Part shown: piece after piece, positions 1 through 64,000 of the stretch
Numbering within the stretch: the first letter of the stretch is position 1
How the letters are laid out: every line of letters starts with the position of its first letter
Virus record (IMG/VR): IMGVR_UViG_3300032236_001082
Location: 32,001 to 96,000 of that record
DNA from: a virus
Strand: one strand, 5' to 3'
DNA length: 64,000 nucleotides
The notes under the pieces: model-generated
The model's input: only the letters and a program-made list of their open reading frames with translations
What the model was told of the DNA's origin: nothing
Database searches by the model: none
Translations under genes and position numbers: made by a program

Positions 1-114
1 ATACACTTTCTGTGAAGATTGTGAACAAAATATTGACCGATTCTCGTTCTATGATGATGACCGAGGAATTGTCTGGTCAAAATGGTCAATAACTAAATAA
101 AGAAAGGGGCTATT

Positions 115-276
115 ATGTCCACTATGATAAATGAAATCTGTGTAGGCTGTGGCAAAGTAATGGGTCAAGTATCCATCTATGACGCTCAATTTATCTCAGA
201 TCCCACCTGCTGGGATTGTGCTGATGAGGCACTATATGCTGAATATCTAAATCAATTGGCAGATATGGCTGACTAA
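115..276 (+). CDS. Zn-finger microprotein (53 aa, CxxC...CxxC)
   Basis: Hand-translated MSTMINEICVGCGK...CWDCADE; AGAAAGGGG RBS upstream. Confidence 0.6.
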   Translation: MSTMINEICVGCGKVMGQVSIYDAQFISDPTCWDCADEALYAEYLNQLADMAD

Positions 277-277
277 A

Positions 278-299
278 TGTCAGTGGTACCTGCTACAAT
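278..299 (+). promoter_or_regulatory. Early promoter: TGTCAGTGG element + extended -10 TGcTACAAT
   Basis: One of 8 copies with TGTC starting exactly 16 nt before the -10 hexamer. Confidence 0.75.
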
Positions 300-333
300 A
301 TAACCCTCAAACCCGATAGAAAGAAGAAAACAA

Positions 334-591
334 ATGACAGTACAACATAACTTAGAAACCTCAAACTGGTTGGCATTCCCGTTCGAAGTTGACGGCATTA
401 ATTATGTCTCAAAAATCAAGCCTGATTCTGCTATGGCTAAGCGTGTGGCAGGTGTGCCTGCTACAGTATTCGTCTCGCTTAACGCTGATTGTGTTCGTGA
501 ACTTATTGGCAAGGCAACTCGTGAAGAGGCTCTCTCTAAACTAGAATTTATCAACGCAGGTGCTAGTGAAGCCGTTATCGAAATTGTCTGA
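334..591 (+). CDS. Hypothetical early protein
   Basis: ORF with AGAAAG RBS downstream of promoter motif. Confidence 0.75.
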   Translation: MTVQHNLETSNWLAFPFEVDGINYVSKIKPDSAMAKRVAGVPATVFVSLNADCVRELIGKATREEALSKLEFINAGASEAVIEIV

Positions 592-698
592 GCAAGTTAG
601 AAGAGTCCAAGAGTTGAGGCGTAGTAATGCGTCTCAACCTCTTAGGAATAAAAAGAAATATACCCGTAAACAAAAACACAAGAAAGCAGAATACTAAT

Positions 699-956
699 AT
701 GTCAAATATCTCTACCGCCCTCGAAATTCAACAAGCATGCACTCAGTCAGTCTTTAATGATGAAAATCTAATTATTGCTGCCGAAATTGCAAACGCTACA
801 GATTTTAATCCTGAAGTGATGGCTTTGCTCCTTAAGTACTCCGCAAGTTTAACGGCGGACGTTGCAACTCGTGTAACAACAATTTTAATGCCTCATGATG
901 AAATCCAAGCAATGATTTCAGAATTGCAAGAAGTGGAGGCATTCGATGTCAACTAA
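699..956 (+). CDS. Hypothetical early protein (start moved to ATG 699)
   Basis: AGAAAG RBS before ATG 699; upstream extension is A-rich leader. Confidence 0.65.
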   Translation: MSNISTALEIQQACTQSVFNDENLIIAAEIANATDFNPEVMALLLKYSASLTADVATRVTTILMPHDEIQAMISELQEVEAFDVN

Positions 957-1131
957 TGTGCACACTGAATTGATCCAAAATGCATTAGGTGTCACGGAAG
1001 ACGTGGCCCTACGTGTACAGGATGAGATTAACACTTATTATAATTTAGATTGGTCCGAAGCAACTCCTGCAGAGATTAATTTTATTTCGCATGCAGCTTT
1101 TGAAAGCTTGAATGTAACGCATCAATTTTAA
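946..1131 (+). CDS. Hypothetical protein
   Basis: GGAGG RBS, overlaps previous gene. Confidence 0.65.
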   Translation: MSTNVHTELIQNALGVTEDVALRVQDEINTYYNLDWSEATPAEINFISHAAFESLNVTHQF

Positions 1132-1185
1132 TTGCGACGGGTAGAGAGATGACGGTGGGTCCAGGGGTGGGCCCACCGTTCTACA

Positions 1186-1230
1186 CGACACGCCCGAGTG
1201 GGCGCGGGCTGTCCGAAATGTCCGTTTTGT
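1186..1230 (+). repeat. 45-bp GC-rich intergenic repeat, copy 1 (CGACACGCCCGAGTGGGCGCGGG...CCGAAATGTCCGTTTTGT)
   Basis: Near-identical to 3250-3294; partial copy at 2152-2169. Confidence 0.85.
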
Positions 1231-1231
1231 C

Positions 1232-1247
1232 TGTGAGGTTTATCACA
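1232..1247. promoter_or_regulatory. CRP/GlxR-type box TGTGA-N6-TCACA
   Basis: TGTGAggtttaTCACA perfect match. Confidence 0.7.
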
Positions 1248-1296
1248 CAGTTTGAGCGTCTCAAAATATGAAATTACTGGCTAGTAAGTAGAATAA

Positions 1297-1318
1297 TGTC
1301 AGTGCCTTACGATATAAT
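1297..1318 (+). promoter_or_regulatory. Early promoter: TGTCAGTG element + TATAAT
   Basis: Fixed 16-nt offset motif upstream of ORF 1354. Confidence 0.7.
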
Positions 1319-1353
1319 ATCCGTATTAAGCAAAAAGAAAGAAGGTAGTCACT

Positions 1354-1575
1354 ATGGCTAATCTATATAATATCGAGTCCCTACTAATTGGTAAATCTTA
1401 CTACTCAGTTAATCGTAAAGGTTTAAGTGGAATTATCCAAGATGCTGAAAAGCGTTCAGATGTCTATTTCGACAAAGCAGATGCTTATTTAGTTCGTGTT
1501 CGCCCCGTATATAAAGGCGACGGGATTTTCCGTAACGATTTCTACGCAACAGTAGCAGTTCAGGTAGGTGAATAA
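1354..1575 (+). CDS. Hypothetical protein (possible SH3-like fold)
   Basis: ORF track; AGAAGG RBS. Confidence 0.7.
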   Translation: MANLYNIESLLIGKSYYSVNRKGLSGIIQDAEKRSDVYFDKADAYLVRVRPVYKGDGIFRNDFYATVAVQVGE

Positions 1576-1691
1576 TGCTTAAAGAAATATTTATATGCGA
1601 TAATTGCGATACTCTCGCCACAGTGTCAGTGGTATCTGATACAATAACTATCTCACAATGTCAATGCCTTACCTTAGATTGGAATAACTAA
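1575..1691 (+). CDS. Cys-rich microprotein (38 aa) with embedded promoter at 1624-1645
   Basis: MLKEIFICDNCD...QCQC; TAATG coupling on both sides. Confidence 0.5.
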   Translation: MLKEIFICDNCDTLATVSVVSDTITISQCQCLTLDWNN

Positions 1692-1906
1692 TGACTAACT
1701 ATAAAATCACAGTAACCTATGACTCTAATCCCGCTCCAGACTTTAGTTTCCAATACTCAGATGAACTACAAGCACACAAAGAGTTTGCTAAGTTTATTGA
1801 CTGGGGATTTGCTGACGAATACTCAACAGTTAATCTATACACGCCAACAGGCAAGTGTTATACTAAAATATTTTATCGTGAAGGAAGAAAGGTAGTGGAG
1901 AAATAA
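1691..1906 (+). CDS. Hypothetical protein
   Basis: ORF track; coupled stop/start. Confidence 0.7.
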   Translation: MTNYKITVTYDSNPAPDFSFQYSDELQAHKEFAKFIDWGFADEYSTVNLYTPTGKCYTKIFYREGRKVVEK

Positions 1907-2121
1907 TGGCTAAGCACCCACCCGTAGGATCAGCTAACTGGCATAATCTATTTATAGATGAGAAAGTGTCTGTATATCAAGATGGTAACGATGACATATT
2001 TTATAAGGTAGTTATCAAGGGTTCCCGCCCTAAGTATTTCTACAATGAAACAGCCCATAGCGATGTCTCTCGCTATTGCGCTGATGAACTGGGCATAAGT
2101 TACTGGTCAGTACTAAACTAA
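1906..2121 (+). CDS. Hypothetical protein
   Basis: ORF track; GGAG RBS. Confidence 0.7.
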   Translation: MAKHPPVGSANWHNLFIDEKVSVYQDGNDDIFYKVVIKGSRPKYFYNETAHSDVSRYCADELGISYWSVLN

Positions 2122-2133
2122 ATAGAATTGTCG

Positions 2134-2149
2134 TGTGAGGTAAATCACA
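2134..2149. promoter_or_regulatory. CRP/GlxR-type box
   Basis: TGTGAggtaaaTCACA, upstream of TGGACA-18-TAAAAT promoter (2171-2200). Confidence 0.7.
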
Positions 2150-2233
2150 CACGACACGCCCATAGTGGGTTGGACAAAGGTTGGCTCACTATGGTAAAAT
2201 ACCACCTATAACAACAACAGAAAAGGAAACAAA

Positions 2234-2404
2234 ATGACCGATACAACAGCAAAGAAGACCTACGCAGTAGGCGACCTATTCACCACTCAGAAGTCAGGTG
2301 TAACAGGCACTATCAAGGAAATCAACCCTATCAGCGCAAGCACAACCCGTGTTTTGCTTGATGTAAATGGTGAAGACCGCTGGACAACAGCAGTATTTAA
2401 CTAA
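2234..2404 (+). CDS. 56-aa microprotein, paralog of 3009-3179
   Basis: Hand-translated; GDLFTTxKxGVTG motif; AGAAAAGG RBS. Confidence 0.75.
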   Translation: MTDTTAKKTYAVGDLFTTQKSGVTGTIKEINPISASTTRVLLDVNGEDRWTTAVFN

Positions 2405-2492
2405 TTATTAAATCGGCTACCCCTCACCAATGTCGGTGGGGGGTGCTATAATAACTCTCTCAAACCAACCCGAATAGAAAGAAGAAAAATAA

Positions 2493-2909
2493 ATGGCTCG
2501 TAGTATCACAGTAAAGGTGGCAACACCAAAGGTAATCGCTGCTCTCGAAGCAAAGTTAGTCCAACTTAAAACCGATAAGGACAACGAAGCAAGCAACGAA
2601 GCAAAGCATCAAGAGGCTCTAAAGAATTGGCGTAAGGAAATTGGCGAGTATGCTATTGCTAATTTTGCTAAGGCTGAAAACCTCCGTACAAATTATCGCT
2701 CTTGGAATAAAACTCTCAATGTAGATTTTGACCTCACAGTAGCAGAAGGTAATTTCCCTGCTGAACCACAGCGTGATTTCACAACTATTCACGACCACAC
2801 TTATCGTGAAATGGTAGAGGAAATTAACAACGCCCTCAACATCTTAAAGATGACCGACGAGGAAACAGTTAATGCTTCTACAATGAAGTCTATCGCTCAG
2901 TATCTCTAA
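2493..2909 (+). CDS. Hypothetical early protein
   Basis: ORF track; promoter 2431-2452 and AGAAAG RBS. Confidence 0.8.
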   Translation: MARSITVKVATPKVIAALEAKLVQLKTDKDNEASNEAKHQEALKNWRKEIGEYAIANFAKAENLRTNYRSWNKTLNVDFDLTVAEGNFPAEPQRDFTTIHDHTYREMVEEINNALNILKMTDEETVNASTMKSIAQYL

Positions 2910-3008
2910 ATAAATAATCGAAACAGGGGCAGTTTGAGAGTGTTCTCGCCCAATGTCGTAAGTAATAACTCTCACTATAATTAAAAACCCGAACAGAAAG
3001 AAAAAGCA

Positions 3009-3179
3009 ATGACACTACAAGGATACACATATCAAATCGGCGATCTATTCACAACATCTAAAACAGGTGTAACAGGTCGCATCACTAACTTCTCGCCAAT
3101 TAACAACAAGGTAACTCGTGTTTCGTTAAAGCTGGCAAATGGCGCACATCGTTTTGCTATGGTTAAAACAACTAAGTAA
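3009..3179 (+). CDS. 56-aa microprotein, paralog of 2234-2404
   Basis: MTLQGYTYQIGDLFTTSKTGVTGRI...; AGAAAG RBS. Confidence 0.75.
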   Translation: MTLQGYTYQIGDLFTTSKTGVTGRITNFSPINNKVTRVSLKLANGAHRFAMVKTTK

Positions 3180-3249
3180 ATAAATATTGTGTGGGTTCGC
3201 AATGATACCCGAGTAAGAGTGCCGTAGTCGGTACCACCCACACTATTTG

Positions 3250-3294
3250 CGACACGCCCGAGTGGGCGCGGGCCGCCCGAAATGTCCGTTTTGT
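3250..3294 (+). repeat. 45-bp GC-rich intergenic repeat, copy 2
   Basis: Near-identical to 1186-1230. Confidence 0.85.
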
Positions 3295-3309
3295 AACGAC
3301 TCTCCCATA

Positions 3310-3339
3310 TTGACATAACCCCTACAGATAGGCTATAAT
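3310..3339 (+). promoter_or_regulatory. Consensus sigmaA promoter TTGACA-18-TATAAT
   Basis: Exact hexamers. Confidence 0.75.
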
Positions 3340-3345
3340 TTTCAG

Positions 3346-3447
3346 ATGATAGCAGCCCTAGTATTAGTCCCGCTTGTGATTATTCTCACACCCGCTGTAA
3401 TGCTGCTCGGAATTGTCCTATTTGTGAAGACTCTCCGTATTAAATAG
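3346..3447 (+). CDS. Leaderless 33-aa hydrophobic (TM) peptide
   Basis: MIAALVLVPLVIILTPAVMLLGIVLFVKTLRIK; ATG 6 nt after TATAAT. Confidence 0.45.
   Translation: MIAALVLVPLVIILTPAVMLLGIVLFVKTLRIK
3375..3390. promoter_or_regulatory. CRP/GlxR-type box
   Basis: TGTGAttattcTCACA. Confidence 0.65.
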
Positions 3448-3508
3448 ATTTGACTAATGTCAGTGGCATATGTTAGAATAAGGCTTCAATAACAGAAAGT
3501 AGGTTCAT

Positions 3509-4540
3509 ATGAACAACACCGCTCATAAATCAGAAGTAGAGAATGGTTCTGTATCATTCGCTCTTGTTGATTCCCGCTCTAATCCTGCATGGCACTCTTA
3601 TGCGAATAAGATTTTTGATGCAGATACAGAAACCCCGACAGTATCAGAAATTATGGATGCTGCTAAACTATCTAATTGGAATGTATCTCTTGAGCCTGTC
3701 TCAGAATTGGTTCCAGATTATACAATGGTAACAGAATCTTATCTTGTTACACGTGACAATCCTTATACAGCAGGACAGAAAGATGTTTTGTCCGTCGTAG
3801 GCTCACGCTACAAGGCTGTACAGAATGAAGATTTGTTTGCGTTTGCACAAAATCTTCACGATTCTAACCCTGATGTCAAAATTGACAGTGCAGGTTCTTT
3901 CAAGAATGGTCGTGTAGTTTATGGCTCTTGGTCAATCCCTAATCAACTTGTGCTTGACCCACAAGGTGCTAACGATGCAACTAATTTGTATCTTGTTGTT
4001 CATACGTCACACGATGGCTCGGTAGCGATTCAAGCAGGAATTACACCTGTGCGTGTTAAGTGCCAGAATACACTTAACTTTGCAATGAAACGTGCTAAGC
4101 AATCTTTCAAGATTCGACACACCGCAACAGTGGATGGAAAAATTGCTGCTGCACGTGAGGCTCTAGGAATGTCGGTTGCGTACTTTGATGAGTTCTCTAA
4201 GCAAGCAAACGAATTGTTTGAGCGTGAGGTTACTAACTCTCAATTCTCAAAAATCATCAACACACTTTATCCTAAGCCTGAGAGTGACTCTAAGGGTGCT
4301 ATCACTAAGTGGGAAAATAAGGTTGTCCTGCTTGATGAGTTGTACCACAACTCTCCTACTAACGCTAATATCAAGGGTACAGCGTGGGGCGTTGTTAATG
4401 CTCTCACCGAACGCCTAGACTATTATCGTACAGCCCGCAAGGGTGGCGAATCACTCGCTTATTCTGCTAGCGGATTTGACCCCGTTATCACAGCAGAAAA
4501 AAATAAAATTGTTAAGCAGGTTCTTTCACTAACCGCTTAA
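3509..4540 (+). CDS. DUF932/DUF945 phage-plasmid protein
   Basis: AWH, VG.RY..VQN, SHDGS, TPVRV.C.NTL, IRHT, GTAWG..NALTE motifs. Confidence 0.88.
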   Translation: MNNTAHKSEVENGSVSFALVDSRSNPAWHSYANKIFDADTETPTVSEIMDAAKLSNWNVSLEPVSELVPDYTMVTESYLVTRDNPYTAGQKDVLSVVGSRYKAVQNEDLFAFAQNLHDSNPDVKIDSAGSFKNGRVVYGSWSIPNQLVLDPQGANDATNLYLVVHTSHDGSVAIQAGITPVRVKCQNTLNFAMKRAKQSFKIRHTATVDGKIAAAREALGMSVAYFDEFSKQANELFEREVTNSQFSKIINTLYPKPESDSKGAITKWENKVVLLDELYHNSPTNANIKGTAWGVVNALTERLDYYRTARKGGESLAYSASGFDPVITAEKNKIVKQVLSLTA

Positions 4541-4545
4541 TAAAT

Positions 4546-4577
4546 TGGGAGGGCGAAAGCCCTCCCACTCTTTTTTT
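4546..4577 (+). terminator. Intrinsic terminator
   Basis: TGGGAGGGC-GAAA-GCCCTCCCA followed by T-run. Confidence 0.9.
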
Positions 4578-4589
4578 ATTTGGAGGATC

Positions 4590-4694
4590 ATGTCAGCTCG
4601 AATTGTAATATGTAATAAATGTAAAAAAGAAATTGAAGTGCGATCAAAATTTGCACACGACACTTTAAATAATCACTTGACAAAATGCAAATAA
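4590..4694 (+). CDS. 34-aa C2HC/BED-like Zn-finger microprotein
   Basis: MSARIVICNKCKKEI...NNHLTKCK; GGAGG RBS. Confidence 0.55.
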   Translation: MSARIVICNKCKKEIEVRSKFAHDTLNNHLTKCK

Positions 4695-4882
4695 TTTGGC
4701 GCGGGTAGAGCGGTCATATCTTTTCTAAAAAGTCAATTACGATAGAGGTAAAAATCTCCCTGGAATATAGACAAAACCTGATCATATGTCCAAGCTTTAC
4801 GATCAAACAAGTATATGCTGTATGGACAAATGTCAGTGGGGTATGGTATTATATGACCCTAATTACGAACAAAGGATATAAA

Positions 4883-5557
4883 ATGCCAAACTGGGTATAT
4901 AATGGATTAACTGCACAAGGTCCAAAAGAATCTGTGTATAAGATGAAAGAGCAATTGAATACACCTTTTGTAGACTATATAGAGGCTACAGGTGATTTGG
5001 CTTATGGTATTAAGCAGACTAAGTATTCTAATCCCGTCTTTTCTTTCCGTAACATTATCGCCCCCACCAATCTTGAAGAATATAAGAAGCAACCTTTTAC
5101 TTTTAATGGTGATGAACGTACTGAGAATCCTGATTCTTGGTATAACTTTAATATCCGTAACTGGGGTGTTAAATGGGATGTAGCCGTATCTAATGATAAC
5201 GAGCATCCTGAGACATATATGGAAGAGTTTGAGGATGAATGGACTGCATCTGTATACTATAACTTTAATACTGCTTGGGGTATTCCACTACCTGCCTTAA
5301 CTACATTGTCATCTCAGTATCCCGACCTTTTGTTTACTTTGTCTTACGAAGAAGAAACTGGTTGGGGCGGAGAAATGGAACTGCTACGAGGTGTGGTAAT
5401 CAGTGATAATCAGTATGGCTGGAAGTGTCGTGAGTGTGACCACACCGAGGAAGACACACCTTACTGCGAAGAGTGCGAATACGATATGTGTCCAAAATGT
5501 GGGTGGGGAGAACCATCAGAAACCTGTGCGGTACATAAGGAAGAGGTGAATGCATAA
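4883..5557 (+). CDS. DUF1281/Api92-like ferredoxin-fold protein with C-terminal CxxC motifs
   Basis: MPNWxxN, WYxxNxxNWGxKWD, FxTAW motifs. Confidence 0.75.
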   Translation: MPNWVYNGLTAQGPKESVYKMKEQLNTPFVDYIEATGDLAYGIKQTKYSNPVFSFRNIIAPTNLEEYKKQPFTFNGDERTENPDSWYNFNIRNWGVKWDVAVSNDNEHPETYMEEFEDEWTASVYYNFNTAWGIPLPALTTLSSQYPDLLFTLSYEEETGWGGEMELLRGVVISDNQYGWKCRECDHTEEDTPYCEECEYDMCPKCGWGEPSETCAVHKEEVNA

Positions 5558-6159
5558 TGGATCAAAGCTGGAATAAGTATACACACGTATGCCATACTTG
5601 TGATGCCTTAATTGAATATACCTCTACCAGAAATGTGACAGACATCACATGCGAATGTGGCGGGAATACCGTACTTTTGTCAGTGGCTGGTGCTACAATA
5701 CTCCCTATAACCGATAAGAAAGAAGAAGCAATGGAAACCACAACTACCGTCCCACAGACAATTACTCTTGACTGGGTTGAGAATGATGTCACCAAGACAA
5801 CCACATATACTGAATCAGATATTCGCAATATGGTTTGGCAGAACAAGAATCTTTATTCAAAGCAAAACGAGTACTACCGCAAGGAATCACAACTCCGTAC
5901 TTTGCTTGAAGAGGTTTATGCTGACTCATCAGAGCAGGACACACTTGCTCAGATTGCAGAAATCTTTGATGTATCATTAACTAAGGAAATCGAAGTTACT
6001 GCTTGGGTTCGTGTTGACATGGTTATCGAAGTTGACATGGCTGAAGGCGACTACGACATCGAACAGTTGGTTTCTGATAACTTGACTATTGATTCATATG
6101 GTTCAGAGATTACAGTTAACAACCACGAGATTGACCGAGTAGAGGAAGGTGCATATTAA
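5557..6159 (+). CDS. Hypothetical; N-terminal Zn-finger part, internal promoter (5678-5699) and second start at 5731
   Basis: ORF track; internal TGTCAGTGG promoter and AGAAAG RBS before ATG 5731. Confidence 0.7.
   Translation: MDQSWNKYTHVCHTCDALIEYTSTRNVTDITCECGGNTVLLSVAGATILPITDKKEEAMETTTTVPQTITLDWVENDVTKTTTYTESDIRNMVWQNKNLYSKQNEYYRKESQLRTLLEEVYADSSEQDTLAQIAEIFDVSLTKEIEVTAWVRVDMVIEVDMAEGDYDIEQLVSDNLTIDSYGSEITVNNHEIDRVEEGAY
5634..5649. promoter_or_regulatory. CRP/GlxR-type box
   Basis: aaaTGTGAcagacaTCACAt. Confidence 0.7.
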
Positions 6160-6334
6160 TGGCACGTACTAGTTTTATCTCAGGCACGGTTTACGAAGTA
6201 AACTATCCAGATGGTCAGGAAGACCTTTTGGAACAGGCTTACAATGCATTTTGGGATTTTGGAGCAGAGATGCCAGAAGGCTTTGAAATCTACGAATCAG
6301 ATGTTACACATTTTTGGGAAGGAGAGACAGTTTA

Positions 6335-6544
6335 ATGTCTATTTACACAGTTGATGCTGGTTCCCGCCAAACGGCGGGAGCAATTATGATGGAGGCTTGG
6401 AAGTATGGCATAGAGGTAGAACACCTATATGGCAACCAGGTAGAACTATGTTCGGGTAATGAAGAAAAGCTGGATTTAGTTATTAATAAGTTTGCAGGTA
6501 TCAAAGTACTACATAAAGAACTAATTAAGGAGATCTTTGAGTGA
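6335..6544 (+). CDS. Hypothetical protein
   Basis: ORF track, ATG start with GGAG RBS. Confidence 0.6.
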   Translation: MSIYTVDAGSRQTAGAIMMEAWKYGIEVEHLYGNQVELCSGNEEKLDLVINKFAGIKVLHKELIKEIFE

Positions 6545-6701
6545 ACGAGTTAATTGAATATATTAAGTTACATCTAATTAGTTTAGAACAAGACCTAGAT
6601 GGTGAAACAAATGACTATGACATTAGTTATATCCAAGGGGCTATAGATGCCACTGGACACATACTTGACACAGCCAAGACATATATGGTAGGATAACGCC
6701 C

Positions 6702-7061
6702 ATGAATATAACACCACAAGAACGTATGGACCTACTGCTAGATATCAATGTCAGTATGACTAAGTATACTGATTCCAATGGGTCAGATTGGCGTCCCGCC
6801 ATTCAAGACTATGTAACCTATCATACACTACGCAATATGTATGAGGATGACTACAGCGAACTTAAGCCGTACACACTATGGCGTAAGAAACCTGATGAGA
6901 TTATGCTTAGCATAATTAATTCCACACAACTATTCACAATTGACTTTGGGTGGGAAGACCTACACGAATCAATCCGTGAGTGGCTAATCGAAGAAGAATT
7001 CATCGTAGATGCCGATGAAGCAAGTGAAGAAGAATACAAACAACTAATGGAGGAGATGTAA
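6702..7061 (+). CDS. Hypothetical acidic protein
   Basis: ORF track. Confidence 0.7.
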   Translation: MNITPQERMDLLLDINVSMTKYTDSNGSDWRPAIQDYVTYHTLRNMYEDDYSELKPYTLWRKKPDEIMLSIINSTQLFTIDFGWEDLHESIREWLIEEEFIVDADEASEEEYKQLMEEM

Positions 7062-7062
7062 C

Positions 7063-7257
7063 ATGGCAGCAAAGAAGACAGCAACAGAGACAGCAGCACC
7101 AACAGTCCCAGCACGTGAGTTCCTAGTATCAAAGGGCTTTAAGCCTGGTGCACGTGGCCGCTTTAGCACTGAGATGGTAAAGGCACTGCAGGATGCAGGC
7201 TATCCAATTAAGGCACCAAAAGAGCGTTCAAAGGTTACTTCGGTCCCTTTAGCGTAA
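7063..7257 (+). CDS. lsr2: Lsr2-like DNA-binding domain protein; possible -1 frameshift extension to 7445
   Basis: AREFLxxKG..PGARGRFS AT-hook-like RGR motif. Confidence 0.65.
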   Translation: MAAKKTATETAAPTVPAREFLVSKGFKPGARGRFSTEMVKALQDAGYPIKAPKERSKVTSVPLA

Positions 7258-7460
7258 ACCCTTACTTCGAACTGCCCCCGATCCGAGTATCACGTACACT
7301 GTACGGGCTCGATAGGTTGGGGGCACGTATCGGGTATGTAATGTGCGGGGATTGCAAATTGCACATGTCCTATTGCAATTGCGACGGGGGAGTAAAAGCT
7401 CCGTCTCAAATAGTGAAAGCACTTGATAATCTAGTACGACTATGATAGAATGGGGGACTT

Positions 7461-7712
7461 ATGGCTATCAGTATAAATCAGAAATATGTTAAACAGACTA
7501 ATGATATGTTGCTTAACGCAGAGGCTAATTTAGAACTAATTGCCACTCAGTTAAACACACTACCTGCCCGAGAGCAGAACAGATTGTTTAGGATTATCCT
7601 AAGTTATATAGACATTGTTTCTAATTCTAGAAACGCTGGTATGAAGGATATGATTAACCTATCTAAAGATATAATGGACACCGTAAATCTATACTATGAG
7701 GAGAATCAATAA
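7461..7712 (+). CDS. Hypothetical protein
   Basis: ORF track. Confidence 0.65.
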   Translation: MAISINQKYVKQTNDMLLNAEANLELIATQLNTLPAREQNRLFRIILSYIDIVSNSRNAGMKDMINLSKDIMDTVNLYYEENQ

Positions 7713-8098
7713 TGGGAGCCCGAGTTAACTTTGTATTTAAGACAGAATTAGATAAGCCTAACATTGTGCTATATAGCCACTGGGGTGAAACTACGTGGCG
7801 TGAGGATTTGGCTATGGCTATTGCTAAGTCACAATCCCGCCTCAAATTGGGTGATACCTCATATGCCACCCGCATTATCATGTCACAGTTGATTGGATCA
7901 GATTGGGATTCAGAGACGGGATATGGAATTCACCTAGCAACAGATGAAGAACTAAATGAAGGTATGTTTGACTTTTGGGTAGAGATTGATATGACTACTC
8001 AAATGGTTAATGATTCAGGGCATTGGCATTCATTTGAATCATTCAGGGAATATCACCTTGAAGAGATGACAGCCAACCATTCATTTGACAGCATTTAA
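7712..8098 (+). CDS. Hypothetical phage protein (MGAR...YSHWG type)
   Basis: ORF track; GGAG RBS. Confidence 0.75.
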   Translation: MGARVNFVFKTELDKPNIVLYSHWGETTWREDLAMAIAKSQSRLKLGDTSYATRIIMSQLIGSDWDSETGYGIHLATDEELNEGMFDFWVEIDMTTQMVNDSGHWHSFESFREYHLEEMTANHSFDSI

Positions 8099-8120
8099 TA
8101 TGCAATGGTATAATAATAAA

Positions 8121-8200
8121 ACGAGATAGGGCGTTCAGGCTTTCTGCCAAGTCCATTATAAGACCCCTTGGGATTCGGGACCCAGGGGGTCTTTTCTTTT
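8121..8200 (+). ncRNA. Candidate ~80-nt small RNA
   Basis: TTGACA-18-TATAAT (8085-8114), no ORF, terminator 8160-8200. Confidence 0.5.
8160..8200 (+). terminator. Intrinsic terminator
   Basis: AAGACCCCTTGGG...CCCAGGGGGTCTT + T-run. Confidence 0.85.
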
Positions 8201-8519
8201 GTCCACATATGTCCGTTATGTCCTATTTCGCGCGTATATATTTATTTTGGTAAGGATTACGAAGGGGGTCAAAAATCTCCACGACTTTTTGGGCGGGACA
8301 TTACGATGGCAGCTTAAAATCTCCAAACAAGTACTGGTATAAACACCTATATAAAATAGATCAATAATCAAACAAAACATATATAAAACTAAAGAAACAT
8401 AATCACAATTGGACAATATGGTAGACATTCTGTCTATTTTTGTCCATATTTGTGAGTGTGACCAAATATGACCATATATTGACCATATAACACTTGACAC
8501 ATATAATTTTATATGCACA

Positions 8520-8629
8520 TGTGGATATAGGCTGTGGATAACTTTATATGGATTTGACATGCATAATATTATGTGGTTTATTACATGTATCTAATATCTG
8601 TGGATAACATGTGTATAAATTGTGGATAA
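8520..8629 (-). promoter_or_regulatory. Cluster of DnaA boxes (origin-like)
   Basis: TGTGGATAA at 8533, 8599, 8621; TGTGTATAA at 8610; TGTGGATAT at 8520. Confidence 0.7.
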
Positions 8630-8640
8630 GGGTGTATATA

Positions 8641-8670
8641 TTCTCCACTATGCTCCACTATACTCCACTT
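8641..8670 (-). repeat. 3 x GTGGAG at 10-bp period (MraZ-box-like)
   Basis: aaGTGGAGtataGTGGAGcataGTGGAGaa on - strand. Confidence 0.6.
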
Positions 8671-8927
8671 TAAAAGGGTCTAGGAGCCTGTATGAGAGGT
8701 TATCTATGCGTGATTGATATAGGATATGGCGGGATTATGAACAGTCTGTGCAATAATTCTCAGCCCTAAGATGTTCTGAAACACGATATATGGCTGTACC
8801 ACAATGAGCACATCTTAATTCTATAAGGTCAGATTGCTCCAATTTAATCTTAAATGATCTGGTATAGTATAGCTTTGTTATATACCATATGGCTAGGAGT
8901 TCTAATATCATTCAATCCCCCGCCCTA

Positions 8928-9098
8928 TTACAAGTCTTCTTTATCAATATCTTCTTCCAGATCCAGATCATATTCCCACATAGTTCCCCATCGAATATGT
9001 GGCTTTAGGAATATAGCAGATATTCTCCCGCAAATATTACCTATTATATTTAAGATCGGATTGTCCGATCCTTGTACTTTGTTCCAGTTTTCGCTCAT
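8928..9098 (-). CDS. Small hypothetical protein (56 aa)
   Basis: Hand-translated MSENWNKVQGSDNP...EEDIDKEDL. Confidence 0.45.
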   Translation of the reverse strand: MSENWNKVQGSDNPILNIIGNICGRISAIFLKPHIRWGTMWEYDLDLEEDIDKEDL

Positions 9099-9145
9099 TT
9101 TTGTGCCCCAATACGGCTTATAATTACAACTGATATAATTGTACC

Positions 9146-10210
9146 ATGACTGTAATTATACCGTTTGGTGCCAACTGCGTACCTGCTAACATATTAAAAA
9201 ATCAGAAGAATCTGAGGAATGCTCATCTACCCTTTGACTGGGTATTTGCCTATCCAGAGTATATTAAGAAAGCTTTAGATACAGACTTTGATGGTTGGTT
9301 GGACCCACAGTATATGACTCGTATAGATGATAATGCTGCAGGATATAGTACCAAACATTCCCTCTACCCGCTTAAACCTGAAAATGAACAGGGTGGACTA
9401 TCTGGTTTCTTTGAGCACTTTGATATGACTGACCCAGATAACCGTGAGAAATATGCCAGAGCAATAACTAGATTTAAGAATCTAATCCAGTCAGATGAGC
9501 ACTTGGTATTCTTCACAACAATAGATTATGAGACCCTACAGCAGTATGGGTTGGTTGATTATTTTAATAGAAACAATACGGAATTCTTGATTTTAAAGCA
9601 TATAGAATCAAATGATAATGTCATTGGATTTGAAGATAGAGGTACCCATTGTGTTATATATCAGCATACACCTAGTTGGAATGAAGAATGGGAATGGATC
9701 AGAAATATAATCAGAGATAGATATAACCTGAAGCCAGGAACATTGTTTCACTTTGTAGATGCTTGTATTAATAATAATTTAGAATACGCTGTGTATCGCA
9801 ACTGGCATCAGCCAACTCCTACTTGGGCAGAGTTTGAGAACTTATACAACACAGTTAGACAGTCTGGTCGTATATCAATTAAAGGATTAGATATAACACC
9901 AGAGATGGAATTCTTTAAAAAGGCTGCAATTGAAGTTTATCCAGAAATAGAGTATGAGTTGTTTGCTATGGAAGCTGAGTCATTTCGTAATTTAGATCCC
10001 GCCAATTCTGGTACCTATCAGCATACAGACCCGCATGATGTAATTCACTGGCAGTGCCGTGGTGCTTCGGAGTGGTTTATGGGAGAAGAGATGCAATCAT
10101 TTATATTAGAACCAGGAGATTTGATCTGGTTTAAGGCAGGAACAAAGCATAAAATTGAAAATATAACAGAAAAATATGCACTGATATTTAATTGTGGATT
10201 GCTGCCTTAA
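9146..10210 (+). CDS. DUF1796 (papain-like) domain fused to JmjC/cupin domain
   Basis: FGxNC...LR...PFDW N-term; HTD..DVIHWQCxG...LEPGD...H C-term. Confidence 0.7.
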   Translation: MTVIIPFGANCVPANILKNQKNLRNAHLPFDWVFAYPEYIKKALDTDFDGWLDPQYMTRIDDNAAGYSTKHSLYPLKPENEQGGLSGFFEHFDMTDPDNREKYARAITRFKNLIQSDEHLVFFTTIDYETLQQYGLVDYFNRNNTEFLILKHIESNDNVIGFEDRGTHCVIYQHTPSWNEEWEWIRNIIRDRYNLKPGTLFHFVDACINNNLEYAVYRNWHQPTPTWAEFENLYNTVRQSGRISIKGLDITPEMEFFKKAAIEVYPEIEYELFAMEAESFRNLDPANSGTYQHTDPHDVIHWQCRGASEWFMGEEMQSFILEPGDLIWFKAGTKHKIENITEKYALIFNCGLLP

Positions 10211-10464
10211 TCAGCAGCATAATTAGATAGATGTACTAGGCATACTGATAGCTCTTTGCCATCTTTCCATTCATTATATAACCCTGCTCTATAGCAATAG
10301 TGGCATTTGTAATTATTAAATATATCTTTAATTGATATCATCTTTGCCCTCCCGCTTTCTTAAATATCTTTGTATATAACGCTTTAGCCCCGCACGTCGC
10401 CCACTTACCTCATAAAATGCATGAATCAATGGATCGTGGTTTACCACGTGTCCTTCATTTTCGC

Positions 10465-10686
10465 TCATTTATCGCCAAAGTCGTTCTTATGTTCGTATTG
10501 CAATGGTGTTAGTTTCATTATTTCTTCTTTTAGCCGTTTGTTCTCAAGCTGTAGGTATGTGTAATGGAGTTGATTACCACTTAAAGCATCTGGAGTTTTG
10601 TCCTTCAGCTTCTCTTCATAATAATGAATCGCTGCCACAATAAACAAAGTCAAGAAAGCACAATAAACTAATAATACTGACTGCAT
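10465..10686 (-). CDS. Membrane-anchored hypothetical protein
   Basis: N-terminal hydrophobic segment. Confidence 0.55.
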   Translation of the reverse strand: MQSVLLVYCAFLTLFIVAAIHYYEEKLKDKTPDALSGNQLHYTYLQLENKRLKEEIMKLTPLQYEHKNDFGDK

Positions 10687-10931
10687 TACCAAACCTCATC
10701 AACATTAAACTCAGGCTTAGGATTATCCCTTTCGTACATAATACCTTTAAGGTATACGCAAAGGTCCAAAGCTTCCTCGTAAGCGTCCTGTAGCATGTCT
10801 CTGCCGTTGTATGCCTGCAAGCCAGTGCCATACCGCTCTATGCCCAATTCAAGGCGTTTTGCCATATCTTCTATGACCATCTTCTGCAAGATCGGATTGC
10901 CGTTTATAGTTGGAATTGGTTGCTCTGTCAT
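10686..10931 (-). CDS. MazG-like nucleotide pyrophosphohydrolase-type protein
   Basis: G..RYG....N.RD.LQDAYEEALD..VYL motif. Confidence 0.6.
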   Translation of the reverse strand: MTEQPIPTINGNPILQKMVIEDMAKRLELGIERYGTGLQAYNGRDMLQDAYEEALDLCVYLKGIMYERDNPKPEFNVDEVW

Positions 10932-11890
10932 ATATTTAATTCTTTTCTAGTCTTGATTACGCAAGCAATTTGTGACTCTACCACCTGTGAGTATTTTGGT
11001 GAATCTAAGTCAATTGAATCTAATGAATCAAATATAACTGGCATAACCCTATCTAGTGAATACTTTTTACGGTCTTCATCTAATGCCTTTTGGAAATCTT
11101 CTGGACTTAAAGCTTCCATCTTTTCGTAATATTCTTTTGGATGTGGGGCAGATAAGAACTGTCTGATATAGAACTTAGACTTATCTCCTGATAGTTTTCC
11201 TACGCCATGGTAGTAATCTGTGGGGAAGATCATTCCGTCTCCCGCCTCCATCTTGTATGAGAAGTAATCCTCAATTAGCCAAGCTTCTTTTTCTTTTCCA
11301 GAATAAGTGTCAATGTACTTTGCCTTCTCAACGCCTTCGTGAGTAAAGAATATAATCTCTCCACCCTCGTAATCATCATTTACATAAATATTAAAGTTGA
11401 ATATGTGGCTAGAACCGCCCCACCAATGCATTACATCTTGGTGAATCTTCATCTGATAGTCTGAATCAGCATTTAAAGATGTTTCAAATATAGGCATATC
11501 TGCCATGCTGTGGGTGAAATTACCAGCAGCCAATCTTGCTTCTAATTCTTCAAGGCTAGTAGGAAAGTCTGAACTCCAGTTGTATTTATCAAAATAGCTT
11601 TGATCCAAGAACTTATTTTTATATACCTTTAGAACGTTAAAGAATATATCCAAACACTCTTTTTGCAAATCCGCTCCCGCAGAATCACTGTCTTTATAAG
11701 ACTTATCCTCATTTGGATACATCTTTGAATAATTACCCCAAGGCAACCATGTAGTCCAAGTATCTTTATTTGCATATGGATCATCTCCAGTTTTTGAATC
11801 TAGGATGAATTGATATGTTTTCTGGGGGTCCTTGAGTACATTCTTAAACAGTACTACTCCATGACCTAAATCTATTGGGTTAAGTTCCAT
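10928..11890 (-). CDS. 2OG-Fe(II) oxygenase (P4H-like)
   Basis: HQD, YVNDDYEGGEIIF, HGV...K. Confidence 0.85.
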   Translation of the reverse strand: MELNPIDLGHGVVLFKNVLKDPQKTYQFILDSKTGDDPYANKDTWTTWLPWGNYSKMYPNEDKSYKDSDSAGADLQKECLDIFFNVLKVYKNKFLDQSYFDKYNWSSDFPTSLEELEARLAAGNFTHSMADMPIFETSLNADSDYQMKIHQDVMHWWGGSSHIFNFNIYVNDDYEGGEIIFFTHEGVEKAKYIDTYSGKEKEAWLIEDYFSYKMEAGDGMIFPTDYYHGVGKLSGDKSKFYIRQFLSAPHPKEYYEKMEALSPEDFQKALDEDRKKYSLDRVMPVIFDSLDSIDLDSPKYSQVVESQIACVIKTRKELNI

Positions 11891-11932
11891 GTCTTGCCTT
11901 TCGGTTATACAACAATTATATCATTAATTTAA

Positions 11933-12475
11933 TTACTGGGTTACTGCATAAAACAATATTAAATTAGCACGTTCGCCATAGATAACGTCTTTAACTTCAT
12001 GGGGATGATTTTCGTCTCCCTTAAAATAAATTAAAGTTCCCTTTGTAGGCTTATATGCTGTTCCGCTTTCGGGTGTGCCAGAGTTATCATCATAAAACCA
12101 GATCTCCCCGCCTTCGTAATCATCTGTAAGGTAAAGCAAAGCCGAGTAGTAGGCATCTGTGTAGCCATCAACACCACCGTATGCATCGGTATGCCAACCA
12201 AGCCCCTCACCCTTTTGCAGCACTTGATAAAGCACTCTATCTAATTTGATAGAAGCTTTTGGGAATCCAAATTGATTTGAAATAGAATCAATAGTTAAAT
12301 TAATTAAATCATGCACCACCTTGCTGTCAAGCCCTGGATTGGAGTTTAAGTGTAATGGGTTTAAAGGTACATTTAAAACGCCTCTTGGGTTTATTTCTGC
12401 TTTAGGTCTTAAGTAATTGTTTATATACTCTGCTGTTTCTTGATTTATAAAATCATCAACTATTGTTGGTTGCAT
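11933..12475 (-). CDS. 2OG-Fe(II) oxygenase (P4H-like)
   Basis: HTD, YLTDDYEGGEI, HEV...R. Confidence 0.9.
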   Translation of the reverse strand: MQPTIVDDFINQETAEYINNYLRPKAEINPRGVLNVPLNPLHLNSNPGLDSKVVHDLINLTIDSISNQFGFPKASIKLDRVLYQVLQKGEGLGWHTDAYGGVDGYTDAYYSALLYLTDDYEGGEIWFYDDNSGTPESGTAYKPTKGTLIYFKGDENHPHEVKDVIYGERANLILFYAVTQ

Positions 12476-12724
12476 CTACCATTCCTGCCCGTTGTTGGGT
12501 ACATCTTTGTTGTTGATAATTACCCATAAAGCTTTCTGAACACAAACTGCTACCCCGTCTCCAAATCTATGCTGGAAGGTAAGTTCTTTTTCCCAATGGA
12601 CATCATCTCTTGTTGTTACAGCATATTCTACCACATCATCTATTTCTTGAGGCCAATGGCGACTGCCTATTTGAAGATCCATTATTTCAGTTTCATTAAT
12701 CTTAACAGTTACATAAATTGACAT
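12476..12724 (-). CDS. Hypothetical protein
   Basis: ORF track. Confidence 0.6.
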   Translation of the reverse strand: MSIYVTVKINETEIMDLQIGSRHWPQEIDDVVEYAVTTRDDVHWEKELTFQHRFGDGVAVCVQKALWVIINNKDVPNNGQEW

Positions 12725-13413
12725 TATTTAATTGCTCCCATTACATTTGGAAAAGCTGATTTAGTTAATTCATTTACAGCTTTTGCGTACTCTTGAATTT
12801 CTACCTGTGCGTCGTGTGGCAATCTTTGATCTAAGAATGTTAGTACCCCTTGTAAACTTACTGTCCACCGCCATCTTACGTACATGCCATATGCAGGTAA
12901 AAATAACCTAGCTAATTCTGGTGCTACGTTAAAATCCATAGCAGCTTGATAAAGTGCAACGCCAGAGTTAACATACTGATTTAATTTTTCAGATAAATTT
13001 TTGCCCATATCTTCATTGACTGGTAAACCTGAACCTTGTTTAGAATTTTCTGGCTTTGAACGCCAAGCGTCTGCGTCTGGTATATAGAATTCTTCCTGCT
13101 CTGTAATATATCTGCGAGATGACTCGTTCCAACCATTTTGATCATCAATATGAGTGGATGCTACTGCGTACTTCCACCATTGACGTGCCACCATGAGTGG
13201 GGCATATACCTCAAAGGTAAGGGCAGCGTGGCGGAGTGGTGATGTATGCTCTTCCCTAATTAAAAAATTAATTAGCTTAACATCTTTGTCTGTGAACTCC
13301 GCCGATTCCTTGTCATAACTGACACGGGCTGCATTTACTATAGATAAGTCGTTACCCAAAACATCCACTAGGCGAACATATCCCTTATCTAAAACTGTGA
13401 TTTTATCAGTCAA
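12724..13413 (-). CDS. thyX: FAD-dependent thymidylate synthase
   Basis: AARVSY, HTSP, VARQ, NESSRRY, ELARLFLP, AQxEI. Confidence 0.92.
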   Translation of the reverse strand: MTDKITVLDKGYVRLVDVLGNDLSIVNAARVSYDKESAEFTDKDVKLINFLIREEHTSPLRHAALTFEVYAPLMVARQWWKYAVASTHIDDQNGWNESSRRYITEQEEFYIPDADAWRSKPENSKQGSGLPVNEDMGKNLSEKLNQYVNSGVALYQAAMDFNVAPELARLFLPAYGMYVRWRWTVSLQGVLTFLDQRLPHDAQVEIQEYAKAVNELTKSAFPNVMGAIK

Positions 13414-13660
13414 TTCTTACTCCATTAATTGTAAAATGCTGTACTGTATATCCAGCATTAATTCTCTTTAATTCTTTTCTAATCGCCCGCCACATACCCC
13501 ATTTGGTAAATGCTAGACCACCGTTTCCTTGCCTAAAATAACGCTTATGCTCATCGTTCCATTTTTCAATATGCCAGAACTTTTCATACTTTGGATATTG
13601 ACCATGACCGCCTCCTGGCTCTACTACAATACGGTATAAGGGTTTATCTTTCTTACTCAT
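13406..13660 (-). CDS. Hypothetical protein
   Basis: ORF track. Confidence 0.55.
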   Translation of the reverse strand: MSKKDKPLYRIVVEPGGGHGQYPKYEKFWHIEKWNDEHKRYFRQGNGGLAFTKWGMWRAIRKELKRINAGYTVQHFTINGVRID

Positions 13661-13902
13661 GACCAATCTCCTAAATGGCTTAAAAACTTACCACAATCAT
13701 CGCAAGTTTCATCAGAATCCCCGCATTGATCACATGTAATTCCATCCCATGATGTATTTTCATGTTTGCATAATTCTTTTTCAATAGCTTCTACAGCATC
13801 TCTAACTTTTCCCCATATTGATGAGCCATAGTTTTGATTCATATATGTGATTAATTCTTGACCAGCTTTTGTTTTAATACCTTCTAGCAGTTCGTCGCTC
13901 AT
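13657..13902 (-). CDS. Hypothetical Zn-finger protein
   Basis: CxH, CxxC, CxxC. Confidence 0.55.
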   Translation of the reverse strand: MSDELLEGIKTKAGQELITYMNQNYGSSIWGKVRDAVEAIEKELCKHENTSWDGITCDQCGDSDETCDDCGKFLSHLGDWS

Positions 13903-14486
13903 GCTAATTCCTTCTCAATGGCATTAACTGCTGCCTCAGCTATGCAAGCGATACAATTCATTTTGGTGCGTGGCGGTACTTCTTCATGTCTCATATGAGG
14001 ACATAAGCCATTCAAAATGCGAATAGATTGCTCTACCTTGCCCACTAATTCATCATGTGTCATTACTTCTTCTTTCTAGCTATATGATGATTTACATTAA
14101 TATAAGTATTGATCCATACTCCAATAGCAATCATAGCATCTAAAATATTATGAAACATTAGTAACCCCCCAAGCAATTGATAGATTTAGTGTGTCGAGTA
14201 TACTGCATCAGGTATTCAGATTTGGTAGGTGCATAAAATTCTTTTTGACACGCCCCGCAATTGCCAGACCATTCTTCTTCAAAGAAGTTGTAAGTCATAA
14301 GTTTAATTAATGGATTGGTGCTTATTGGCGGTGTCTTTTTTTGTTTCCGTATTTGTTCTCTACGTCTTGTTTGCATCTGTCTACAATCGCTTTCGTTAGT
14401 AGTTCAATACGACGGGATGCTTCAAGAGCACGGATATCATCCCAATCCATTGGATCTTCTTGCTGGTTCATACCCTATTATAGCAA

Positions 14487-15203
14487 TTATGGATATTGTT
14501 TGTCAATAGCATTAAGGATTGATTCCCTTAACTTATTTTGTTTAAATCTTTCATAGTGATCTGATAGGCGTGAAAAAGGAAATTTATAACGAGATTCTAT
14601 TGCAATACTAGAATAACTAGATAGCTCTTCATTCATTTCAAATTGAATAAAATTTATCTTTTTGTCAGTCATAAATTCAATATAAAATAATGGATCGTTT
14701 TTATTTAATTTAAATTTACCAGATTCATTCCACATTTGATACTGTGTTGGGTATGCTCTAAACCATTTGCCCACATCAAATTCTCCTGGGATTAAAGAAC
14801 AGTCGCCAGAAGTCTTATCAAAATAAGGACTTGTAAATCGTGCAACGACTGACTCATCAGCAAAGAATAAATAAAAAGACTGATAAACAAACATAGGCCC
14901 ATAACCTTTAATGTTTGGATCAACATCTTGAGATAAATTAATTACACTATTGTTTACATTAATTATTTCTTTGCTGCCATAATCATATTCGGCATCGGCT
15001 GGGCTTCGTACAATATAAACATTTTTAAATAAATCTTGAACAGCTGGACAAGAAAATAATGTTTGAGTTGTACTGTCTGGGTGCTTTGATTTGCTTAAAG
15101 TTTTAAATAAAGGTGTTGGTTCCTCAAAGGTTAGGACGGGGTTATCTTGCTCTTCCCCGTTTATTTGAACTGACCAATAAACATTTATTACATTTTTATC
15201 CAT
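14487..15203 (-). CDS. Hypothetical phage protein (CPA-motif, DUF6065-like)
   Basis: CPAVxD motif, PG.FD.GKWFR; leaderless promoter TGGTATAAT. Confidence 0.65.
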   Translation of the reverse strand: MDKNVINVYWSVQINGEEQDNPVLTFEEPTPLFKTLSKSKHPDSTTQTLFSCPAVQDLFKNVYIVRSPADAEYDYGSKEIINVNNSVINLSQDVDPNIKGYGPMFVYQSFYLFFADESVVARFTSPYFDKTSGDCSLIPGEFDVGKWFRAYPTQYQMWNESGKFKLNKNDPLFYIEFMTDKKINFIQFEMNEELSSYSSIAIESRYKFPFSRLSDHYERFKQNKLRESILNAIDKQYP

Positions 15204-15387
15204 TAATATATTATACCAAACTAGTATTTTCTATATGAACCAAAATGGTCCCGTAGGACCATTTTGGCTTATCATATTTATGAGATTCGTAGTATTTATT
15301 TATCTTTTTTAAGATTTTTATATTTACAATATAATCTCATATTGGATTGTATGAGTACAATGATGATACCTAGAGGCAGGAAGTGAA

Positions 15388-15756
15388 TCATGTTTCAGAT
15401 TCCTCCCCTTCTCCTGTGACATATTCTTTGATCTGACTTAATTCCTCATGCATATGCTGTAATAACTTTTGAGTTTCCATAGAAACTCGCAAGTCTCTGT
15501 TCATGACCTTTCGATCACGCTCAGATTCCCTGTCAGTTGCAGATAAAATTAAACCAGATAGCAAGATAGCTTCTAATGAAACTATCATTGTTAAAAGCCC
15601 AAATGGAAACGGTTCAACCTTGAACACAATCCAAGATGCAAACCAGATCACATGAAATATAAGAAACCAAGGGCTTCCTGCTACATGTGCAGACCAGTCT
15701 GCTAGTGCTTCTATGCTTTTTTCTATATGTTTTATTGCTTTTTTGATATCCATCAC
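15388..15756 (-). CDS. DUF1003 family membrane protein
   Basis: GSPWF..FH..WF..W...PFPFGLLTMIVSLEAI. Confidence 0.85.
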   Translation of the reverse strand: MMDIKKAIKHIEKSIEALADWSAHVAGSPWFLIFHVIWFASWIVFKVEPFPFGLLTMIVSLEAILLSGLILSATDRESERDRKVMNRDLRVSMETQKLLQHMHEELSQIKEYVTGEGEESET

Positions 15757-15983
15757 CTCTTTGTAAGCAGTAATGAGAGATACCGCTTACAAGATAATTA
15801 TATCATTAATTAAGTTATTTATATACTTTTAAGGCCACAAGTAATAATTAAACAAATCATTACGTATCTGTCTAATCTCATACATGTTAATTATTTCTAA
15901 CAATAAAACTAATCCTGCTATTGAAACAAAAACCCAATTAAGTTTCACTGGATCTTTATGCCAAGGTTTCTTTCTTACTGCCA

Positions 15984-16211
15984 TTACTTTAAATCAATCT
16001 TTGGAGCACTAGCAAGTTTAGCTGTATCCATTAATGAATTAATGTAATACATGTAACGTTCTACAATAAAGATTACTTCATCTAATACTTCATTAGATAT
16101 TTCTTCTGTTACGTTTTCTATCTTACCGTCAATTGCACGTTGCTCAACAACATCACGTGCTACGTTATAAACTACTTCGTTTAAATCATTTGGGCTTACT
16201 GGGATTTCCAT
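15984..16211 (-). CDS. Hypothetical protein
   Basis: ORF track. Confidence 0.6.
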   Translation of the reverse strand: MEIPVSPNDLNEVVYNVARDVVEQRAIDGKIENVTEEISNEVLDEVIFIVERYMYYINSLMDTAKLASAPKIDLK

Positions 16212-16333
16212 TTATTCCTTGTCCAATTCTTCTCTTATTTTTCTTCTTAACAGATGCAGTGTGTATGGGGCATCATGATCATTTTCTTTTAAAAAGTCAG
16301 ATATCTCTTGATATACATTCTTTTTAATAATAT

Positions 16334-16702
16334 CTACTGCTCCCAATATGCAACACCATTCTCATCACGATCATCCCAGCCTGGTCCTGTCATGCCCTCT
16401 AAGGCACCTTCTACCAAGCTTTTGATCTGCCTTGCCCTGCGTTCTTCCTTAACCATTTGAAGGGTTTCAAAGTAACCAGCCCCATCTACGATGTTATCTC
16501 TTTTAGGGCGGTTGACTTCACGACTAATCTTTAACCCAACCATACATAAAGCAACATTTTCTGGAGTTACTTCTATGCCTAAAATAGCTGACCAAATCTG
16601 TGCCGTGCGAGAAAAATCTTCAAAAGGGTGACCGTAGTTTTCTCCACGTTCGCCATGGACAATTCTCTGAGCCTCTTCTAAAATTGATTCTTTATTAGCC
16701 AT
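16334..16702 (-). CDS. DUF6378 family protein
   Basis: IL.EA..IV.G.R...YG.P...F...A.IWS...K.SR...DN.VD.AGY. Confidence 0.8.
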   Translation of the reverse strand: MANKESILEEAQRIVHGERGENYGHPFEDFSRTAQIWSAILGIEVTPENVALCMVGLKISREVNRPKRDNIVDGAGYFETLQMVKEERRARQIKSLVEGALEGMTGPGWDDRDENGVAYWEQ

Positions 16703-16889
16703 TTAAATATGCCTTTAAATATCCTTCTCCTGCATTTGGTCTTGTCTTAAGATTTAAATCTTTTCCGTATTTAAACATAAGTCTTGAAACGTAAGCTAGA
16801 TTCTCCATCTTTCTATGCTTTCTTTCTAAATTCTTTCTTGTACGTCTATGTCCTACACGCTGTGCTTTTGCACCTAAACCCTTATGCAT
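16695..16889 (-). CDS. Basic hypothetical protein
   Basis: ORF track. Confidence 0.5.
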   Translation of the reverse strand: MHKGLGAKAQRVGHRRTRKNLERKHRKMENLAYVSRLMFKYGKDLNLKTRPNAGEGYLKAYLNG

Positions 16890-17196
16890 TGTTATCCTCA
16901 TATCCAAATAGAACTGCGCTGTTTACAAAGTAAAACTTATCTCCCGACGCATCTTTGATTTCTGTAGCATGGTTTGGAGAGTAGTATACTACCATACCAG
17001 CTTCAATTGTGTCAACTGGGTAAAGCTGTCCATTAAATGAACTAACTTCACCTGGACCAACTTTAATTACTGTTCCTCGCTTTAGATCCTGCTCAGTGGC
17101 AGTTGCTGTTAGAACCAATCCTGAAGCGGTCTTTGATTCTGTTGTTTCAATTTCTTTAACAAGCAATAGCTTGCCTAAAGGGTTTAAATTAGTCAT
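16882..17196 (-). CDS. groES: Co-chaperonin GroES
   Basis: L.PLG..LLVK...E.KTASGLVL...G.V.KVGPG. Confidence 0.88.
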   Translation of the reverse strand: MTNLNPLGKLLLVKEIETTESKTASGLVLTATATEQDLKRGTVIKVGPGEVSSFNGQLYPVDTIEAGMVVYYSPNHATEIKDASGDKFYFVNSAVLFGYEDNNA

Positions 17197-17398
17197 TTTC
17201 CATATCCATTTCTATATAATCTGGGCTATCTATCGGTGTGCCTATGGTGTATTTTGTATCACAATTATAGCATTTACCATTAATTCCGTACATTCCAATT
17301 TCATAATCTTGTGGGTCAACCACAATCCAAGTTACAAATCTGCCAGAGCTACAATTAGGACATACTGGAGATGGTATGCCAGTATAATCTATACTCAT
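17189..17398 (-). CDS. Zn-ribbon protein
   Basis: CPNC...CYNC. Confidence 0.65.
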   Translation of the reverse strand: MSIDYTGIPSPVCPNCSSGRFVTWIVVDPQDYEIGMYGINGKCYNCDTKYTIGTPIDSPDYIEMDMEND

Positions 17399-17573
17399 CC
17401 TAAGTAAATTACTCTAGCGACGGTCATGCAAGGATCCCCGCCGTCTTCCCATTCTTTAACTTCTTCTTCTGTCATTACATCATAACCACCGTCATGTGTT
17501 TGACAAAATGGATTACTTACATAACCCTTATTAACACCTTCGTTAAACCAATCCCAAAACTCTGTATCTGACA

Positions 17574-18128
17574 TTATTTGCTCCTCGCAGCCTTATTTGC
17601 TTTTTGCTGTCTTACAATTTGAAAAGGTCCAGATGTATAAATATCATTGTTAGCAGCAATCTCTAGTGCTTTTTCTACAGAAACACCAGCGTACAACGCA
17701 CCAATAGCGAATTGTGAACCATTGCCCACACCATATATGCCGTCGCTATTCAGCAAAACACTAAAATCGTTTCCGATATCAAACACTTCTCCGTTGTATG
17801 CAAACAACATGCTGAAACCAGAATCTTTATCTTCATTATCTTTCTTCCAACCATTTTCTTCTAACGCTTCTCTCATGGCTGGAATAAACTTTACAATCAT
17901 GAACTTGTAAAGGTCTTCACGTTCTTTAGCTGTAGGAACTGGGGGAACAAAGATATGCTGAAGGATATCGCATGGAGTAGAGTCACCACTACCAGCTATC
18001 AACCAGCCGTTATTCTTCGTAATCTTTTCCATTTGCGGATGCTTATTTGGTCTTGATCCATCAGAAACCTGAGAGTCAGCACCCATTGTAACGTTTCCGT
18101 TTTTTACTACCGCTACGATTGTTGTCAT
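17574..18128 (-). CDS. Ntn-hydrolase (HslV/proteasome beta-like) peptidase
   Basis: N-terminal MTTI, ADSQ, K, GxGSxFAIGAL, D.YT.GP. Confidence 0.8.
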   Translation of the reverse strand: MTTIVAVVKNGNVTMGADSQVSDGSRPNKHPQMEKITKNNGWLIAGSGDSTPCDILQHIFVPPVPTAKEREDLYKFMIVKFIPAMREALEENGWKKDNEDKDSGFSMLFAYNGEVFDIGNDFSVLLNSDGIYGVGNGSQFAIGALYAGVSVEKALEIAANNDIYTSGPFQIVRQQKANKAARSK

Positions 18129-18421
18129 CCGTTTACCTGCTTTAAGATTTCATCTGATAACTTTGCTGTGATCTTGTCACCTAGCAGACCATCGTTTATC
18201 TTATAAACTTGGGGAATGCTTTTAATGTTGTATTGGTTTAAGTACTCAGCACCAATCTTATCAACATCAACAAAAAAGTATTCACGTGACTCGTCTTGCA
18301 TAGCAGCTTTTGCCATTTGAGGCTTTAACTGCTTGCATGGACCGCACCATTCAGCACTAAAGTAAACAACAGCATCCTTTGCTGCAATTACTTCTTCCAT
18401 ATCATTAGTTATCTTAATCAT
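18125..18421 (-). CDS. trxA: Thioredoxin
   Basis: WCGPC, I.SIP. Confidence 0.92.
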   Translation of the reverse strand: MIKITNDMEEVIAAKDAVVYFSAEWCGPCKQLKPQMAKAAMQDESREYFFVDVDKIGAEYLNQYNIKSIPQVYKINDGLLGDKITAKLSDEILKQVNG

Positions 18422-18429
18422 TTCTGCTC

Positions 18430-18660
18430 CTAAGCAATTAATTCGTTGGCAAGAATTTCGTTGCCAAGATACCTACGTTTAATTATAAATTCTCTAACAG
18501 AGTCTGGGCCCTTTGATCGTGCACAAAGAACTACAACCCAACGTGGCTCTAACTTAAGGTCAATACAAGATTGACACATCAGCGAAGAAACCCCATCAAT
18601 AAGTTCTGACTTCTTAGGGTGTAACTCATTCTTTTGTTTACCGCAGGAATAACATTTCAT
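18430..18660 (-). CDS. Zn-finger hypothetical protein
   Basis: CYSC...CQSC. Confidence 0.65.
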   Translation of the reverse strand: MKCYSCGKQKNELHPKKSELIDGVSSLMCQSCIDLKLEPRWVVVLCARSKGPDSVREFIIKRRYLGNEILANELIA

Positions 18661-18798
18661 TCCTCTTCCTCCAAATCATCATAAAGCAATTCGTAATCAT
18701 CCTTTTCAACAATCACGTCGTACATAACTCCACCGTACATATATCTAACTCTAGAAGCATAAGCTCCTTCTGAAACAAGTTCAGCAAAAATGCCTTCT

Positions 18799-19068
18799 TT
18801 AATTAAAAGGACTTTTCGGTGCAGGGACATATTTTATTCCTTCTATTTCACATCGAACCCCAAAGGATTCTATCAACTGTCTACAAAGTAACAAGTACTC
18901 CATGATATCTGCTCTCTTATCAATTTCGTATTGCATTATGTTTTCTTCGTATACAGTCAAAGCTAGATAGTTTGGACGTGCTCTTACGTCCATCTTAAGA
19001 TCCTTTACTGGCATCTTAACGTTTCGTATGGCTTTTGCCATAGCTACATTATAAAATATTTTTTCCAT
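18799..19068 (-). CDS. Hypothetical protein
   Basis: ORF track. Confidence 0.65.
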   Translation of the reverse strand: MEKIFYNVAMAKAIRNVKMPVKDLKMDVRARPNYLALTVYEENIMQYEIDKRADIMEYLLLCRQLIESFGVRCEIEGIKYVPAPKSPFN

Positions 19069-19369
19069 GGATTTTCTTTAAAGTATTCCAAGTTTCTGCG
19101 CTTTTGTGCAAATTGTTTTGCTTATCTATGCGCCCTAGATCCATGAAGATTCCTCCACGTACACCAAATTCTTTATTAGCAACGCCTTCTTTATAGCATT
19201 GCTTAATAACTGGACAACTCAAACAAACTTCGTCTGCAGTTTGTGCCATGATCTTATCGTTTTCGTAATCATCATAAAACCAATTGATGTTCATCCCAGC
19301 ACATGCTGCTAGGTGGTACCACTTTAGATCTTCCGCATCAATTCCTAATGACTTAAGTATATTTGACAT
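19049..19369 (-). CDS. whiB: WhiB family transcription factor
   Basis: W...AAC...C..CPV...C...GVRGG. Confidence 0.9.
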   Translation of the reverse strand: MSNILKSLGIDAEDLKWYHLAACAGMNINWFYDDYENDKIMAQTADEVCLSCPVIKQCYKEGVANKEFGVRGGIFMDLGRIDKQNNLHKSAETWNTLKKIHGKNIL

Positions 19370-19586
19370 ATTTTGATGGAATTAACCATGTACCCTTGTC
19401 TGTTAGAGGGTAATTATTTGCATATCCCCAACGATTATTTTTAAACATGCCATTTGTTTGGCTAAAACCATTATGACCTGGGGACCACTTTACAATTGTG
19501 TAACCGTCCCAATAGAACCCAGCCTTTTTGTTATCTTCAACAAACTTGTGGGCCTGGTTGTAGTTTAGTTCTTCTACGTTTTTCAT
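19353..19586 (-). CDS. Hypothetical protein
   Basis: ORF track. Confidence 0.65.
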   Translation of the reverse strand: MKNVEELNYNQAHKFVEDNKKAGFYWDGYTIVKWSPGHNGFSQTNGMFKNNRWGYANNYPLTDKGTWLIPSKYVKYT

Positions 19587-19711
19587 ATTTGTCTTGGCAA
19601 CTTGCTTTCTTTTTGTGTTTTCTGTTCTTTTAAAAGATTCTTAATTTCTTCTAAAAGGCTTACTATCTGAGTAAGCTGGTCTTCTATTATAACATTTTTA
19701 TTCATTATCTG

Positions 19712-20083
19712 TCAAGCACTTTCCACTATACGGGTGGGAATCCCATATTCTTTTAATATTTTAATAAAGGATTTAGTCCTGTTGCACCCAGTAGAAAATA
19801 CAATTGCATATTCTAAACCAGAATCCATAACTGCCATATCATTAACAACAGGAGCTTTTCCCCTGTGCAATTCTTCTTTTAATTTAAAATTCTTTTGCCT
19901 TAAAAATCTTTCGGTCTTGCCAACGTATTCAGTTACCATATTTTCGGCACCCTTAAGACCAGTATGTACTAATAGGATATTGTCATGTCCAACATCATGT
20001 GCTTCTTGAATGAACACAGTCATGTTACGCATAAGATCTGGATAGTCTACCCAGTCCTTACTACCAAATACTCCTACCTTCAT
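19712..20083 (-). CDS. SLOG/DUF2493-like protein
   Basis: MKVGVFGSKDWxDY...VH.G.KGAE. Confidence 0.65.
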   Translation of the reverse strand: MKVGVFGSKDWVDYPDLMRNMTVFIQEAHDVGHDNILLVHTGLKGAENMVTEYVGKTERFLRQKNFKLKEELHRGKAPVVNDMAVMDSGLEYAIVFSTGCNRTKSFIKILKEYGIPTRIVESA

Positions 20084-20100
20084 TTTTTCTCCCTAGAAAT

Positions 20101-20131
20101 GGGACAGCGGAGGTTTTAATCCCCGCTGTCC
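20101..20131 (-). terminator. Hairpin/terminator after 20149 gene
   Basis: GGACAGCGG...CCGCTGTCC inverted repeat. Confidence 0.55.
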
Positions 20132-20148
20132 TATACTTTATAATAAGA

Positions 20149-20904
20149 TTAAAGCTTACCGTGAATTCTTGGTGCGAATGCTCCGCCCCAAACTGATTTC
20201 TTCATCTCTTTTTCTTCTTTTGCTTCGTCTTCTTTAGACTCTGAAGCTTCTTCTTCTGCTGATTCCTTTTCATCTGCTGCTTTAGCGATGCTATCGAAAC
20301 CTGCTGCTTCGTGATCTGGAGCTGTCTCTGCTGATACTACTGGAGCACCATCTACAGTCTTTTCCATAGGCATAGATTGACCACAATGTGGGCACTTCTC
20401 TGCTGCTGCTTTAGACATTCCTGAACACTCGCAAAGTGTCATAGACTTACCGCAATCTGGGCAGTCTGCTGCTTTCTCTATAGGCTCAGTAGTTTCTCCC
20501 TTTGAAGGAGCTTCTTCTGTTGTGTTTGCAGTAGTTCCAACTGTTGTGTGTGGAATCTCTGCTGACTTTGTGATAGCAATTGCACTCTGTGCATCTGGCT
20601 CAGTTGTTGCTGTACCAGGGTTTGAATAAGAATTTTCTGTTGTTGTTGATGTATTAACATCTAATGTTTTTTCTGTCATTTTTTTTTCACCACCGTTCGT
20701 AAATAAATTTGAATCAAACATTGATGCAATATCCTTATTTTCTGATACCACATGTTGTTTGACATAGTGTTCTAAGTGATTATCGCTAATCTCTTCGTGC
20801 TGACTACTAGATGAGGAAAATGGAGAAACAACGCCAGGATCTGGCTTCCACGACTTTAAAATTTCTGCAGTTAATTTTACTACTTTATCGTAGACGTTCT
20901 CCAT
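20149..20904 (-). CDS. Low-complexity acidic protein, possible internal virion protein
   Basis: Repeated (I/M)xK(S/A) motifs, CxxC, C-terminal KKSVWGGAF. Confidence 0.6.
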   Translation of the reverse strand: MENVYDKVVKLTAEILKSWKPDPGVVSPFSSSSSQHEEISDNHLEHYVKQHVVSENKDIASMFDSNLFTNGGEKKMTEKTLDVNTSTTTENSYSNPGTATTEPDAQSAIAITKSAEIPHTTVGTTANTTEEAPSKGETTEPIEKAADCPDCGKSMTLCECSGMSKAAAEKCPHCGQSMPMEKTVDGAPVVSAETAPDHEAAGFDSIAKAADEKESAEEEASESKEDEAKEEKEMKKSVWGGAFAPRIHGKL

Positions 20905-20917
20905 TATTCCCCCTAAA

Positions 20918-21175
20918 TTAGTTAGCTGTTGGGCGTGTTGCGTTGTTTACGCTACCCTGCTCTGTTGACACGATTGGTCCACCAAATGCTGCACCTGTAG
21001 TCATTGACTCGTTTGCACCTGTAAGTGGGCTCTGTACTGAAGCTCCTGACATGATCTTTGGCTCGTGTACTCCAAGATTCGTTACAGCGTGAGCTGCTGC
21101 AGAATTTGGGGATGATGCTGATGTTACCTCTGGAGCTGTTGCTGCCTGAGATGGGGTCTGCTGATTGTTATCCAT
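20918..21175 (-). CDS. Low-complexity hypothetical protein
   Basis: GGAGG RBS, upstream -10. Confidence 0.6.
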   Translation of the reverse strand: MDNNQQTPSQAATAPEVTSASSPNSAAAHAVTNLGVHEPKIMSGASVQSPLTGANESMTTGAAFGGPIVSTEQGSVNNATRPTAN

Positions 21176-21221
21176 ATTTCACCTCCATAGTGATTGTATC
21201 TATATTATAGCGCATTAATGA

Positions 21222-21524
21222 TTAATTTGGGAATGGAAAATCAATGCCATTGGCTTCCATCCATTCTATGCCTTTTTTAGTTGCCCTAAATCCAGCATTT
21301 AAGTTCTCGTCATATTCAATTTCTACAAAGCCCTGCTCGTATAAATTCATTAGGTCAGCGTCAATATCTAGCATAATTTCATCATACAGCTCTGGCATAA
21401 CCTCTTTAAGACGCTCAAGGTCAAATCTAAATATAGCCTCACCGTCTTCTGCCATGCCGTCCCAAATAACGGCACCCTGCTCCTCTAGCCAGCCAATAAT
21501 CTTATCATCGTCTTTATCAACCAT
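21222..21524 (-). CDS. Hypothetical (winged-helix-like) protein
   Basis: Leaderless ATG after GGTACAAT; L..LYEQGF.EI...T.KG. Confidence 0.65.
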   Translation of the reverse strand: MVDKDDDKIIGWLEEQGAVIWDGMAEDGEAIFRFDLERLKEVMPELYDEIMLDIDADLMNLYEQGFVEIEYDENLNAGFRATKKGIEWMEANGIDFPFPN

Positions 21525-21528
21525 TTGA

Positions 21529-22413
21529 TTATTGTACCGCCTTTGCCATATTAATAGCAACGACATTTTGCTTTACCATAATGTTGGTATAATTTGTACC
21601 AGTTGATTTAATTAAATCGTACTCTTGGCTATAATTAATATTTTTTGAATTAGCGATCTTTAGCCAATCTGCACCGAATACAGCCACAGAAAGTGAAGTT
21701 CCGTAGTCTGACTTGAATTGGTTATTTGGAATAGCAACTGTCATATTGCCATTAGCTGCGAAGTCCACCTTTGAAGAATAGTTGGCATATAAAGCTAAAC
21801 GCCCCTTGTCATCAATAGCACTAATTGCTAGCACTCCTGGCAAACATGCGGGATTATCAACAGCAGTATAGTTAAATTCATTTCCAGTAGAAACAATTAC
21901 TGGAATGTTACTTGCAATAAGTTTATTAATAGGAGATACGTAACTGGCAGATAGGTTGCAAGAACCAGTACCACCTAATGGCATTACTACCGCTCCAATA
22001 TTATACCTGGCAGTGTTAGCAACTACCCAGTTTAATGATGTGGCAAGCATGTCAGCGTTGCAACCAATGTAGCCATTTGTACCAATTAAAGAAGCACATC
22101 GAAATTCAATAATCTTAACATTAGGATCCGTTTGAGTTGCTGCTGAGGCAACTTCTGTGCCATGGCCCCAAGAAGAATTTGAATACATTGATGGAGTAAC
22201 TGTAGCTGCGCCTGTACCTTCCATAAAGTTCTGCTTGTTTGGACAAGCGTTATAGCCAGATACGCAAACTTCGTAAACAATATTATTTTTAATGGATGAG
22301 TGCTGAATGTCAACACCAGTGTCAATAATCACCATTGTTTTTGATGCAGCAGCGTGAGCTGGGTTAACGATGGCAGCGGAAAATAACGCTAAAATTACAA
22401 TTAGCTTCTTCAT
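21529..22413 (-). CDS. Secreted subtilase (peptidase S8)
   Basis: Signal peptide; IIDTG, HGT, GN, GTSLS. Confidence 0.88.
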   Translation of the reverse strand: MKKLIVILALFSAAIVNPAHAAASKTMVIIDTGVDIQHSSIKNNIVYEVCVSGYNACPNKQNFMEGTGAATVTPSMYSNSSWGHGTEVASAATQTDPNVKIIEFRCASLIGTNGYIGCNADMLATSLNWVVANTARYNIGAVVMPLGGTGSCNLSASYVSPINKLIASNIPVIVSTGNEFNYTAVDNPACLPGVLAISAIDDKGRLALYANYSSKVDFAANGNMTVAIPNNQFKSDYGTSLSVAVFGADWLKIANSKNINYSQEYDLIKSTGTNYTNIMVKQNVVAINMAKAVQ

Positions 22414-22450
22414 TTATATTCTTTCTCTAGTAGTTATAAGGATAATACTA

Positions 22451-23167
22451 TCAGTTAGATAATATGCTGTCAAGCTTATCTATGATGCCATCCATAATTT
22501 TTTCAAATGTTTCTTTATTTGGATGGTCTAACTTAAAACCAGCATATTGAGGATCTAAGCAGTCTCTACATGTGTGGCATTCGTAAGATTCATCAAGCTT
22601 ATCAACACCTAATATATCTTCTATACTAATTGGTTTATCTAAACCTCTTGCTTCACATTCTTGCTGTAAGTATTTAATAAATGCTTTCTGGTACGGTTCC
22701 CGCTCTTCAAATGGCAATAGTGGGCTACCAAATCCTAAGATGTTAGTAAATTGTGGCAAAGGCTCTACAAATATAACCCTATTGTTTTTAAAGTAAGCTA
22801 ACGTTCTGTCTATATAAGTTTTAACTGCCACTTCTGGATTCTTAAATCCTTCTAGCGGTAAGAATTGCTTCACATCAATATAACCAAACCAAGGTACAAC
22901 AACAAACTCTTCATCTTTATATTGCTCTAAACAAGGATAGTTGTTGTCTTCATAATAAGAACCTCGGTACCCAGTCTTACCTCTGTGTCCAGAAAAATAA
23001 ATTTCTGTTGTTCCATAGTCTGGAGTTGTCTTACCCATATGGTTTTGAATACATTTTGAAGTTACTGGTATATCTCCTGGACCAAAGTAACAATCTTCTA
23101 CAATACCAGTAGGCAAAGCATTGCGTAATCGCAATGTGTGGCTATCGCCAATAATTAAGATCTTCAT
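22451..23167 (-). CDS. SGNH/GDSL-like hydrolase
   Basis: IIGDSH at N-term, D.HP near C-term. Confidence 0.55.
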   Translation of the reverse strand: MKILIIGDSHTLRLRNALPTGIVEDCYFGPGDIPVTSKCIQNHMGKTTPDYGTTEIYFSGHRGKTGYRGSYYEDNNYPCLEQYKDEEFVVVPWFGYIDVKQFLPLEGFKNPEVAVKTYIDRTLAYFKNNRVIFVEPLPQFTNILGFGSPLLPFEEREPYQKAFIKYLQQECEARGLDKPISIEDILGVDKLDESYECHTCRDCLDPQYAGFKLDHPNKETFEKIMDGIIDKLDSILSN

Positions 23168-23610
23168 TACATAATTGATTTCTTGATAGTGCTAGAAAGC
23201 TGCCAGTTCCATTTCTGATGCATGGATTCTCTTATTTCTAAATCGCCAGCTATACCAATCTGACCAGCTTCTTCTGCTGCTTTATGTGCTACTCTTAAAT
23301 CATTAATAACTATTTCGTTAGACATCAAAAAGCTTTCAATCTGATCAAGCGGGTTATTCCCAAAATAAAATGAACTAATGTTTCTATTCTCAATAAACTG
23401 CTCTAGCATGTGTGGGGCTGGAGTATTAAGTTTACGTAACATCTCTGAAATATCATCAATAGACTCATAAACATCTTCATAGATTTCCAAGAACTTAGAA
23501 TGCATCTCTGGGAATAGCATGCCCTCTACATTCCAGTGATAGCCGTGAATTTGAAAATAAGCAGTAACTACGTCTGCTTGTAATTTCTTTAATGCCTCTG
23601 TTAATTCCAT
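23167..23610 (-). CDS. dps: Dps/ferritin-like protein
   Basis: HGYHWNVEG..F...H..F.EIYE...DDISE; HQKW.WQL. Confidence 0.88.
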   Translation of the reverse strand: MELTEALKKLQADVVTAYFQIHGYHWNVEGMLFPEMHSKFLEIYEDVYESIDDISEMLRKLNTPAPHMLEQFIENRNISSFYFGNNPLDQIESFLMSNEIVINDLRVAHKAAEEAGQIGIAGDLEIRESMHQKWNWQLSSTIKKSIM

Positions 23611-23807
23611 TAGTTTAATCTCTCCTTAATCCATACCCACAAATGCTCGTGCCAATAATATAACGCTGTCTCAAACAACATCTCGGCAGAAGCTAATTTT
23701 AATCCTACTGTCCATTCACTAGTAATGAATGTACCCAAAAGTGTTACCATTAAAAAGTGAAATAAATACCAGCTAAATGTTTTTAGTAAGATTAGTTTAT
23801 GCTTCAT
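23610..23807 (-). CDS. DUF2061 membrane protein
   Basis: LLKT.SW...YY.HE..W. Confidence 0.7.
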   Translation of the reverse strand: MKHKLILLKTFSWYLFHFLMVTLLGTFITSEWTVGLKLASAEMLFETALYYWHEHLWVWIKERLN

Positions 23808-23939
23808 TTTGTTTTAGCGTATCCTGTCTTCTTTTTGTTCATTGATCCTGGCAACTTCCCGCCAGGTCCTTTGTGATTCTTTTGTCGAATCTCTAAAGCT
23901 TTTTTGATTTTTTCAGTCTTATTTCCCATGATTCTCCTA

Positions 23940-24773
23940 TTATATCATATTATTAATGTCTGGCTTGGTTAAAGTGGCCCAGACACCATTAAAATATCTT
24001 TCTTCTGGCTTAAATCCGCCAGTTATAGTGTGTACAAGTTTAAATAAATCGGGAATTAAGATGTCTCCCTGTTGCCATTTATGCACTATTCTAATGTCTT
24101 CATTGTTCTTCACTTGATCGTTTAAGAACATCATAATTCTATTAAATTCTTTTTCCATTGGATCGGAAGGCTCAAAACCATTATATCTTGCTAAATATTT
24201 GTACTTAGAGGGATCAGCATTGAAATCAACGTGAGCCATCAATTCGCCCGTTCTATAATGTTTAGAAGCGCAATTTGCCAATATGACATCATCAAAATAA
24301 TAAAAATAGGTTTGGGAGTCTGTAATTATCTGTTGCTCTTGAGGATTTAAAAGATTCCATAATTTGTGGGCATCTACAAAGTAAGTTTTACCGCTGTCTG
24401 GACTACAAGTAAATGTCTTCATGTTCCAAATAGCACCAGCAGTTCTATTCTTTCTATAGAAATGCTCTAGGTGCCAAGTGATTACAATATCGTCATTTCC
24501 CCACTTTTCGTTATAAGCGTGTTTGTGGTTTTCTGAATAAAAAGCATAAGCATTAAATGCTTCAAGATTTTCTGGGTCATCAAAAGACTTAGTATTAGGA
24601 AACCAGCCAGCTTTATCTCCAAATATTTTAAGTATTTCTACTTGTTCTTCTTTTGAAACATCCCCACCTCTAAAACAGATGACAGAATTTTCCTCAAATT
24701 TATCAAAATAATATTGAAGGTTATCTTTAATTCCTTCTATACCTGGATACTGTGTAATATATGGACTTAGCAT
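23940..24773 (-). CDS. TauD/TfdA-family 2OG-Fe(II) dioxygenase
   Basis: VICFRG, WHLE, G.TYFVD, HKWQQGDILI.D...H...R. Confidence 0.8.
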   Translation of the reverse strand: MLSPYITQYPGIEGIKDNLQYYFDKFEENSVICFRGGDVSKEEQVEILKIFGDKAGWFPNTKSFDDPENLEAFNAYAFYSENHKHAYNEKWGNDDIVITWHLEHFYRKNRTAGAIWNMKTFTCSPDSGKTYFVDAHKLWNLLNPQEQQIITDSQTYFYYFDDVILANCASKHYRTGELMAHVDFNADPSKYKYLARYNGFEPSDPMEKEFNRIMMFLNDQVKNNEDIRIVHKWQQGDILIPDLFKLVHTITGGFKPEERYFNGVWATLTKPDINNMI

Positions 24774-24998
24774 TTAGTTACTTGATTGGGATGGCTTTTG
24801 ATTGATGTACTCCCGCTCATCAATAATTTCGTATGCTTGATTATCAAGCTTTTCTTGGTTTTTATTGTAATGATGACCACAAAACATTAATTCTCCGCTT
24901 ATTAATTTAACTAAAACAAAAGCTTGAGAACCACATGCATCACATCTATCAATTACATTTAATGTACGATCTGCTTTTTCTTGTGTCATTGTCATCAT
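24774..24998 (-). CDS. Actinobacterial-type small Zn-binding protein (DRCDxC...FCGHH)
   Basis: Start trimmed to ATG 24998 because upstream part is tRNA-Lys. Confidence 0.75.
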   Translation of the reverse strand: MMTMTQEKADRTLNVIDRCDACGSQAFVLVKLISGELMFCGHHYNKNQEKLDNQAYEIIDEREYINQKPSQSSN

Positions 24999-25039
24999 AG
25001 GTATAGTATATCCTTTTATATTAGTAGTTACAAGTTTAG

Positions 25040-25112
25040 TGCCTCCAGTAGGGCTCGAACCTACGACCCGCAGATTAAAAGTCTGCTGCTCTACCAACTG
25101 AGCTATAGAAGC
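25040..25112 (-). tRNA. tRNA-Lys(TTT)
   Basis: Cloverleaf; GCAGA-CTTTTAA-TCTGC; GGTTCGAGCCC. Confidence 0.93.
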
Positions 25113-25244
25113 AAGTGATCAATACAGGTAAAGGGAAACTACTGTATTGATCGTGATACTGCTGGTTTACCCTAGCCTTTTGCCAGCCTATTGTCCACGT
25201 CTGGAGTCGGACCCATTTTCTTCCGCCACGCAATAGTTGTATCG

Positions 25245-25317
25245 TACCCCAAGACAGATTCGAACTGTCGCTGTATGGATTTTAAGTCCACTATCTCTAC
25301 CGCTGGATTACTGGGGC
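25245..25317 (-). tRNA. tRNA-Leu(TAA), short variable arm
   Basis: TGGA-CTTAAAA-TCCA; T arm GACAG-TTCGAAT-CTGTC. Confidence 0.88.
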
Positions 25318-25318
25318 T

Positions 25319-25393
25319 TGGAGCCCCCCGTCAGGATTGAACTGACGACCTTCCGCTTACAAGGCGGATGCTCTACCACTGAGCTAGGGAGGC
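25319..25393 (-). tRNA. tRNA-Thr(TGT)
   Basis: CCGC-CTTGTAA-GCGG; encoded CCA. Confidence 0.93.
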
Positions 25394-25549
25394 GGATGCC
25401 AACCGTGATAAAAAACCGTTGGCTGTAGATACCTATCTAATTCTGCAGAGCAATCTCCATCGTGCTGAACCACTTCGTATGATGCAGTTAGAACTCAATT
25501 TATCGGTATCCAACATCTCAGAATAAATTGTTCAGATTTATTCTTTGAG

Positions 25550-25622
25550 CCCCCTCGGCACGATTCGAACGTGCGACGCAGGCCTTAGAAGAGCCTCGCT
25601 CTATCCTCTGAGCTACGAAGGG
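25550..25622 (-). tRNA. tRNA-Arg(TCT)
   Basis: AGGCT-CTTCTAA-GGCCT. Confidence 0.92.
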
Positions 25623-25629
25623 AAACCTA

Positions 25630-26142
25630 TTATGCAGAAAGAATTTTACTTAAAGAATTAACTGTTGCTGCAATTCTTCCGATATCACGCAACTGTTCTA
25701 CTGTATATCCTTCTTGCTTGAGAGTCTCATAATGCGCCTTAACGCAGAAATGACACTTACCAATAATTGATGAAGCTAATGAATATGCTTCAAACTTAGC
25801 TTTTGTTGTACCGCCGTGTGATGCAATAGCATTCATTCTTAACTGTGCTGGTAAACCAGACAAAGCAGAATCATCCGCCATTTCAACGTAAGGATACCAC
25901 ACATTGTTTTGAGCCATCAAGGCACCAGCAGTCAAAGCAGCATTTTTTTCTACTTCATCCGTTGCGCCTGCAGCAATAAATGCCAAAAGCTTTCCATTTC
26001 CTGTTGCAAAAGCAGCAGCAATTGCTAAATAAGTAACTTGATCTGGGTCAATCGTAGAACGATTGACCACAGCATCTAAGTTCAACTTAATATCTTTTGC
26101 ATATTCTGGCAAAGAATCTTTTAGTTGATCAACCCAAGACAT
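25630..26142 (-). CDS. ahpD: Alkyl hydroperoxide reductase AhpD
   Basis: LPEYAKDIKLNL, MAQNNVWY, CHFC..AH. Confidence 0.92.
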   Translation of the reverse strand: MSWVDQLKDSLPEYAKDIKLNLDAVVNRSTIDPDQVTYLAIAAAFATGNGKLLAFIAAGATDEVEKNAALTAGALMAQNNVWYPYVEMADDSALSGLPAQLRMNAIASHGGTTKAKFEAYSLASSIIGKCHFCVKAHYETLKQEGYTVEQLRDIGRIAATVNSLSKILSA

Positions 26143-26678
26143 TAGAGAGTTGCCCCTCCAAGTGGACGATTGCAAGCACAAAGCTCACCAGTCTGAAGTG
26201 CATCCAAGACACGAAGTGCCTCATCCGCATTGCGACCAACATCTAGGTTGTTTACTGTAATATGCTGAATTACATTCTCTGGGTCAACAATAAATGTTGC
26301 ACGGAGTGTAACTCCTTGTGGGGTAATAATGCCCAAGTCTGATGAGAGTTCACGTGCTGAGTCAGCAAATGCCCATGAGTTTGTCTTAGCAAGATCTTCA
26401 TGGTTATTACGCCAAGCGACCTTACAGAACTCATTATCAACTGAACCTGTCATAAGTACCGCATCACGGTCATTAAAATCATTAACTAACTTGTCGTATG
26501 CAACAATTTCTGTTGGACATACAAACGTAAAATCTTTTGGATAAAATGCAATAATCTTCCACTTTCCAGCGAAAGAATCTTGATTCAAGTTCTCAAAAGA
26601 AGAATCATCATACGCCAATGCTCCTGGCTTAACACCAACAACATTGAAGTTTCCTAACTTATCTCCTACGGTCTTCAT
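26142..26678 (-). CDS. ahpC: Peroxiredoxin AhpC
   Basis: FYPKDFTFVCPTEI, GRN.DE.LRVLDALQT.ELC.CN. Confidence 0.95.
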   Translation of the reverse strand: MKTVGDKLGNFNVVGVKPGALAYDDSSFENLNQDSFAGKWKIIAFYPKDFTFVCPTEIVAYDKLVNDFNDRDAVLMTGSVDNEFCKVAWRNNHEDLAKTNSWAFADSARELSSDLGIITPQGVTLRATFIVDPENVIQHITVNNLDVGRNADEALRVLDALQTGELCACNRPLGGATL

Positions 26679-26710
26679 ATTTCTCCTTATATAAGAAGGC
26701 TTGCGCCTTG

Positions 26711-26784
26711 CGATCTCAACGGGACTTGAACCCGCAACCTCTACCGTGACAGGGTAGCGATCTAACCAATTGATCTATGAGATC
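26711..26784 (-). tRNA. tRNA-Asp(GTC)
   Basis: CTACC-CTGTCAC-GGTAG. Confidence 0.92.
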
Positions 26785-26788
26785 CTAG

Positions 26789-26862
26789 TGGAACAGCTCG
26801 GACTTGAACCGAGGATTACCGAATTATGAGTTCGGGGCTTTAACCAACTAAGCTACTGTTCC
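26789..26862 (-). tRNA. tRNA(CAT) (Ile2 or Met)
   Basis: CCGAA-CTCATAA-TTCGG. Confidence 0.88.
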
Positions 26863-26864
26863 TT

Positions 26865-26941
26865 TGGTAGAATGTTTGCGAATTGAACGCAACTCTAGGG
26901 AGGATATAAGCCACCACCTGACCACCAGCCAGCCACATTCC
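26865..26941 (-). tRNA. Atypical tRNA-like gene, anticodon TAT (Ile)
   Basis: Acceptor GGAATGT/ACATTCT+ACCA, T arm TTGCG-TTCAATT-CGCAA, loop CTTATAT. Confidence 0.65.
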
Positions 26942-26942
26942 G

Positions 26943-27015
26943 CTGGGGTGACAGGGATCGAACCTGTGACACTTCGATTAACAGTCGAATGCTCTGCCTG
27001 CTGAGCTACACCCCA
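26943..27015 (-). tRNA. tRNA-Asn(GTT)
   Basis: TTCGA-CTGTTAA-TCGAA. Confidence 0.92.
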
Positions 27016-27020
27016 AAAGG

Positions 27021-27133
27021 GTACGGTAAGCAAATCCATCTGCACAGGCGTTGGGGTCTCTTACACCGCAAACGCTATAGCCGAGTATGTAATATGTAAC
27101 TATAACATCCTAAGAAAGTGTTGCTTACCGTAC
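27021..27133 (-). ncRNA. Candidate structured ncRNA with 13-bp terminal stem
   Basis: GTACGGTAAGCAA/TTGCTTACCGTAC; TATAAT just upstream on - strand. Confidence 0.55.
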
Positions 27134-27155
27134 TATCATATTATACTATTAAGGG

Positions 27156-27743
27156 TTATTTGATGTCAATAGTTTTGCCATTATAAGACGTGTCTGCATC
27201 TAATATTAAATTAGCTATATCTTCACGCATAGAATCTGTGATTGTGGCTGGGGATATTGAAAACATTGATTGATTATCTGATAATTGACTTGAAGCCGAT
27301 CTAACGAATGCTTCTACTCCCGCCTTTACAGCAGAATAGTGTGCATCTTGAATAGGGATATCAGCAGCAATTGATGATATAAATACTATTTGTCCATCAA
27401 ACTCAAGCATATGTGTTAGATTCATTATAAGTGAAATATAATTAATTAAGAATGCATCATAAAAACTTATCATTTCATCTTCAGCAACGTCTTTATAACT
27501 TCTACCCAAACCACTACCAGATAAAAATATTATCTTTGAGTAAAAATGTTTAGGAAGAAATGTAAAAAACATTTCTATAGAATGCTTATCATACAAATCA
27601 AGCTTAATCCAAGTGTAGTTATTGTATATCTTATCAACTTGTCTAAATGTCATTGCAGCGATTTCATAACCATTATTTTCTAATTTTGAAATGATAGGTT
27701 GAGCTAGGCTGGAAGTCCCGCCTATTATTAATACTTTTTTCAT
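27156..27743 (-). CDS. Short-chain dehydrogenase/reductase
   Basis: IIGGTSSL, ISS, YSAVK. Confidence 0.8.
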   Translation of the reverse strand: MKKVLIIGGTSSLAQPIISKLENNGYEIAAMTFRQVDKIYNNYTWIKLDLYDKHSIEMFFTFLPKHFYSKIIFLSGSGLGRSYKDVAEDEMISFYDAFLINYISLIMNLTHMLEFDGQIVFISSIAADIPIQDAHYSAVKAGVEAFVRSASSQLSDNQSMFSISPATITDSMREDIANLILDADTSYNGKTIDIK

Positions 27744-27749
27744 TTTATC

Positions 27750-28328
27750 CTATATCGTTGTATTGTTGGAAGATCGGTTTCCGTACCCCGCAGATGACTG
27801 TCCATCATTTTCATATGTCGCTCTTGACGGGAAATAATATCTTGCATCTTGCATTGTGGAATTAAATTCTGGTCCCATTTGACCTTTATTGGATGGAACA
27901 AAAACTCCATCCCAAATTGATTTTTTGATAGGAATGCAATTAGGAACTGTTTTGCCATCTTGTTCTTTTGTACCAGCATATTGATATCCTTCCCAACATG
28001 GTCCTTTACCTTTTGTAACACAATATGCACACTTTTCCGTATCAGAAATATAATGATGATCATTTCCTAAATCATCGCATCCGCATGTCATGCATTTATT
28101 AACCACGTTATTCTCCTTATACTCCTCTGGGGTTTTAGTAGTCCTAACTTCATCGCTAAGTAGGTCTATTTTGGGGTTATCTAGGCCTTTAAGGGCCTCT
28201 TCTGCCTCTTCCTTAGTAAGGTAACAACCTATTGATTGTCCCGTCCCAGACTTTAAAATAGAGTATCCGTGTTGACAATCTGGCGTACCAAACTCTATTG
28301 ACCAGCCATCTCCACCTGTAAATATCAT
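27750..28328 (-). CDS. Hypothetical, possible internal virion protein
   Basis: CWEGYQYAGTK...VPNCIP motif; KKSIWDGVF. Confidence 0.65.
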   Translation of the reverse strand: MIFTGGDGWSIEFGTPDCQHGYSILKSGTGQSIGCYLTKEEAEEALKGLDNPKIDLLSDEVRTTKTPEEYKENNVVNKCMTCGCDDLGNDHHYISDTEKCAYCVTKGKGPCWEGYQYAGTKEQDGKTVPNCIPIKKSIWDGVFVPSNKGQMGPEFNSTMQDARYYFPSRATYENDGQSSAGYGNRSSNNTTI

Positions 28329-29215
28329 TACCAGTTGTCTCCTGCATGATAATCAATTTTTTTCCAAATTGGTGTTGAATTGTTTACATAATCTTTTATA
28401 CATACATATAAGAAGGAAGAATCATGTGCGATCATACCCTCAACATCTCCAGATACTCCATAAGAATGTGCGGGAACAGAAGATTTTACAATAACAGATT
28501 TAATATCGCTATTGTAAGAAATTTCACCCGTTGAAGTATTATAAGATAATGGCTTTATGCCTGAAGATTGTGGTTTATAGCCTATACCATTTATATAAGT
28601 TTTACCACCATCTTGGTAGATACCATTAGATCCCCCACCAAAATAAATCTTACCTATGCCAGACTCTTCAACTAAACGCAAAACTACATTATCGTTTCCA
28701 TCATGCAATTCAATATTGTTTGCAATAATTGCGGGAAGCTGGGCTTGTGCAATACCATCAATAAAGAATACACCGTTATCAATAGTTAAAGCAACTTGCT
28801 GATTTGTTGTAGCGTCCGTAATATAGATAGTACCTTCACCGATTGAAATAGATTTCCATCTGTGTGTATCATTTCCAAGAGTGTAAGCATTGTCTGAGGC
28901 TGGGATCAGGTCTGTACCTATTACAGTTTTACCAGATCCATCTGTACCAATATTTTGTGCCATTCCCGTTCCAAAAGAAATATACCCTTTTGAAGAATCT
29001 TCAAAACCTCTTATTGAAAGTGTATTTGCAAGGTTAACATCACCAAGCCAAACATCATCACCAATTTTAACATTGGTTCCATTGCCGTTATTTGTTACAT
29101 ATAACTTATCATATGTATCTGTGGGGGTTCCATTTCCTGCTGGACCTTGTGCTCCAGTGTCACCTTTAGGCCCTGGGGCTCCTGTTCCTGGGGTGCTTAT
29201 ATGAATTCTAGACAT
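28328..29215 (-). CDS. Tail-fibre-like protein with short collagen-like N-terminus
   Basis: GAPGPKGDTGAQGPAG; LIP..DN.Y.LG....RW; G..G.IA.D...LYVC. Confidence 0.65.
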   Translation of the reverse strand: MSRIHISTPGTGAPGPKGDTGAQGPAGNGTPTDTYDKLYVTNNGNGTNVKIGDDVWLGDVNLANTLSIRGFEDSSKGYISFGTGMAQNIGTDGSGKTVIGTDLIPASDNAYTLGNDTHRWKSISIGEGTIYITDATTNQQVALTIDNGVFFIDGIAQAQLPAIIANNIELHDGNDNVVLRLVEESGIGKIYFGGGSNGIYQDGGKTYINGIGYKPQSSGIKPLSYNTSTGEISYNSDIKSVIVKSSVPAHSYGVSGDVEGMIAHDSSFLYVCIKDYVNNSTPIWKKIDYHAGDNW

Positions 29216-29499
29216 TAATCTTGCACCAAGATGACTGCAACTGATGGAGTACCACTTGCTGCGATTGCGTATAAGTCATCCCCTGCTGAAACATCAAGGC
29301 TAAGTGCTCCACCTGGAATTAATCTAAATCCATAAGAGCTAGAAGTTACATTAGAACCACCGATATAAATATTAATTGAAGAATCAACATTTTGCATAGA
29401 AACGGCTACATCTCTATTGTAAAATGGATCTATTGCTTCAGCAGTCAATTTGACTGGTGTAGAAGAATTAAGTGTTACTAAATTGTGTGTTAAAGACAT
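29215..29499 (-). CDS. Small beta-rich (likely structural) protein
   Basis: QN....IYIGG..VT...G..L.PG...DLYAI. Confidence 0.65.
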   Translation of the reverse strand: MSLTHNLVTLNSSTPVKLTAEAIDPFYNRDVAVSMQNVDSSINIYIGGSNVTSSSYGFRLIPGGALSLDVSAGDDLYAIAASGTPSVAVILVQD

Positions 29500-29532
29500 T
29501 ATTGGTACCTCCAGTACGTTTATATTATACCA

Positions 29533-29790
29533 TTATTGTTTATAAATATCACTCAAGATATCTTCATCTGGTTTAGATGGATCATTATCTGTATACAATG
29601 CCTTCAAAGCTTTTTTATTTTCCATCTTTTGTGCTGATTCTCCCATACCAATCATAAGCATGACAGAAGGAATAATTATATCAATTGGAAGGCTAGGAAA
29701 GTGTTTATTTATATATAGGATTAAAGCAGAAAGATACCCAGCTATTTTAGCTGGGTTCTTCCTAGTATAATTTGCTACTCTTGCCCACAT
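29533..29790 (-). CDS. Small membrane protein (holin-like)
   Basis: Two hydrophobic segments; leaderless. Confidence 0.55.
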   Translation of the reverse strand: MWARVANYTRKNPAKIAGYLSALILYINKHFPSLPIDIIIPSVMLMIGMGESAQKMENKKALKALYTDNDPSKPDEDILSDIYKQ

Positions 29791-29805
29791 GTATTAATTA
29801 TATCA

Positions 29806-30108
29806 TTAATTAGATGTAGGTGCTTTTTTGTCTACCGCTGCAAAAGCTGCATTAATTTCATCTACTGTAAGCTTGCCGTCATCTAGGAAACCACGTGCGA
29901 GTCTTTCGACTACAGTGGCTACGCCTAATGTGCCTGCAAGTATGACTGCTTTAGCAGTGCTTATGCCAACTACGGCACCCGCACCAATAACACTCAAACC
30001 AGAAGCAGCAAAAACAGCAACAATTCGCATGAATATGTTATTAATGCTTGCTATTGCACCAGATCCAACTTGTGTTGGCTCTTCTACAACTTTATCGTTC
30101 TTTGCCAT
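29806..30108 (-). CDS. Membrane protein with C-terminal EF-hand-like DDGKLT.DE
   Basis: Two TM segments. Confidence 0.65.
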   Translation of the reverse strand: MAKNDKVVEEPTQVGSGAIASINNIFMRIVAVFAASGLSVIGAGAVVGISTAKAVILAGTLGVATVVERLARGFLDDGKLTVDEINAAFAAVDKKAPTSN

Positions 30109-30112
30109 TTTG

Positions 30113-30295
30113 TTACTCCTTTCCTTTTGGATTTCTTAATCTATATGTTGCGACCCACAAGAAGATAGAGATAAGTATTGCATCTCCAACAACTGTTTTT
30201 GCAGATCCCGTCAAAACAAGCCATGCAGAGAATAGACCAACGAAAGTCCAAATCTGATTGGCTAGGTCTGACATTAAACCTTTAATTAGTTTCAT
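30113..30295 (-). CDS. Small two-TM membrane protein
   Basis: ORF track; coupled to 30292 gene. Confidence 0.6.
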   Translation of the reverse strand: MKLIKGLMSDLANQIWTFVGLFSAWLVLTGSAKTVVGDAILISIFLWVATYRLRNPKGKE

Positions 30296-32919
30296 TTGCC
30301 GAACCTCCTTCTAAGTGACGCTATTTGTCCTACAACAAGCGTAGTCACTAAGATTTTTTTAGCTTTCTTTCTTGTTACAGGCGACATATCGTTTCCAATA
30401 TTTGCCATCGCAACAAATGCTTGATTTACTGCTTCTATGCCAGGAACTGCAGCAAGTGCACCAGTTACTGGGGTTAAAACAACAGGGACAGCAATGTCTG
30501 GAGCATTAAAGCTAGTACCGCCTGGTTGTCCGATAAATGTATCAGCAGTTGTGATTGCATCTGCAGGTATTGGTAAACCAGATCCTGGAGGTGGGGGTGG
30601 AGGCGTAAGCTTTCCATCTTCTCCAACAACTTGAGGTGCACTCTTAGTACCAAAAAATTCAATACCACCATTTTCTACTCCTTTTACATCTTGTTGTATG
30701 TGTGGCACTAAAGCTTCTTTTGGGGCTTCCTTAACTACTGTATCTGAAAGTTGATCTGGGCTATTTGGCTTTACTCCAATAGCGTCTTGCTTTGCTTTAT
30801 CATCCGCCGCTTTTTGTGCATCAGCTTTAGCCTGTGCATCTTTTTGTGCTTGAATAGCAGCATCTGCTTGTGCCTTGGCATCTTTAGCTGCTTGATCCTT
30901 AGCTGCTTGATCCGCTGCAATTTTGTCTGCTTGGGCTTTTGCAGCATCTGCTGCAGCTTTAGCATTTGCTTCTTCTTGAGCTTTTTGAGCAGCCTCATCA
31001 GCTGCTTTTTGTGCAGCTATTGCAACATCTTGTTCTGCTTTTGCTTTTGCGTCCGCTTCAGCTTTTGCAGCATCTGCTGCTGCTTGTGCGTCTTTTGCTG
31101 CCTGAATTTTTGCATCTTCTGCAGCTTTATCTGCTGCTGCTTGAGCTTCTTTAGCTGCTTGTTCGGCAGCAATACGTGCATCTTCTGCAGCTTTAGCTTC
31201 TGCTGCAGCTTTCTCTTGTGCAGCTTTTGCATCTGCAATTGCTTGCTCAGCAGCTATTCTTGCAGCATCTGCTTTTGCTGCATTTTCTGCAGCAATTCTT
31301 GCTCTTTCTTCTGCAGCTGCCTTTTCTTGTGCAGCTTGTGTTGCTGCTTGTTCGGCAGCAATACGTGCATCTTCTGCAGCAATTCTTTGTTGCTCTGCAT
31401 AATAATCCGTTGTCACTTGAGCAGCATTTGTCATTGCAGTTACTGCTTCATTTACTTGTGTTGTTGCATTATTTGCTAAAGAGTCAGCAGTTTGCAATGC
31501 AATGGTTAGGTTTTGGTTTGCAGTTGTAAGGTTTTGCTGTTCTGTTGTGAGGTTTTGTTGAGCAATGGTTAGGTTTTGTTGAGCAGTATCATATGCTGCT
31601 TGAGCTGTATCAATAACAGACTGTTGTGCATCTACAGCATGGATAGCATCTTGCCAAGCTTGATAAGCAGCATTTCTTATTGCTAGCTGTGTGTCGTAGG
31701 CTGACTGAGTAGATATTACATTGGCTTTTGCTGAATCTGCTGCTGCAAGCTTAACTGGATCAACCGTTGTTGTATTTGTGCCAAACGCTGATGCACCAGG
31801 AGTTGTAAAATAACCAGTACCATCTGCTCTAAATATCATCCACCCAAGTGTACAGCTAGCACCCCCGCCATTTTCATAATACCAAATTACAAAGTCTTGA
31901 CTCTTATCAGTTGTAGTGTTATAAATTGGTGAATATGGACTCCAGGTTGTACCTTGATCACGCCAGTTGTTAATTGCTAATACGCCATCAACATACATTT
32001 TTGACCCGTCATCTGATGAGACTGCGTATTTAACAGCAACTGCTTCATTGGGTACCGTAATGGTTCCTTCATATTTTACAATAACGTGATCAGACAATCC
32101 AGAATTAAGTATTTGACCACTCCCCCAGTTTGCAGCAATATTAGGTAAAGTTATTACCTCTACTGGGGTCTGGTTAGCAATCACAGGAGCAGCCCCGTTA
32201 GTGGCACGATAAACAGTTGCCGTTACACCATTAGTGGTAACAGTTATAGTTCCATTATTTTGTAAATCAGTTACTGCATTTGTTAAATTAGTTTGTGCTA
32301 TTTGAACATTGCTCGTAGCAGTTCCAAGATTAGAATTTTCTGTATAAAAACCAGACTCTGCTGTTCTTTGAGTATCTTTAAGATCAGGCAATTTTGCAAC
32401 CTCAGATGTTAAAGTAGTTTGAGCATTATCAACAGTAACGGTTGCCGTGTCTACAATTGATTGCGCTATTACTACTGTTGCTGTTTGTGTCTCTACATTT
32501 GTTTGAGCAGCTATTACAACTTGCACAGCATTTTGTGCTGCAGATATAGTAGCTGTTGCTGATTCAATTTTAGGAGTAACCGCAGCCACTGCTGTAGCCA
32601 TTGGTTCCTGAGTCACTGCAATAGATATAGCGGTAGATGTATCCGTATTGGGTACATTTGCCTGAATAGTGTTTATTATGGCTTGAGATTGCTCCTGGGA
32701 AGCAGTTTGAAGTGCCACCTGGGCTGTTTCTATCTTAGCTTGAACTGTTGACACTGTGACTGTGGCAGTGTCTATAATATTTGTTGGGAGATCTGTTATA
32801 GGCTGGGATGTAGTAATAGGAGCAACCACCTCATCAGCATGAGCTCTATTTGAAGGGAAAAGAAATAGCAACCCTGTAGTAAACAAGGTTGCTATTATAA
32901 ATTTAATCTTTCTGGTCAA
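30292..32919 (-). CDS. Secreted PA14-domain protein with long Ala-rich coiled coil
   Basis: Signal peptide (AHA-D); SDDGSKMYVDG...W.DQ...YYENGGG; TolA-like AAEK repeats. Confidence 0.8.
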   Translation of the reverse strand: MTRKIKFIIATLFTTGLLFLFPSNRAHADEVVAPITTSQPITDLPTNIIDTATVTVSTVQAKIETAQVALQTASQEQSQAIINTIQANVPNTDTSTAISIAVTQEPMATAVAAVTPKIESATATISAAQNAVQVVIAAQTNVETQTATVVIAQSIVDTATVTVDNAQTTLTSEVAKLPDLKDTQRTAESGFYTENSNLGTATSNVQIAQTNLTNAVTDLQNNGTITVTTNGVTATVYRATNGAAPVIANQTPVEVITLPNIAANWGSGQILNSGLSDHVIVKYEGTITVPNEAVAVKYAVSSDDGSKMYVDGVLAINNWRDQGTTWSPYSPIYNTTTDKSQDFVIWYYENGGGASCTLGWMIFRADGTGYFTTPGASAFGTNTTTVDPVKLAAADSAKANVISTQSAYDTQLAIRNAAYQAWQDAIHAVDAQQSVIDTAQAAYDTAQQNLTIAQQNLTTEQQNLTTANQNLTIALQTADSLANNATTQVNEAVTAMTNAAQVTTDYYAEQQRIAAEDARIAAEQAATQAAQEKAAAEERARIAAENAAKADAARIAAEQAIADAKAAQEKAAAEAKAAEDARIAAEQAAKEAQAAADKAAEDAKIQAAKDAQAAADAAKAEADAKAKAEQDVAIAAQKAADEAAQKAQEEANAKAAADAAKAQADKIAADQAAKDQAAKDAKAQADAAIQAQKDAQAKADAQKAADDKAKQDAIGVKPNSPDQLSDTVVKEAPKEALVPHIQQDVKGVENGGIEFFGTKSAPQVVGEDGKLTPPPPPPGSGLPIPADAITTADTFIGQPGGTSFNAPDIAVPVVLTPVTGALAAVPGIEAVNQAFVAMANIGNDMSPVTRKKAKKILVTTLVVGQIASLRRRFGK

Positions 32920-32977
32920 TATTTGACCTCCATGTAGAAAGCGTCTACATGCTTATTATACCAGAATGACTACTTAA

Positions 32978-33496
32978 TTAGTTATCTGAAGTGTCTGCTG
33001 TATCTTTTGCTGTTACATACTTGTTATATGCTACAGGCCAATTTAATATAGCTTTTTGTGCATCAACTAACTTTAATGTTCCCGCACAAACTAAACGCTT
33101 TAATGCAGACTCTACAACATCTTTTTTACGTGCATTATTAGATGCATATGGCTCTGGCCAAAGATTTTTAGGATCTGTTGGATTACCGCCTAGTTGAAGA
33201 GAAATTAAATGATCTTCTTCATATGCTGAAGATGCTGTACCGAATTGTGCTTGAAGATACTTATAGTCTCCCGCCATTTGAGTTGCTTTTAATTTGTTAG
33301 TGTATGCTACTGTTGGTCTAATTGTTGATGTCCAATTTGCTTTACAAACATTATCTTTAATATTTGCTTGTGTTACTGCTGGGTTTAAAGCACCAGGAGT
33401 AAATTTAGCATTTGGTAAAACCCAATCTGGACCTGCTGCAACTGCAGTGCTACTAAAAGCAAAAGCTACAACTGAAGCTATAATTATTTTTTTCAT
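32978..33496 (-). CDS. Secreted HNH-like nuclease
   Basis: Signal peptide; TPG, YEEDHLISLQLGG...NLWPE...KD.VE..L..LVC. Confidence 0.7.
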   Translation of the reverse strand: MKKIIIASVVAFAFSSTAVAAGPDWVLPNAKFTPGALNPAVTQANIKDNVCKANWTSTIRPTVAYTNKLKATQMAGDYKYLQAQFGTASSAYEEDHLISLQLGGNPTDPKNLWPEPYASNNARKKDVVESALKRLVCAGTLKLVDAQKAILNWPVAYNKYVTAKDTADTSDN

Positions 33497-34041
33497 GCTG
33501 TGTACGCAGGTCTTCCAAATCCAACAACTACTGCCCACTTACCCTTTTTGTTACCTACTTTGTAACCACGAATGTTTGAAGCAACTTCTCCGCCATTTGC
33601 TGCTGATCCAGCTGGCTTTGAATCTGGGCTAGTGTTTCCTTCTACAGTTGTAATTGTGCCGTCTCCGTTATTCTTAAGAACAACTCCAACATGCTGAACT
33701 TGATCTGTAGGCTTTGCTTCTGCTGCAAAGTGAAAGAAAATAAGATCTCCTGGCTTTGGATCTGCTTTAGCAGCATCTGTCCATGTACCAGCCTTCTTAA
33801 ATGCGTCTGCTCCTGCTGGTGTATATACTACATTTGGGATAGTTACCCCTGCCTGCTTAGCACACCACATCATGAAGCTACCGCACCATGCTTGAAAATC
33901 ATGTCCTGTAAATTTACCGTAATCGGTCTCGTTGTCTTTTGGACCTTCAATAACTCCAACTTGAGACATTGCTACCTCAAGGAATCTTGCTGCTGATCCT
34001 GGCTTATTAGCCCCTACTGCTGGTACTGGTTTTGCTGTCAT
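33493..34041 (-). CDS. CHAP-domain endolysin
   Basis: A.SQVG..E...N, WCGSF..W, PGDLIFF, HVGVV, TVEGNT. Confidence 0.88.
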   Translation of the reverse strand: MTAKPVPAVGANKPGSAARFLEVAMSQVGVIEGPKDNETDYGKFTGHDFQAWCGSFMMWCAKQAGVTIPNVVYTPAGADAFKKAGTWTDAAKADPKPGDLIFFHFAAEAKPTDQVQHVGVVLKNNGDGTITTVEGNTSPDSKPAGSAANGGEVASNIRGYKVGNKKGKWAVVVGFGRPAYTA

Positions 34042-34100
34042 TTGTTTCTCCTTTTCATAAAACCTTATACTCTATTATACACTTAAAATCTTCAAAAACA

Positions 34101-34793
34101 TTACAATGTGCCCATAATATTTGGATCAGTAATGATTTCTTCTGTTAAGAATATCTCCCCGTCCTCTTCTTGAATGGATGGCTCATTAATATCTATGTCT
34201 TTTTTAGGGCTTAAAAAGCATATAAAATTCTTTCTTTCACCAGAAGTGACCTGTAATACTTGATGAGGCAAAGTGTGGTCACCCTCAAATATAATTAAAC
34301 TATTTTTTTTAGGTTTATATTTAATTTGCTGACGTGGAAAATTAAGTTCTCCGCCTTCGTAGTTATCCGTAAAGTATAATAAAGCTGATCTACAAACCCT
34401 ATCGTACTTTTTAGCTTTTAATTCATTTTTTTGAGATATATAATGATTGTCCATGTGTAAATCGCCAACGCCATCTTTATACATGGCTGCATACATGGCA
34501 TGTTTTATTCCAAATGGTTCATTATATATATCTGACACTACCTCGGATATTGAAGTGCATATGCTGGTAAATAAATCTAAACCCATATTATATTCGGGGT
34601 TGTCTCCATATTCTTCAAAAGAATTTGTAGAGTTTATATAACGTTGAGAGGGTCCGTATTTTATATTTGGATAGCGATCAAATTCTTTCAAATTGCTATC
34701 GAAGCATTTGGAAAGAAAATCAGACGTGGCATCTGATATAAAATCTTCTACAACGTAAAGTTTATTAAATTCTGTTTTTATTTCTTTTTTCAT
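34101..34793 (-). CDS. 2OG-Fe(II) oxygenase (P4H-like)
   Basis: HMD, YFTDNYEGGELNF, HQV...R. Confidence 0.88.
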   Translation of the reverse strand: MKKEIKTEFNKLYVVEDFISDATSDFLSKCFDSNLKEFDRYPNIKYGPSQRYINSTNSFEEYGDNPEYNMGLDLFTSICTSISEVVSDIYNEPFGIKHAMYAAMYKDGVGDLHMDNHYISQKNELKAKKYDRVCRSALLYFTDNYEGGELNFPRQQIKYKPKKNSLIIFEGDHTLPHQVLQVTSGERKNFICFLSPKKDIDINEPSIQEEDGEIFLTEEIITDPNIMGTL

Positions 34794-35071
34794 TATTTTT
34801 TCTTATTCTTTATATGAAAAACATCAAGATGCAACCTATTCTTGATTGATTTTGCTTCAGTTATCCACTTTTTAATATTAAACAAGTAGACTGATATATA
34901 GATTGTGGATCCAAAGATAAATCCCCATTGCTTAGTTTGAATGCTATATGCTACCCATGCACATTCTGTACAGATACCAACTGCATAGCCCCGCCAGTTT
35001 TTACGTCCAGTAAGGTATATACCTACAACACCAATTGCTGACAAAGCCCAAGACCATATTTGTGTATTCAT
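34793..35071 (-). CDS. PnuC-like small membrane protein
   Basis: WSW.LS.IG..G..L.GRK.W.G. Confidence 0.6.
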   Translation of the reverse strand: MNTQIWSWALSAIGVVGIYLTGRKNWRGYAVGICTECAWVAYSIQTKQWGFIFGSTIYISVYLFNIKKWITEAKSIKNRLHLDVFHIKNKKK

Positions 35072-35092
35072 TCTACTCCTATTATACCAAAA

Positions 35093-35116
35093 GGGCGGGA
35101 CAGTTAAGTCCCGCCC
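35093..35116 (-). terminator. Intrinsic terminator
   Basis: GGGCGGGAC...GTCCCGCCC then TTTT on - strand. Confidence 0.7.
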
Positions 35117-35131
35117 CCAAGGTTGTTTTGT

Positions 35132-36199
35132 TTACTTCTTTAGTGCAACCTTAGCCTTTGGATTGGCCTTGTTCCACTTAGTAGCAAGAGCGTTGTACTC
35201 TGCCTTGTATGCTGCTGCAGCGGTTGCTGCTGCTGCATCTGAAGCTGCCTGCGCTGTTGCAAGTGCTGTTGCCTTGTCTGCTGCTGCCTTAGCTGTTGCA
35301 TCTGCAAGAGCCTTGTCTGCTGCTGCCTTGTCTGCTGCACGACCAGCAACTACTGTTGCAAGCTGTGAGTTGAGTGAAGCAATCTGTGCGTTAAGCGATG
35401 CAATTGCTGCATTAAGATCTGATACAGCAAATGTTGCTGCTACTGACTTAACTGCTGCTGGAAGACCAGTTGCTGAGTTAGCAATTGATGCATCTGTTGC
35501 AACTACGGTAATGTTACCAGCCACTGCTGTAGCAAGTGTTGCTGACTTTGCACCCAATACGAGTGTTGAATCTGCTGTGACATCTGCTGCTGTTGCTGTT
35601 ACAAGTGACTTTGTAAGTGAAAGATCAGCAAATGTTGAACCAATTACTGTAACAGAAATTGTCTCTCCACCGACTGAGTTGCCAAATACGTCCTTTGCAG
35701 AGACTGCAATTGAAGGAGCAGTACCAACTGCTGTTGCTGAAGGTACAGAAATTGCAATGTTATTTGCTGCTCCTGCGATACCCTTAATGTAAACAATTGT
35801 TGAGTACGCACCATTTGTAATGGTTACTGAACCAGTTGTTGTAGTTGTTGAGTATGCATAAACGGTTGCTGCAACACCTGTTGATGTTACTGAAATTGAT
35901 GATACACCTGAAGCAACTGACTTTGGAGCGTCTGTTGTGTTAAGTGCTGATACAAGCGATACACCTGATGCTGTAAATGTTACAACTGTTCCTGTGTCTG
36001 CTGTTGCTGCAAGTGCAACTGAGTGACCTGAGTCAATCACGTTTGAAGATGGCACTGCTACTGTTGTAGGAGCTGTTGCCGTTGTAGCGTTTGCAGAACC
36101 CGCAACTGTGATTGCGAGAGGTGCTGCCTGCGCTGATGTAGCCACAATAGATGATACAGCGATAATTGCTGCACCAAGGATTGATAGTTTCTTGTTCAT
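35132..36199 (-). CDS. Secreted Ala/Thr-rich Ig-like surface (S-layer-like) protein
   Basis: Signal peptide, DVFGNxV Ig motif, C-terminal coiled coil. Confidence 0.7.
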   Translation of the reverse strand: MNKKLSILGAAIIAVSSIVATSAQAAPLAITVAGSANATTATAPTTVAVPSSNVIDSGHSVALAATADTGTVVTFTASGVSLVSALNTTDAPKSVASGVSSISVTSTGVAATVYAYSTTTTTGSVTITNGAYSTIVYIKGIAGAANNIAISVPSATAVGTAPSIAVSAKDVFGNSVGGETISVTVIGSTFADLSLTKSLVTATAADVTADSTLVLGAKSATLATAVAGNITVVATDASIANSATGLPAAVKSVAATFAVSDLNAAIASLNAQIASLNSQLATVVAGRAADKAAADKALADATAKAAADKATALATAQAASDAAAATAAAAYKAEYNALATKWNKANPKAKVALKK

Positions 36200-36218
36200 T
36201 GTATTCCTTTTCTGTTGG

Positions 36219-36464
36219 TTATTTTCCTAGGTTTTTACCCAATAGCTTAGGTAAATCTAACATGCCCTGCTTTAGGGCTGCCAACTCATTCTTGAGCTTG
36301 GCATTTTCTTTGCGAAGATCATTCGCAATAGACTCTATTCTATCACATTGTATTTGTTTTGTCTCTATAGCCTCAATATACCAGCTTAATTTTTGCTGAG
36401 AATCGTGATATAAAGCTTCATAATCAATCTTATCTTTATTACTCTTGAGTAACTTAATTTTCAT
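36219..36464 (-). CDS. Coiled-coil hypothetical protein
   Basis: ORF track. Confidence 0.55.
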   Translation of the reverse strand: MKIKLLKSNKDKIDYEALYHDSQQKLSWYIEAIETKQIQCDRIESIANDLRKENAKLKNELAALKQGMLDLPKLLGKNLGK

Positions 36465-36469
36465 AACCC

Positions 36470-38314
36470 CTACAATATTGTAAAATTGTCTACGAAGCCA
36501 GTTTCTGAATCAGGCTCTTCGTCTTCTATACCAAGATAATCTTTTAGACTGGCTGGCATATACTTAATATTAGGAGCTTTAATGGTGTTATCCTGCTTTG
36601 TTTCTGATGGGCTCCCGACCAAATCTTCATCAAATGCGTCATAGGAGTAGACTTGAAGTTCTCCATCTCCCTTTGGTGTTAATGATATCGCATTAAAAAT
36701 TGCACCGCAAGTTGCATCCGCAAGGTCTTTTGAACCTTTGCGGGGGTGATCAACCTTATCTTTTTTAACAATTCTTAGCTCAAGCAACTCATCAATAATT
36801 AAAGGTAACCTTGGGCCCGTCAATCTTTCTTCCATTACGCAAAGTAGCATATCTTCGTAATGCTTTTTGGCTACAGATAGAACTTCGCAATTCATTCCAT
36901 ATGACTTTAATTGTTCCATCATATCAAATGAATTCCAACGGTCAAATGTAACCCTACGTATATTAAAGCCTCTTTGTTTTAAACTAATTATGTAATTCTT
37001 TACATCTGTAAAATCTACTGACTTTTCTTTTGTAGGAGTCCAATATCTAATTGCATCAACCACAACATATGGCTGAGCATCGGTATACGCACCAGATAAC
37101 TTCATCGTTACCCATTTATCTACGTGTGCCATAGATACAGCACAGTGGTCATGCTTTTGAGCTAAGTCAACGTGTATATAATATGATTTTTCTGGATCTG
37201 GTTGAAACCATTCCTTGAAAGCATTGTTTTCATCAAGAGCTATATTTAAATTACTAAATGCAGTCTCAACCTTTTCACGGGAATGGAACAGAGCGTCAAT
37301 AGCTTCAGGAGGCATACATGCAAAACGAGATAGGGCATCTATGGGATCTGAATAAAAGTTCATGGCTAAATCTTCAATTTTAATTGTGGGATTGATTTCC
37401 CATGTAGGACGCTTTAATGCAAACACTCTAGGTACATTATAGTTAATAATGTGGTCTTCTTCCCACTCAATTGAAAATTCATTACCTTCCGTCCCGTCTG
37501 GCAAATCTTCGTCAACCTTAAATGTGTGTGTGCGAATAACTACTTCTTTATCAGCAACTACTTCATTATATCTTTGCTGAATGTAATCGTTCTTAAATCG
37601 TGGAAAAGAAAGCAAAATAACTTTGCCGAACTGTGGGAATCGTGAATCTACAGAACCTCTAAACATCTTATAAATAGCAGCAGCAGTTTTTGCTTGCTCG
37701 TTACCACTTGTAGAGTCTAGATCAAAACCAGAAATTTCATCAAGCACTGCAAACAGAAGGTTATAACCTTCCCAAGATTCTCTTTGTGAGTGACCAGAGT
37801 GAACTGTGATCGCCTTATCAAAAGCAATGCTACCCATCTTTGCTTCATACTTACCATCAAACCAACGACAACGTGTGATTCTATTTTTAAATCCTTTAAA
37901 GAAAACTTGTTGAGCCTGAATTGCGTTAACCGCAACGTTGATGATATCAATAGAATCGCCTGGTGGCTTGCCGTAGTATCTAGCTGGATCCTTGAGGCAA
38001 AGCAATAGATAAACTACATATGAACAGGCAATAGTAGAAGTATAGTCTTTTCCTGAGCCCTTACCCAATTGGAATATAACTTCATTACAGGTTTGACCCC
38101 AGCGTTTTGCGCCTTCAATCTCACCGTATAATTTAATTAATGTTTCTTTTTTATAAATTTGAGTTGAGGCTTTAATCATTTGATATTGATATTCTGACAA
38201 AGGAGGCAAAGCAAGATAATCTTTTGAAGTAACAAACTCCTCAATCTCTACTGGAGTTTCTTCAAAAGCATCTTCTTCCAATGCCCCCAAAAAATCGTCA
38301 AAATCTAAATTCAA
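36470..38314 (-). CDS. terL: Terminase large subunit
   Basis: GKGSGKD Walker A, VLDE Walker B, HVDLA, DHP..GSKD..D nuclease motifs. Confidence 0.9.
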   Translation of the reverse strand: MNLDFDDFLGALEEDAFEETPVEIEEFVTSKDYLALPPLSEYQYQMIKASTQIYKKETLIKLYGEIEGAKRWGQTCNEVIFQLGKGSGKDYTSTIACSYVVYLLLCLKDPARYYGKPPGDSIDIINVAVNAIQAQQVFFKGFKNRITRCRWFDGKYEAKMGSIAFDKAITVHSGHSQRESWEGYNLLFAVLDEISGFDLDSTSGNEQAKTAAAIYKMFRGSVDSRFPQFGKVILLSFPRFKNDYIQQRYNEVVADKEVVIRTHTFKVDEDLPDGTEGNEFSIEWEEDHIINYNVPRVFALKRPTWEINPTIKIEDLAMNFYSDPIDALSRFACMPPEAIDALFHSREKVETAFSNLNIALDENNAFKEWFQPDPEKSYYIHVDLAQKHDHCAVSMAHVDKWVTMKLSGAYTDAQPYVVVDAIRYWTPTKEKSVDFTDVKNYIISLKQRGFNIRRVTFDRWNSFDMMEQLKSYGMNCEVLSVAKKHYEDMLLCVMEERLTGPRLPLIIDELLELRIVKKDKVDHPRKGSKDLADATCGAIFNAISLTPKGDGELQVYSYDAFDEDLVGSPSETKQDNTIKAPNIKYMPASLKDYLGIEDEEPDSETGFVDNFTIL

Positions 38315-38316
38315 GA

Positions 38317-38826
38317 TTAATCCTTTTTGTGACTATATACGACAAAAGTGATTGTTCTTCTTTCATCAGTCAGTGTTGTTCTTGTGCCATGTGGCAGATC
38401 TGATCTGTGAATTACCATATCTCTTTTGTTTGGATGAACCTCTACGCCCTCTTCTGGGTAATAAAGGTCTCCGCCTTCAAAATCAGTAAGATAAATTACT
38501 CCGCCCCACTCTTTGTTGTAACCAGACGTATCTGGGTTTGCATCATCACGATGTACATAGAAATGGTACCCATATGGAACCATCCAGTGAAGGAATAAAT
38601 CTGCCCAATGACCTGAGCCTTCTAGCAACTTATTAACCTCGTCAATACATTCCTGTAAAACTGGAGTACCAATTAGATAAATGTTATCTTCTTTTCTAAG
38701 GTGAAGGGAGCCTTCTTCTGAATTTTCAGAATCTATTCGTAATCTATCGCATAGGTCTTCACTTAAAAAATTACGAAAAATATAAGAACCATCTAAAACT
38801 TTTTCTGCTTTACTAAAATCAATCAT
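38317..38826 (-). CDS. 2OG-Fe(II) oxygenase
   Basis: HRD, YLTDFEGGDL, HGT...R. Confidence 0.85.
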   Translation of the reverse strand: MIDFSKAEKVLDGSYIFRNFLSEDLCDRLRIDSENSEEGSLHLRKEDNIYLIGTPVLQECIDEVNKLLEGSGHWADLFLHWMVPYGYHFYVHRDDANPDTSGYNKEWGGVIYLTDFEGGDLYYPEEGVEVHPNKRDMVIHRSDLPHGTRTTLTDERRTITFVVYSHKKD

Positions 38827-39427
38827 TAGCTTCCCAATCCCATGTATTTTGATCTCCGTTTTCTTTAATAAACTCTGCATAGATATCGTCATGATTTTTC
38901 CAAATATAAAATGTCATGGCATATCTATCTTCAGATTGTACTCTATTTACAAAATGCCATATGTTTGCATCATGTAAAACAAGGTCACCCTTTTTACCTT
39001 TATACTTAACTCCAATATCAGGATAAACTAGATCCCCGCCTTCAAAATCATTTAAATACAAGACACCAGCATAAAATAATCTACCTTCTGCATTAAAGTC
39101 TCTTCCCTTCATGCTATCTTCATGAGGTCCCCAGCATTTGTTATACTGCACGTTGGTGATGCACAAATCGCTGTACTTGACTCCTGGCCCTGGCTTCAAA
39201 AGATTATTTAATAATTCTTTTTCATCTTCCATAGGCTTGCCTTCTGCCAAGATTTTAACAAAAGTATCTACTTTAGGTATAACATAAGAATTGTGTTGGC
39301 TAGAACTTTTTGATTTATCCATAGTAATGCCACACTGCTCATCAGAAAAAGCGTTATGAAAAACATAAACCATGTCATGTATTTTTTCAGCTTTACTAAG
39401 ATCAACTATATCAATAGCATAATTCAT
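38819..39427 (-). CDS. 2OG-Fe(II) oxygenase
   Basis: HED, YLNDFEGGDL, HFV...R. Confidence 0.85.
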   Translation of the reverse strand: MNYAIDIVDLSKAEKIHDMVYVFHNAFSDEQCGITMDKSKSSSQHNSYVIPKVDTFVKILAEGKPMEDEKELLNNLLKPGPGVKYSDLCITNVQYNKCWGPHEDSMKGRDFNAEGRLFYAGVLYLNDFEGGDLVYPDIGVKYKGKKGDLVLHDANIWHFVNRVQSEDRYAMTFYIWKNHDDIYAEFIKENGDQNTWDWEAND

Positions 39428-39433
39428 CTTTAC

Positions 39434-39961
39434 CTATTCCTCCATCTTTATTGTTTCTACCCTGCCAGTGGCTTGGGATAGTCTTCTTGCAACTTCTTGC
39501 TTACAGTTGGGACAAGAAGACGTTACATCTCTAAGTATACCAACTAATATTTCTTGCTTACGTTCTGTCTCTAAAATTTGATCTGCCATCTCATTTTTTT
39601 CAAGAACACCAGCTTTTTGCAACATGTCAATTCTTTTACCTTCAACATCTGCAATTAACTTTAAAGATTGAGCTTTTACGTTTAAAGCCTCTTGTTCATC
39701 AGCTTGACCTACTGTATTCCAAGCTTCTTTAATAATCATGGAGTAATGCTGATCAGCAGCACCCAGAGCTTCTCTAGCTCTTTCACGAATACCAGTGTCG
39801 CCTTGCATCAACTCACGCCAATTAGATAGCATTTGGTTAACTTGAATTGGTTTTAAAGAAAAAGATTTTGCAATTTGGTTCACGTTGTTGCCCTTAATAA
39901 ATTCAGCAACTACCTTATTCATTTGCTCAAAGTGATCAGACAGCTCTACGACATTATCCAT
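39434..39961 (-). CDS. HTH protein, candidate terminase small subunit
   Basis: N-terminal HTH-like segment, helical body, upstream of terL. Confidence 0.5.
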   Translation of the reverse strand: MDNVVELSDHFEQMNKVVAEFIKGNNVNQIAKSFSLKPIQVNQMLSNWRELMQGDTGIRERAREALGAADQHYSMIIKEAWNTVGQADEQEALNVKAQSLKLIADVEGKRIDMLQKAGVLEKNEMADQILETERKQEILVGILRDVTSSCPNCKQEVARRLSQATGRVETIKMEE

Positions 39962-40144
39962 TTATCTACCATTGTCCGTTTTATAGAAGCCAGAGCCTTT
40001 AAACTGTATCCCTGCTGGAGTGTAAACACGCACCATCTTATACCCACATGATTGGCAGGGTGGGATAACCTCTGGATCATTAAACGATCTTGTTACTTCT
40101 TTAGTTTCTTCACACTCAACACAAGTGTATTCATATACTGGCAT
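39962..40144 (-). CDS. FmdB-family zinc ribbon protein
   Basis: MPVYEYxC..C...C..CG..M.RV.....FKGSGFY.TD. Confidence 0.9.
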   Translation of the reverse strand: MPVYEYTCVECEETKEVTRSFNDPEVIPPCQSCGYKMVRVYTPAGIQFKGSGFYKTDNGR

Positions 40145-40146
40145 AC

Positions 40147-40293
40147 TTACCTCTTCTTTAATATTCCATGCTTTTCAAGATAACGCTGAATTGTCATATG
40201 ACTGCATCCAGCTTCTTTTGCTATAGTAACGATATCTTTTCTTTCAACAACATATCGTTTATATAACCAATCTTTTGACTCATAAAGCTTCAT
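40147..40293 (-). CDS. Small HTH protein (48 aa)
   Basis: Hand-translated LY.SK.WL..RY.....IAKE.GCS..TI.RYL..HGI. Confidence 0.7.
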   Translation of the reverse strand: MKLYESKDWLYKRYVVERKDIVTIAKEAGCSHMTIQRYLEKHGILKKR

Positions 40294-40810
40294 TTGCTGC
40301 CCACCATGCTATTGCCGTTGCATCAGAGACATTATCACTTTGAACCTCAACGCCAAGCGTTCTAGCAAAATCCAATGTTCTTTGCTTTCTTCTCTCACGA
40401 ATTTTTCCTTTGATCCAAGTATCAGATTTTCCTGGGAACTCGGCTCGGATTGATTCTTTTTGAGCTTTTGTAAAATTGGTGTTACCGATATAACTTTGCC
40501 ATTTAATGGGATGGACTTCAACAACTTTAGTATCATCATCCATCAACTCTCCCATTATTGTTCCAAACATATAAGCCATCTTTAATCCCGTAGCAACAGA
40601 CTTTACAGATACGGCAGCCTCTATACATATTATATCATATTTTAGTTTACTTTTAATTGCTCGTACTTTTCGTTTAGCATCTAAGATTCTTTCATAAACG
40701 CTAGCCCCATGAAAAGTTATTTCTCCCCACTGAACTGGCTTTTTGCCAACCATCAAACAGAATGCAATAGAGTTGGTACTTGAGTCTATACCAAGTACCC
40801 TAGTTGCCAT
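40280..40810 (-). CDS. ruvC: RuvC-like resolvase
   Basis: VLGIDSST, IE, WQ, DN.SDA..IA. Confidence 0.8.
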   Translation of the reverse strand: MATRVLGIDSSTNSIAFCLMVGKKPVQWGEITFHGASVYERILDAKRKVRAIKSKLKYDIICIEAAVSVKSVATGLKMAYMFGTIMGELMDDDTKVVEVHPIKWQSYIGNTNFTKAQKESIRAEFPGKSDTWIKGKIRERRKQRTLDFARTLGVEVQSDNVSDATAIAWWAANEAL

Positions 40811-41081
40811 TTAACATCTCCAAAAGACTCTGACGTTCCTGCTCTTTTTCTTTAGCCCTACAAACTTCACAAGTGGTATTAACAGTAAACTTGTTAAGTA
40901 CCTGGTTGCATCCACGGTTAGCGCAAATAAACTTTTCTCCTGCCAGCCTAGCTTTTTTATAATAATACTTTTCTTTAATCTTTAAATTAGTAGCTATCTT
41001 GCAACATTCGTCACAGCAGTACTTTTGATTATGAGTTCTTGGCTCAAAAGGGTTTTCGCACCCTTCTCTTGAACATATCAT
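40800..41081 (-). CDS. Cys-rich Zn-finger protein
   Basis: C...C...F....HNQKYCC..C. Confidence 0.7.
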   Translation of the reverse strand: MICSREGCENPFEPRTHNQKYCCDECCKIATNLKIKEKYYYKKARLAGEKFICANRGCNQVLNKFTVNTTCEVCRAKEKEQERQSLLEMLNGN

Positions 41082-41860
41082 AAAGCAGTCTCCATGGCTG
41101 GATACTCTACTTCTCCCTCATCGTTCTTCATGTCTTTCCAGCAAACCTTTTTAACTGGGCAGTACTTGCATGCGGTTTGAGATTTAGTAAATGCTCTATT
41201 TGGCAAAGTTTCAGCCAGATAAAGATCATACACTCCACGAAGCCAATCAAATACATAGTCTATTAACTTTGTATTCTCATCGTCCATTTGGATATTTATA
41301 AGAAGAAGAGATTGATCGTTTTTGTTTTCATAAGCAAAGACACCTTGCTTGTATCCCCAAATTTTCATATAAGATAGCAATTGTATTCTATGGTTATCCG
41401 AAGGCTGCAGATCGTATTGCTTAATTGAATACTGCTCATCCTTGGCTGATTTAATTTCAAAAGGAATCAACAGATCATTTTCTATATCTTGAATTAAGCT
41501 ATCCATATACCCATGGATAGGGGGATCTTGGTACCATGTATCTATTTCATGAGCAATAACTTTATAGTTACCATTCATTTTGCTCATTCTAGATTGAATT
41601 CGATCATGAACAAAGTTTCCATTTTCCATGGCAGCTTTTGCTGAAGGCCCTGCGTTATCTTCAAACTCAGCACCGTTAAAAGCTATGTACCAATATCTTG
41701 CACATTTGCCATGCCCATAACCAAGTGTACTTGGAGAAAAAGTTTTCTTTTCAGTAAACCCAGCCTTGCTTTCATAAGTATCGTTAAACTCTTGAATAAA
41801 CCTTTTGGTATCAAAACCATTAGGCTTCTTATGAATCTGTAGTGTTGTTATGCTTCCCAA
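41078..41860 (-). CDS. Cas4-like PD-(D/E)XK exonuclease
   Basis: SPS...C.R, G...H, G..D, EIKS, Q..SY, C.YCP....C. Confidence 0.85.
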   Translation of the reverse strand: MGSITTLQIHKKPNGFDTKRFIQEFNDTYESKAGFTEKKTFSPSTLGYGHGKCARYWYIAFNGAEFEDNAGPSAKAAMENGNFVHDRIQSRMSKMNGNYKVIAHEIDTWYQDPPIHGYMDSLIQDIENDLLIPFEIKSAKDEQYSIKQYDLQPSDNHRIQLLSYMKIWGYKQGVFAYENKNDQSLLLINIQMDDENTKLIDYVFDWLRGVYDLYLAETLPNRAFTKSQTACKYCPVKKVCWKDMKNDEGEVEYPAMETAL

Positions 41861-42187
41861 TTAAACCCCATATCTAGCTGAGTACTTTAGGGCATCAACT
41901 AACTTGTCTACTGCTTCTGCTGCTGTGTAATATGCGTTCTTTTTCTTTGAAGACTCCCCACCCTTTTCAAAGGTGGTATAGTATCTAGCTTGGATAGCAA
42001 ACTTAGAACTTATTGCTTGAAGCTTTACTATTAGGTCTGGGGCTTTGGCAGATGGAACATCTGGCTTAGCTATTAGCTTAATAATAAGAGCCATTGCTTC
42101 ATCTAAATCTTTATCCTGCATGTATTCAGATAAATCATTAAATTCAGTTACTGCACTTATTTGCTCTAAAACTGTTGTCTCTGCCAT
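41861..42187 (-). CDS. Hypothetical protein
   Basis: ORF track. Confidence 0.7.
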   Translation of the reverse strand: MAETTVLEQISAVTEFNDLSEYMQDKDLDEAMALIIKLIAKPDVPSAKAPDLIVKLQAISSKFAIQARYYTTFEKGGESSKKKNAYYTAAEAVDKLVDALKYSARYGV

Positions 42188-42193
42188 TTTATA

Positions 42194-42658
42194 TTACTTT
42201 AGCCCGTCCTGAATCATTTCTTCTAGCTCTTCTGGAGCTAACTGTGGATCATAATTTCTAACTGCTTCATTCTGAAAAACTAAAAACTTTTCAAAATTCC
42301 AACTGATATCTTTTATTCCAACAGCATCTTTAAGGTGCTGATAGATCGGGTGAGTATTTTCTCCATTAACATCAATTTTTGAAGCAAGTGTAAATGTAAC
42401 ATCAAAGTTAGTATGACAGAATTCTTTAATTTCAGCATCAGAACCTGGCTCTTGTTCAGCAAATTGATTGCATGGGAAACCAATAACTACAAATCCTCTA
42501 TCCTTGTATTTCTTATACAAAGACTCTATACCAGCATACTGCGAAGTCAATCCACACTTGCTTGCTACGTTAACAATAAGAATAATCTTATCTCTAAAAT
42601 CATTCATGCTAACTGTGTTACCAGAATTATCTATAAAAGTATAATCATATATGCTCAT
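42194..42658 (-). CDS. gpx: Glutathione peroxidase family protein (Cys type)
   Basis: NVASKCGLT, GFPCNQF, WNFEKFL. Confidence 0.93.
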   Translation of the reverse strand: MSIYDYTFIDNSGNTVSMNDFRDKIILIVNVASKCGLTSQYAGIESLYKKYKDRGFVVIGFPCNQFAEQEPGSDAEIKEFCHTNFDVTFTLASKIDVNGENTHPIYQHLKDAVGIKDISWNFEKFLVFQNEAVRNYDPQLAPEELEEMIQDGLK

Positions 42659-42671
42659 TTATTTTCCTTTT

Positions 42672-43469
42672 CTATTTATTTCTATAGTATTTTGGGTCTT
42701 GCCAAGATGATTTAATTCTTTCTTCTTCCATCTTTTGCCAGACTTCCTTGCCGTACTTCTTTTCATTATCTAACCATTCTGGAGAGCCTTTATATTCCCA
42801 GAACCAAAACATCCTTAACAAATACTTATTACCAGTCTTAATCTTAAAAACACCATGATAATAGGGATCGCCTGAAGGAAATACAGTTATATCACCTGCT
42901 TTTGGTTTATATACAATTGTATCACCAGTTGTATCATCTAAAAATGAAATCTCCCCACCTTCATAGTTGTCATTAATATAAAGTGTAAAGGTTATAATAA
43001 ACTTATTACCAGGGCTATCCTTATCATATTCATGGTTGTCCGTATGAAAATTCATAGCATATGGCAAGCTATCATCTGACACATCATATTTCAAGAAAGA
43101 AATTCTTCCATCTTCCCACCTTGAATCTTCAAGGTCCCAAGTCTCAATATAATCTGGCCATTGCCCTACTGTTGACCAATCATCCATGTAGTCTTTTGTA
43201 ACTTTATAAAAAACATCATAGATTTCATTAATCATTTCTTTTTCTTCAAAATTAAAAGTGCCTGGCTTTTCTTCATTTTTTGTAATTGCTTTGGCAATTC
43301 TTTTTTTATCTTCACACATAGTCCCAAGATTAGACCATTTGCCCCAGCTTGTTCTATGATATGTTTCTGGAAGAGATTCAGTTTTTTTAATAGTCTCAAA
43401 CAAACTATTAATATCTTTAAAACAATCTCTATAGACCATTATCTTAGGCTTTAGTTGCTGTTTATTCAA
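42672..43469 (-). CDS. 2OG-Fe(II) oxygenase (P4H-like)
   Basis: HTD, YINDNYEGGEI, HGV...K. Confidence 0.88.
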   Translation of the reverse strand: MNKQQLKPKIMVYRDCFKDINSLFETIKKTESLPETYHRTSWGKWSNLGTMCEDKKRIAKAITKNEEKPGTFNFEEKEMINEIYDVFYKVTKDYMDDWSTVGQWPDYIETWDLEDSRWEDGRISFLKYDVSDDSLPYAMNFHTDNHEYDKDSPGNKFIITFTLYINDNYEGGEISFLDDTTGDTIVYKPKAGDITVFPSGDPYYHGVFKIKTGNKYLLRMFWFWEYKGSPEWLDNEKKYGKEVWQKMEEERIKSSWQDPKYYRNK

Positions 43470-43773
43470 TGTTATTATTTTCCCAACACTCTACCATTTG
43501 TTCAAACAAAGCCCATTCAATTACAGCTAATCTAGTTTTCTGACCAGTTTCACCAAGTATAAGTTTAAGAACTGGATACTTTTCTCTAGAAACTTTAAAC
43601 GTATCTGTGCAGATCTTTGCCCAAATTTCTTTACTGATGGAGATTGATTTTGAATACTCTTTATAGTCAACCACAAAATCATGCCATGTAGAATCTCCTT
43701 TTTGGTATTGCCCCCGACCAGAGTTCTTCTGTGCTTTTGCGCCATCTCGTTTTATTTCCCCACGCTCTGACAT
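43462..43773 (-). CDS. PD-(D/E)XK Holliday-junction-resolvase-like protein
   Basis: E, NSGRG..KGD, VDYK. Confidence 0.7.
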   Translation of the reverse strand: MSERGEIKRDGAKAQKNSGRGQYQKGDSTWHDFVVDYKEYSKSISISKEIWAKICTDTFKVSREKYPVLKLILGETGQKTRLAVIEWALFEQMVECWENNNIE

Positions 43774-43953
43774 GTTATCCTAACTGATGTTCTGATCTAT
43801 GACCTTGTGAGCATAGCCAAAAAAACATAGCTTTATTTTTATCCCACCAAGCATGGTCCATATCTTCTTTGCAATACTTACATCCGTATGTGCCGAATAT
43901 CTTTTCACAACCTGGCTGATCTTGATTTACAAAATTACTAAATTTTCCCATTA

Positions 43954-44289
43954 TTATTTTTTATAGAATGGGCTGCTGTAATCTATATAGCCCACCTCTA
44001 GATTTCCTCTCGTACATTGGAACCCAAGTGCATCATCAGGTTTAAATCCATCATCTTCATACATAAGTTCAAAGCCAAACTCATCAGTTTCTCTGTTATA
44101 TGTAACGCACATAGCACTACCATTATTTGTTATAAAATCATTTGGCCAAACTTGCTCGTTAAGCAGTTCGTCAAACATGGAAGCTGGAACTGACAGCTTG
44201 CCGTTATGTTTTAATATAGCAACTAAAGCTGACGTAGCTCTGAGTCTTTGGAATACTTCTTCTAGCTGAGATTGATCTGCTTCTTTCAC
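43954..44289 (-). CDS. Hypothetical protein
   Basis: ORF track. Confidence 0.6.
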   Translation of the reverse strand: MKEADQSQLEEVFQRLRATSALVAILKHNGKLSVPASMFDELLNEQVWPNDFITNNGSAMCVTYNRETDEFGFELMYEDDGFKPDDALGFQCTRGNLEVGYIDYSSPFYKK

Positions 44290-45233
44290 TTTACATCTAC
44301 CCCATCAATATAAATTTCTTTGTTGACAAATAGTGGAGGATTTGGGTTATTTACATCTGGGGTGTTACCCTCAAAAACAACCTGTCTTCCTACCGAGCCA
44401 GAATCAACAACATTCTTAAGTCTTTCATTTTCTATCTCTAAAAATCTTGTTGGCCCGTAGATACGTATTCCATCCATCCACTTTTGAGTTATTGGTAGTC
44501 TAAGTATAGCAAATGTTCTTATAAAAATTTTACTCTCATCAGAAGTGACAGCCCTAGCACCATGCCAATAAGGTCTACCTGCGGGGAACACTGTTATATC
44601 GCCAGCTTTTGGCTTGTACACAATAAGACTTTTATTTTCTTCATCTACAAAGTCTATCTCACCGCCTGCATAATCATCGTTTAGATAAATTGTATAAGTT
44701 AATATCTGCTTGGGTCCTGGCTCATCATCTCTATGATTATGCCAATCAGTGTGAACTCCAATAGTGTATTTTGAATCAATGTTTTTTCTATGCTTTAGAA
44801 TTTCTAAAGTAGAAAGAACCATTTCATCGTCTTCTGTAGTTCCAATTGACCAATCATTAATTTTATAGGGCCATCTTCCAGACTCCGCATAATCTTTACA
44901 GTAGTCATCATGACATTTTAAAATAGCATCATTAAGCAACCTAAACCCTAAAGCCTGATTATCTTGCTCATCATTAGAGTTTGGATATCCCCAAATGCTT
45001 CTTGATCCATAAGTGTACCAAGGAGCCCAAGTAAATATAAGTGAACCATCTTCTCTTTTTTGTGGTTGTGGACCATGCTTATCTAAATAAGCTGAATCAT
45101 CTGGATTCGCATAGTCCATACCGCTAATAGATTGTTCTGAATTGCGAATTTCTTTTAATAGTAAAGCCAAGTCATCCTCAGAGAATGCTCCCCGATAAAC
45201 AGTAACTTGATCCATCACATTAATCTTTTGCAT
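44286..45233 (-). CDS. 2OG-Fe(II) oxygenase (P4H-like)
   Basis: HTD, YLNDDYAGGEI, HGA...K. Confidence 0.88.
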   Translation of the reverse strand: MQKINVMDQVTVYRGAFSEDDLALLLKEIRNSEQSISGMDYANPDDSAYLDKHGPQPQKREDGSLIFTWAPWYTYGSRSIWGYPNSNDEQDNQALGFRLLNDAILKCHDDYCKDYAESGRWPYKINDWSIGTTEDDEMVLSTLEILKHRKNIDSKYTIGVHTDWHNHRDDEPGPKQILTYTIYLNDDYAGGEIDFVDEENKSLIVYKPKAGDITVFPAGRPYWHGARAVTSDESKIFIRTFAILRLPITQKWMDGIRIYGPTRFLEIENERLKNVVDSGSVGRQVVFEGNTPDVNNPNPPLFVNKEIYIDGVDVK

Positions 45234-45234
45234 G

Positions 45235-46233
45235 TTAACCGTATATTTCTTTCTTTAAAGACTCTACAACTTCTGGGTTTTCTCTTAGATACTCTAAGGC
45301 TTTGTTTCTACCCTGGAATCTTTCTTCACCTATAGTATACCATGCCCCGCCTTTTTGAATTTTACCCATCATTTCGGCAGAGTCAAGAACTTCTCCTATT
45401 GAATCAATTCCGACTTTATCTCCTTGGTAGTAAAAATCATATTGACCGCTTTGGCCCATTGGTCCAAGTTTATTGTAGTCAACGATCCAGTTAACGGGCC
45501 TGCCAACTTTTTGTTCAATGATCTTATCACCAACTGGGATTCCAGCCTTAATAGCATTTGCCTCAGCTTCGGAAGACCAAAGCTTGATAATGGTGCTGGA
45601 GAAAAACTTAACTGCCATGCCCCCTGTCGGGATATGCGACGCATGCATAGTACCAAACTGGTTTCTCTGCTGAGAAATAAGAACGAGTAACGTATTTTTG
45701 TTTGCGTAGTTAAGCATTTTGACTGCATGTGTCATGTCCTTTGCTTCTGCACCAATTTGCTTGGTGTCTTCTAATTTCTTTAAATCATTGCTATCTTTTT
45801 CAAAATAAATAGCTGGTAGCAATGCTGAAATAGAGTCAACAACAATTATATCAACACCCGCATCCATAAGTTGCGTTGCAACATCAACCATGTCATTAAT
45901 ACTTTTAGCCGAAGAATAAATAAGGGAAGATGAATCTACTCCAAGCTCTGCTGCCCACTGGGGGTCATAGGAAGACTCTGCATCAATCCATGCACAAGTC
46001 TTTCCTTCTTTTTGAGCCATACCAATCATCTGCAAGCAAAAAGAAGATTTACCTGCAGATTTGTTTCCCCAAATAAGAACTTGTCTACCAAAGCCAAGAC
46101 CGCCTTTGAGTGCTAATGTTAATCCTATGCTTGGTGTCTTTTGTCGCTCAGAACTCACATCAGTAGCAAGTTGTATTCTTTGTCTAGTTTTTGGATCTAG
46201 ACTTGCTAATATTTTATCTGCTACTACAGTCAT
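45235..46233 (-). CDS. recA: RecA-like recombinase
   Basis: GNKSAGKS, IDAE, VVDSI, TGG.A.KF, GAWY, QG. Confidence 0.93.
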   Translation of the reverse strand: MTVVADKILASLDPKTRQRIQLATDVSSERQKTPSIGLTLALKGGLGFGRQVLIWGNKSAGKSSFCLQMIGMAQKEGKTCAWIDAESSYDPQWAAELGVDSSSLIYSSAKSINDMVDVATQLMDAGVDIIVVDSISALLPAIYFEKDSNDLKKLEDTKQIGAEAKDMTHAVKMLNYANKNTLLVLISQQRNQFGTMHASHIPTGGMAVKFFSSTIIKLWSSEAEANAIKAGIPVGDKIIEQKVGRPVNWIVDYNKLGPMGQSGQYDFYYQGDKVGIDSIGEVLDSAEMMGKIQKGGAWYTIGEERFQGRNKALEYLRENPEVVESLKKEIYG

Positions 46234-46236
46234 GTA

Positions 46237-46503
46237 TTATTCTGCTAATTCTTCTGGCTGGATTGAATCAATATCAACAAGCTCAAATGTAACCGACTTA
46301 TCTTCTAGTTGATTAACTGAAATTGTTTTTGTAGAGTAGTTTGCAACAAGGTCTTCTAAGACAATATTAGTCTTGCCAACCTTATTTAAAATTGCTGCTA
46401 AGATCTGCTCAACGCTGATATTAACGTCATTTGCTGCTGGTACTGCTTCTACTGCGTCAACAATATTAGATTCTACTGCTGACTGTGTTGTTTCATCTGT
46501 CAT
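46237..46503 (-). CDS. Hypothetical protein
   Basis: ORF track. Confidence 0.65.
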   Translation of the reverse strand: MTDETTQSAVESNIVDAVEAVPAANDVNISVEQILAAILNKVGKTNIVLEDLVANYSTKTISVNQLEDKSVTFELVDIDSIQPEELAE

Positions 46504-49500
46504 TTTATATCCTTTACGAATTTGGTTCCATCGTCTAACTCTGCAACAATGGGGGAACAGAAAGATCCTGCTTTCATCTTTCCTAAAGCTAACGTGTAAG
46601 TCTTTGGAAAAGCAATTACACGATACATCTGTTTTTGATTATCACAATATATTATGTGAGCCATCATTTTCTTTTGTTTTGTTTGATAGTGGGTAAAATC
46701 AACCACATAAGAATCCTTATTATCTGGAATCTCAAACTCTTTAATATGTAAATAGTTAATAAACGGATCATCTTTCTTCTCCACTACATCTGCTATTGTA
46801 ACATATCTGTGAATTCTATTATCACCAACTAAGAAGAAATACATATTTCCCGTCTCAATTTGTGTGTTTTCACTGTGGAAAATACCAATTGCACCAGTGT
46901 CATCAACAAGCTCTACACGTGACCAACCCTTACCCTTCTTGATTGATTTAACCATCGCACAAAGGATAAACGTTCCCTCTTCAAGGAACTCTTCTAATGG
47001 AGTTACCTGAGATCTAATATGGGCTGTTATGCCACGAGTATCAAATTTTGGAATATTTAAGTACTCATAATAATTTTCAGATTCTTTTCCAGTGCGCTTG
47101 TTATCTTCAAACGTTGCTGCACCGATGGCATTTAAAGAATCTATAGCTCTTGAGTTAATGCCAGATTTCTTTTCCTGAGCTACCTGGAGCAAATGTGCGT
47201 AAGAGGTATAAGGACCAGCATTAATAATCTTTTTTCCAATTGTCTCTGATATGAACTTGATGTCGGACAGGCCAAATCGAATAGAGTTGCCTTGAATAGT
47301 AAAGTCTAATCCTGATTCGTTGACATGGGGTAAGAGAATCTTAATACCAAGTCTTTTGGCTTCAATGAGATATTCTGTTCTTGTGTCCTTGTTACCTTCG
47401 TTTTTGAGAAGAGCAAATACAAATTCAGTTGGGTAATAATGTTTAAGCCAAGCAGTCCAATAGCTAAGCATAGAGTAAGCAACAGCGTGGGAACGATTAA
47501 AAGAATACCCAGCGTGAGCCTCAAAATCGTGCCAAAGTTGCTCAGCATCTTCTTTAGAAATGTAACGCTTTGCGCCTTCGATAAACTTATCTTTGAATAC
47601 ATCGAACTCCTTTGCATCTTTCTTTTTACCAATGATCTTTCTTACTTTATCAGCTTCAGACCACGACATCCCGCCCAAGTGTACGCAAGCCTGCATAACC
47701 TGTTCCTGATAAATAATAACTCCGTATGTACGCTCTGTGAACGGCTTCATGATTGGGTGGCTATAGGTAGTCATCTTTTCCCCACGCTTACGTGCAAGGT
47801 ACTCTGCACCCACCGTATTCATAGCACCTGGACGAACCAAAGCATTAGAGGCAACCAAGTCTTCAAAATTATCAACGCCCATCTTTATCAACAAATTGGT
47901 GTATGGCGTTGCTTCAGCTTGGAATACACCTTTGGTAAATCCAGCATTTAAATCATCAAACACAAGCTTATCATTTAAGTCTAAAGCATTTAAATCAATA
48001 TCAACTTTGTGACGCTCTTTAACCATTTTGACGGTATCTTGAATTACCGATAAGGTCTTAAGACCCAAAACGTCAAACTTAATCAAACCAATATCTGCTG
48101 CCTGATCCATATCATAAGCAACTACTGGTACACGACCAGACACATCATCGTCTTTATCACTTCTAGATTCAATGGGAGCATACTTAGAAATTGGTTCTTT
48201 AGCCACCACAACTCCCGCTGCGTGAATACCTACGGAACGGATTCTGCCTCGCAAATCAGAAGCAAACTTTAGAACCTCTGGATACTTTTGTTTAAACCAA
48301 TCAACATTTTTGTTAGACTCAAACTCTTCAAAAGTTTCAACGCCCTTAAGAGCTTTATTGATTTCTCCAAGAGGTACATCAAAGACACGACCCGCATCTC
48401 TTACAACACCTTTATCCTTAAAGTATTGATAGGTTGAGATAGAGGCAACATTCTTAAACTTTTTACGCAAGAACTCTTTTACCTCGCCACGACGGCGATC
48501 CATAAAGTCTGTATCAATATCTGGGAAGTCATTACGCTCTGGGTTAATGAATCTAAAGAAAAGCAAATCATATTTAATAGGATCTACTTCTGTAATGCCA
48601 AGCAGATAGCAGACTAGAGATCCTGCTGCAGATCCACGTCCTGGCCCAACCATGATTTCATTTTCTTTAGCCCAACGTACCATGTCGCCAACAACAAGAA
48701 AATAACTACTAAATTCCTTGTCCTTGATAACAGTAAGTTCTTCTTTAAGTCTTTCTTTGTATTCTTCATTATCTAATCCTTTTTCTTTTAGAGTATCGTT
48801 ACACATTTCAATTAACTGCTTATGTGCATCTTTTTTAGGGTTAGGTAGGAGCTGCAGGTTCTGGTGGAATTCATACTCCTCAACCTTGTCAGCGATTTCC
48901 TGAGTATTTGTGTAAATGCTTTGATCCCAATCATCACCAAAATCAGATGAGATTTCTTTAAAGCTCTGGATATAAACATTAATATCCTGAAAAGAAATTG
49001 GACGGTCTGGGTACAGGTGATTAAATCTATCAAAGATATCTTTGTGCTTTTTGCCCGACTCATAGTTAACCCCGTCACCAAGATTTGGTTTAGTGGAAAG
49101 AATAAGCAAAACCTCTTCTAAAGCCTTTTGGTCTTTTGTTGCATAGTGGCAATCTCCAGTAGCAACCATTTTGATACCTAGCTCTTTAGATATAAGTCTT
49201 TGCCCATCGTTGACCTCTTTGTCATTATGCGACTGCATCTCAAGATAAAAGTCATCGCCAAATCGGTTTTTAAACCAACGGGCATATTCAAAAGCCTTAT
49301 CCATATTATTGTTCTGAATAGCCTTTGCAATAAGGCCATTCATACAGCCAGACAATACAATAATCCCGTCGCCATACTCATCAAGTATTTCAAGATCAAT
49401 TCTAGGCTTGCGGTAGTATCCTTCATTCCAAGCAATTTCAGAAAGCTTTTGTAGGTTCTTTAAACCTTCGTTATTTTTTGCTAGCAAAATAATATGATTA

Positions 49501-49772
49501 AACACCTGAGTGTTATCATCACGTTTTTTAATATCTCTCTTATCAAAACGGTCAGTAGCAGATATATAAGCCTCTAGTCCGAGTATTGGCTTCATCCCCA
49601 GCTTTTTAGCTGCAACTTGCATATCTCTATGAGAAGATAGCGTTCCATGGTCTGTAATAGCCATTGCTGTTTGTCCTGCATTTTTTGCAGCAGTCAATAG
49701 CTCTTCAGGGGAACACAAACCATCCATTAAAGAATAGTGCGAGTGCACATGTAAATGTGTGAAATTCACCAA
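46500..49772 (-). CDS. dnaE: DNA polymerase III alpha subunit
   Basis: PHP HLHVHSHYS, GRGSAAGS, PDIDTDF, HAAG, FNRSHA. Confidence 0.97.
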   Translation of the reverse strand: MVNFTHLHVHSHYSLMDGLCSPEELLTAAKNAGQTAMAITDHGTLSSHRDMQVAAKKLGMKPILGLEAYISATDRFDKRDIKKRDDNTQVFNHIILLAKNNEGLKNLQKLSEIAWNEGYYRKPRIDLEILDEYGDGIIVLSGCMNGLIAKAIQNNNMDKAFEYARWFKNRFGDDFYLEMQSHNDKEVNDGQRLISKELGIKMVATGDCHYATKDQKALEEVLLILSTKPNLGDGVNYESGKKHKDIFDRFNHLYPDRPISFQDINVYIQSFKEISSDFGDDWDQSIYTNTQEIADKVEEYEFHQNLQLLPNPKKDAHKQLIEMCNDTLKEKGLDNEEYKERLKEELTVIKDKEFSSYFLVVGDMVRWAKENEIMVGPGRGSAAGSLVCYLLGITEVDPIKYDLLFFRFINPERNDFPDIDTDFMDRRRGEVKEFLRKKFKNVASISTYQYFKDKGVVRDAGRVFDVPLGEINKALKGVETFEEFESNKNVDWFKQKYPEVLKFASDLRGRIRSVGIHAAGVVVAKEPISKYAPIESRSDKDDDVSGRVPVVAYDMDQAADIGLIKFDVLGLKTLSVIQDTVKMVKERHKVDIDLNALDLNDKLVFDDLNAGFTKGVFQAEATPYTNLLIKMGVDNFEDLVASNALVRPGAMNTVGAEYLARKRGEKMTTYSHPIMKPFTERTYGVIIYQEQVMQACVHLGGMSWSEADKVRKIIGKKKDAKEFDVFKDKFIEGAKRYISKEDAEQLWHDFEAHAGYSFNRSHAVAYSMLSYWTAWLKHYYPTEFVFALLKNEGNKDTRTEYLIEAKRLGIKILLPHVNESGLDFTIQGNSIRFGLSDIKFISETIGKKIINAGPYTSYAHLLQVAQEKKSGINSRAIDSLNAIGAATFEDNKRTGKESENYYEYLNIPKFDTRGITAHIRSQVTPLEEFLEEGTFILCAMVKSIKKGKGWSRVELVDDTGAIGIFHSENTQIETGNMYFFLVGDNRIHRYVTIADVVEKKDDPFINYLHIKEFEIPDNKDSYVVDFTHYQTKQKKMMAHIIYCDNQKQMYRVIAFPKTYTLALGKMKAGSFCSPIVAELDDGTKFVKDIK

Positions 49773-49790
49773 TACTCCGATTAGTCTAGA

Positions 49791-50462
49791 TTACCACTCA
49801 ACTGATGTTGAGGTTGTTGATTCTTGAGAAGAGTCTGAAACTACGCCCATGTAGAAGTTTTCCTGATCTGCGTAAGCAACTGTTCGAACAGCTGTCTTAG
49901 GCAAGTCAAAAAGCTCATACTTTGAAAAATCAATAGGCTTGACTTCTGCTGTTGGAAGAGGAATGATGCTGTAGTTAGTATCAGTCTTTTCTCCTGTGCG
50001 CTTTAATTTCCAAACAAGGTTTGTAATGCTTCCTGTTTCTGAAGCGTATGAACCAATTTCTGGTGTAGCTGACTTTGCGCCTGTTCCCTGAGAAAGAATA
50101 GCGACATATGGATCTTCATTTCCATCTTCTACCAAAACGTTAACGTAGAAACGTGGACGAGCTTTCCAACCAGCCTTCGGATCACGGCGATGCTGTTCGC
50201 AACCAAAGCACTGACCTTCGTCTTCAAAGGTGCATACAGCTTTACGCTTGTAATCTTTTGGATTTGTGTGTTCAATGCCTACGATGCCGAGGCCAGCTTC
50301 TTTGTTGTAATTTGCTGAGTCAGGATCAATCTCCTGAAGAAAACGGATCTTTACAGATTGTCCGTCTTTAAGTTGTAGCCATCTTCCCTTTTGTGAATCT
50401 GAAGATGTGTGTGTTGGTTCCATTGCCTTGTTCATGGCTGCTAAACCTGTTACGATTCCCAT
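49791..50462 (-). CDS. Single-stranded DNA-binding protein (gp32-like)
   Basis: LKDGQSVKIRFL, H..C..C..C, acidic tail; next to dnaE. Confidence 0.7.
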   Translation of the reverse strand: MGIVTGLAAMNKAMEPTHTSSDSQKGRWLQLKDGQSVKIRFLQEIDPDSANYNKEAGLGIVGIEHTNPKDYKRKAVCTFEDEGQCFGCEQHRRDPKAGWKARPRFYVNVLVEDGNEDPYVAILSQGTGAKSATPEIGSYASETGSITNLVWKLKRTGEKTDTNYSIIPLPTAEVKPIDFSKYELFDLPKTAVRTVAYADQENFYMGVVSDSSQESTTSTSVEW

Positions 50463-50517
50463 ATATATTCTCCTTAGTGTAATGGGCTATACGATGCCCT
50501 GTGTTACTATTATACCA

Positions 50518-51471
50518 TCAATTAATATACTCAAAATGACTTATAGCATTTTTGATACATTGTTTTATTTCTGTGTCTGTGAGATCACCCACGTCTTTTG
50601 CATCATGAGGATATACAATACCATCATCAAATGAAGCCCAAGATACACTTTTACCTGGGAGCTTACCGACAATTTCCATTCCCAGCTTTCTACCAGCTTC
50701 ATCAGCATCAGTTGCAATGATTAAAGATGAAGAATACTTATTTAAATTATGAACATTTTGCTTAGATATACCGCCACCCAAAGTAGCAACAACATTTGGA
50801 TACCCCGCTTGATGAATTCTAATGGCATCAAAAGAAGATTCACAAACAATAATTGTTGCACTTGTTTTCTTTGCTCTATGCAAGTTAAACATAGTTAAGC
50901 TTCTGGGCAAATTATCGCTATTCTTAAACCTCTTACCCTCAATAGATCTGCCAATAATACCTACGGGCATTCCTGTTGGGCTGTGTAATGGGACTGTTAC
51001 CATCCCTTGTTTTTGTGAATATCCCAAATAAAAATAATCAATAGACTCATCGTTAATGCCACGACCATGAAAATAATTCCTAGACTCTTCATTTAAACCA
51101 TTGTGTAAGCTGTCAAGAGTATCTTGAGGAAACTCTATGAAATCAGGTTTCTCTTCAAACAACTCTTCTAAATCTTTGTCAAAAGTATCTGGTCTATTTT
51201 TTTGTAACAGTCTAATAAAACGTGCTGCTTCAAATTGACCCATTGATCCTTTTTGAATAATTAAATCTTCTAAACCTCCACGAGCATCGCAAGAGGGATT
51301 GTAACAAATGTATGCCCCAGTTGTTTTGCTGATTGCAAAAGATGGGGTATTAGTGTTGCTATGAAATGGACAGTAACAAAAATAATCTGTTTGTGAGTAA
51401 TGGTGGATTTTCATGCCTATGCCTTCAACGACTTCACGTACTTGTGAGGGACTATATTTTTCCATAAGCAT
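50518..51471 (-). CDS. dnaG: DNA primase
   Basis: CPFH...TPSF Zn domain, TOPRIM E..FD, DxD.AG, KD. Confidence 0.92.
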   Translation of the reverse strand: MLMEKYSPSQVREVVEGIGMKIHHYSQTDYFCYCPFHSNTNTPSFAISKTTGAYICYNPSCDARGGLEDLIIQKGSMGQFEAARFIRLLQKNRPDTFDKDLEELFEEKPDFIEFPQDTLDSLHNGLNEESRNYFHGRGINDESIDYFYLGYSQKQGMVTVPLHSPTGMPVGIIGRSIEGKRFKNSDNLPRSLTMFNLHRAKKTSATIIVCESSFDAIRIHQAGYPNVVATLGGGISKQNVHNLNKYSSSLIIATDADEAGRKLGMEIVGKLPGKSVSWASFDDGIVYPHDAKDVGDLTDTEIKQCIKNAISHFEYIN

Positions 51472-51504
51472 TAATGAATTATAGCATCAAGAATTATTAT
51501 CTGT

Positions 51505-51852
51505 CTAGTTCTGTGCAAATTGTGGTGGAACGTTTATAATAAACTGTGGTGGTGGGCTTAATACTTGCTTAGTGTTTCTTTTATAAAATTGTTGCCCAGA
51601 AAAACCTTCTATTTCTTGCGCTTTCTTTTTACCAACATAGACACCAAACATTTCTAAATTAAAACTATACGTGTCTTTATTTTCATTATACTTAATTGAA
51701 AACTGTGGTTCTAGATCAAGCACTGGGACATAGCCACGATCCCGCATTTGTTGAAGTAAAGTTCTTTCATACATAAGGCGTGACTTACCAATGGAAGCAT
51801 CATCTTTAATGACACCCCCAATTAGAAAAGCTTTAATATTTCTTTTTAACAT
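51505..51852 (-). CDS. Hypothetical protein
   Basis: ORF track. Confidence 0.7.
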   Translation of the reverse strand: MLKRNIKAFLIGGVIKDDASIGKSRLMYERTLLQQMRDRGYVPVLDLEPQFSIKYNENKDTYSFNLEMFGVYVGKKKAQEIEGFSGQQFYKRNTKQVLSPPPQFIINVPPQFAQN

Positions 51853-51906
51853 TTTGCGCCTTACTGTCTATCTAATTATACTAGACGCAAAGTGTATTAC
51901 AAAGAT

Positions 51907-53139
51907 TTAAAGCTGTGGGATATCCATTTCATAGATTTCTTGAACAACTCCACGGTTTAAGTCCCAATCTAGATAAAATGCAAAGTCTGTACCGTGGCGG
52001 TTCTTTCTACTGACCACTTCCATAATATTTGTATCTGGTCGCTTGTGAATTGCCATAGCCATGTCAGCATCATATTCAATAGCTTTTGACCAAGCAACTT
52101 GTGAAAGAAGTGGTGGAGCTTCTTGATCTGAAATATCGTCCATGGTTGCAGCAGTAATATCAATTACTGGAATACCGTTTCTAACTGCTAGCAACTTAAA
52201 ATCACGAGAAATATTACGGTTACGCTCTACTTCTGATTTAGCTCCTGATGAATCATTAAATAGCTGGTGGTAATCCAAGATAACAAGGTCTGGCTTATAC
52301 TGGTCAATCTTAGCTTGAACAGTATTTGGAGTTACTTGACCTTGACCTTCATTAGAAATAAGAATAAAGCCTTGCTTATCAGTAAATTTATTTTCAGCCC
52401 AGCTATGGAAATCATCGGTATTTACCATACCCTTTTGGAAGTCTGAAGCTTTAAATAAACCTGAGCCCATCATGGTATAGATACGATCTCTCATATTTTC
52501 TGGCGACATCTCAAGGGAGATAATCATAGGCTTAAAACCCTGTTCCCAGGCTTTACAGGCTAGATAAGATGACATCCAAGTCTTACCCCTACCCGCCCAG
52601 CCAATCATGACGATAAGGTGTCCTGGAGCCATTCCTGTGGGGTATGCTAGGTCAATAGCCTTAAACCCAGTTTTAATTCCTGGGCTTCCTCCCATAGCAA
52701 GAGAACGCTCACGCACTGACTCAAAATGTTTTTCAGCTAAAGCAAAATCAGTTAAATCAACATCTCTTACATTACCAGTAATTCTAGTCAGATTAGAAAT
52801 TTCAGTCTGCATCTCAAGAAGAACTCTTGTTGCCGAATCTGTCTTTAACTTAGATCCATTTTTTAAAAGAAGGTCTTTAATCTTATTAGTGAGAAATTCA
52901 TTCTTTAGGTTATCTAAGTAATAACCAGTCTCGCCCTTGACTGCTTCTGGTTCAAAATCTTTAAACTTTTCCTGTAGCACGGAGACATCTGGGACCGCTC
53001 TAAACTTTAAATAATAAGACTTTAAACCTTCCCACACATCACGATGTGATATAAAAATATCATCAACGTTATCTGCCAAAACTGTTGCAATATCTTTATT
53101 CTTGCATACGGCTGATAATACAGCTGCCTCAGTGTTCAT
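51907..53139 (-). CDS. dnaB: DnaB-like replicative helicase
   Basis: GWAGRGKT, SLEM, ILDY, IEYDAD, KNRHG. Confidence 0.93.
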   Translation of the reverse strand: MNTEAAVLSAVCKNKDIATVLADNVDDIFISHRDVWEGLKSYYLKFRAVPDVSVLQEKFKDFEPEAVKGETGYYLDNLKNEFLTNKIKDLLLKNGSKLKTDSATRVLLEMQTEISNLTRITGNVRDVDLTDFALAEKHFESVRERSLAMGGSPGIKTGFKAIDLAYPTGMAPGHLIVMIGWAGRGKTWMSSYLACKAWEQGFKPMIISLEMSPENMRDRIYTMMGSGLFKASDFQKGMVNTDDFHSWAENKFTDKQGFILISNEGQGQVTPNTVQAKIDQYKPDLVILDYHQLFNDSSGAKSEVERNRNISRDFKLLAVRNGIPVIDITAATMDDISDQEAPPLLSQVAWSKAIEYDADMAMAIHKRPDTNIMEVVSRKNRHGTDFAFYLDWDLNRGVVQEIYEMDIPQL

Positions 53140-53461
53140 TAGATTCCGTTTCTACTAAAAGCTTAGTTTGTTCCATTAACATTCTTCTACGTTCTTTATC
53201 TGCTTCAGATTTTACCATAACATCATCTATTCTGTCAAAGTTGTATAAAAACCAATTTAAAGGATGCCCTGGCTTATTACATTTAAAATAATATTCTAGC
53301 AACTGTTTGGCTCTATCAAATCCAACAGTATCAATAACATCTTGCATTGCCCACTTTTCCCTATATCTATTTACTACAGGCTGGCGAGTATAATGTGTTT
53401 TATACAGGGCAATATACAAGGATACTAGTGCGTATGCTTGTTGGGCATCTTGCTTTGCCAT
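53129..53461 (-). CDS. Hypothetical protein
   Basis: ORF track. Confidence 0.7.
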   Translation of the reverse strand: MAKQDAQQAYALVSLYIALYKTHYTRQPVVNRYREKWAMQDVIDTVGFDRAKQLLEYYFKCNKPGHPLNWFLYNFDRIDDVMVKSEADKERRRMLMEQTKLLVETESNEH

Positions 53462-53667
53462 TATTTTCTACCTTTAATCTCAGCTTCTATCTGATTTACT
53501 TTTTCTATTAACTGATTTTCTACAAACTTGTATACACGATCTGTGGCTGTGGTGGTATTCTCACCCTCACGAACCCAATCTTCAATACCTAAACCAACCT
53601 TAACGCTTTCAAAGTTTCCTAGATTGCGTGTAAAGTTTAGTTCTACCTTAATCTTCGTCTGATCCAT
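53461..53667 (-). CDS. Hypothetical phage protein (TRNLGNFES motif)
   Basis: ORF track. Confidence 0.7.
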   Translation of the reverse strand: MDQTKIKVELNFTRNLGNFESVKVGLGIEDWVREGENTTTATDRVYKFVENQLIEKVNQIEAEIKGRK

Positions 53668-53908
53668 CCTGCTCATCTTCTTTCTTTAGAGGTGGGAAAC
53701 CAAAACCAGTCTTAAACTTTTTAGTATTCTTATCTGCCAAGTGCTGGTATAGCAACATCATTCTGTCTGATATTGCAATTATAGCATCTAGGTCTTCCTT
53801 TTGTAAAGCTAAGTCCATTGCGTGTTCTAATATATTTAAAGATAAGTTTAACGCATGTTTTGCTTCTTTATTTAGTTTATTATTCTCTACCACTCTGGTT
53901 GTTTCCAA
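53648..53908 (-). CDS. Hypothetical protein
   Basis: ORF track. Confidence 0.55.
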   Translation of the reverse strand: METTRVVENNKLNKEAKHALNLSLNILEHAMDLALQKEDLDAIIAISDRMMLLYQHLADKNTKKFKTGFGFPPLKKEDEQDGSDED

Positions 53909-54402
53909 ACTGGGACAAAAGCCCCATCGTTATCCTTGACGTATAATATTGTTTCATTACGTAGTAAAGCTTCTAGTTCTACTTTACTAGGAATATTGCT
54001 AGCTGTTACAGCCCCGTCGTTTCTAGGTCTGCCTATATGAACTGTTTTAAAAAATTCTCTAATATTTCTAATATCTTCATCGGTGAAATAATATCTACCT
54101 AATTTATTTTTATCGTCTAAAGCATGGGCCTGTTGAGGCTTAGGTATATCACCAGATCTTAAATGTCTCTTAATCGTATCAACATGTCGGTTGATAAGCT
54201 TTCCTACTTCTGAAATAGAATAAGCGTGTTTTTTATTTTTCTGCACATCTGTGTAGTTATAAGCCACACGCTTATCCCGAACAAAATCCCAGGCAATCAC
54301 AGTATCTTCAGTTCTATTAACTTGAAGTGCTTTGTGAAGGGAGTCGTTTAAGTAGAAATACAATAATCGGCGTTCAGCTTTCTTTCTTGATTGTTTAGCC
54401 AT
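53887..54402 (-). CDS. MerR-like HTH DNA-binding protein
   Basis: YSISEVGKLINRHVDTIKR....G.IP.P...RYFT.EDI. Confidence 0.75.
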   Translation of the reverse strand: MAKQSRKKAERRLLYFYLNDSLHKALQVNRTEDTVIAWDFVRDKRVAYNYTDVQKNKKHAYSISEVGKLINRHVDTIKRHLRSGDIPKPQQAHALDDKNKLGRYYFTDEDIRNIREFFKTVHIGRPRNDGAVTASNIPSKVELEALLRNETILYVKDNDGAFVPVWKQPEW

Positions 54403-54533
54403 TGTCCGAATGCATTCCCATCTTTTTTAACAAACCATCTTTTTCCACAAGCTAAGCAATATAGTTCTATCCTCAGTTTTTGTGAAAAAACACGATCTAT
54501 ATAAACTCTGCCCTGACATTTTTTACACCACAT
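54348..54533 (-). CDS. Zn-ribbon protein
   Basis: CKKC.GR...DR...C..CGKR. Confidence 0.7.
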   Translation of the reverse strand: MWCKKCQGRVYIDRVFSQKLRIELYCLACGKRWFVKKDGNAFGQWLNNQERKLNADYCIST

Positions 54534-54551
54534 ATTAAGTTTTGTCTCTAA

Positions 54552-54815
54552 TTACTTAGTAGCGTTCAACTTTGCTGTCACAGCAGATGTTGCCTGCTCT
54601 GCAACGATACCGAATGCTGGATCCTTCTTGTTGACAAAACGCAAGATTACTGGGACTAATGAACCCCAAAGAGCGTTTGCTACAAGTGCCCACTGTGCAC
54701 CCTTAAAGTTAACAACCGAAACATGGCTTGTGCTTGATACGATTGTTGCTGCTGCAATAACCTGACCGAGCAAGTTACGAGCATATGATGCGATTAATGC
54801 TTGATTAATCTTCAT
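54552..54815 (-). CDS. Holin-like membrane protein
   Basis: ASYAR...PV.LR..N.KDPAFG. Confidence 0.65.
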   Translation of the reverse strand: MKINQALIASYARNLLGQVIAAATIVSSTSHVSVVNFKGAQWALVANALWGSLVPVILRFVNKKDPAFGIVAEQATSAVTAKLNATK

Positions 54816-54828
54816 TATTTTGTCTCCT

Positions 54829-55632
54829 TTAGACACTAAATAGTTTCCCGTCAACATAACATGTATAGTCTGGGGAAATTTCCACTATCTGAACATGAGG
54901 ATGTGTTCCATTCTCAATATGTGCGATAGCGAAACCTTTTTGCCAATTGTGGTTCTGTGTATACTTCATACCAGAACTCTTTTCGTCACACATGTGACCA
55001 ATCTCATAACCACGAATTGTTCTTCCCCCTGTTGCAACTGGAAGCTCGTATGTTTGAAAATGTGAGGCAATTCTGTGCGAGTGACCTCTAATTAATGAAA
55101 TTTGCAAATCATCAATATCTTTTCTTACGGCACCAGTGTCAGCAATTGAAAGACCATGATGAACATGAATATCTCCAAAACGATGTCTTGGTAACTCGTT
55201 ATAATAAATATAATCATAACCCAAAGAGTCTAAAGACCATAATGATTCTGGTGTAATGTCTTTGGCATAATCTGGAAGCTTCTTGTCAATGTAATCAAAG
55301 ATTCTTATATCATGGTTTCCCAGCGCAGAAAATAGCTGTGCGTCTGGCAACATCTCTCTAGTCTTGGCATAAAAATCTCTAGCACCCTTTGCCTCATGCC
55401 TCATCATCGGCACAATAAGATCTTTGCTATCGTCTTTATGCAATTGTAAAAATTCGGCAGATCTGCCTTCTGTGTACTTGCTGTAGCAAGCTTGATCGTC
55501 AGTGTCGCCCAAATAATCAACAACATCTGGTTTGAACCATTTCATAACTTTAAACCAAAGCTCAATAGCTTTGTCGTCTTGATATGGAAACTGCTGGTCG
55601 GATGAAAGCATCCACTTTAAATCATTAGTCAA
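54829..55632 (-). CDS. Metallophosphoesterase
   Basis: SDxQ, GDxxD, GNHD, HG, GHSH. Confidence 0.88.
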   Translation of the reverse strand: MTNDLKWMLSSDQQFPYQDDKAIELWFKVMKWFKPDVVDYLGDTDDQACYSKYTEGRSAEFLQLHKDDSKDLIVPMMRHEAKGARDFYAKTREMLPDAQLFSALGNHDIRIFDYIDKKLPDYAKDITPESLWSLDSLGYDYIYYNELPRHRFGDIHVHHGLSIADTGAVRKDIDDLQISLIRGHSHRIASHFQTYELPVATGGRTIRGYEIGHMCDEKSSGMKYTQNHNWQKGFAIAHIENGTHPHVQIVEISPDYTCYVDGKLFSV

Positions 55633-55675
55633 TTAATAACCTTTCAAGTTATCTAATAATGTACATTATTGGTTT

Positions 55676-55870
55676 TTATTTTGCAACTGCTTGTTTTGTT
55701 GCTTTGGTTAAACTTTCGCTGTAGTCAGACGCAGCTTGTTCTTTAGATTCTTTTTCATTCATTAGCATTGTTATTTCAGCTCTTAATACCGCTATTTGAG
55801 TTTCATAATTTGAAACTAACTCACCCATACGTTGTTGTAGGGCGGTAATTACTAATTCCGCTTTATCCAT
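55676..55870 (-). CDS. Coiled-coil hypothetical protein
   Basis: ORF track. Confidence 0.65.
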   Translation of the reverse strand: MDKAELVITALQQRMGELVSNYETQIAVLRAEITMLMNEKESKEQAASDYSESLTKATKQAVAK

Positions 55871-55882
55871 TTATATTATTCC

Positions 55883-56122
55883 TTATGCTCCTGGTGTTGG
55901 ATCCGACAACTTTAATGAAGACAGCTCTGCTTGCAAAACAGCCATCTGAGCATTTGCATCGCTAAGTTGATTATTTAACGACATAATTGTCTCTGGGTTA
56001 GGAGATGCTACTGCTTGTGCTTCTCTTAAGCTGAGCTGAATGTTGTACATAGCATATCCCAAGTTCTTAATATGCTGATCTAAAATAGTAGATTTTTCCA
56101 AGTCTGATAGTTCTATTGACAT
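55883..56122 (-). CDS. Coiled-coil hypothetical protein
   Basis: ORF track; GGAGG RBS. Confidence 0.65.
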   Translation of the reverse strand: MSIELSDLEKSTILDQHIKNLGYAMYNIQLSLREAQAVASPNPETIMSLNNQLSDANAQMAVLQAELSSLKLSDPTPGA

Positions 56123-56134
56123 TTTTCCTCCATA

Positions 56135-56674
56135 TTACTCTATGATACCATCATTTCTATTATAAATGAAGCACTGGATGGTTATTCTAAACCTATCGGT
56201 TGTTTTGACTGGGGCTGTTCCATGATCCAGCCCGCCTTCATTTACTGTGCACAAATTAAAGGATGGTAGGATAGCTTTCCACTCTTCCCCATCTTGCCAC
56301 ATAAACATACCGCCATCATCATATTCCCAAACCCTGTTTAAATAGACAGTAACAGCTTTGCCAAAATGGTTATCGGTATGCCTTGGGATATAGGAATCTT
56401 TTGTCCAAACATATAAATTTGCCACACTGACTGGCATATGTTTATTTGGATCAAATATATTTGCTGCCTCCAGTGCACTTTCAAATTTACCAAGATCTTC
56501 TTTATTCATTTCAATTACAAATACAGAAGTACTGTCGTCTCTAGCATCTATAGGCCAAGCCCAATTTGATGACACCCTCGTTATTTCTGTGTTTTTACCA
56601 TACATAACATCATTTGCGTAATTATAAAGCTTGTCAGCAAAATCTTCATCAAGTAAATTTTTATAGATCAGCAT
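56135..56674 (-). CDS. 2OG-Fe(II) oxygenase (prolyl-hydroxylase-like)
   Basis: HTD, YLNR.W...DGG, P.FN, HG...R.TIQ. Confidence 0.88.
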   Translation of the reverse strand: MLIYKNLLDEDFADKLYNYANDVMYGKNTEITRVSSNWAWPIDARDDSTSVFVIEMNKEDLGKFESALEAANIFDPNKHMPVSVANLYVWTKDSYIPRHTDNHFGKAVTVYLNRVWEYDDGGMFMWQDGEEWKAILPSFNLCTVNEGGLDHGTAPVKTTDRFRITIQCFIYNRNDGIIE

Positions 56675-57224
56675 ACTTGCCTCTTTTGCCATCTTTCCTA
56701 TAATTTTTCTTATCAATGGAATAAGCTATACCTGCTCTTGGAACCGTTAAACTTTTAACCCCGTGTTTCATGGAGTCTGGAAGAAATATCACATCGCCAG
56801 GATTTAATGTATAACTAACTTCTGTTCCATCAAAACGAAACACAGTCCAATAAGTTTCTCCAACACAGCTCCAATGAATTTGCTCACATGGATCTTCATG
56901 TGGTCCCAAGCCACTTCCTTCGCCTAGAACTTCTGTCATAATAATGGCTGGCTCATCCCATAATGTATCTCCCCATACTTCATAGAGATTTGATCTAAAA
57001 TAAGAAAAAGCTTCGTTATCAGAAAGAATTGGCGATCCGTCATAATCAAAACTAATAGAAAGCTTAAAGTCATACTCCCAACGAGTATCAACAGCAACTT
57101 TAGATTTTTCTCTAAAGTCTAAAAATTCATCAAAAGACACAACATTTGGAAAAGCGTTCCTAAAAACAAACTCTTCTTGTCCGTCTTTTACTTCATTAAA
57201 TTTATCTATAAATTCTTTATTCAT
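56661..57224 (-). CDS. JmjC/cupin-domain oxygenase
   Basis: HED...IHW.C.G...W...LNPGDVIFLP....HGV...R. Confidence 0.8.
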   Translation of the reverse strand: MNKEFIDKFNEVKDGQEEFVFRNAFPNVVSFDEFLDFREKSKVAVDTRWEYDFKLSISFDYDGSPILSDNEAFSYFRSNLYEVWGDTLWDEPAIIMTEVLGEGSGLGPHEDPCEQIHWSCVGETYWTVFRFDGTEVSYTLNPGDVIFLPDSMKHGVKSLTVPRAGIAYSIDKKNYRKDGKRGKYADL

Positions 57225-58188
57225 TAATATTCCAATACTTTTCTGACACTTCAGCATATACCTGGCTGTAGCTTTCCTTATTATACATCTCTATAAATTT
57301 AAAATCAGTATTTGAAACAGCATAAGAATCTAACTCGTGCTTATAAGAATAGTTAATCTCTGATTTAATTAAATAAAACTTTGTAGATTCTTTGGCAAAT
57401 ATTCCATTTAAAAATGCTGTGCCTGCTATGCCAGCTATATGGGTTGCATTATACATATAAGATGCTTGCTCTACAACAGTCTTCCCGCTCATTTCAAGCA
57501 CTTCATAGCCTTCAGATTTAAAGAAATTTTCTATAGCATCATGATAGAACATTGGTGCATGCCTTAATGGGTCTTCACCATTATTAAATTTTTCAATTAA
57601 TTCACTTCTTTTTTTCCTGCTTAAAAATATTTTTTTAGGTAAAGATTGATCTTCTTTTAATTTACTGGAGTAGTATGTTTTCAGCTCTTTGTTTATTAAT
57701 TCATTGTCATGCTGGAATAAATCTTTAAATATATAATTATCTATTTTTAATCCTGGAACAAATCTTGATGAATAAAAAAAAGTAATTAAATTTTCAAATA
57801 CTATTTCTGTATTAAAAAATTCTTCTGGGGTCATAACAATATCTTTATCTAATTTAAAAAGATTTAAAGATTCTTTTCCAATTACACTAAAACTATTTGA
57901 GTCATGAGCATTGCTTGGTAAGACTTGATTTAACCAAAGTATATTAATATCTGGATCTATATTATTTTTATAATACAACATTGGACCAATACTTTCTTGC
58001 AAGTAGTGTCCATAATAATAAGGATTTGCAATTACCATCCATTTGCCAGATAAGTGCTTATTACTTTTACCTTTATTTATTATAAGATTTTTAAATGTAT
58101 AAATAGGACCGATGCCTTGATGTTTTTCAATACTCATCCCGTCATAGTTTGGATATTCCAGACCAGCTGCACCGACTATTTCATGCAT
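57217..58188 (-). CDS. Glycosyltransferase family 61 (DUF563)-like
   Basis: YGHYLxE, KIFLSR, GYE.......EQ...M..A..I.G..G.AFLN.IF. Confidence 0.75.
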   Translation of the reverse strand: MHEIVGAAGLEYPNYDGMSIEKHQGIGPIYTFKNLIINKGKSNKHLSGKWMVIANPYYYGHYLQESIGPMLYYKNNIDPDINILWLNQVLPSNAHDSNSFSVIGKESLNLFKLDKDIVMTPEEFFNTEIVFENLITFFYSSRFVPGLKIDNYIFKDLFQHDNELINKELKTYYSSKLKEDQSLPKKIFLSRKKRSELIEKFNNGEDPLRHAPMFYHDAIENFFKSEGYEVLEMSGKTVVEQASYMYNATHIAGIAGTAFLNGIFAKESTKFYLIKSEINYSYKHELDSYAVSNTDFKFIEMYNKESYSQVYAEVSEKYWNINE

Positions 58189-58190
58189 TT

Positions 58191-58796
58191 TTAATCAAGC
58201 CAACTTACTACAGCATATCTATGTCCATTATAAACATTATTTACTGAGTGGTTATATACATAAGAAGATGGGAATACCAATAGATCATTGGCTTTAGGTT
58301 TATATATGACTCCAAATCTAGGAAAAATAATTTCTCCGCCGTCGTAATCATCGTTTAAATAATAAATTACAGAAACAGTTCTTGGAAATTCTAAACAATC
58401 ATCCAAATGATTTCTAAAGTATTCTCCTTCTCCATAATTTAAAATACTCCATAAATCATGCGATCTAGTCTCTACACCAAAATCACCCTTGTAATGTTCT
58501 TCTACTGGGGTGAAGTATTTGTACATAACAGAGCCAAGTTTTATTTGTAAATCTTCCCATTTATCTTTTCCAGTTTCTGGCGGGTTTTTGGAAAGCTCGT
58601 ATGGAATTCCAGAAGTCTTTAACTTTCTAACGTGATAATCAACTATGTTGTATCCATCACTTATTATCATGGGCTCCCCCCATTGAAAATTTTCTGATTC
58701 AAACAAAGATCTTATTTCTTTGTACTGTTCATCAAAATTATCAATAACATTTTGATACACACGAAGGCCAGGGCCTATCTCTTTATATTCCATCAT
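58191..58796 (-). CDS. 2OG-Fe(II) oxygenase (prolyl 4-hydroxylase-like)
   Basis: Y..GEYF..HLD, R.VS..YYLNDDYDGGEI, FPS...HSV..V..G.RY.VVSW; start trimmed. Confidence 0.9.
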   Translation of the reverse strand: MMEYKEIGPGLRVYQNVIDNFDEQYKEIRSLFESENFQWGEPMIISDGYNIVDYHVRKLKTSGIPYELSKNPPETGKDKWEDLQIKLGSVMYKYFTPVEEHYKGDFGVETRSHDLWSILNYGEGEYFRNHLDDCLEFPRTVSVIYYLNDDYDGGEIIFPRFGVIYKPKANDLLVFPSSYVYNHSVNNVYNGHRYAVVSWLD

Positions 58797-61140
58797 TTTC
58801 ATCCATTTCTTGTTGTATAATTTCATCAATAATTTCAGATCCTGGCACAGGAAATACCGCAAAGCCTGGAGGGCTGAAGAACCCTGGTGGCGCAAAGAAC
58901 CCTGGTGGGGTGAAGAACCCTGGCGGGGTAAAAAAACCTGGTGGGGTAAAGAACCCTGGTGGGGTGAAGAACCCTGGTGGGGTGAAGAACCCTGGTGGCG
59001 CAAAGAACCCTGGTGGGGTGAATGTACCTGGGTAGACAACAAAGCTTGGTGGTGGAGAAACCGCAGGTGTGACCGCAGGTGTGACCGCAGGTGTGACAGA
59101 AGTAACTGATGGAGTTACCGCTGGAGAAACGTTTCCTCCTCCTGGGTATACAACAAAGCTTGGTGGTGGAGAAACCGCAGGAACTACGGCTGGAGTGACG
59201 GCTGTAACAGCTGGTGTAACGGATGTTACAGAAGGTGTAACAGCACCAGGATTTGGTCCACCACCAGGATAAACAATTCCTGTTACAGATGGCGTGACAG
59301 ATGTAACGGCTGGGGTAACGGCTGTGACAGCAGGCGTAACAGATGCTGCTGCTGATGCAATGATTGTACTACTGTAATAGTAATGTGTAGTTCCTGATAA
59401 ATCAACAACAGTATCTCTAACTGCAAAAATGTATGGAGGGTATGCTGCATCTAGTGGCATAACTACATAATATCCGCTAGTGTCTAGTGGCACTCCCGAC
59501 CCACTGTTTGGTGTAAAAGTATTTCCAACCAATGCTGAAGTAACGCTAGCATAATTTTGATAAGTTCCACCACTCCAAGTTATAGCAGTTCCTACAACAC
59601 CAGATCCTTGAATTGTTGGAGAAGAAGACTGTGACAAAACTGGCGGGACAACACTAATATCATTTGATTGTGTAGACAAAGAGCCATAAGCGTTTGTAGC
59701 AGTTACAGTACAATGCACACCAAAGTTTGGATAAAGACTATGAAAATTAGGTGCAAATGTATAACTGCTTGATGTAGCTCCTGGCAATGGTTTGTATACA
59801 TATCCAGTTGGGCTAAAGTAGTACCATTGATAGGTATAAGTAATAGGAGTTGCCCCACTATATGTGCCAGGACTTACTGTGGCAGTAGCACCTTCATAAA
59901 CAGTGCTTGGTGACGCAACTGGGGCTGATATTAAAGTTAATTGCGGACTAGTTCCATCCATAACTGAAACGATATCGGTATAAGCTACGACACCATTGTT
60001 TCCAGTAGCTACTGGGTTATTAGCTGTTACCTTACAAAGTAAACCAAAATTTTTAAATAAAGAATTAAAATTCCATGGAGGAGAATAAGAACTTGTATAG
60101 GCTCCAATACTTTGATAGGTAAGATCACTTTGTCTAAGGTACTGCCAATCATACGACAGTGTTATTGGCGCATCTCCCGTCCAAGTTCCACCATTTGTAC
60201 TAAAAGTTGTTATTCCTGCAGTTGGATCTACTCCACTAGGGGTATATGTTATAGAAGGTTTAGTTTTATTTACTGGAATTGAAGACGCTGTAAACAATCC
60301 ATAATTTGTAGTTAAAGAAATACCCTGAGTTAAACCAGAAAAATCTGTACCTGAATTAAATTGAGTTTCTACAGCATAAAAATACATACCACTATTTGTT
60401 GGGTCTTGTCCTAAATCAAAGTTTGCTATAGAGCCATAACTTGTTCCGTCTGAGGACTCATAGCTAATTTGACTAATTGTTTGATATACAGTTCCACCTG
60501 TTGTTCCAGGGGAAGAACTTCTATACAAAGTTATTGTTGATCTTGTAGTATCTGGAAGATAGCCAGCAGATGAATCCCAGGTAGAGTTGTATTGAAGTAT
60601 ATTTAAAATTTTTGTAAATGATGCACTGATGCTACGTGGTGGATTTCTATGCACAAATATTTGAATTGGTAGTGAGTTATCATCTCCAATAATATCTGTT
60701 GTTGTGGTATTAGCTTGAATATCAAACGTAATATAAGTTCCATCATAGTTAAAACTAGATGTACTTAAAGGAATGTTTACTGGGTTATTATAAGTTCCAG
60801 TGTCGCATGCAACGCCTAATTGATTAGGAATTGGAGAAGAAAAAACGGTGTACTGATAGTTTGTTATAACATATCCGTTTGGAACCCAAACACCTTTTTG
60901 CCCATAAAGGCTTGTGCTGGTTATTATGATATCATTTCTGGCGTATGCTGTTGCGCCATCTGATGCTGAAGTAGAAAAATAAGGAGATGTTGTAGTATAA
61001 GGTCCTGATTTTGGCCAGAATTGAACCCAACCTTTTGCAGCCTTTACAAATCCTTTTTTAACTTTTGCCCAGCCAGAATCGGTTTTTACTTTAAAATTGG
61101 TAACGTTTTGCCAGCTACCGCCATTAACTCTTAAACCCAT
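58783..61140 (-). CDS. Ig-like-domain minor tail/virion protein with TPAV and PPGFF repeats
   Basis: Repeated P.I....G....G.W.....Y.W Ig motifs; follows tail fibre gene. Confidence 0.78.
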   Translation of the reverse strand: MGLRVNGGSWQNVTNFKVKTDSGWAKVKKGFVKAAKGWVQFWPKSGPYTTTSPYFSTSASDGATAYARNDIIITSTSLYGQKGVWVPNGYVITNYQYTVFSSPIPNQLGVACDTGTYNNPVNIPLSTSSFNYDGTYITFDIQANTTTTDIIGDDNSLPIQIFVHRNPPRSISASFTKILNILQYNSTWDSSAGYLPDTTRSTITLYRSSSPGTTGGTVYQTISQISYESSDGTSYGSIANFDLGQDPTNSGMYFYAVETQFNSGTDFSGLTQGISLTTNYGLFTASSIPVNKTKPSITYTPSGVDPTAGITTFSTNGGTWTGDAPITLSYDWQYLRQSDLTYQSIGAYTSSYSPPWNFNSLFKNFGLLCKVTANNPVATGNNGVVAYTDIVSVMDGTSPQLTLISAPVASPSTVYEGATATVSPGTYSGATPITYTYQWYYFSPTGYVYKPLPGATSSSYTFAPNFHSLYPNFGVHCTVTATNAYGSLSTQSNDISVVPPVLSQSSSPTIQGSGVVGTAITWSGGTYQNYASVTSALVGNTFTPNSGSGVPLDTSGYYVVMPLDAAYPPYIFAVRDTVVDLSGTTHYYYSSTIIASAAASVTPAVTAVTPAVTSVTPSVTGIVYPGGGPNPGAVTPSVTSVTPAVTAVTPAVVPAVSPPPSFVVYPGGGNVSPAVTPSVTSVTPAVTPAVTPAVSPPPSFVVYPGTFTPPGFFAPPGFFTPPGFFTPPGFFTPPGFFTPPGFFTPPGFFAPPGFFSPPGFAVFPVPGSEIIDEIIQQEMDENDGI
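58858..59019 (-). repeat. 9 x 18-bp tandem repeat encoding (T/A/S)PPGFF
   Basis: CCTGG recurs every 18 nt from 58865 to 59009. Confidence 0.92.
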
Positions 61141-61149
61141 TTTATTCCT

Positions 61150-64000
61150 TTAGTATGTTACGTACAGGTCTCCAACAAAGCCTGTACCCGTTGAACCAAC
61201 TGCTGGACCCGATCCGCTGTTTACATAAATATTTCTAACGAAGCCTATCGTTCCTACTATATCAGTTGCGTTTCTAACTCTCATGTTACCATTTAAATAA
61301 ATATATCCATTAGGACTATTTCCTATAATAACGTCACTACTGTCCAAGTATATCACGCCAGTACTTATAGCTGCAAATGATTGTCCAACTACCTGCTGAG
61401 TAATTACTCCATTATTATCCGCATGGTTCCAAATAGTTGAAGACCCATCTGGATCTATAGAAATAAGCGGAACTGCTCCTCTGCCTTGATTGCTACCAAA
61501 AACTTGAAAAGCTTTTGCTGTACTTAATACGGTGTATCCATTAGATGTAATTTGTCCGTTACCAAAAGAAGTAGTAGTATCAATAGCAGCTGCAGAAGCT
61601 GAGGTTTGATTAATTACTCCTCCACTGTTAGATGCACTGAATGTAACCAAAGAACCTAAAGCGGATGATCCAGCAGAATATGTCTGCAATTGAGCTCCTG
61701 CTGAATCTAAAGAAACATAAGAGTTAGATCCTTTAGATCTTAAATAGCTACTTGTGATTGTCCAACCAGTAGTATCACTTCCTATGTAACCTTCAGTTGC
61801 AGTTACTTTACCCTTTATTGTGGCAGAACTTGCTGTTACATTACCAAGATGATCCACAAAGAACTTAGGTATTGTATCTAAAGCTCCTACGCTTATTGCA
61901 TAACCATTTGAAGTGGAAGACCCGCCATAAATTCTAACACCATAATTATTTTGCGTTGCATTATAATCAGTTGGATAAGCAGTTATAGTTCCATTTGCAG
62001 AGCTTAATTCTAGCTGACCAGAATATATCTTTCCAGCTTTAACAATCCATGCTCCTGATGCTCCAGATAAACTTCCAAGATAAGCAGAGTTTGTAGCAAG
62101 GGTAACTCCATCTTCTCCTATAGGGCTAGATGATATTTGTGTTGTTACTGTTGAGCCATTTGGAGATGCTATGATACCCGCACCACCCATTTTTACATAA
62201 GCACTTCCTGGGCCATTTACAATTAAATAACCAGAAGATCCAATGGTAACGCTGCTGTTAAAATTAGAAGCTTGATTGACTGTTATGGAACCAGTAATGG
62301 TTGCTTTGCTTGCAGTGATGCTTCCATCTCCATAAACATAAAATCCAGTGCCTGCACTAATTAATGTGTCTGAGCCAACGCCACTACCTATAATTTGGAT
62401 GTTTCTTGCTACTACTGCTCCACCTGGTGTTACTGTAAACTTAGCTTGTGAGTCACCACCGCTTGTTGCAGACCCCGCCCAAAATGAATATGTGCCAGTA
62501 GCAGACATTCCTACGTAGTTTGAAGCAGATCCTAATGTATTTTGGATCTGAGTACTGTTGATTGACCAATCGGCAATTTTTGCATTAGTAGTTTCAAATG
62601 TATAACTAGATGCTCCTGGGTTTGTAATTATTGCAGTTGACGCTGGGGTTGAAGCTGTTGAACCATAATCAAAAGCAAATATACCAGAATAAGCTGATGT
62701 GCCATCTGGACCTTTATTGCCTGAAGGACCCAATACAATTCTTGAGCCTGTTGTTGCACTATTGCCAACAAATATTGATCCGCCACCACCAATTTGCACA
62801 GCATTTTGAATAACAGATATTGATGGGTTTGTTGGAGTAACTTGATATACTATAGAATTTTGCGAAGGAGAATCGTAAATATCATAGTATCTTAAAATCA
62901 AATAACCAGTTGCATATAAATTATCGAATACGCTTGCTGGGCCTGTGCCTGAATAAACCAAAGACTGCATGTGATAATTGCCAGCTGCTTGCTGAGTTAA
63001 ATTGTTGTTGACCGTAATCGTATATGGGCCAGAACCAGTTATAGAGGTAACCCAAGTATTTGTAGGAATACCAGTTCCAGTTATTGGATATCCAACATAG
63101 GTATTTACAGTCTTACCAGTTGGTAATGTAAATCCGCCATTTTCCATTGAAATTGAATTAACAACAAAAGTTTTTTGACCAGACGCTCCACCAGAAGCAA
63201 ATGTTGCATCCATATAATCTGGCATGTCAACTGTTGCGAATGATCCAGTTGGGTCAATAAAGAATTGATATACTTCACCATAAGATGCGCCAGTTGTTCC
63301 AAGAGCAAACTGTACGTTATAACCATCAATTACATTTGTGATAGTTGCTACTGGCACTACCGATCCTATAGAACTAGTTCTGCTAAATGTAGTTATATTC
63401 TGAACAGTAGAGCTTTCTGTTCCATACTGGGATTGCAAAACAAACGTTCCGCTATAAGATTTATAGTATTGTCCAAACTGTGCGAATATTAAATTCTTAG
63501 GGATTGTAAATGATGTTTCTGTTTTACTTGCTATAGTGTGATAAAAGAAGCCAGATAGATTATTAGCTGCAGTTGGAACTAATTTAACTTTAACTGTTAC
63601 TGGTTTATTTAAATCTGAATCTACTATAGAGGGAAGTGTATAGGTTACTACTACATCATCTCCCGCCCCGTTATTTGAAAATGATGCTGAGACATTAGTG
63701 GCATTTGCTGGTGGTAAATTGTTTGCTGGAAGCAGAGCAGTTGGTGTTGCTTCTACGTAATTTGAATAAGCAGACTTTGCACCAGTTGTTTCCATGAACC
63801 AAGCTCTTACATATCTATGAGCCCCGTCTGCAGCAAATACAGAAGCTGGGCTTATGGTCTTTGGCTCTCCTACCTGAACCCAACCAACGCTTGATGCAGC
63901 AGCAGCTGTGTCCACCTGAGCAGATGTCAATCCAGTGGTCGGGTAAACAAACTCTTGAATGATTTCAGATAAAAAATTGCCATTTGGAGTAGCTTTTGCT
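61150..64000 (-). CDS. Large tail fibre/minor tail protein (5' end outside window)
   Basis: Gly/Ser/Thr-rich, FN3-like and G.I.GW.I repeats; frame open to window edge. Confidence 0.8.
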   Translation of the reverse strand, partial: AKATPNGNFLSEIIQEFVYPTTGLTSAQVDTAAAASSVGWVQVGEPKTISPASVFAADGAHRYVRAWFMETTGAKSAYSNYVEATPTALLPANNLPPANATNVSASFSNNGAGDDVVVTYTLPSIVDSDLNKPVTVKVKLVPTAANNLSGFFYHTIASKTETSFTIPKNLIFAQFGQYYKSYSGTFVLQSQYGTESSTVQNITTFSRTSSIGSVVPVATITNVIDGYNVQFALGTTGASYGEVYQFFIDPTGSFATVDMPDYMDATFASGGASGQKTFVVNSISMENGGFTLPTGKTVNTYVGYPITGTGIPTNTWVTSITGSGPYTITVNNNLTQQAAGNYHMQSLVYSGTGPASVFDNLYATGYLILRYYDIYDSPSQNSIVYQVTPTNPSISVIQNAVQIGGGGSIFVGNSATTGSRIVLGPSGNKGPDGTSAYSGIFAFDYGSTASTPASTAIITNPGASSYTFETTNAKIADWSINSTQIQNTLGSASNYVGMSATGTYSFWAGSATSGGDSQAKFTVTPGGAVVARNIQIIGSGVGSDTLISAGTGFYVYGDGSITASKATITGSITVNQASNFNSSVTIGSSGYLIVNGPGSAYVKMGGAGIIASPNGSTVTTQISSSPIGEDGVTLATNSAYLGSLSGASGAWIVKAGKIYSGQLELSSANGTITAYPTDYNATQNNYGVRIYGGSSTSNGYAISVGALDTIPKFFVDHLGNVTASSATIKGKVTATEGYIGSDTTGWTITSSYLRSKGSNSYVSLDSAGAQLQTYSAGSSALGSLVTFSASNSGGVINQTSASAAAIDTTTSFGNGQITSNGYTVLSTAKAFQVFGSNQGRGAVPLISIDPDGSSTIWNHADNNGVITQQVVGQSFAAISTGVIYLDSSDVIIGNSPNGYIYLNGNMRVRNATDIVGTIGFVRNIYVNSGSGPAVGSTGTGFVGDLYVTY

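Follow-up and report, generated by a model that had tools for sequence, protein, structure and literature searches.

The virulent Bacillus phage phi29 carries boxes for the host master regulator Spo0A at its early promoters and replication origins, therefore its development follows the state of the host. Cyanophage promoters contain host boxes for PhoB and for NtcA, a member of the CRP family, and place phage genes under global nutrient regulators that are not phage-encoded. DnaA-dependent initiation is known from the P1 origin oriR, and datA is a titration locus. On the bacterial side, TGTGA-N6-TCACA is the GlxR/CRP consensus (PMC7999487), and the same 8-bp GACACGCC is found in the WhiA/WhiB2 regulon of Mycobacterium tuberculosis (PMC13473873) and at the WhiA/WhiB activation complex of Streptomyces (PMC10243135). 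PafBC-dependent 'sigma adaptation' promoters have the layout tGTCgg-N10-tAnnnT without a -35 element (PMC8635444). The MraZ repeats of the mra (dcw) promoter in Bacillus subtilis consist of three GTGG[A/T]G units 4 nt apart (bioRxiv 10.1101/2022.02.09.479790).

The window, a stretch of 64,000 nucleotides, belongs to the complete 112-kb genome (38 % GC) of an uncultured, lytic-looking actinobacterial phage from a lake. Exact recognition sites for at least six host regulators without a detected phage homologue appear to be built into the early promoters of this phage and into a conserved element resembling an origin. Because its control DNA would thus consist of recognition sequences for regulators that are not phage-encoded, the start-up of the phage is probably coupled to the physiological and cell-cycle state of the host. 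As in phi29, putative host-regulator sites occur at both early promoters and an apparent origin; the differences are another host phylum, five to six regulators instead of one, an oriC-like DnaA element and a placement of sites that is helically phased and resembles that of activators. Cyanophages have single boxes at auxiliary metabolic genes, whereas here combinations of boxes extend over the whole early block.

Results and discussion

Motif occurrence and conservation

Expected counts were obtained by shuffling the 64-kb window with its dinucleotide composition preserved. The original prediction had listed four perfect TGTGA-N6-TCACA sites, three CGACACGCC, TGTCC repeats with a periodicity of 9-10, at least five DnaA boxes and a triple GTGGAG. 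Every motif was found in its place and far above shuffled expectation: the palindrome at 1232, 2134, 3375 and 5634 (4 versus 0.05 expected), CGACACGCC at 1186, 2152 and 3250 (3 versus 0.02), TGTCC-N4-TGTCC at 1210 and 8210 (2 versus 0.06), GTGGAG-N4-GTGGAG-N4-GTGGAG once (0.00 expected), and five DnaA boxes (Table 1). A fifth perfect palindrome lies 1560 nt upstream of the window start, and two reverse copies of CGACACGCC lie immediately upstream of the window. Both TGTCC pairs are followed by a third TGTCC or TGTCT 9-10 nt further on.

The proposed assignments to CRP/GlxR, WhiA, BldC and MraZ agreed exactly with published consensuses, in the case of BldC at 17 of 20 positions of the optimised whiI site (PMC5859096); the 8-mer GACACGCC is identical to the WhiA/WhiB2 ChIP-seq consensus of M. 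tuberculosis. GACACGCC is GC-rich despite the low GC content of the genome. A sixth motif, absent from the original prediction, was of the PafBC type: TGTCRG-N10-TAnnnT had eight matches (0.93 expected), all on the plus strand and within 278-6770, seven of which are predicted PafBC-type early promoters.

All motif classes were conserved and enriched among related phages. In this genome and eight relatives, counts were 1-6 for the CRP type (at most 0.03 expected), up to 11 for GACACGCC (about 0.1 expected) and 1-2 for GTGGAG pairs (0 expected); TGTCCGWWW reached 9 in relatives (0.7 expected). Pfam models detected no DnaA, CRP, cNMP-binding, MraZ, WhiA or WYL (PafBC-type) domain in the complete phage. 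It encodes DnaB, primase and DnaE, and no recognisable initiator. The early block contains dozens of small ORFs without Pfam or PHROG function and no recognisable regulator.

Table 1 Coordinates of predicted regulatory features and candidate regulator genes in the window
Feature	Position	Strand	Remark
Predicted PafBC-type promoters	278-299, 1624-1645, 2431-2452, 3458-3479, 4831-4852	+	motif match
CGACACGCC (WhiA/WhiB2-type 8-mer GACACGCC), then GC-rich extension	1186-1209	+	repeated intergenic element, copy 1
TGTCCG direct repeats, 9-nt period, BldC-like	1210-1231	+	1210-1229 compared with optimised whiI BldC site
Perfect CRP/GlxR-type palindrome	1232-1247	.	centre about -85.5 from predicted start of promoter 1297-1318
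Predicted PafBC-type hybrid promoter TGTCAG-N10-TATAAT	1297-1318	+	precedes ORF 1354-1575
Perfect CRP-type palindrome (2134-2149) abutting CGACACGCC (2152-2160)	2134-2160	+	upstream of promoter-like site 2171-2200
Near-identical second element copy: CGACACGCC, GC-rich stretch, ATGTCCGTTTTGT	3250-3295	+	just upstream of promoter 3310-3339
Perfect CRP-type palindrome	3375-3390	.	within 33-codon ORF; centre about -103.5 from PafBC-type promoter 3458-3479
Perfect CRP-type palindrome (5634-5649) and predicted PafBC-type promoter (5678-5699)	5634-5699	+	centre at -64.5
Three TGTCC units, 9-10 nt period	8199-8225	+	first unit within TTGTCCACA
ATTACGA...AAAATCTCC repeat, two copies	8257-8330	+	iteron-like; third copy 4736-4765
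Promoter-like site TTGACC-17-TATAAT, 11/12	8479-8507	+	reads into DnaA boxes; kept in L250, L254-L257
DnaA-box cluster, three of five perfect	8520-8629	-	pair 8520/8533; co-oriented trio 8599/8610/8621, 11-nt period
GTGGAG-N4 array, three units	8643-8668	-	equals MraZ-binding-repeat formula
WhiB-like protein, phage-encoded	19049-19369	-	Pfam Whib, E 6.5e-11
MerR-like winged helix-turn-helix protein, phage-encoded, conserved	53887-54402	-	fold comparison

Early promoters

Core promoters were of two kinds, the PafBC type with TGTCRG at -26 and a -10 but no -35 element, and an ordinary sigma-A type, to which the promoter at 3310-3339 conforms in 12 of 12 consensus positions. All positions given refer to predicted transcription starts. 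The phage copies share the published PafBC layout and differ in that they would drive early genes and have CRP-type sites upstream. The arrangement of palindrome and promoter at 1232 is also present in the related phages L003 and L007, and the palindrome at 2134, centred at about -65.5, is kept in L003 together with CGACACGCC and the promoter-like site. At 5634-5699, palindrome and promoter are both located within the reading frame 5557-6159. Across related phages, the CRP-type centres are helically phased at about -54.5, -64.5, -74.5 or -84.5: 33 of 44 fall into two residue classes modulo 10 (p = 6e-15), and for PafBC-type promoters alone 20 of 28 (p = 6e-9). An orthologous promoter compared in six phages has retained the palindrome, GGCGTGTC and the -35/-10 elements within diverged flanks, with the palindrome displaced by exactly 10 nt.

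Of 33 copies of GGCGTGTC, 16 lay at about -46 to -39 (start at -47 to -45). This leaves 3 nt to the -35 element, a shorter distance than at sepX. A further difference from the bacterial WhiA/WhiB systems is that the phage supplies its own WhiB-like protein, which may act together with host WhiA at GACACGCC sites. The orthologue of the element at 1186-1209 is inverted in L003, therefore the site appears to work at the DNA level.

We propose that the window from 1186 to about 5700 comprises upstream control cassettes of early promoters, with a CRP/GlxR-type palindrome on one helix face, a WhiA/WhiB-type GACACGCC box and BldC-like TGTCCG repeats. Since early genes have to be expressed when no phage protein is yet present, and since no homologues were detected, the most likely readers are host factors, namely CRP, WhiA with WhiB, and PafBC. 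Early transcription, whether activated or repressed through these sites, would hinge on the cAMP status, the cell-cycle regulators and the single-stranded-DNA alarm of the host. The sensing of host state suggested by the original prediction is thus supported in silico by matches to published motifs, conservation and the lack of phage homologues. With moderate confidence, we favour two linked cis-regulatory systems, promoters controlled by host factors and an origin-like module.

An alternative, considered rather unlikely, is that phage-encoded proteins use the boxes as operators and that the resemblance to host motifs is coincidental or convergent. An early repressor would then bind the palindrome, the MerR-like protein the TGTCCG repeats, and an initiator or loader GTGGAG and ATTACGA. 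The small early-block ORFs without assigned function could encode such site-specific binders, which counts against the favoured reading. The conserved MerR-like protein had RacA, HiNmlR and BldC (6ama_B) as best folds, with weak E-values; it could be the phage's own reader of the TGTCCG repeats, which counts against reading by host factors. No host reader is known for the ATTACGA repeats. Within the GTGGAG units, positions 5-6 were invariably AG in more than 100 phage contigs, whereas the mraZ promoters of about 44 sampled bacterial genomes, lineages of unconfirmed taxonomy around one MAG titled 'Actinomycetes bacterium', kept mainly GTGG/GTGT with a 10-nt period; this stricter conservation counts against the favoured reading. 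However, the five to six distinct motifs each fit a different published host consensus, exactly or nearly so, including the GC-rich GACACGCC at 38 % GC, early promoters require factors already there at infection, and a simple repressor operator does not predict activator-like phasing. Furthermore, Pfam revealed no fold of the CRP, WhiA, MraZ, DnaA or WYL kind.

Origin-like element

The region 8200-8700 comes after the last early gene on the plus strand, whose terminator has its stem at 8160-8193 and a T-rich tail reaching about 8203, and before the small minus-strand ORFs 8735-8911 and 8928-9098. If these small ORFs are real, the region therefore lies between convergent units. The original view that the position of the DnaA and MraZ-like sites ill suits the regulation of neighbouring promoters is fair; the sites are not loose, but form one conserved composite. 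The perfect DnaA box TTATCCACA occurs three times in the 112-kb genome, at 8533, 8599 and 8621 and each time on the minus strand, and one-mismatch boxes at 8520 and 8610 complete a group of five in 110 bp. Another one-mismatch box, TTGTCCACA at 8199, has the form that high-GC actinobacteria use. The GTGGAG array has the unit number and gaps of the mra promoter repeats; it differs in its location away from a dcw promoter, its coupling to DnaA boxes and the invariant positions 5-6.

Array and DnaA boxes were found together in L003, L010, L011, L024 and at least 120 further viral contigs, with fixed length, internal architecture and syntenic position; spacing, order and flanking sequence were kept to the nucleotide in more than 100 contigs. 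Two module types have the order of boxes and array swapped and the strand relation retained. ATTACGA repeats recur beside the array in relatives. In the main family, adenine shows a 3-nt periodicity alongside the tandem DnaA boxes: 84 of 104 modules had at least five NAN trios in frame, control frames had 0, and the pattern conforms to the published search rule for the basal unwinding system (BUS) of oriC (PMC8287927). The trio pattern was not seen in the window's own DnaA cluster, which counts against an origin, and in some close relatives CRP-type palindromes replace the DnaA boxes beside the array, which counts against the favoured explanation. GC skew followed the coding strand only, thus it gave no origin signal.

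This family-conserved composite, in which co-oriented DnaA boxes and the triple GTGGAG array are combined with an AT-rich tract and iteron-like repeats of ATTACGA, closes the early block and is most likely the replication origin of the phage or its control region, which would use host DnaA; host MraZ or a phage protein would bind the array. It resembles the oriC unwinding system, P1 oriR and datA in the tandem co-oriented boxes beside an AT-rich stretch, and differs from them in the flanking GTGGAG array and ATTACGA repeats and in its setting, a phage with replication genes of its own and no recognisable initiator.

A modest probability is assigned to a transcription-control or RNA element in place of an origin, either a promoter that is activated via the GTGGAG/CTCCAC repeats and that DnaA throttles, or a transcript with GGAG or CUCCAC repeats that function as RNA. 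Members of the main family often have a TATAAT-like hexamer, without a -35 element, 18 nt past the last CTCCAC, and the third DnaA box lies within the spacer of a TTGACA promoter; in the window, the promoter-like site 8479-8507 reads through the boxes. A consensus promoter and a terminator, both just upstream of the element, resemble a small RNA gene. However, TATAAT is not universal across the family, no Rfam family matched, and tandem boxes with trio-like periodicity are a hallmark of origins. The swapped order with retained strand relation also fits protein-DNA binding better than a fixed transcript.

The original prediction also offered a decoy that, once amplified, titrates host replication and division regulators. 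In the full form of this reading, the DnaA boxes and the GTGGAG array would soak up DnaA and MraZ, the other boxes would soak up CRP, WhiA and BldC, and host initiation and division control would be disturbed. As a main purpose this is improbable, and the phage is probably no sponge for host regulators. Titration of DnaA by datA-type loci is an established principle, high-affinity consensus sites amplified about 100-fold must presumably bind some factor, and no gene adjoining the element between the convergent units is obviously in need of it. A sponge needs only number and affinity, therefore the nucleotide-level conservation of the composite and the locking of CRP-type and GACACGCC boxes to promoters count against it; such fixed, phased positions and a fixed composite are expected of promoter control and of an element resembling an origin. 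Each genome offers just three perfect DnaA boxes and one GTGGAG triple, and some relatives have dropped the DnaA boxes altogether.

Promoter-plus-stem-loop recombination modules or small mobile repeats kept for gene shuffling, comparable to the early-promoter stem-loops of T4-type phages, are very improbable: near-identical 45-nt copies at 1186 and 3250, the inverted element in L003 and the differing gene order of relatives would suit them, but the boxes match published protein recognition sites, their positions are promoter-locked with 10-nt phasing, and conservation is confined to these short boxes within diverged intervening sequence.

Phage genome and host

The phage record comprises 112,158 bp with a GC content of 37.7 %, carries a 123-bp terminal repeat and was rated complete; the window represents its bases 32001 to 96000. 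It codes for DnaE, a DnaB-like helicase, a Toprim primase, RecA, eight tRNAs, a WhiB-like protein and many 2OG oxygenases. An Lsr2-like ORF was recognised by eye from the sequence, Pfam giving no match at an E-value of 0.01 or better. Because the phage has both a WhiB-like protein and this Lsr2-like ORF, the gene content points to an actinobacterial host, probably of a low-GC freshwater lineage. The phage glutathione peroxidase was uninformative as host marker, having about 50 % identity to proteins across many phyla. Megablast against the GenBank phages revealed no near-identical phage, and the sole tblastn match of one large tail-region protein was a weak one to a Pelagibacter phage. Bacterial genomes for the comparison of hosts and mraZ regions were sampled around one MAG titled 'Actinomycetes bacterium', together with a mixed phylum sample. 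No acI-type host was confirmed among the genomes sampled around this MAG; those of about 1 Mb and 31 % GC may be Actinomarinales-like. Genomes flagged as unpublished underlie none of the claims.

The minus strand carries all genes except those of one 15.6-kb plus-strand block (table), which consists of small ORFs mostly without known function and holds the motif sites in its interior and at its downstream end. In the complete phage, Pfam detected no WhiA-HTH, HTH_Crp_2, cNMP-binding, WYL, DnaA or MraZ domain, and none of the early-block genes was recognised as a regulator by Pfam models. A 100-nt stretch with 5 % GC, the most AT-rich of the genome (window positions -5160 to -5060, about 26,850 to 26,940 in the genome, negative positions lying before the window), encodes an Asn/Ile-rich low-complexity linker in a secreted-looking protein from the beginning of the plus-strand block. 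This lowest-GC tract, some 5150 nt ahead of the window, was ruled out as an origin by its position inside the coding linker, and GC skew followed only the coding strand and transcription.

Coordinates of features in the early block, its downstream element and the MerR-like gene (window positions)
Feature	Position	Strand	Remark
Plus-strand block	-5368 to 10210	+	
ATTACGA/TTTACGA repeats	4736-4765, 8257-8283, 8300-8330		with AAAATCTCC-like tails; also in the related loci L001-L011 and L024
ORF of 128-aa protein	7712-8098		query for related loci
Consensus promoter	8085-8114		TTGACA-18-TATAAT, 12/12
RNA-like unit	8085-8203		about 80 nt
Early-block terminator	stem 8160-8193	+	T-rich tail to about 8203; precedes the 8200-8700 element
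Promoter-like site	8479-8507	+	between AT-rich stretch and DnaA-box pair
GTGGAG array	8643-8668	-	three units with 4-nt spacers
MerR-like protein	53887-54402	-	171 aa, conserved, winged helix

Enrichment of regulator-like motifs

The original prediction had named sites resembling those of WhiA, MraZ, BldC, GlxR and DnaA. All these motifs were present where it had placed them, in numbers that far exceed those of dinucleotide-shuffled sequence: the window has four TGTGA-N6-TCACA palindromes (0.05 expected), three copies of CGACACGCC (0.02), two of TGTCC-N4-TGTCC (0.06) and one triple GTGGAG-N4 array (0). In the whole genome, five perfect palindromes were counted against 0.2 expected and six copies of the exact 8-mer GACACGCC against 0.55. 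The published recognition sequences match even more closely than had been claimed. Conservation was followed in 26 related loci, retrieved via the 128-aa protein, in which the boxes were enriched and kept as short islands. Per 13-20 kb, low-GC relatives carry one to six perfect palindromes (0.03 or less expected), up to 11 copies of GACACGCC (about 0.1), up to nine TGTCCGWWW (about 0.7), up to six DnaA boxes (about 0.3) and one or two GTGGAG pairs (0).

Sites at early promoters

A sixth motif class is a recurrent phage promoter, TGTCAGTGG-N7-TAnnnT, that fits the 'sigma adaptation' promoters of PafBC, tGTCgg-N10-tAnnnT without a -35 element (PMC8635444). Eight matches were obtained where 0.93 would be expected; all are plus-strand sites of the early block between 278 and 6770, and seven of them directly precede ORFs. 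Host PafBC would be a fairly probable reader of these promoters. Two short frames for Cys-rich, zinc-ribbon-like peptides (1575-1690 and 5557-5730) enclose a full promoter of this type for the following gene; frame 5557-6159 is probably two genes, the second with its real start at 5731. The called ATG of frame 4853-5557 abuts the -10 element of promoter 4831-4852. Since the homologues in four related loci (L001, L002, L004 and L007) begin at a later ATG (4883, MPNWVYNGL...), the true start of this gene is probably 4883.

The 16-bp palindrome of the phage fits the GlxR consensus TGTGA-N6-TCACA (PMC7999487). With the transcription start predicted as 7 nt after the -10 element, palindrome centres in the related loci peak at -54.5, -64.5, -74.5, -84.5/-85.5 and -95.5, and 33 of 44 centres fall into two residue classes modulo 10 (p = 6e-15). 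At PafBC-type promoters alone, 20 of 28 palindromes are in phase (p = 6e-9); with the sample halved to allow roughly for orthology, p was still 5e-5. The five scored palindromes of the phage genome, four perfect ones and a 9/10 copy 1285 nt before the window, are centred at -64.5, -64.5, -84.5, -85.5 and -103.5; by manual count, the perfect palindrome at 2134 is situated at about -65.5 from the promoter-like site 2171-2200. Class I CRP sites of E. coli are centred at -61.5, -71.5, -82.5 and -92.5, on one helical face. The placement of the phage palindromes on one helical face upstream of promoters follows this class I activator pattern, and the offset of 3 nt from the E. coli positions could be due to where the start was assumed to lie. 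Six phages share an orthologous promoter that has kept its palindrome, GGCGTGTC, -35 and -10 elements although the intervening sequence has diverged, the distance from palindrome to GGCGTGTC being 10 or 20 nt. Host CRP would be the likely reader of the palindromes.

For Mycobacterium tuberculosis, ChIP-seq and in vitro IDAP-seq of WhiA and ChIP-seq of WhiB2 have yielded the 8-bp consensus GACACGCC with a GACAC core (PMC13473873). The phage 8-mer agrees with it in every letter, in a genome of 38 % GC. Among 33 unique copies, GGCGTGTC has its first base at -46 in 12 and one base to either side (-47 or -45) in four more, so that in 16 of 33 it occupies about -46 to -39, leaving 3 nt to the -35 hexamer. 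In a Streptomyces cryo-EM complex, both WhiB, on region 4 of sigma-A, and the C-terminal domain of WhiA are located just upstream of the -35 element, with strand and spacing of the sites differing among targets (PMC10243135). The phage boxes precede the -35 element, as do the WhiA/WhiB2 promoter sites, for which both orientations occur. The orthologue in locus L003 of the GACACGCC element at 1186 is inverted; the element therefore acts on the DNA and a nut-like function in the RNA was ruled out. The phage itself encodes a WhiB, and host WhiA/WhiB would be fairly probable readers of the boxes.

BldC binds head-to-tail direct repeats of 9-10 bp, each with an AT tract that is read through its shape and a C-G pair 4 bp away; the optimised site of the whiI promoter is TGTCCGAATTGTCCGAATTG, its unit AATTNNNN(C) (PMC5859096). 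Positions 1210-1229 are identical to this site in 17 of 20 nucleotides, the mismatches falling in the AT tract. Host BldC would be a rather unlikely reader of the TGTCCG repeats. The phage codes for a MerR-like protein (table), and the structures nearest to its AlphaFold model (pLDDT 77) are RacA, HiNmlR and BldC (6ama_B), matched with high probabilities but weak E-values; a PDB sequence search gave no significant match. This winged helix-turn-helix protein is an equally good candidate and may read the repeats in place of host BldC.

An origin-like element at the end of the early block

Behind the early-block terminator, the 8200-8700 element shows first three TGTCC units and then two ATTACGA...AAAATCTCC repeats, which are followed by an AT-rich stretch, by a promoter-like site and by DnaA boxes. 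The boxes are arranged as a pair followed by three co-oriented boxes at an 11-nt period, and after another 13 nt comes the GTGGAG triple. The high-affinity DnaA box is TTATCCACA (PMC8287927), and an oriC-type origin has two or more co-oriented boxes near to this sequence; in the element there are five within 110 bp, three perfect ones, the only ones of the genome, and two with one mismatch. Host DnaA would most probably be the reader of these boxes.

GTGGAG repeats are paired with DnaA boxes also in the related loci L003, L010, L011 and L024. A scan of IMG/VR for CTCCAC-N4-CTCCAC-N25-55-TGTGGATAA retrieved at least 120 contigs of 31-42 % GC, about one chance match being expected by rough estimate; among the matches listed the composite is almost always 73 or 61-63 nt long. 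This main family has boxes and array in swapped order, the order of the window being found in eight more contigs, five of them with its whole layout. In the main-family consensus, GGTTTGG repeats and ATTACGA are followed by three CTCCAC with 10-nt periodicity; an AT-rich spacer of 36 nt, its end formed by a nearly invariant ATCAGTAAGAT, then leads to two tandem boxes. A third DnaA box lies about 40 nt past the pair, and often it is a TTGACA promoter that has this box in its spacer. Counted from -7 back to -25 before the first box, every third position has adenine at frequencies of 0.96, 0.96, 0.94, 0.88, 0.88, 0.75 and 0.71, and 84 of 104 modules have at least five consecutive NAN trios in frame, with none in the control frames. 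Searches for the bacterial basal unwinding system ask for at least three NAN DnaA-trios that are no more than 16 nt away from a box and adjoin an AT-rich tract (PMC8287927). The main-family modules conform to this published rule; next to the window's own DnaA boxes a trio pattern was not evident. The AT-rich side lies 5' of TGTGGATAA, and the DUE of E. coli is found on the same side of box R1.

The composite is syntenic, with small plus-strand genes upstream and a minus-strand gene downstream, and Pfam gave for the conserved neighbours only a weak hint of GIY-YIG/T5orf172. A syntenic, oriC-like composite suggests an origin or origin-control element that would use host DnaA as binder. The chances that 8200-8700 functions as an origin appear about even, and the promoter-like features would also allow a role in transcription control. 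In loci L001, L002, L004 and L007, the GTGGAG array and TTACGA repeats are accompanied by CRP-type palindromes in place of DnaA boxes. No Rfam family matched.

The GTGGAG array

In Bacillus subtilis, MraZ binds three GTGG[A/T]G repeats spaced by 4 nt, a triple that occurs in that genome only upstream of the mra operon (bioRxiv 10.1101/2022.02.09.479790). The phage array follows this formula exactly. MraZ repeats overlie the mraZ/dcw promoter, whereas the phage array is positioned between convergent units in a genome without dcw genes; for these reasons it was filed as MraZ-like and not as a member. The mraZ upstream regions of about 44 sampled genomes of unconfirmed taxonomy all carry GTGG or GTGT units that overlie the promoter and repeat every 10 nt. 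In 20 low-GC genomes of about 1 Mb (L258-L277), this promoter is near-invariant (TTGCAA-17-TATAAT) and the units overlie it and continue through the leader to the GTG start.

The fifth and sixth positions of the units vary in the sampled mraZ promoters, but are AG throughout the phages, and a dedicated phage protein may read the array, the form of which fits MraZ. Host MraZ as its reader is a tentative assignment, more doubtful than the others at the composite and the promoters save BldC.

Proposed sensing of the host state

The original prediction had offered two interpretations, and they fared differently: sensing of the host state is supported in silico, and the proposal of a decoy is not. 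A datA-like sponge for host regulators would depend on the number and affinity of its sites and has no need of a fixed helix-phased placement, which marks transcription-factor sites at promoters, and the geometry in these phages is strictly conserved and promoter-locked. Promoter control by host factors combined with an origin-like module is, on balance, the favoured explanation.

Phage phi29 has Spo0A boxes at its promoters and origins, cyanophages carry NtcA and PhoB boxes on their own DNA, and DnaA-dependent plasmid and phage origins as well as the datA sink are known. These phage precedents concern single regulators, whereas the lake actinophages display candidate sites for many. Our literature search found no paper on WhiA, PafBC, CRP or MraZ-type sites on actinophage DNA. 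New are the combination of sites resembling those of five or six regulators, the occurrence of the exact WhiA 8-mer in a fixed place at promoters, and the DnaA/MraZ-type composite with its wide distribution. Present in at least 120 contigs, the composite is a candidate for a new origin type, and its pairing of DnaA boxes with an MraZ-type array suggests that replication initiation and the division regulator MraZ are connected.

If host CRP, WhiA/WhiB, PafBC, DnaA and MraZ read these sites, abundant freshwater actinophages would tie infection to the nutrient status of the host, to its DNA-damage signalling and to its cell cycle, through many regulators at once. The phage sites would also lend themselves as short natural substrates of high affinity for testing the regulators of uncultured actinobacteria, regulons of which can otherwise not be reached. 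A full circuit appears improbable, in which an oriC-like DnaA module joined to an MraZ-type operator and early promoters of the WhiA/WhiB, CRP and PafBC types would let host replication and division regulators gate start-up and replication, and the amplified sites would titrate these regulators, feeding back on host initiation and dcw expression.

Further elements around the composite

The consensus promoter overlaps the 3' end of the ORF for the 128-aa protein. With the strong terminator about 45 nt further on it resembles a unit for a short untranslated RNA, the body and hairpin position of which are kept in L003. All relatives have further ATTACGA/TTTACGA repeats near promoters and next to the GTGGAG array; the repeats may serve as iterons, either for an initiator of the phage or for a protein of the early/middle switch. 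Relatives pack the boxes edge to edge in other combinations (L024:2120-2160, L024:98-200, L002:4168-4207), for example a DnaA box together with GTGGAG and GACACGCC in a stretch of 30 nt or, elsewhere, two DnaA boxes between two CRP-type palindromes, which suggests a shared combinatorial vocabulary.

Follow-up and report, generated by a model that had tools for sequence, protein, structure and literature searches.

A putative programmed -1 ribosomal frameshift fusing an Lsr2-like module to a Cys4 domain in an early gene of uncultured freshwater phages

The stretch of DNA analysed here (the window, 64,000 nucleotides) corresponds to positions 32001-96000 of a complete phage record of 112 kb with terminal repeats, which comes from an uncultured freshwater phage. 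The WhiB-family protein encoded in this 112-kb phage suggests an actinobacterial host, and Lsr2 is the resident silencer of actinobacteria. Among a group of short, co-oriented early genes, the window contains a gene in two overlapping frames, the first of which encodes an Lsr2-like module and the second a Cys4 zinc-ribbon-like domain (Table 1). Its two neighbours (6702-7061 and 7461-7712) could be assigned to no family, and the open reading frame (ORF) located two genes downstream (7712-8098, 128 aa) matches phrog_31860, a family of unknown function (E 1e-22).

Table 1. Position of the features discussed in the text (coordinates of the window)
Feature	Position	Strand	Remarks
Shine-Dalgarno GGAGGAG	7049-7055	+	7 nt before ATG 7063; GGAGG-type motifs at the same place in homologues
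0-frame ORF P0001, putative short product	7063-7257	+	64 aa, Lsr2-like RGR domain
RGR motif (R31 G32 R33)	7153-7161	+	Invariant in 19 aligned family members
Internal SD-like AAGG, candidate 5' stimulator	7231-7234	+	10 nt upstream of the heptamer
Slippery heptamer C_CCT_TTA	7245-7251	+	X_XXY_YYZ register, read from the sequence
-1 frame extension	7251-7445	+	64 codons and TGA; 63-aa Cys4 zinc-ribbon-like domain from Val codon 7254
0-frame stop TAA	7255-7257	+	One codon past the heptamer; 16/16 loci
Long irregular stem-loop, candidate frameshift stimulator	7259-7345	+	GC-rich core 7273-7325; apical hairpin 7292-7306
CxxC...CxC (C31, C34, C41 and C43 of the extension)	7344-7382	+	Codons 7344, 7353, 7374 and 7380; presumed zinc ligands
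WhiB-family gene	19148-19321	-	G000:C1:51148-51321; PF02467 E 6.5e-11, above the cut-off; 110-aa open frame

The tail of the first frame reads GTC CCT TTA GCG TAA, with codon boundaries C|CCT|TTA at the slip site, and both the coordinates and the register of the C_CCT_TTA motif are those given in the initial annotation of this DNA. The -1 frame has no stop between 7212 and the TGA at 7443-7445, and the peptide quoted for it was recovered when the sequence was read again. As had also been remarked, the first half of the extension has no good start, the only -1-frame start codons found in the window being TTG 7317 and ATG 7341, and the AAGG reported about 10 nt upstream of the heptamer is present. 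Within the overlap of both frames (7212-7257), CCCTTTA is the sole in-register heptamer, and the probability that a single heptamer occurs by chance in an overlap of 15 codons is a few percent. A slip at this point would give a protein of 127 aa, composed of 63 codons of frame 0 followed by 64 codons from 7251. The main support for such a putative frameshift is comparative and goes beyond the presence of the heptamer alone, with 16 distinct loci carrying a slippery heptamer at this place.

These 16 distinct homologous loci were collected from IMG/VR and metagenome contigs, which were searched with either half of the gene, and their extensions are 54-84% identical. The two-frame layout, that is, an Lsr2-like ORF ending in TAA and a zinc-finger frame that continues in -1, occurs in every one of them, always with the 0-frame stop 1-2 codons from the slip site. 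In 12 loci the heptamer is the identical C_CCT_TTA within the pattern NNC CCT TTA NNN TAA, where the codon after TTA varies (GCG, ACG, ATG, GTG, CAG, TCG or GCA). On the other hand, the wobble bases of CCT and TTA are fixed (zero entropy), as compared to 1.2-2.0 bits at neighbouring wobble positions. The four loci without C_CCT show T_TTA_AAG (L010, L015 and L024) or T_TTA_AGG (L020), 3 nt downstream. Across the whole set the upstream C_CC and the downstream AAG/AGG are mutually exclusive, T_TTA being the only element common to the 16 loci. Both C_CC.U_UU.A and U_UU.A_AA.G are among the shift-prone, under-represented heptamers of E. coli (PMC4066793). The codon table of the slip site over the 16 loci is the strongest single result of this analysis: the conservation of the site among homologues exceeds what its amino acids would demand, and the fixed wobbles, together with the replacement of one heptamer by another, point to a selection that would maintain slipperiness and not the peptide alone.

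The same alignment bears on whether the change of frame would occur by tandem slippage. A programmed frame change of another kind could consist in the slip of a single P-site tRNA-Leu on U_UUA while the A site waits, or in a change at the RNA level; T_TTA as the sole element common to the 16 loci is what such a mechanism would predict, and the stop found 1-2 codons away in all of them also fits it. The L020 locus, whose A-site tRNA is unable to re-pair on T_TTA_AGG, fits a P-site slip better than a tandem one. Nevertheless, the mutual exclusion of C_CC and AAG points to selection for a second tRNA able to re-pair, which argues against a pure P-site slip, whereas the RNA-level version faces C3 and T3 runs that are too short for known transcriptional slippage, a process that needs long homopolymers. 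A non-tandem mechanism is thus unlikely, and tandem slippage is the reading followed here. As for L020 itself (T_TTA_AGG instead of T_TTA_AAG at L020:1480-1500), its site is not that of a canonical A-site slip, and it could be either a weaker site or a case of P-site slip aided by the rare AGG codon.

Upstream of the heptamer, AAGG is found at equal spacing, as part of Lys-Val/Ala codons (AAG G..), in about 11 of the 16 loci, and it is absent from L010, L023, L024 and L027; its role as a 5' stimulator, an element that is optional in bacteria and lies 6-17 nt upstream of the slip site, is suggestive only. In the window, this SD-like element also contains an in-register A_AAG (7230-7233), the shiftiest tetramer in E. 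coli, at a point where the -1 frame is already open, and a second, minor slip site there is conceivable. This A_AAG site is not conserved, since loci L005-L008 have a -1-frame stop between it and the heptamer.

An assembly indel had been mentioned in the initial annotation as an outcome that would undo its reading. None was detected: the contigs of four runs, from two studies, that cover the gene differ by substitutions and contain no indel within 7063-7445, the likely source run has the identical sequence at a depth of 92, and 16 independent assemblies share the layout. A broader version of this objection would be a broken gene, where a one-base deletion, either recent or due to an assembly error, had split an in-frame gene, leaving the heptamer as a coincidence. 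In-frame relatives do exist (see below), which makes a split by mutation conceivable, and the few percent calculated above is the chance of such a coincidence in a short overlap. However, the layout is shared by 16 distinct sequences whose protein identity goes as low as 54%, both parts are under purifying selection, and the slippery site and the RNA structure are specifically maintained. A single misassembled template for all 16 contigs is excluded by their divergence of 7-40%. These data, together with the depth and the contigs of the four runs, make a broken gene or an artefact exceedingly improbable.

Variation of another kind was noticed on both sides of the gene. In related strains from three runs, one base is inserted after 6988 and another is missing at 6993, a compensating pair of changes that shifts two codons near the end of the upstream ORF 6702-7061. 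Downstream, in 7454-7524, a contig of run X3 shows 65 other letters for 69 bases at the start of the ORF 7461-7712, and the junction after the frameshift gene appears variable.

The part of the -1 frame that precedes any possible start was analysed as a coding sequence. The 63 codons counted from Val 7254 align without gaps in the 16 loci, and substitutions at codon positions 1/2/3 amount to 1097/834/1933 before the conserved ATG and to 810/596/1797 after it. The earliest -1-frame start lies at codon 7 of the extension or later in all the loci, and in most of them there is none before codon 16. L007 has a -1 frame that opens right at the heptamer, only 3 codons ahead of the Val codon of the extension. 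Residues V1, P3, R11, T15 and L16, all upstream of possible starts, are invariant or near-invariant, and, among the residues before the ATG, R11, G18 and G23 show little or no variation in 55 family members, in-frame ones included.

These observations also bear on the alternative of two separate genes, where the 64-aa ORF would be complete by itself, a zinc-finger peptide would be translated from ATG 7341 (34 aa) or TTG 7317 (42 aa), and the conservation of the intervening stretch would correspond to RNA structure or regulation. The ATG 7341 codon (Met30 of the extension) is indeed conserved in the 16 loci, with AAGGTAGG-like or GGG-rich motifs 8-13 nt before it in the window (7317-7340) and in L007, L010, L018, L022, L023 and L027. 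Gene callers do produce short ORFs in relatives (P0002, 43 aa; P0004, 56 aa), and the RNA in between is under structural selection, all of which would agree with two genes. Against them stand the gapless, third-position-biased substitutions in codons 1-29 of the extension, the conserved R11, G18 and G23, two beta strands of a confident structural model (residues 16-19 and 25-28) upstream of Met30, and the replacement of TTG 7317 elsewhere by CTG, ATG, AGC, GCT or GAT, while the conservation of the slip site and the switch of heptamer would be left unexplained. Two separate genes are therefore very unlikely. Independent translation from TTG 7317 or ATG 7341, another refutation foreseen in the initial annotation, failed on the same grounds, as the upstream residues are conserved, form part of the fold and are matched in the in-frame relatives, with no conserved earlier start. 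An additional, internally initiated 34-aa peptide from ATG 7341 could nonetheless accompany the two frameshift products.

A word-based search detected a protein of 120 aa (P0003) with both domains in one frame, and an HMM search gave 44 cluster representatives, most of them of 113-190 aa, about 40 of which have both domains in one frame. These more distant, in-frame relatives, with the REYLxxxGFxxGxRGRF module at the N-terminus and the zinc domain at the C-terminus, align along the whole extension, and their single ORFs were confirmed at the DNA level in 10 viral contigs (L029-L038), of which L029 and L033 are ~104 kb in length. Each homologue checked either keeps a slippery heptamer or is an in-frame fusion, the two outcomes that the initial annotation had proposed to look for. 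In-frame relatives indicate that the two-domain fusion is the normal architecture of the family, and the best explanation is that the two-domain long form is ancestral and that this phage clade has acquired the short form as an extra product. A tree of the zinc domain (65 columns) is poorly resolved, with the frameshift-type label strongly clustered, which would agree with a single origin of this type. Some longer in-frame members (P0015, P0017, P0019 and P0025) carry two tandem Lsr2-type RGR modules before the zinc domain. As for the distribution of the family, no relative was found for P0007 in a search of viral contigs, and a scan of genome contigs returned only two marginal matches of 20 residues, in Sphingomonadaceae assemblies. 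Since neither a blastn search with 6700-7720 nor a tblastn search with the extension gave any match to cultured phages among 50,697 phage records, the family is known, in these collections, only from uncultured phages.

Downstream of the slip site, ~90 nt fold into a long irregular hairpin in the 16 loci, with a conserved apical stem (CGUAC...GUACG) and lower stems that differ in sequence from one locus to another. The folding energy was compared with that of synonymous recodings under two null models, either the codon usage of the window or that of the gene itself. For the 90 nt after the slip site, the first null gave a mean z of -4.3 (-6.0 for the window sequence) and the second a mean z of -2.8 (-3.8 for the window sequence). 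Under the gene's own codon usage, the controls gave mean z values of +0.19 for the next 90 nt downstream (-0.86 in the window) and of -1.18 for the upstream 0-frame region (-0.32 in the window). The equivalent region of seven in-frame homologues has a mean z of 0.04. The 3' RNA structure exceeds the coding requirement, and does so only in frameshift-type loci. Because the upstream coding region also shows a mild excess, the structure signal may in part extend over the whole gene. In some loci, the z value of that upstream 0-frame region (7144-7233 and homologous regions) goes down to -2.9.

Covariation was analysed on the named structure, where 69% of the cells are paired, as compared to 29-47% with slid partners, and the covariation score of 0.217 (versus 0.149 +/- 0.016) was equalled by none of 500 shuffles. 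This structure, together with per-sequence folds and synonymous-recoding nulls, was used in place of the RNAalifold consensus, which, as the register of the helix changes from locus to locus, contains only 9 consensus pairs for the 16 sequences. A dinucleotide-shuffle null, which gave a z of only -1.27 for 7240-7345, ignores the coding constraint and was hence replaced. An Rfam search of 6900-7600 with E values up to 1 gave nothing relevant. The hairpin was also considered as a terminator and was not called as such, there being no T-run after it.

The distance between heptamer and hairpin, which the initial annotation gave as about 21 nt, further than typical, had to be revised in part. The GC-rich core does lie 21 nt after the heptamer in the window, and the stable core is about 19-22 nt away across loci, but the spacing of the whole hairpin is shorter. 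When folding was restricted to the RNA left free by a ribosome positioned on the heptamer, the base of the hairpin was located 7 nt after the heptamer in the window, and 7-13 nt after it in 15 of the 16 loci, L020 having its first pair at 21 nt. The concern about a 21-nt spacer applies therefore to the core only, and the usual spacing of 5-9 nt is reached by the weaker basal pairs only.

Regarding the encoded proteins, P0001 matches phrog_6269 ('Lsr2-like DNA bridging protein', E 0.0025), and the profile of the family reaches the Lsr2 C-domain 2KNG (E 0.32) with RGR aligned to RGR. In the AlphaFold model of the 64-aa module (pLDDT 72), two helices (17-23 and 36-45) flank the RGR motif, and a Foldseek search with this model placed 2KNG at rank 1 (rmsd 1.8 A, 29 columns, 28% identity) and 6QKP at rank 3, with E values of 2.8-3.2. 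The 64-aa protein begins with 11-16 disordered residues, which are followed by the DNA-binding module. For the Pfam family PF23359 (Lsr2_DNA-bd), P0001 gave no match at E values up to 1, the N-terminal module of the in-frame relative P0007 scored 22.5 bits (cut-off 26.9), and the two-repeat relatives pass through their second RGR module (E 1e-12 to 1e-16). No match to the N-terminal oligomerisation domain of Lsr2 was obtained in any library searched. Several weak but convergent lines, including the tandem arrangement with a bona fide Lsr2_DNA-bd in relatives, describe the N-terminal module as Lsr2-like, and it is named in this way, and not as an Lsr2, because it stays below the Pfam threshold and lacks the oligomerisation domain.

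In the case of the C-terminal domain, cysteines C31, C34 and C41 are present in all of 55 sequences and C43 in nearly all, and the Cys4 domain would bind zinc. The AlphaFold model of the extension, built from the 55 sequences, has a pLDDT of 94.2 over all 63 residues, including residues 1-29. Comparisons of the Cys4 domain with known structures gave nothing below E 2.8 in a Foldseek search of the PDB, and a best Z of 2.0 with VIA-align against 48,161 chains. In the protein atlas, the only matches were to unnamed viral clusters, all of them below 0.9. Weak, sub-threshold matches to Pfam DUF2688 were seen in 6 of the 55 members, and a complex prediction with two copies of the zinc domain plus Zn scored 0.00, which is no evidence either way.

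Taken as a computational case, the gene 7063-7445 is very probably a genuine programmed -1 ribosomal frameshift with products of 64 and 127 aa. The two products proposed in the initial annotation find support in the conservation of the site, the coding nature of the -1 stretch, the existence of in-frame relatives and the absence of an indel. Standard translation from ATG 7063 would stop at TAA 7255-7257 and release the 64-aa protein, which would be little more than the RGR DNA-binding module. A fraction of the ribosomes, with tRNA-Pro on CCU and tRNA-Leu on UUA, would slip one base back on C_CCU_UUA to pair with CCC_UUU, and would continue in the -1 reading (AGC GUA AAC...), adding the 63-aa Cys4 zinc-ribbon-like domain to reach 127 aa. 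The predicted junction of the long product is ...VTSVPL-SVNPYF..., with VTSVPLSVNPYFELPPIR as the junction peptide. The stem-loop 7259-7345 would probably promote the slip, perhaps helped by the SD-like AAGG located 10 nt upstream, whereas the loci with U_UUA_AAG would follow a tandem slip of tRNA-Leu and tRNA-Lys. From the sequence we infer that slippage takes place and with some efficiency, that both forms would bind AT-rich DNA through the RGR module early in the infection of an actinobacterial host, and that either silencing or counter-silencing would be tuned by a fixed ratio of the domain-only to the full-length form. As the short form lacks whatever activity the zinc domain provides, the frameshift would fix the ratio of two activities.

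A further step, which we consider only as a rather doubtful possibility, would be that the frameshift is a regulatory device that either sets this ratio or adjusts it to the translational state or the tRNA supply of the host. The bare RGR module would then compete with host Lsr2 on AT-rich DNA without bridging, as opposed to the full protein made of the module plus the zinc ribbon.

Among known systems, OrfA/OrfAB of the IS3 family (IS911, IS3 and IS150) and E. coli dnaX would be the closest in logic, whereas lambda G/GT is the usual phage example. In IS3-family elements, as is well established (see also PMC4066793), a small DNA-binding product is read in frame 0, and a -1 slip on an X_XXY_YYZ motif near the stop adds a domain. 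They also have an upstream SD-like element and a downstream structure as stimulators, which are candidates in the present gene, and a regulatory short:long ratio, which would be comparable to the one proposed here. The two systems differ in the lack of sequence or domain homology, in the added domain (a 63-aa Cys4 module here, a DDE transposase there), in the heptamer (C_CCU_UUA here, A_AAA_AAG there) and in the setting, an early phage gene as opposed to a mobile element. The tau/gamma frameshift of dnaX offers another parallel, with a bacterial-type -1 frameshift, an internal SD about 10 nt upstream, a 3' hairpin and a shared N-terminus. However, the frameshift product of dnaX is the shorter one and its hairpin lies 6 nt from the site, whereas the phage gene would yield a longer protein by frameshifting and has the strong part of its hairpin at a distance of 21 nt. 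The lambda G/GT tail assembly chaperone resembles the case proposed here as a conserved phage -1 frameshift, where a short product and its C-terminally extended form are made in constant proportion, but it is a late structural/assembly gene, unlike the early, non-structural, DNA-binding gene described here, for which no PHROG or Pfam match links it to tail assembly chaperones.

Most of the well-supported programmed frameshifts known in phages concern the genes of tail chaperones and capsids. A T7 5.5-5.7 fusion would be a further lead. The Lsr2 and Lsr2-like proteins of actinobacteriophages (PMC8612146) share with this gene an RGR AT-hook-like motif between two short helices and the setting of a WhiB-encoding actinophage. 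The Lsr2 C-domains 2KNG and 6QKP are also the best, though weak, matches in sequence and fold. Unlike Lsr2, the phage protein has no N-terminal oligomerisation domain, its DNA-binding module being N-terminal and followed by the zinc-ribbon-like domain. In the survey of phage Lsr2-like proteins (PMC8612146), the words 'zinc' and 'frameshift' are absent, a literature search gave no publication in which Lsr2-like genes of phages are related to frameshifting, and the portion of a recoding review that the terms searched could reach contains no such case. While the mechanism is canonical, the novelty lies in the gene family and in its setting among early genes.

A last question is related to what such a gene would mean for these phages. 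It constitutes a comparatively strong case of frameshifting in an early, regulatory, DNA-binding gene, which comes with natural controls, namely the in-frame relatives without the RNA structure and two interchangeable slippery heptamers. The family, previously unnamed and widespread in uncultured phages, combines an Lsr2-type RGR module with a Cys4 domain, and gene callers mis-annotate it as a 64-aa orphan and an orphan of 34-56 aa. The resulting model, in which the phage would make two isoforms of a nucleoid-protein mimic at a fixed ratio during the takeover of actinobacterial hosts, is testable. In the event that the frameshift acts as a regulatory device, the freshwater actinophage would gain a built-in silencer/anti-silencer pair from one early gene, and the zinc-ribbon domain, for which the PDB searches gave no relative, would represent a new effector fold.

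Follow-up and report, generated by a model that had tools for sequence, protein, structure and literature searches.

A proline-rich repeat protein followed by oxygenase and glycosyltransferase genes in a lake phage: a candidate substrate-plus-tailoring operon at the end of the tail module

What might be the substrate of phage oxygenases whose role is unknown, and why should several of them, together with a glycosyltransferase, follow directly on a tail gene that ends in proline-rich repeats? The case considered here comes from an uncultured freshwater (lake) phage, siphovirus-like and with a 112-kb genome, of which a stretch of 64,000 nucleotides (the window) was analysed. The original prediction held that the repeat gene and its neighbors form a substrate-plus-tailoring operon. 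On balance we favor this reading, and would place the operon where the tail-gene module ends, albeit with considerable reservation: the linkage of such repeats to such enzymes proved to be recurrent, but in four syntenic relatives the enzyme block is not conserved beside the tail-gene orthologue. Because the pairing of repeats and enzymes recurs in hundreds of phage fragments, the repeats provide a concrete and testable candidate target for these oxygenases.

All features of the window described here lie on the minus strand. After the tape measure and minor tail genes comes a fibre-like gene encoding 1176 aa, of which the C-terminal 949 aa fall in the window (61150..63999 by ORF call, continuing past the window end); orthologues with 67–70% identity occupy the same position in the relatives L151–L153. 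The next and final gene of the tail module encodes a 785-aa protein (58783..61140) for which gene order and domain types suggest a virion location. Its N-terminal ~600 aa appear to be Ig-like, and its C-terminal 189 aa are low-complexity and Pro-rich. The Ig domains of the original description stand in distant homologues, which match IG_AIR9/SCAB-Ig, and in weak Atlas leads, but the 785-aa protein itself gave no Pfam Ig-domain match.

The C-terminal region has the composition first described, a TPAV/TPSV tract followed by nine hexads. The Thr/Pro/Val tract (residues 597–707, 111 residues; 59020..59352) contains 10 TP[AS]V units in three blocks, the last two of which are closed by the motif SPPPSFVVYPG (two copies). 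The nine xPPGFF hexads (residues 708–761; 58858..59019) are perfect in eight cases and degenerate in the last (SPPGFA), and they lead into a tail of 24 residues (762–785; 58786..58857) made up of VFPVPGS and an acidic, helix-like stretch. Tandem Repeats Finder reports 8.8 copies of an 18-nt period in the hexad DNA, at 84% matches, and the hexads differ from one another in synonymous codons, so the repeat is maintained at the protein level. A 283-aa, TTG-started ORF reaching 59042 is an artefact of the repeat frame. The proposed analogy with the X-Pro-Gly substrate of collagen prolyl hydroxylase fails, since the units of many relatives are PPFF and contain no Gly (PPFF or PPHF in the polymers of the DUF6065-first scan described below). 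The syntenic orthologue P0005, which is 34% identical to the 785-aa protein, terminates in (xPPNF)n. A collagen-like triple helix was also rejected for the hexads, which have one Gly per six residues and not (Gly-X-Y)n.

Directly 3′ of the repeat gene and on the same strand are four abutting or overlapping genes, P4H_A, GT61, the cupin and 2OG_A2, and here our ORF calls agree with the original prediction. The GC content of the four-gene block is 0.325 and that of GT61 is 0.283, as opposed to 0.41 for the tail gene. Profile searches returned all of the enzyme families that had been guessed, P4H_A and GT61 above the cut-off and 2OG_A2 and the JmjC_2 cupin below it. P4H_A (211 aa; 58191..58826) is a prolyl-hydroxylase-type 2OG-Fe(II) oxygenase that scores 57.1 bits against PF13640 (curated cut-off 27, E 3.6e-15); its start, an ATG at 58826 or 58802, overlaps the end of the 785-aa gene. 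Its best sequence relatives in the PDB are PHD2, the B. anthracis P4H, PiuC and P3H1, all of which are prolyl hydroxylases, and it keeps the HxD..H..R residues (H140, D142, H193 and the Arg in GHRYAVV), aligned with those of PHD2. The HxD..H residues are invariant across all 12 genomic paralogues, most of which have Arg or Lys at the 2OG-binding position. These PDB relatives and the linkage to Pro-rich tracts point to a putative peptidyl-proline hydroxylase. It should be kept in mind that PF13640 enzymes also use EF-Tu, ribosomal proteins and non-protein substrates, and that the whole genome holds 13 PF13640 matches, so within one genome part of the adjacency could be due to chance. The second P4H-type 2OG-Fe(II) oxygenase, 2OG_A2 (179 aa, starting at M15; 56135..56674), reaches 24.2 bits against PF13640, below the cut-off of 27; five of seven relatives carry the domain, the iron triad is kept, and a PDB sequence search gave no match.

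The GT61-family glycosyltransferase (323 aa; 57217..58188) scores 40.9 bits against PF04577 (cut-off 27), and its predicted model (pLDDT 85.6) has POMGNT2 as the top fold match (E 6e-8, probability 1.0, TMq 0.45–0.50). The gene neighborhood suggests that the enzyme may transfer a sugar from an NDP-sugar donor to a protein or glycopeptide, with Hyp, Thr or a sugar as conceivable acceptor: distant relatives lie beside 2OG or DUF6065 genes at five of five loci, two of the three with upstream sequence have (PPVV)n or poly-Pro proteins there, and glycosyltransferases recur at Pro-rich tails. The JmjC/ROX-like cupin oxygenase (187 aa, starting at M12; 56661..57224) reaches 17.5 bits against JmjC_2 (PF08007), below the cut-off of 22, and the same profile matches 30 of 30 aligned family members (E up to 0.01, best 1e-9), in which H109, D111, H154 and R163 are invariant. 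The best fold matches of its predicted model (pLDDT 89.5) are YcfD, NO66 and MINA53 (TMq 0.59–0.64), and its further matches include a P. putida EF-Tu prolyl hydroxylase; a reading as 3-hydroxyanthranilate dioxygenase is not favored because the Glu ligand of that enzyme is not conserved in the family. The linkage of the JmjC enzyme to such repeat systems is weak, as only one of 11 relatives is linked to a Pro-rich locus and the other 10 lie elsewhere with neither a Pro tract nor an oxygenase nearby.

The same genome encodes a second xPPGFF protein, P0001 (genome 13514–14680), in which three FN3 domains precede 11 hexads and the same exit motif; the 24-residue C-terminal tail is common to both proteins. 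Directly downstream of P0001 come a 240-aa gene, a PF11397 GT60-like transferase, a 2OG gene, two DUF6065 genes and another four 2OG genes, so that the GT60-like transferase stands between P0001 and a seven-enzyme array, cluster B, of five PF13640 oxygenases and two DUF6065 proteins. A tblastn search of 50,697 deposited phage records found no match to DUF6065.

Whether repeats and enzymes belong together was addressed from both sides. A motif-first scan, in which a back-translated PPGFFxPPGFF pattern was run against viral contigs, gave at least 119 viral loci; among the matches listed, 82 of 88 loci have an enzyme homologue no more than 1.5 kb downstream, compared with 0 of 77 on the upstream side, the gene order is fixed as 2OG_B1, DUF6065, 2OG_B2 to B5, a GT60-like homologue is present in two of 119 loci, and most of the polymer cassettes are without a glycosyltransferase. 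The tandem motif is nearly confined to viruses, with 16 single matches in the genomes of 185,579 prokaryote species. Starting from DUF6065, a Pro/aromatic (Pro/Phe) polymer was found upstream in 52 of 54 loci, 22 of these 52 having no PPGFF in the scored window. Starting from 2OG_A2, 12 of 13 loci have a P4H_A-type gene next to it, and in 10 of 12 the pair comes directly after a fibre-type protein whose tracts are (TPVAP)n, (VVTP)n, (PVN)n, (PT/PA)n or (PFFPP)n, against a baseline of ~10% of ORFs with such Pro tracts; at an eleventh locus, L298, a (VSPVG)n protein lies two small genes upstream. The co-occurrence check that had been proposed is thus strongly positive in both directions at more than 150 phage loci; as many of these loci are relatives of each other, they do not count as independent events. 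The idea that the neighboring enzymes act on PPGFF fared less well: oxygenases do track xPPGFF-type polymers, but they are those of cluster B, whereas the local P4H_A and 2OG_A2 pair tracks TPxV-type linkers.

In four syntenic relatives (L139, L151, L152 and L153), P4H_A, GT61, the cupin and 2OG_A2 are all absent at this position; given this absence and the low GC, the block is dispensable and was probably acquired. The last tail genes of these relatives are still Pro-rich. In L139 and L152/L153 this gene ends in a Pro-Phe tail, the position holds no enzyme gene and the oxygenase array is encoded elsewhere in the genome; in L151 a last tail gene with a (PT)n tract is followed directly by a GT60 gene (E 9e-38). 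Co-variation is also seen in G008, where an FN3 orthologue carries a single-Pro (TPFGF)n repeat and the array slot is filled by eight other genes, none of them 2OG or DUF6065; in G009 the array comes after a (PFFPP)n polymer.

From the types of tract linked in the scans, the local P4H_A and 2OG_A2 pair probably targets the Thr/Pro/Val tract and the distant array probably targets the hexads. The substrate in the pathway we propose would be the 785-aa protein, by way of its 189-residue C-terminal region with the (V-T-P-x)n tract and the nine xPPGFF hexads. P4H_A and 2OG_A2 would hydroxylate residues of the Thr/Pro/Val tract, most likely proline, because it is the sole residue common to all linked tracts; GT61 would then put a sugar on the new hydroxyl group or on Thr, and the hexads would be modified in trans by the seven-enzyme array after P0001. 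The JmjC/ROX-like cupin, whose link to the 785-aa protein is weak, may contribute further hydroxylation. The product, from which the phage would presumably benefit, may be an extended stretch, hydroxylated and in part glycosylated, that forms a linker or stalk on a fibre-type virion protein, in the manner of plant extensins.

The enzymes could instead be host-directed or metabolic (morons or auxiliary genes), with the oxygenases acting on host proteins (for example EF-Tu or ribosomal proteins) or small molecules and the GT61 on a host or phage glycan, all of them sitting after the tail genes only because this junction tolerates insertions. The absence of the block from four syntenic relatives and its low GC would fit, as would the ribosomal oxygenases and EF-Tu prolyl hydroxylase among the cupin fold matches, the unrelated contexts of cupin relatives at 10 of 11 loci, and the secondary-metabolite role proposed for cyanophage dioxygenase arrays (Iyer et al. 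2010, PMC2938197). Nevertheless, insertion tolerance alone hardly explains why P4H-type, DUF6065 and GT61 genes are linked to repeats directionally and reciprocally (among the loci listed, 82/88 downstream versus 0/77 upstream; 52/54; 12/13 with 10–11/12; 5/5), and the G008 array was lost together with the PP motif, so we regard this reading as unlikely. The same reciprocal co-occurrence and G008 co-variation favor a functional tie over the quite unlikely case that the Pro-rich tracts are plain extended fibre spacers left untouched by the neighboring enzymes. Unmodified Pro/Thr-rich linkers are indeed common in fibre and cell-surface proteins, and L139 and L152/L153 have their Pro-Phe tails with no enzyme alongside, but it is these genomes that carry an oxygenase array elsewhere.

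A further possibility is that the hexads are multiple cores of a RiPP-like precursor, to be excised and released as small modified peptides, and that the large N-terminal portion serves as leader or carrier. Repeated identical cores with tailoring enzymes adjoining are what such a precursor would have, some relatives are only 60–150 aa long and end right after the repeats, and radical SAM/SPASM genes lie beside GT61 in L140–L143. However, genes for a protease, cyclase or exporter are missing from the block, the hexads are not separated by cleavage motifs, and the 785-aa protein is multi-domain. The repeats are attached to domains of the FN3, Ig or fibre type, 200–1300 aa in size, and in relatives they also form internal linkers between folded domains, and where C-terminal self-cleaving modules (Hint/BIL, S74 chaperone) occur, they leave the polymer on the N-terminal domains. 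This reading, offered as the alternative in the original prediction, is therefore very improbable.

Tail-tube proteins are among the glycosylation targets of mycobacteriophages. In Che8 and its relatives, phage glycosyltransferases decorate the phage's own structural proteins, namely the capsid (Freeman et al. 2023, PMC10527164, as cited in PMC11256854); that glycosylation is experimentally proven, whereas the modification proposed here is predicted from sequence, and the part of the PMC11256854 account that deals with it describes no oxygenases or proline repeats. Tandem dioxygenase genes are known from Synechococcus phage Syn9, whose gp41–gp54 array contains, besides classical 2OG oxygenases, a JmjC protein of the MINA/NO66 type and a protein with the dUTPase fold (Iyer, Abhiman, de Souza and Aravind 2010, PMC2938197). 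The cupin here is of the same JmjC_2/ROX kind, and a search of deposited phages with P4H_A gave cyanomyovirus 2OG oxygenases as its nearest, albeit distant, matches. For Syn9 no substrate was named and a secondary-metabolite role was proposed, whereas the enzymes considered here are linked to a protein with Pro-rich repeats; moreover, the local block has only three oxygenases (two classical and one JmjC-like) plus GT61, with no halogenase and no DUF6065, and cluster B has five oxygenases and two DUF6065 proteins.

A viral precedent for the chemistry is the P4H of PBCV-1, which hydroxylates prolines in virus-encoded (Pro-Ala-Pro-Lys)n repeats, 4-hydroxyproline having been reported absent from viral and bacterial proteins (review, PMC3634087). 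It is of the same PF13640-type family as P4H_A, but PBCV-1, a virus of eukaryotic algae, has only one such enzyme, which is not in an operon with its substrate, and its repeats are of other types. The animal GT61 enzymes POMGNT2 and EOGT resemble the phage transferase in Pfam family and fold, although identity is only 8–9%, TMq is about 0.5, and the phage enzyme has 323 aa versus about 520. The target of POMGNT2 is the part of dystroglycan that is mucin-like and rich in Thr and Pro. In plant extensins and AGPs and in Dictyostelium Skp1, a P4H acts first and a glycosyltransferase then acts on the hydroxyproline, Gnt1 of the Skp1 pathway being of the PF11397/GT60 family. The transferase in the window is a GT61 and not a GT60, GT8 or GT77, the setting is a prokaryotic cytoplasm, and the chemistry is a predicted one; the likeness lies in P4H-type enzymes and glycosyltransferases encoded together with Pro-rich targets, and in the PF11397 GT60-like gene after P0001 and another after the last tail gene of L151.

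The virus record is 112,158 bp long and carries a 123-bp terminal repeat (the window is its bases 32001–96000), and nearly all of its genes lie on the minus strand. In the order of that strand, the genes for portal, protease and major capsid protein come first, followed by those for the tape measure (1980 aa), a minor tail protein (1480 aa) and a fibre-like protein (1176 aa), and then by those for a 785-aa protein, four enzymes, two small proteins, a metallophosphoesterase and DnaB. The succession of tape measure, minor tail, fibre-like and 785-aa genes makes the last of these the end of the tail module, and from this position and the Ig-like relatives of the 785-aa protein we infer that it is part of the virion. 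The DnaB shares 61% identity with its counterpart in Streptomyces BE-cluster phages, yet the GC content of the window is only 0.38. No promoter or terminator signal exceeded shuffled expectation when the sequence was scanned. Also on the minus strand of the window are eight tRNA genes in two clusters at 25039–27015 (Lys, Leu, Thr, Arg; Asp, Met, Ile(tat), Asn) and an 875-aa ORF at 30292–32919 that contains a TPPPPPPGSGLPIP tract.

The ORF listing bears out the original prediction that the minus-strand gene at window positions 58783–61140 ends in repeats. Its Pro-rich C-terminus has three parts: a Thr/Pro/Val tract of 111 residues (597–707; window 59020–59352, minus strand) with 10 TP[AS]V units and two SPPPSFVVYPG motifs, nine xPPGFF hexads (residues 708–761; 58858–59019, minus strand), eight of which are perfect, and a 24-residue acidic tail. 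In the DNA the hexads have an 18-nt period and 8.8 copies (Tandem Repeats Finder), and the units differ by synonymous codons, so it is the peptide sequence that is kept. A collagen-like triple helix was considered for these repeats and rejected because they have no Gly-X-Y pattern. The plus-strand ORFs at 58810–59272 and the minus-strand ORF at 58827–59042, whose translations are of EEPWW type and SPHQGS type, are not genes but by-products of the repeats, and the long TTG-started reading of the first enzyme ORF is likewise a repeat-frame artefact. Neither the region (megablast) nor the 785-aa protein (tblastn) had a match among 50,697 deposited phages.

The four enzyme genes follow directly on the same strand, with boundaries that overlap or lie 2 nt apart. 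When the families predicted for them were checked against profiles, two stood on their own scores, namely the P4H-like oxygenase (P4H_A; 58191–58826, minus strand; PF13640, 57 bits) and the glycosyltransferase (GT61; 57217–58188, minus strand; above the PF04577 cut-off), while as single sequences the cupin (56661–57224, minus strand) fell under the JmjC_2 cut-off and the second P4H-type oxygenase (2OG_A2; 56135–56674, minus strand; 24 bits) under that of PF13640. By sequence, every PDB relative of P4H_A is a prolyl hydroxylase (PHD2, B. anthracis P4H, PiuC and P3H1), with which its HxD, distal His and Arg align. 2OG_A2 keeps the catalytic triad, and its relatives carry PF13640. The JmjC identity of the cupin, which its own score does not reach, is recovered at the level of the family, for which 152 representatives were found: JmjC_2 is matched by 30 of 30 aligned members, H109, D111, H154 and R163 are invariant, and the best matches of the structural model (pLDDT 89.5) are the ribosomal protein hydroxylases YcfD, NO66 and MINA53. 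A marginal sequence match had pointed to 3-hydroxyanthranilate dioxygenase, an identity that was rejected because the family keeps HxD..H..R and not the Glu ligand. For the GT61 model (pLDDT 85.6), the sole confident match is POMGNT2 (E 6e-8). The genome as a whole has 13 PF13640 matches; five further paralogues with intact HxD..H are scattered on the minus strand of the replication/early region (window 11933–12475, 34101–34793, 38317–38892, 42672–43469 and 44286–45233).

A second xPPGFF protein, P0001 (388 aa; genome 13514–14680, outside the window), has three FN3 domains, 11 hexads and the same exit motif, VFPVPGS, as the 785-aa protein. Its upstream neighbour is an Mtd_N-type fibre protein, and on the downstream side it is followed by genes for a 240-aa protein, a PF11397 protein, a 2OG oxygenase, a DUF6065 pair and four further 2OG oxygenases, in that order; the five oxygenases, 2OG_B1 to 2OG_B5, and the DUF6065 pair are referred to here as cluster B, whose array genes occupy genome 6694–11732. 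PF11397 corresponds to GT60, the Skp1-Hyp GlcNAc-transferase family. The 240-aa product P0002 (L010:12792–13514, minus strand) has no Pfam match; it recurs beside GT61 and radical SAM genes in contig L140 (E 3e-71) and beside the cupin gene in L258. DUF6065 had no match in the 50,697 deposited phages.

That repeats and such enzymes co-occur in other phages had been predicted, and running the check confirmed it from both directions. Searching viral contigs with the back-translated repeat motif alone gave at least 119 loci; among the matches listed, 82 of the 88 loci with room downstream have an enzyme homologue no more than 1.5 kb beyond the repeat gene, none of 77 has one upstream of it, and the gene order is fixed (2OG_B1, DUF6065, 2OG_B2 to 2OG_B5). 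The reverse scan, seeded with DUF6065, gave at least 561 relatives, of which 80 were kept and 54 had upstream room, and a Pro/aromatic polymer precedes DUF6065 in 52 of these 54. Within that kept set, 22 of the 52 loci lack PPGFF in the scored window and have PPFF, PPHF, PPLFF or PPSFF units instead, so the constant parts are Pro-Pro and the aromatic pair. Many of the scanned loci are mutually related, and the counts therefore overstate their independence. The motif is almost absent from prokaryotes, with only 16 single matches in genomes of 185,579 species.

For the local enzymes, the predicted linkage to repeats in relatives held for P4H_A and 2OG_A2 and was weak for the cupin. A scan with 2OG_A2 found 14 loci (42–45% identity), 13 of them assessable, and in 12 of the 13 a P4H_A-type gene lies directly upstream (phmmer E 1e-41 to 1e-59). 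Directly before this pair, 10 of 12 loci encode a fibre-type protein with (TPVAP)n, (VVTP)n, (PVN)n, (PT/PA)n or (PFFPP)n, against a baseline of about 10% of ORFs in the 2OG_A2 loci that bear such tracts; these tracts resemble the VTPx tract of the 785-aa protein, not its hexads. In one locus (L298) two small genes separate the pair from the gene of a (VSPVG)n protein further upstream. A few kb upstream of such pairs are also collagen-like Gly-X-Y proteins of about 243 aa (L289:1298–2029, L290:3145–3876, L293:3625–4347 and L295:847–1584), which are possible further hydroxylase targets. GT61 as a single query had no match in viral contigs, and an alignment query found distant relatives only, in both viral and metagenome contigs. 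All five of these adjoin 2OG or DUF6065 genes, and four adjoin a radical SAM/SPASM gene, the fifth contig starting at the GT61 gene itself; small (PPVV)n or poly-Pro proteins lie upstream in two of the three loci with upstream sequence. Upstream of radical SAM/SPASM, GT61, 2OG and DUF6065 genes, L140:17–589, L143:2409–2777 and neighbours encode small proteins in which (PPVV)n, or about 48 consecutive prolines, precedes a Cys-rich end. Only one of 11 cupin relatives has P4H_A-like genes nearby; the other ten have no Pro tract or oxygenase in their vicinity, and eight of those ten lie about 3 kb from genes matching the phage's own ORFs at 23606–26629.

The block itself is not conserved behind the orthologous tail gene. 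Four syntenic relatives share the order minor tail gene, small gene, fibre gene, variable last tail gene, two small genes, phosphoesterase and DnaB, and at the end of their last tail genes, or within them, are (xPPNF)n (L139), (PFFPP)n (L152 and L153) or (PT)n (L151), but the four enzymes occur at that position in none of them. Since the block is missing there and is low in GC (0.325, with GT61 at 0.283, against 0.41 for the tail gene), it is probably a lineage-specific insertion. In L151 a GT60 gene (E 9e-38) directly follows the last tail gene. The 1323-aa last tail protein of L152 (13739–17710, plus strand) has two internal (PFFPP)n linkers between repeated domains and a Cys-rich knot at its end.

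Related genomes G006, G007 and G009 carry the large oxygenase array elsewhere in the genome. In G009 the FN3 orthologue has (PFFPP)n and is followed by the array, whereas that of G008 (P0175) has (TPFGF)n, with one Pro per unit, and then a Hint-like domain; the G008 slot before the portal gene (L247:3222–10346) holds eight other genes, without 2OG or DUF6065, one of which is APS-kinase-like (PF01583, E 5e-18). This single contrast fits a need of the array for the Pro-Pro unit, and the G008 slot may encode tailoring of another chemical kind, for instance sulfation. That repeat types go with particular enzyme sets, and that G008 has another cassette, suggests that the slot for tail tailoring is modular.

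Polymer proteins also vary beyond the repeats. Among the matches listed, about 38 of 100 distinct polymer proteins run on into a domain of 120–230 aa and 35 end within 45 residues. The longer domain begins with Cys or Ser (the aligned examples mostly start with Cys and end in His-Asn), and its profile has a bacterial intein-like domain as best PDB match (E 7e-7). In L015:8643–9167 and L012:1064–1588 (both minus strand) the Pro-Phe polymer leads directly into an intein-like (Hint/BIL) domain of about 170 aa starting C[IVL]xxDT. The His-Asn end is followed by just 1–7 residues, with no C-extein nucleophile, which suggests self-cleavage or transfer of the polymer C-terminus onto another molecule; with self-cleaving ends, the mature proteins may often terminate in polymer. 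One relative carries, in place of Hint/BIL, an intramolecular chaperone domain of the S74 type.

The observations consist only of sequence, family, catalytic residues, gene order and recurrence. On the mechanism we propose, P4H_A and 2OG_A2 would hydroxylate the VTPx tract, proline being the most probable target, GT61 would place a sugar on the new hydroxyl or on Thr, and the cluster B array would serve the hexads in trans, giving a stiff, hydrophilic, protease-resistant stalk. We lean towards the view that the local enzymes act on the 785-aa protein, and are less confident of the particular residue and sugar. We give roughly even odds to a broader proposal: in tailed phages that infect freshwater bacteria, Pro-rich polymers on the phage's own fibre proteins would be hydroxylated after translation, with glycosylation added in some lineages, and each repeat type would have its own enzyme set, P4H_A/2OG_A2 for TPxV linkers and the 2OG/DUF6065 array for PPxFF polymers.

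Of the genes in aquatic phages that lack an explanation, tandem 2OG-Fe(II) oxygenase genes belong to the most frequent. If the proposal is true, bacteriophage particles would here have their first case of a hydroxyproline-type modification, and phage dioxygenase arrays that have lacked an explanation since 2010 would gain a function; protein hydroxylation and Hyp/Thr glycosylation would join the known phage-particle modifications, an extensin-like logic (Pro-rich repeat, P4H and glycosyltransferase) would exist in bacterial viruses, and a collection of small enzymes differing in repeat specificity would be at hand. The candidate substrates identified at this locus and in its relatives are concrete sequences within reach of peptide synthesis, which opens the question to a simple mass-spectrometry assay.

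Our literature search found no relevant paper on PPGFF-type polymers or on DUF6065, and none on hydroxyproline in phage tail proteins. Virion glycosylation in mycobacteriophages is described as proven where PMC11256854 cites Freeman 2023. 4-Hydroxyproline has been reported absent from viral and bacterial proteins, and the substrate of the PBCV-1 P4H is (PAPK)n repeats (review PMC3634087). The array of phage Syn9, which includes a MINA-type JmjC and a dUTPase-fold protein, was described without a named substrate, and metabolite synthesis was proposed for it (Iyer et al. 2010, PMC2938197), whereas the arrays described here come with candidate Pro-rich repeat substrates.
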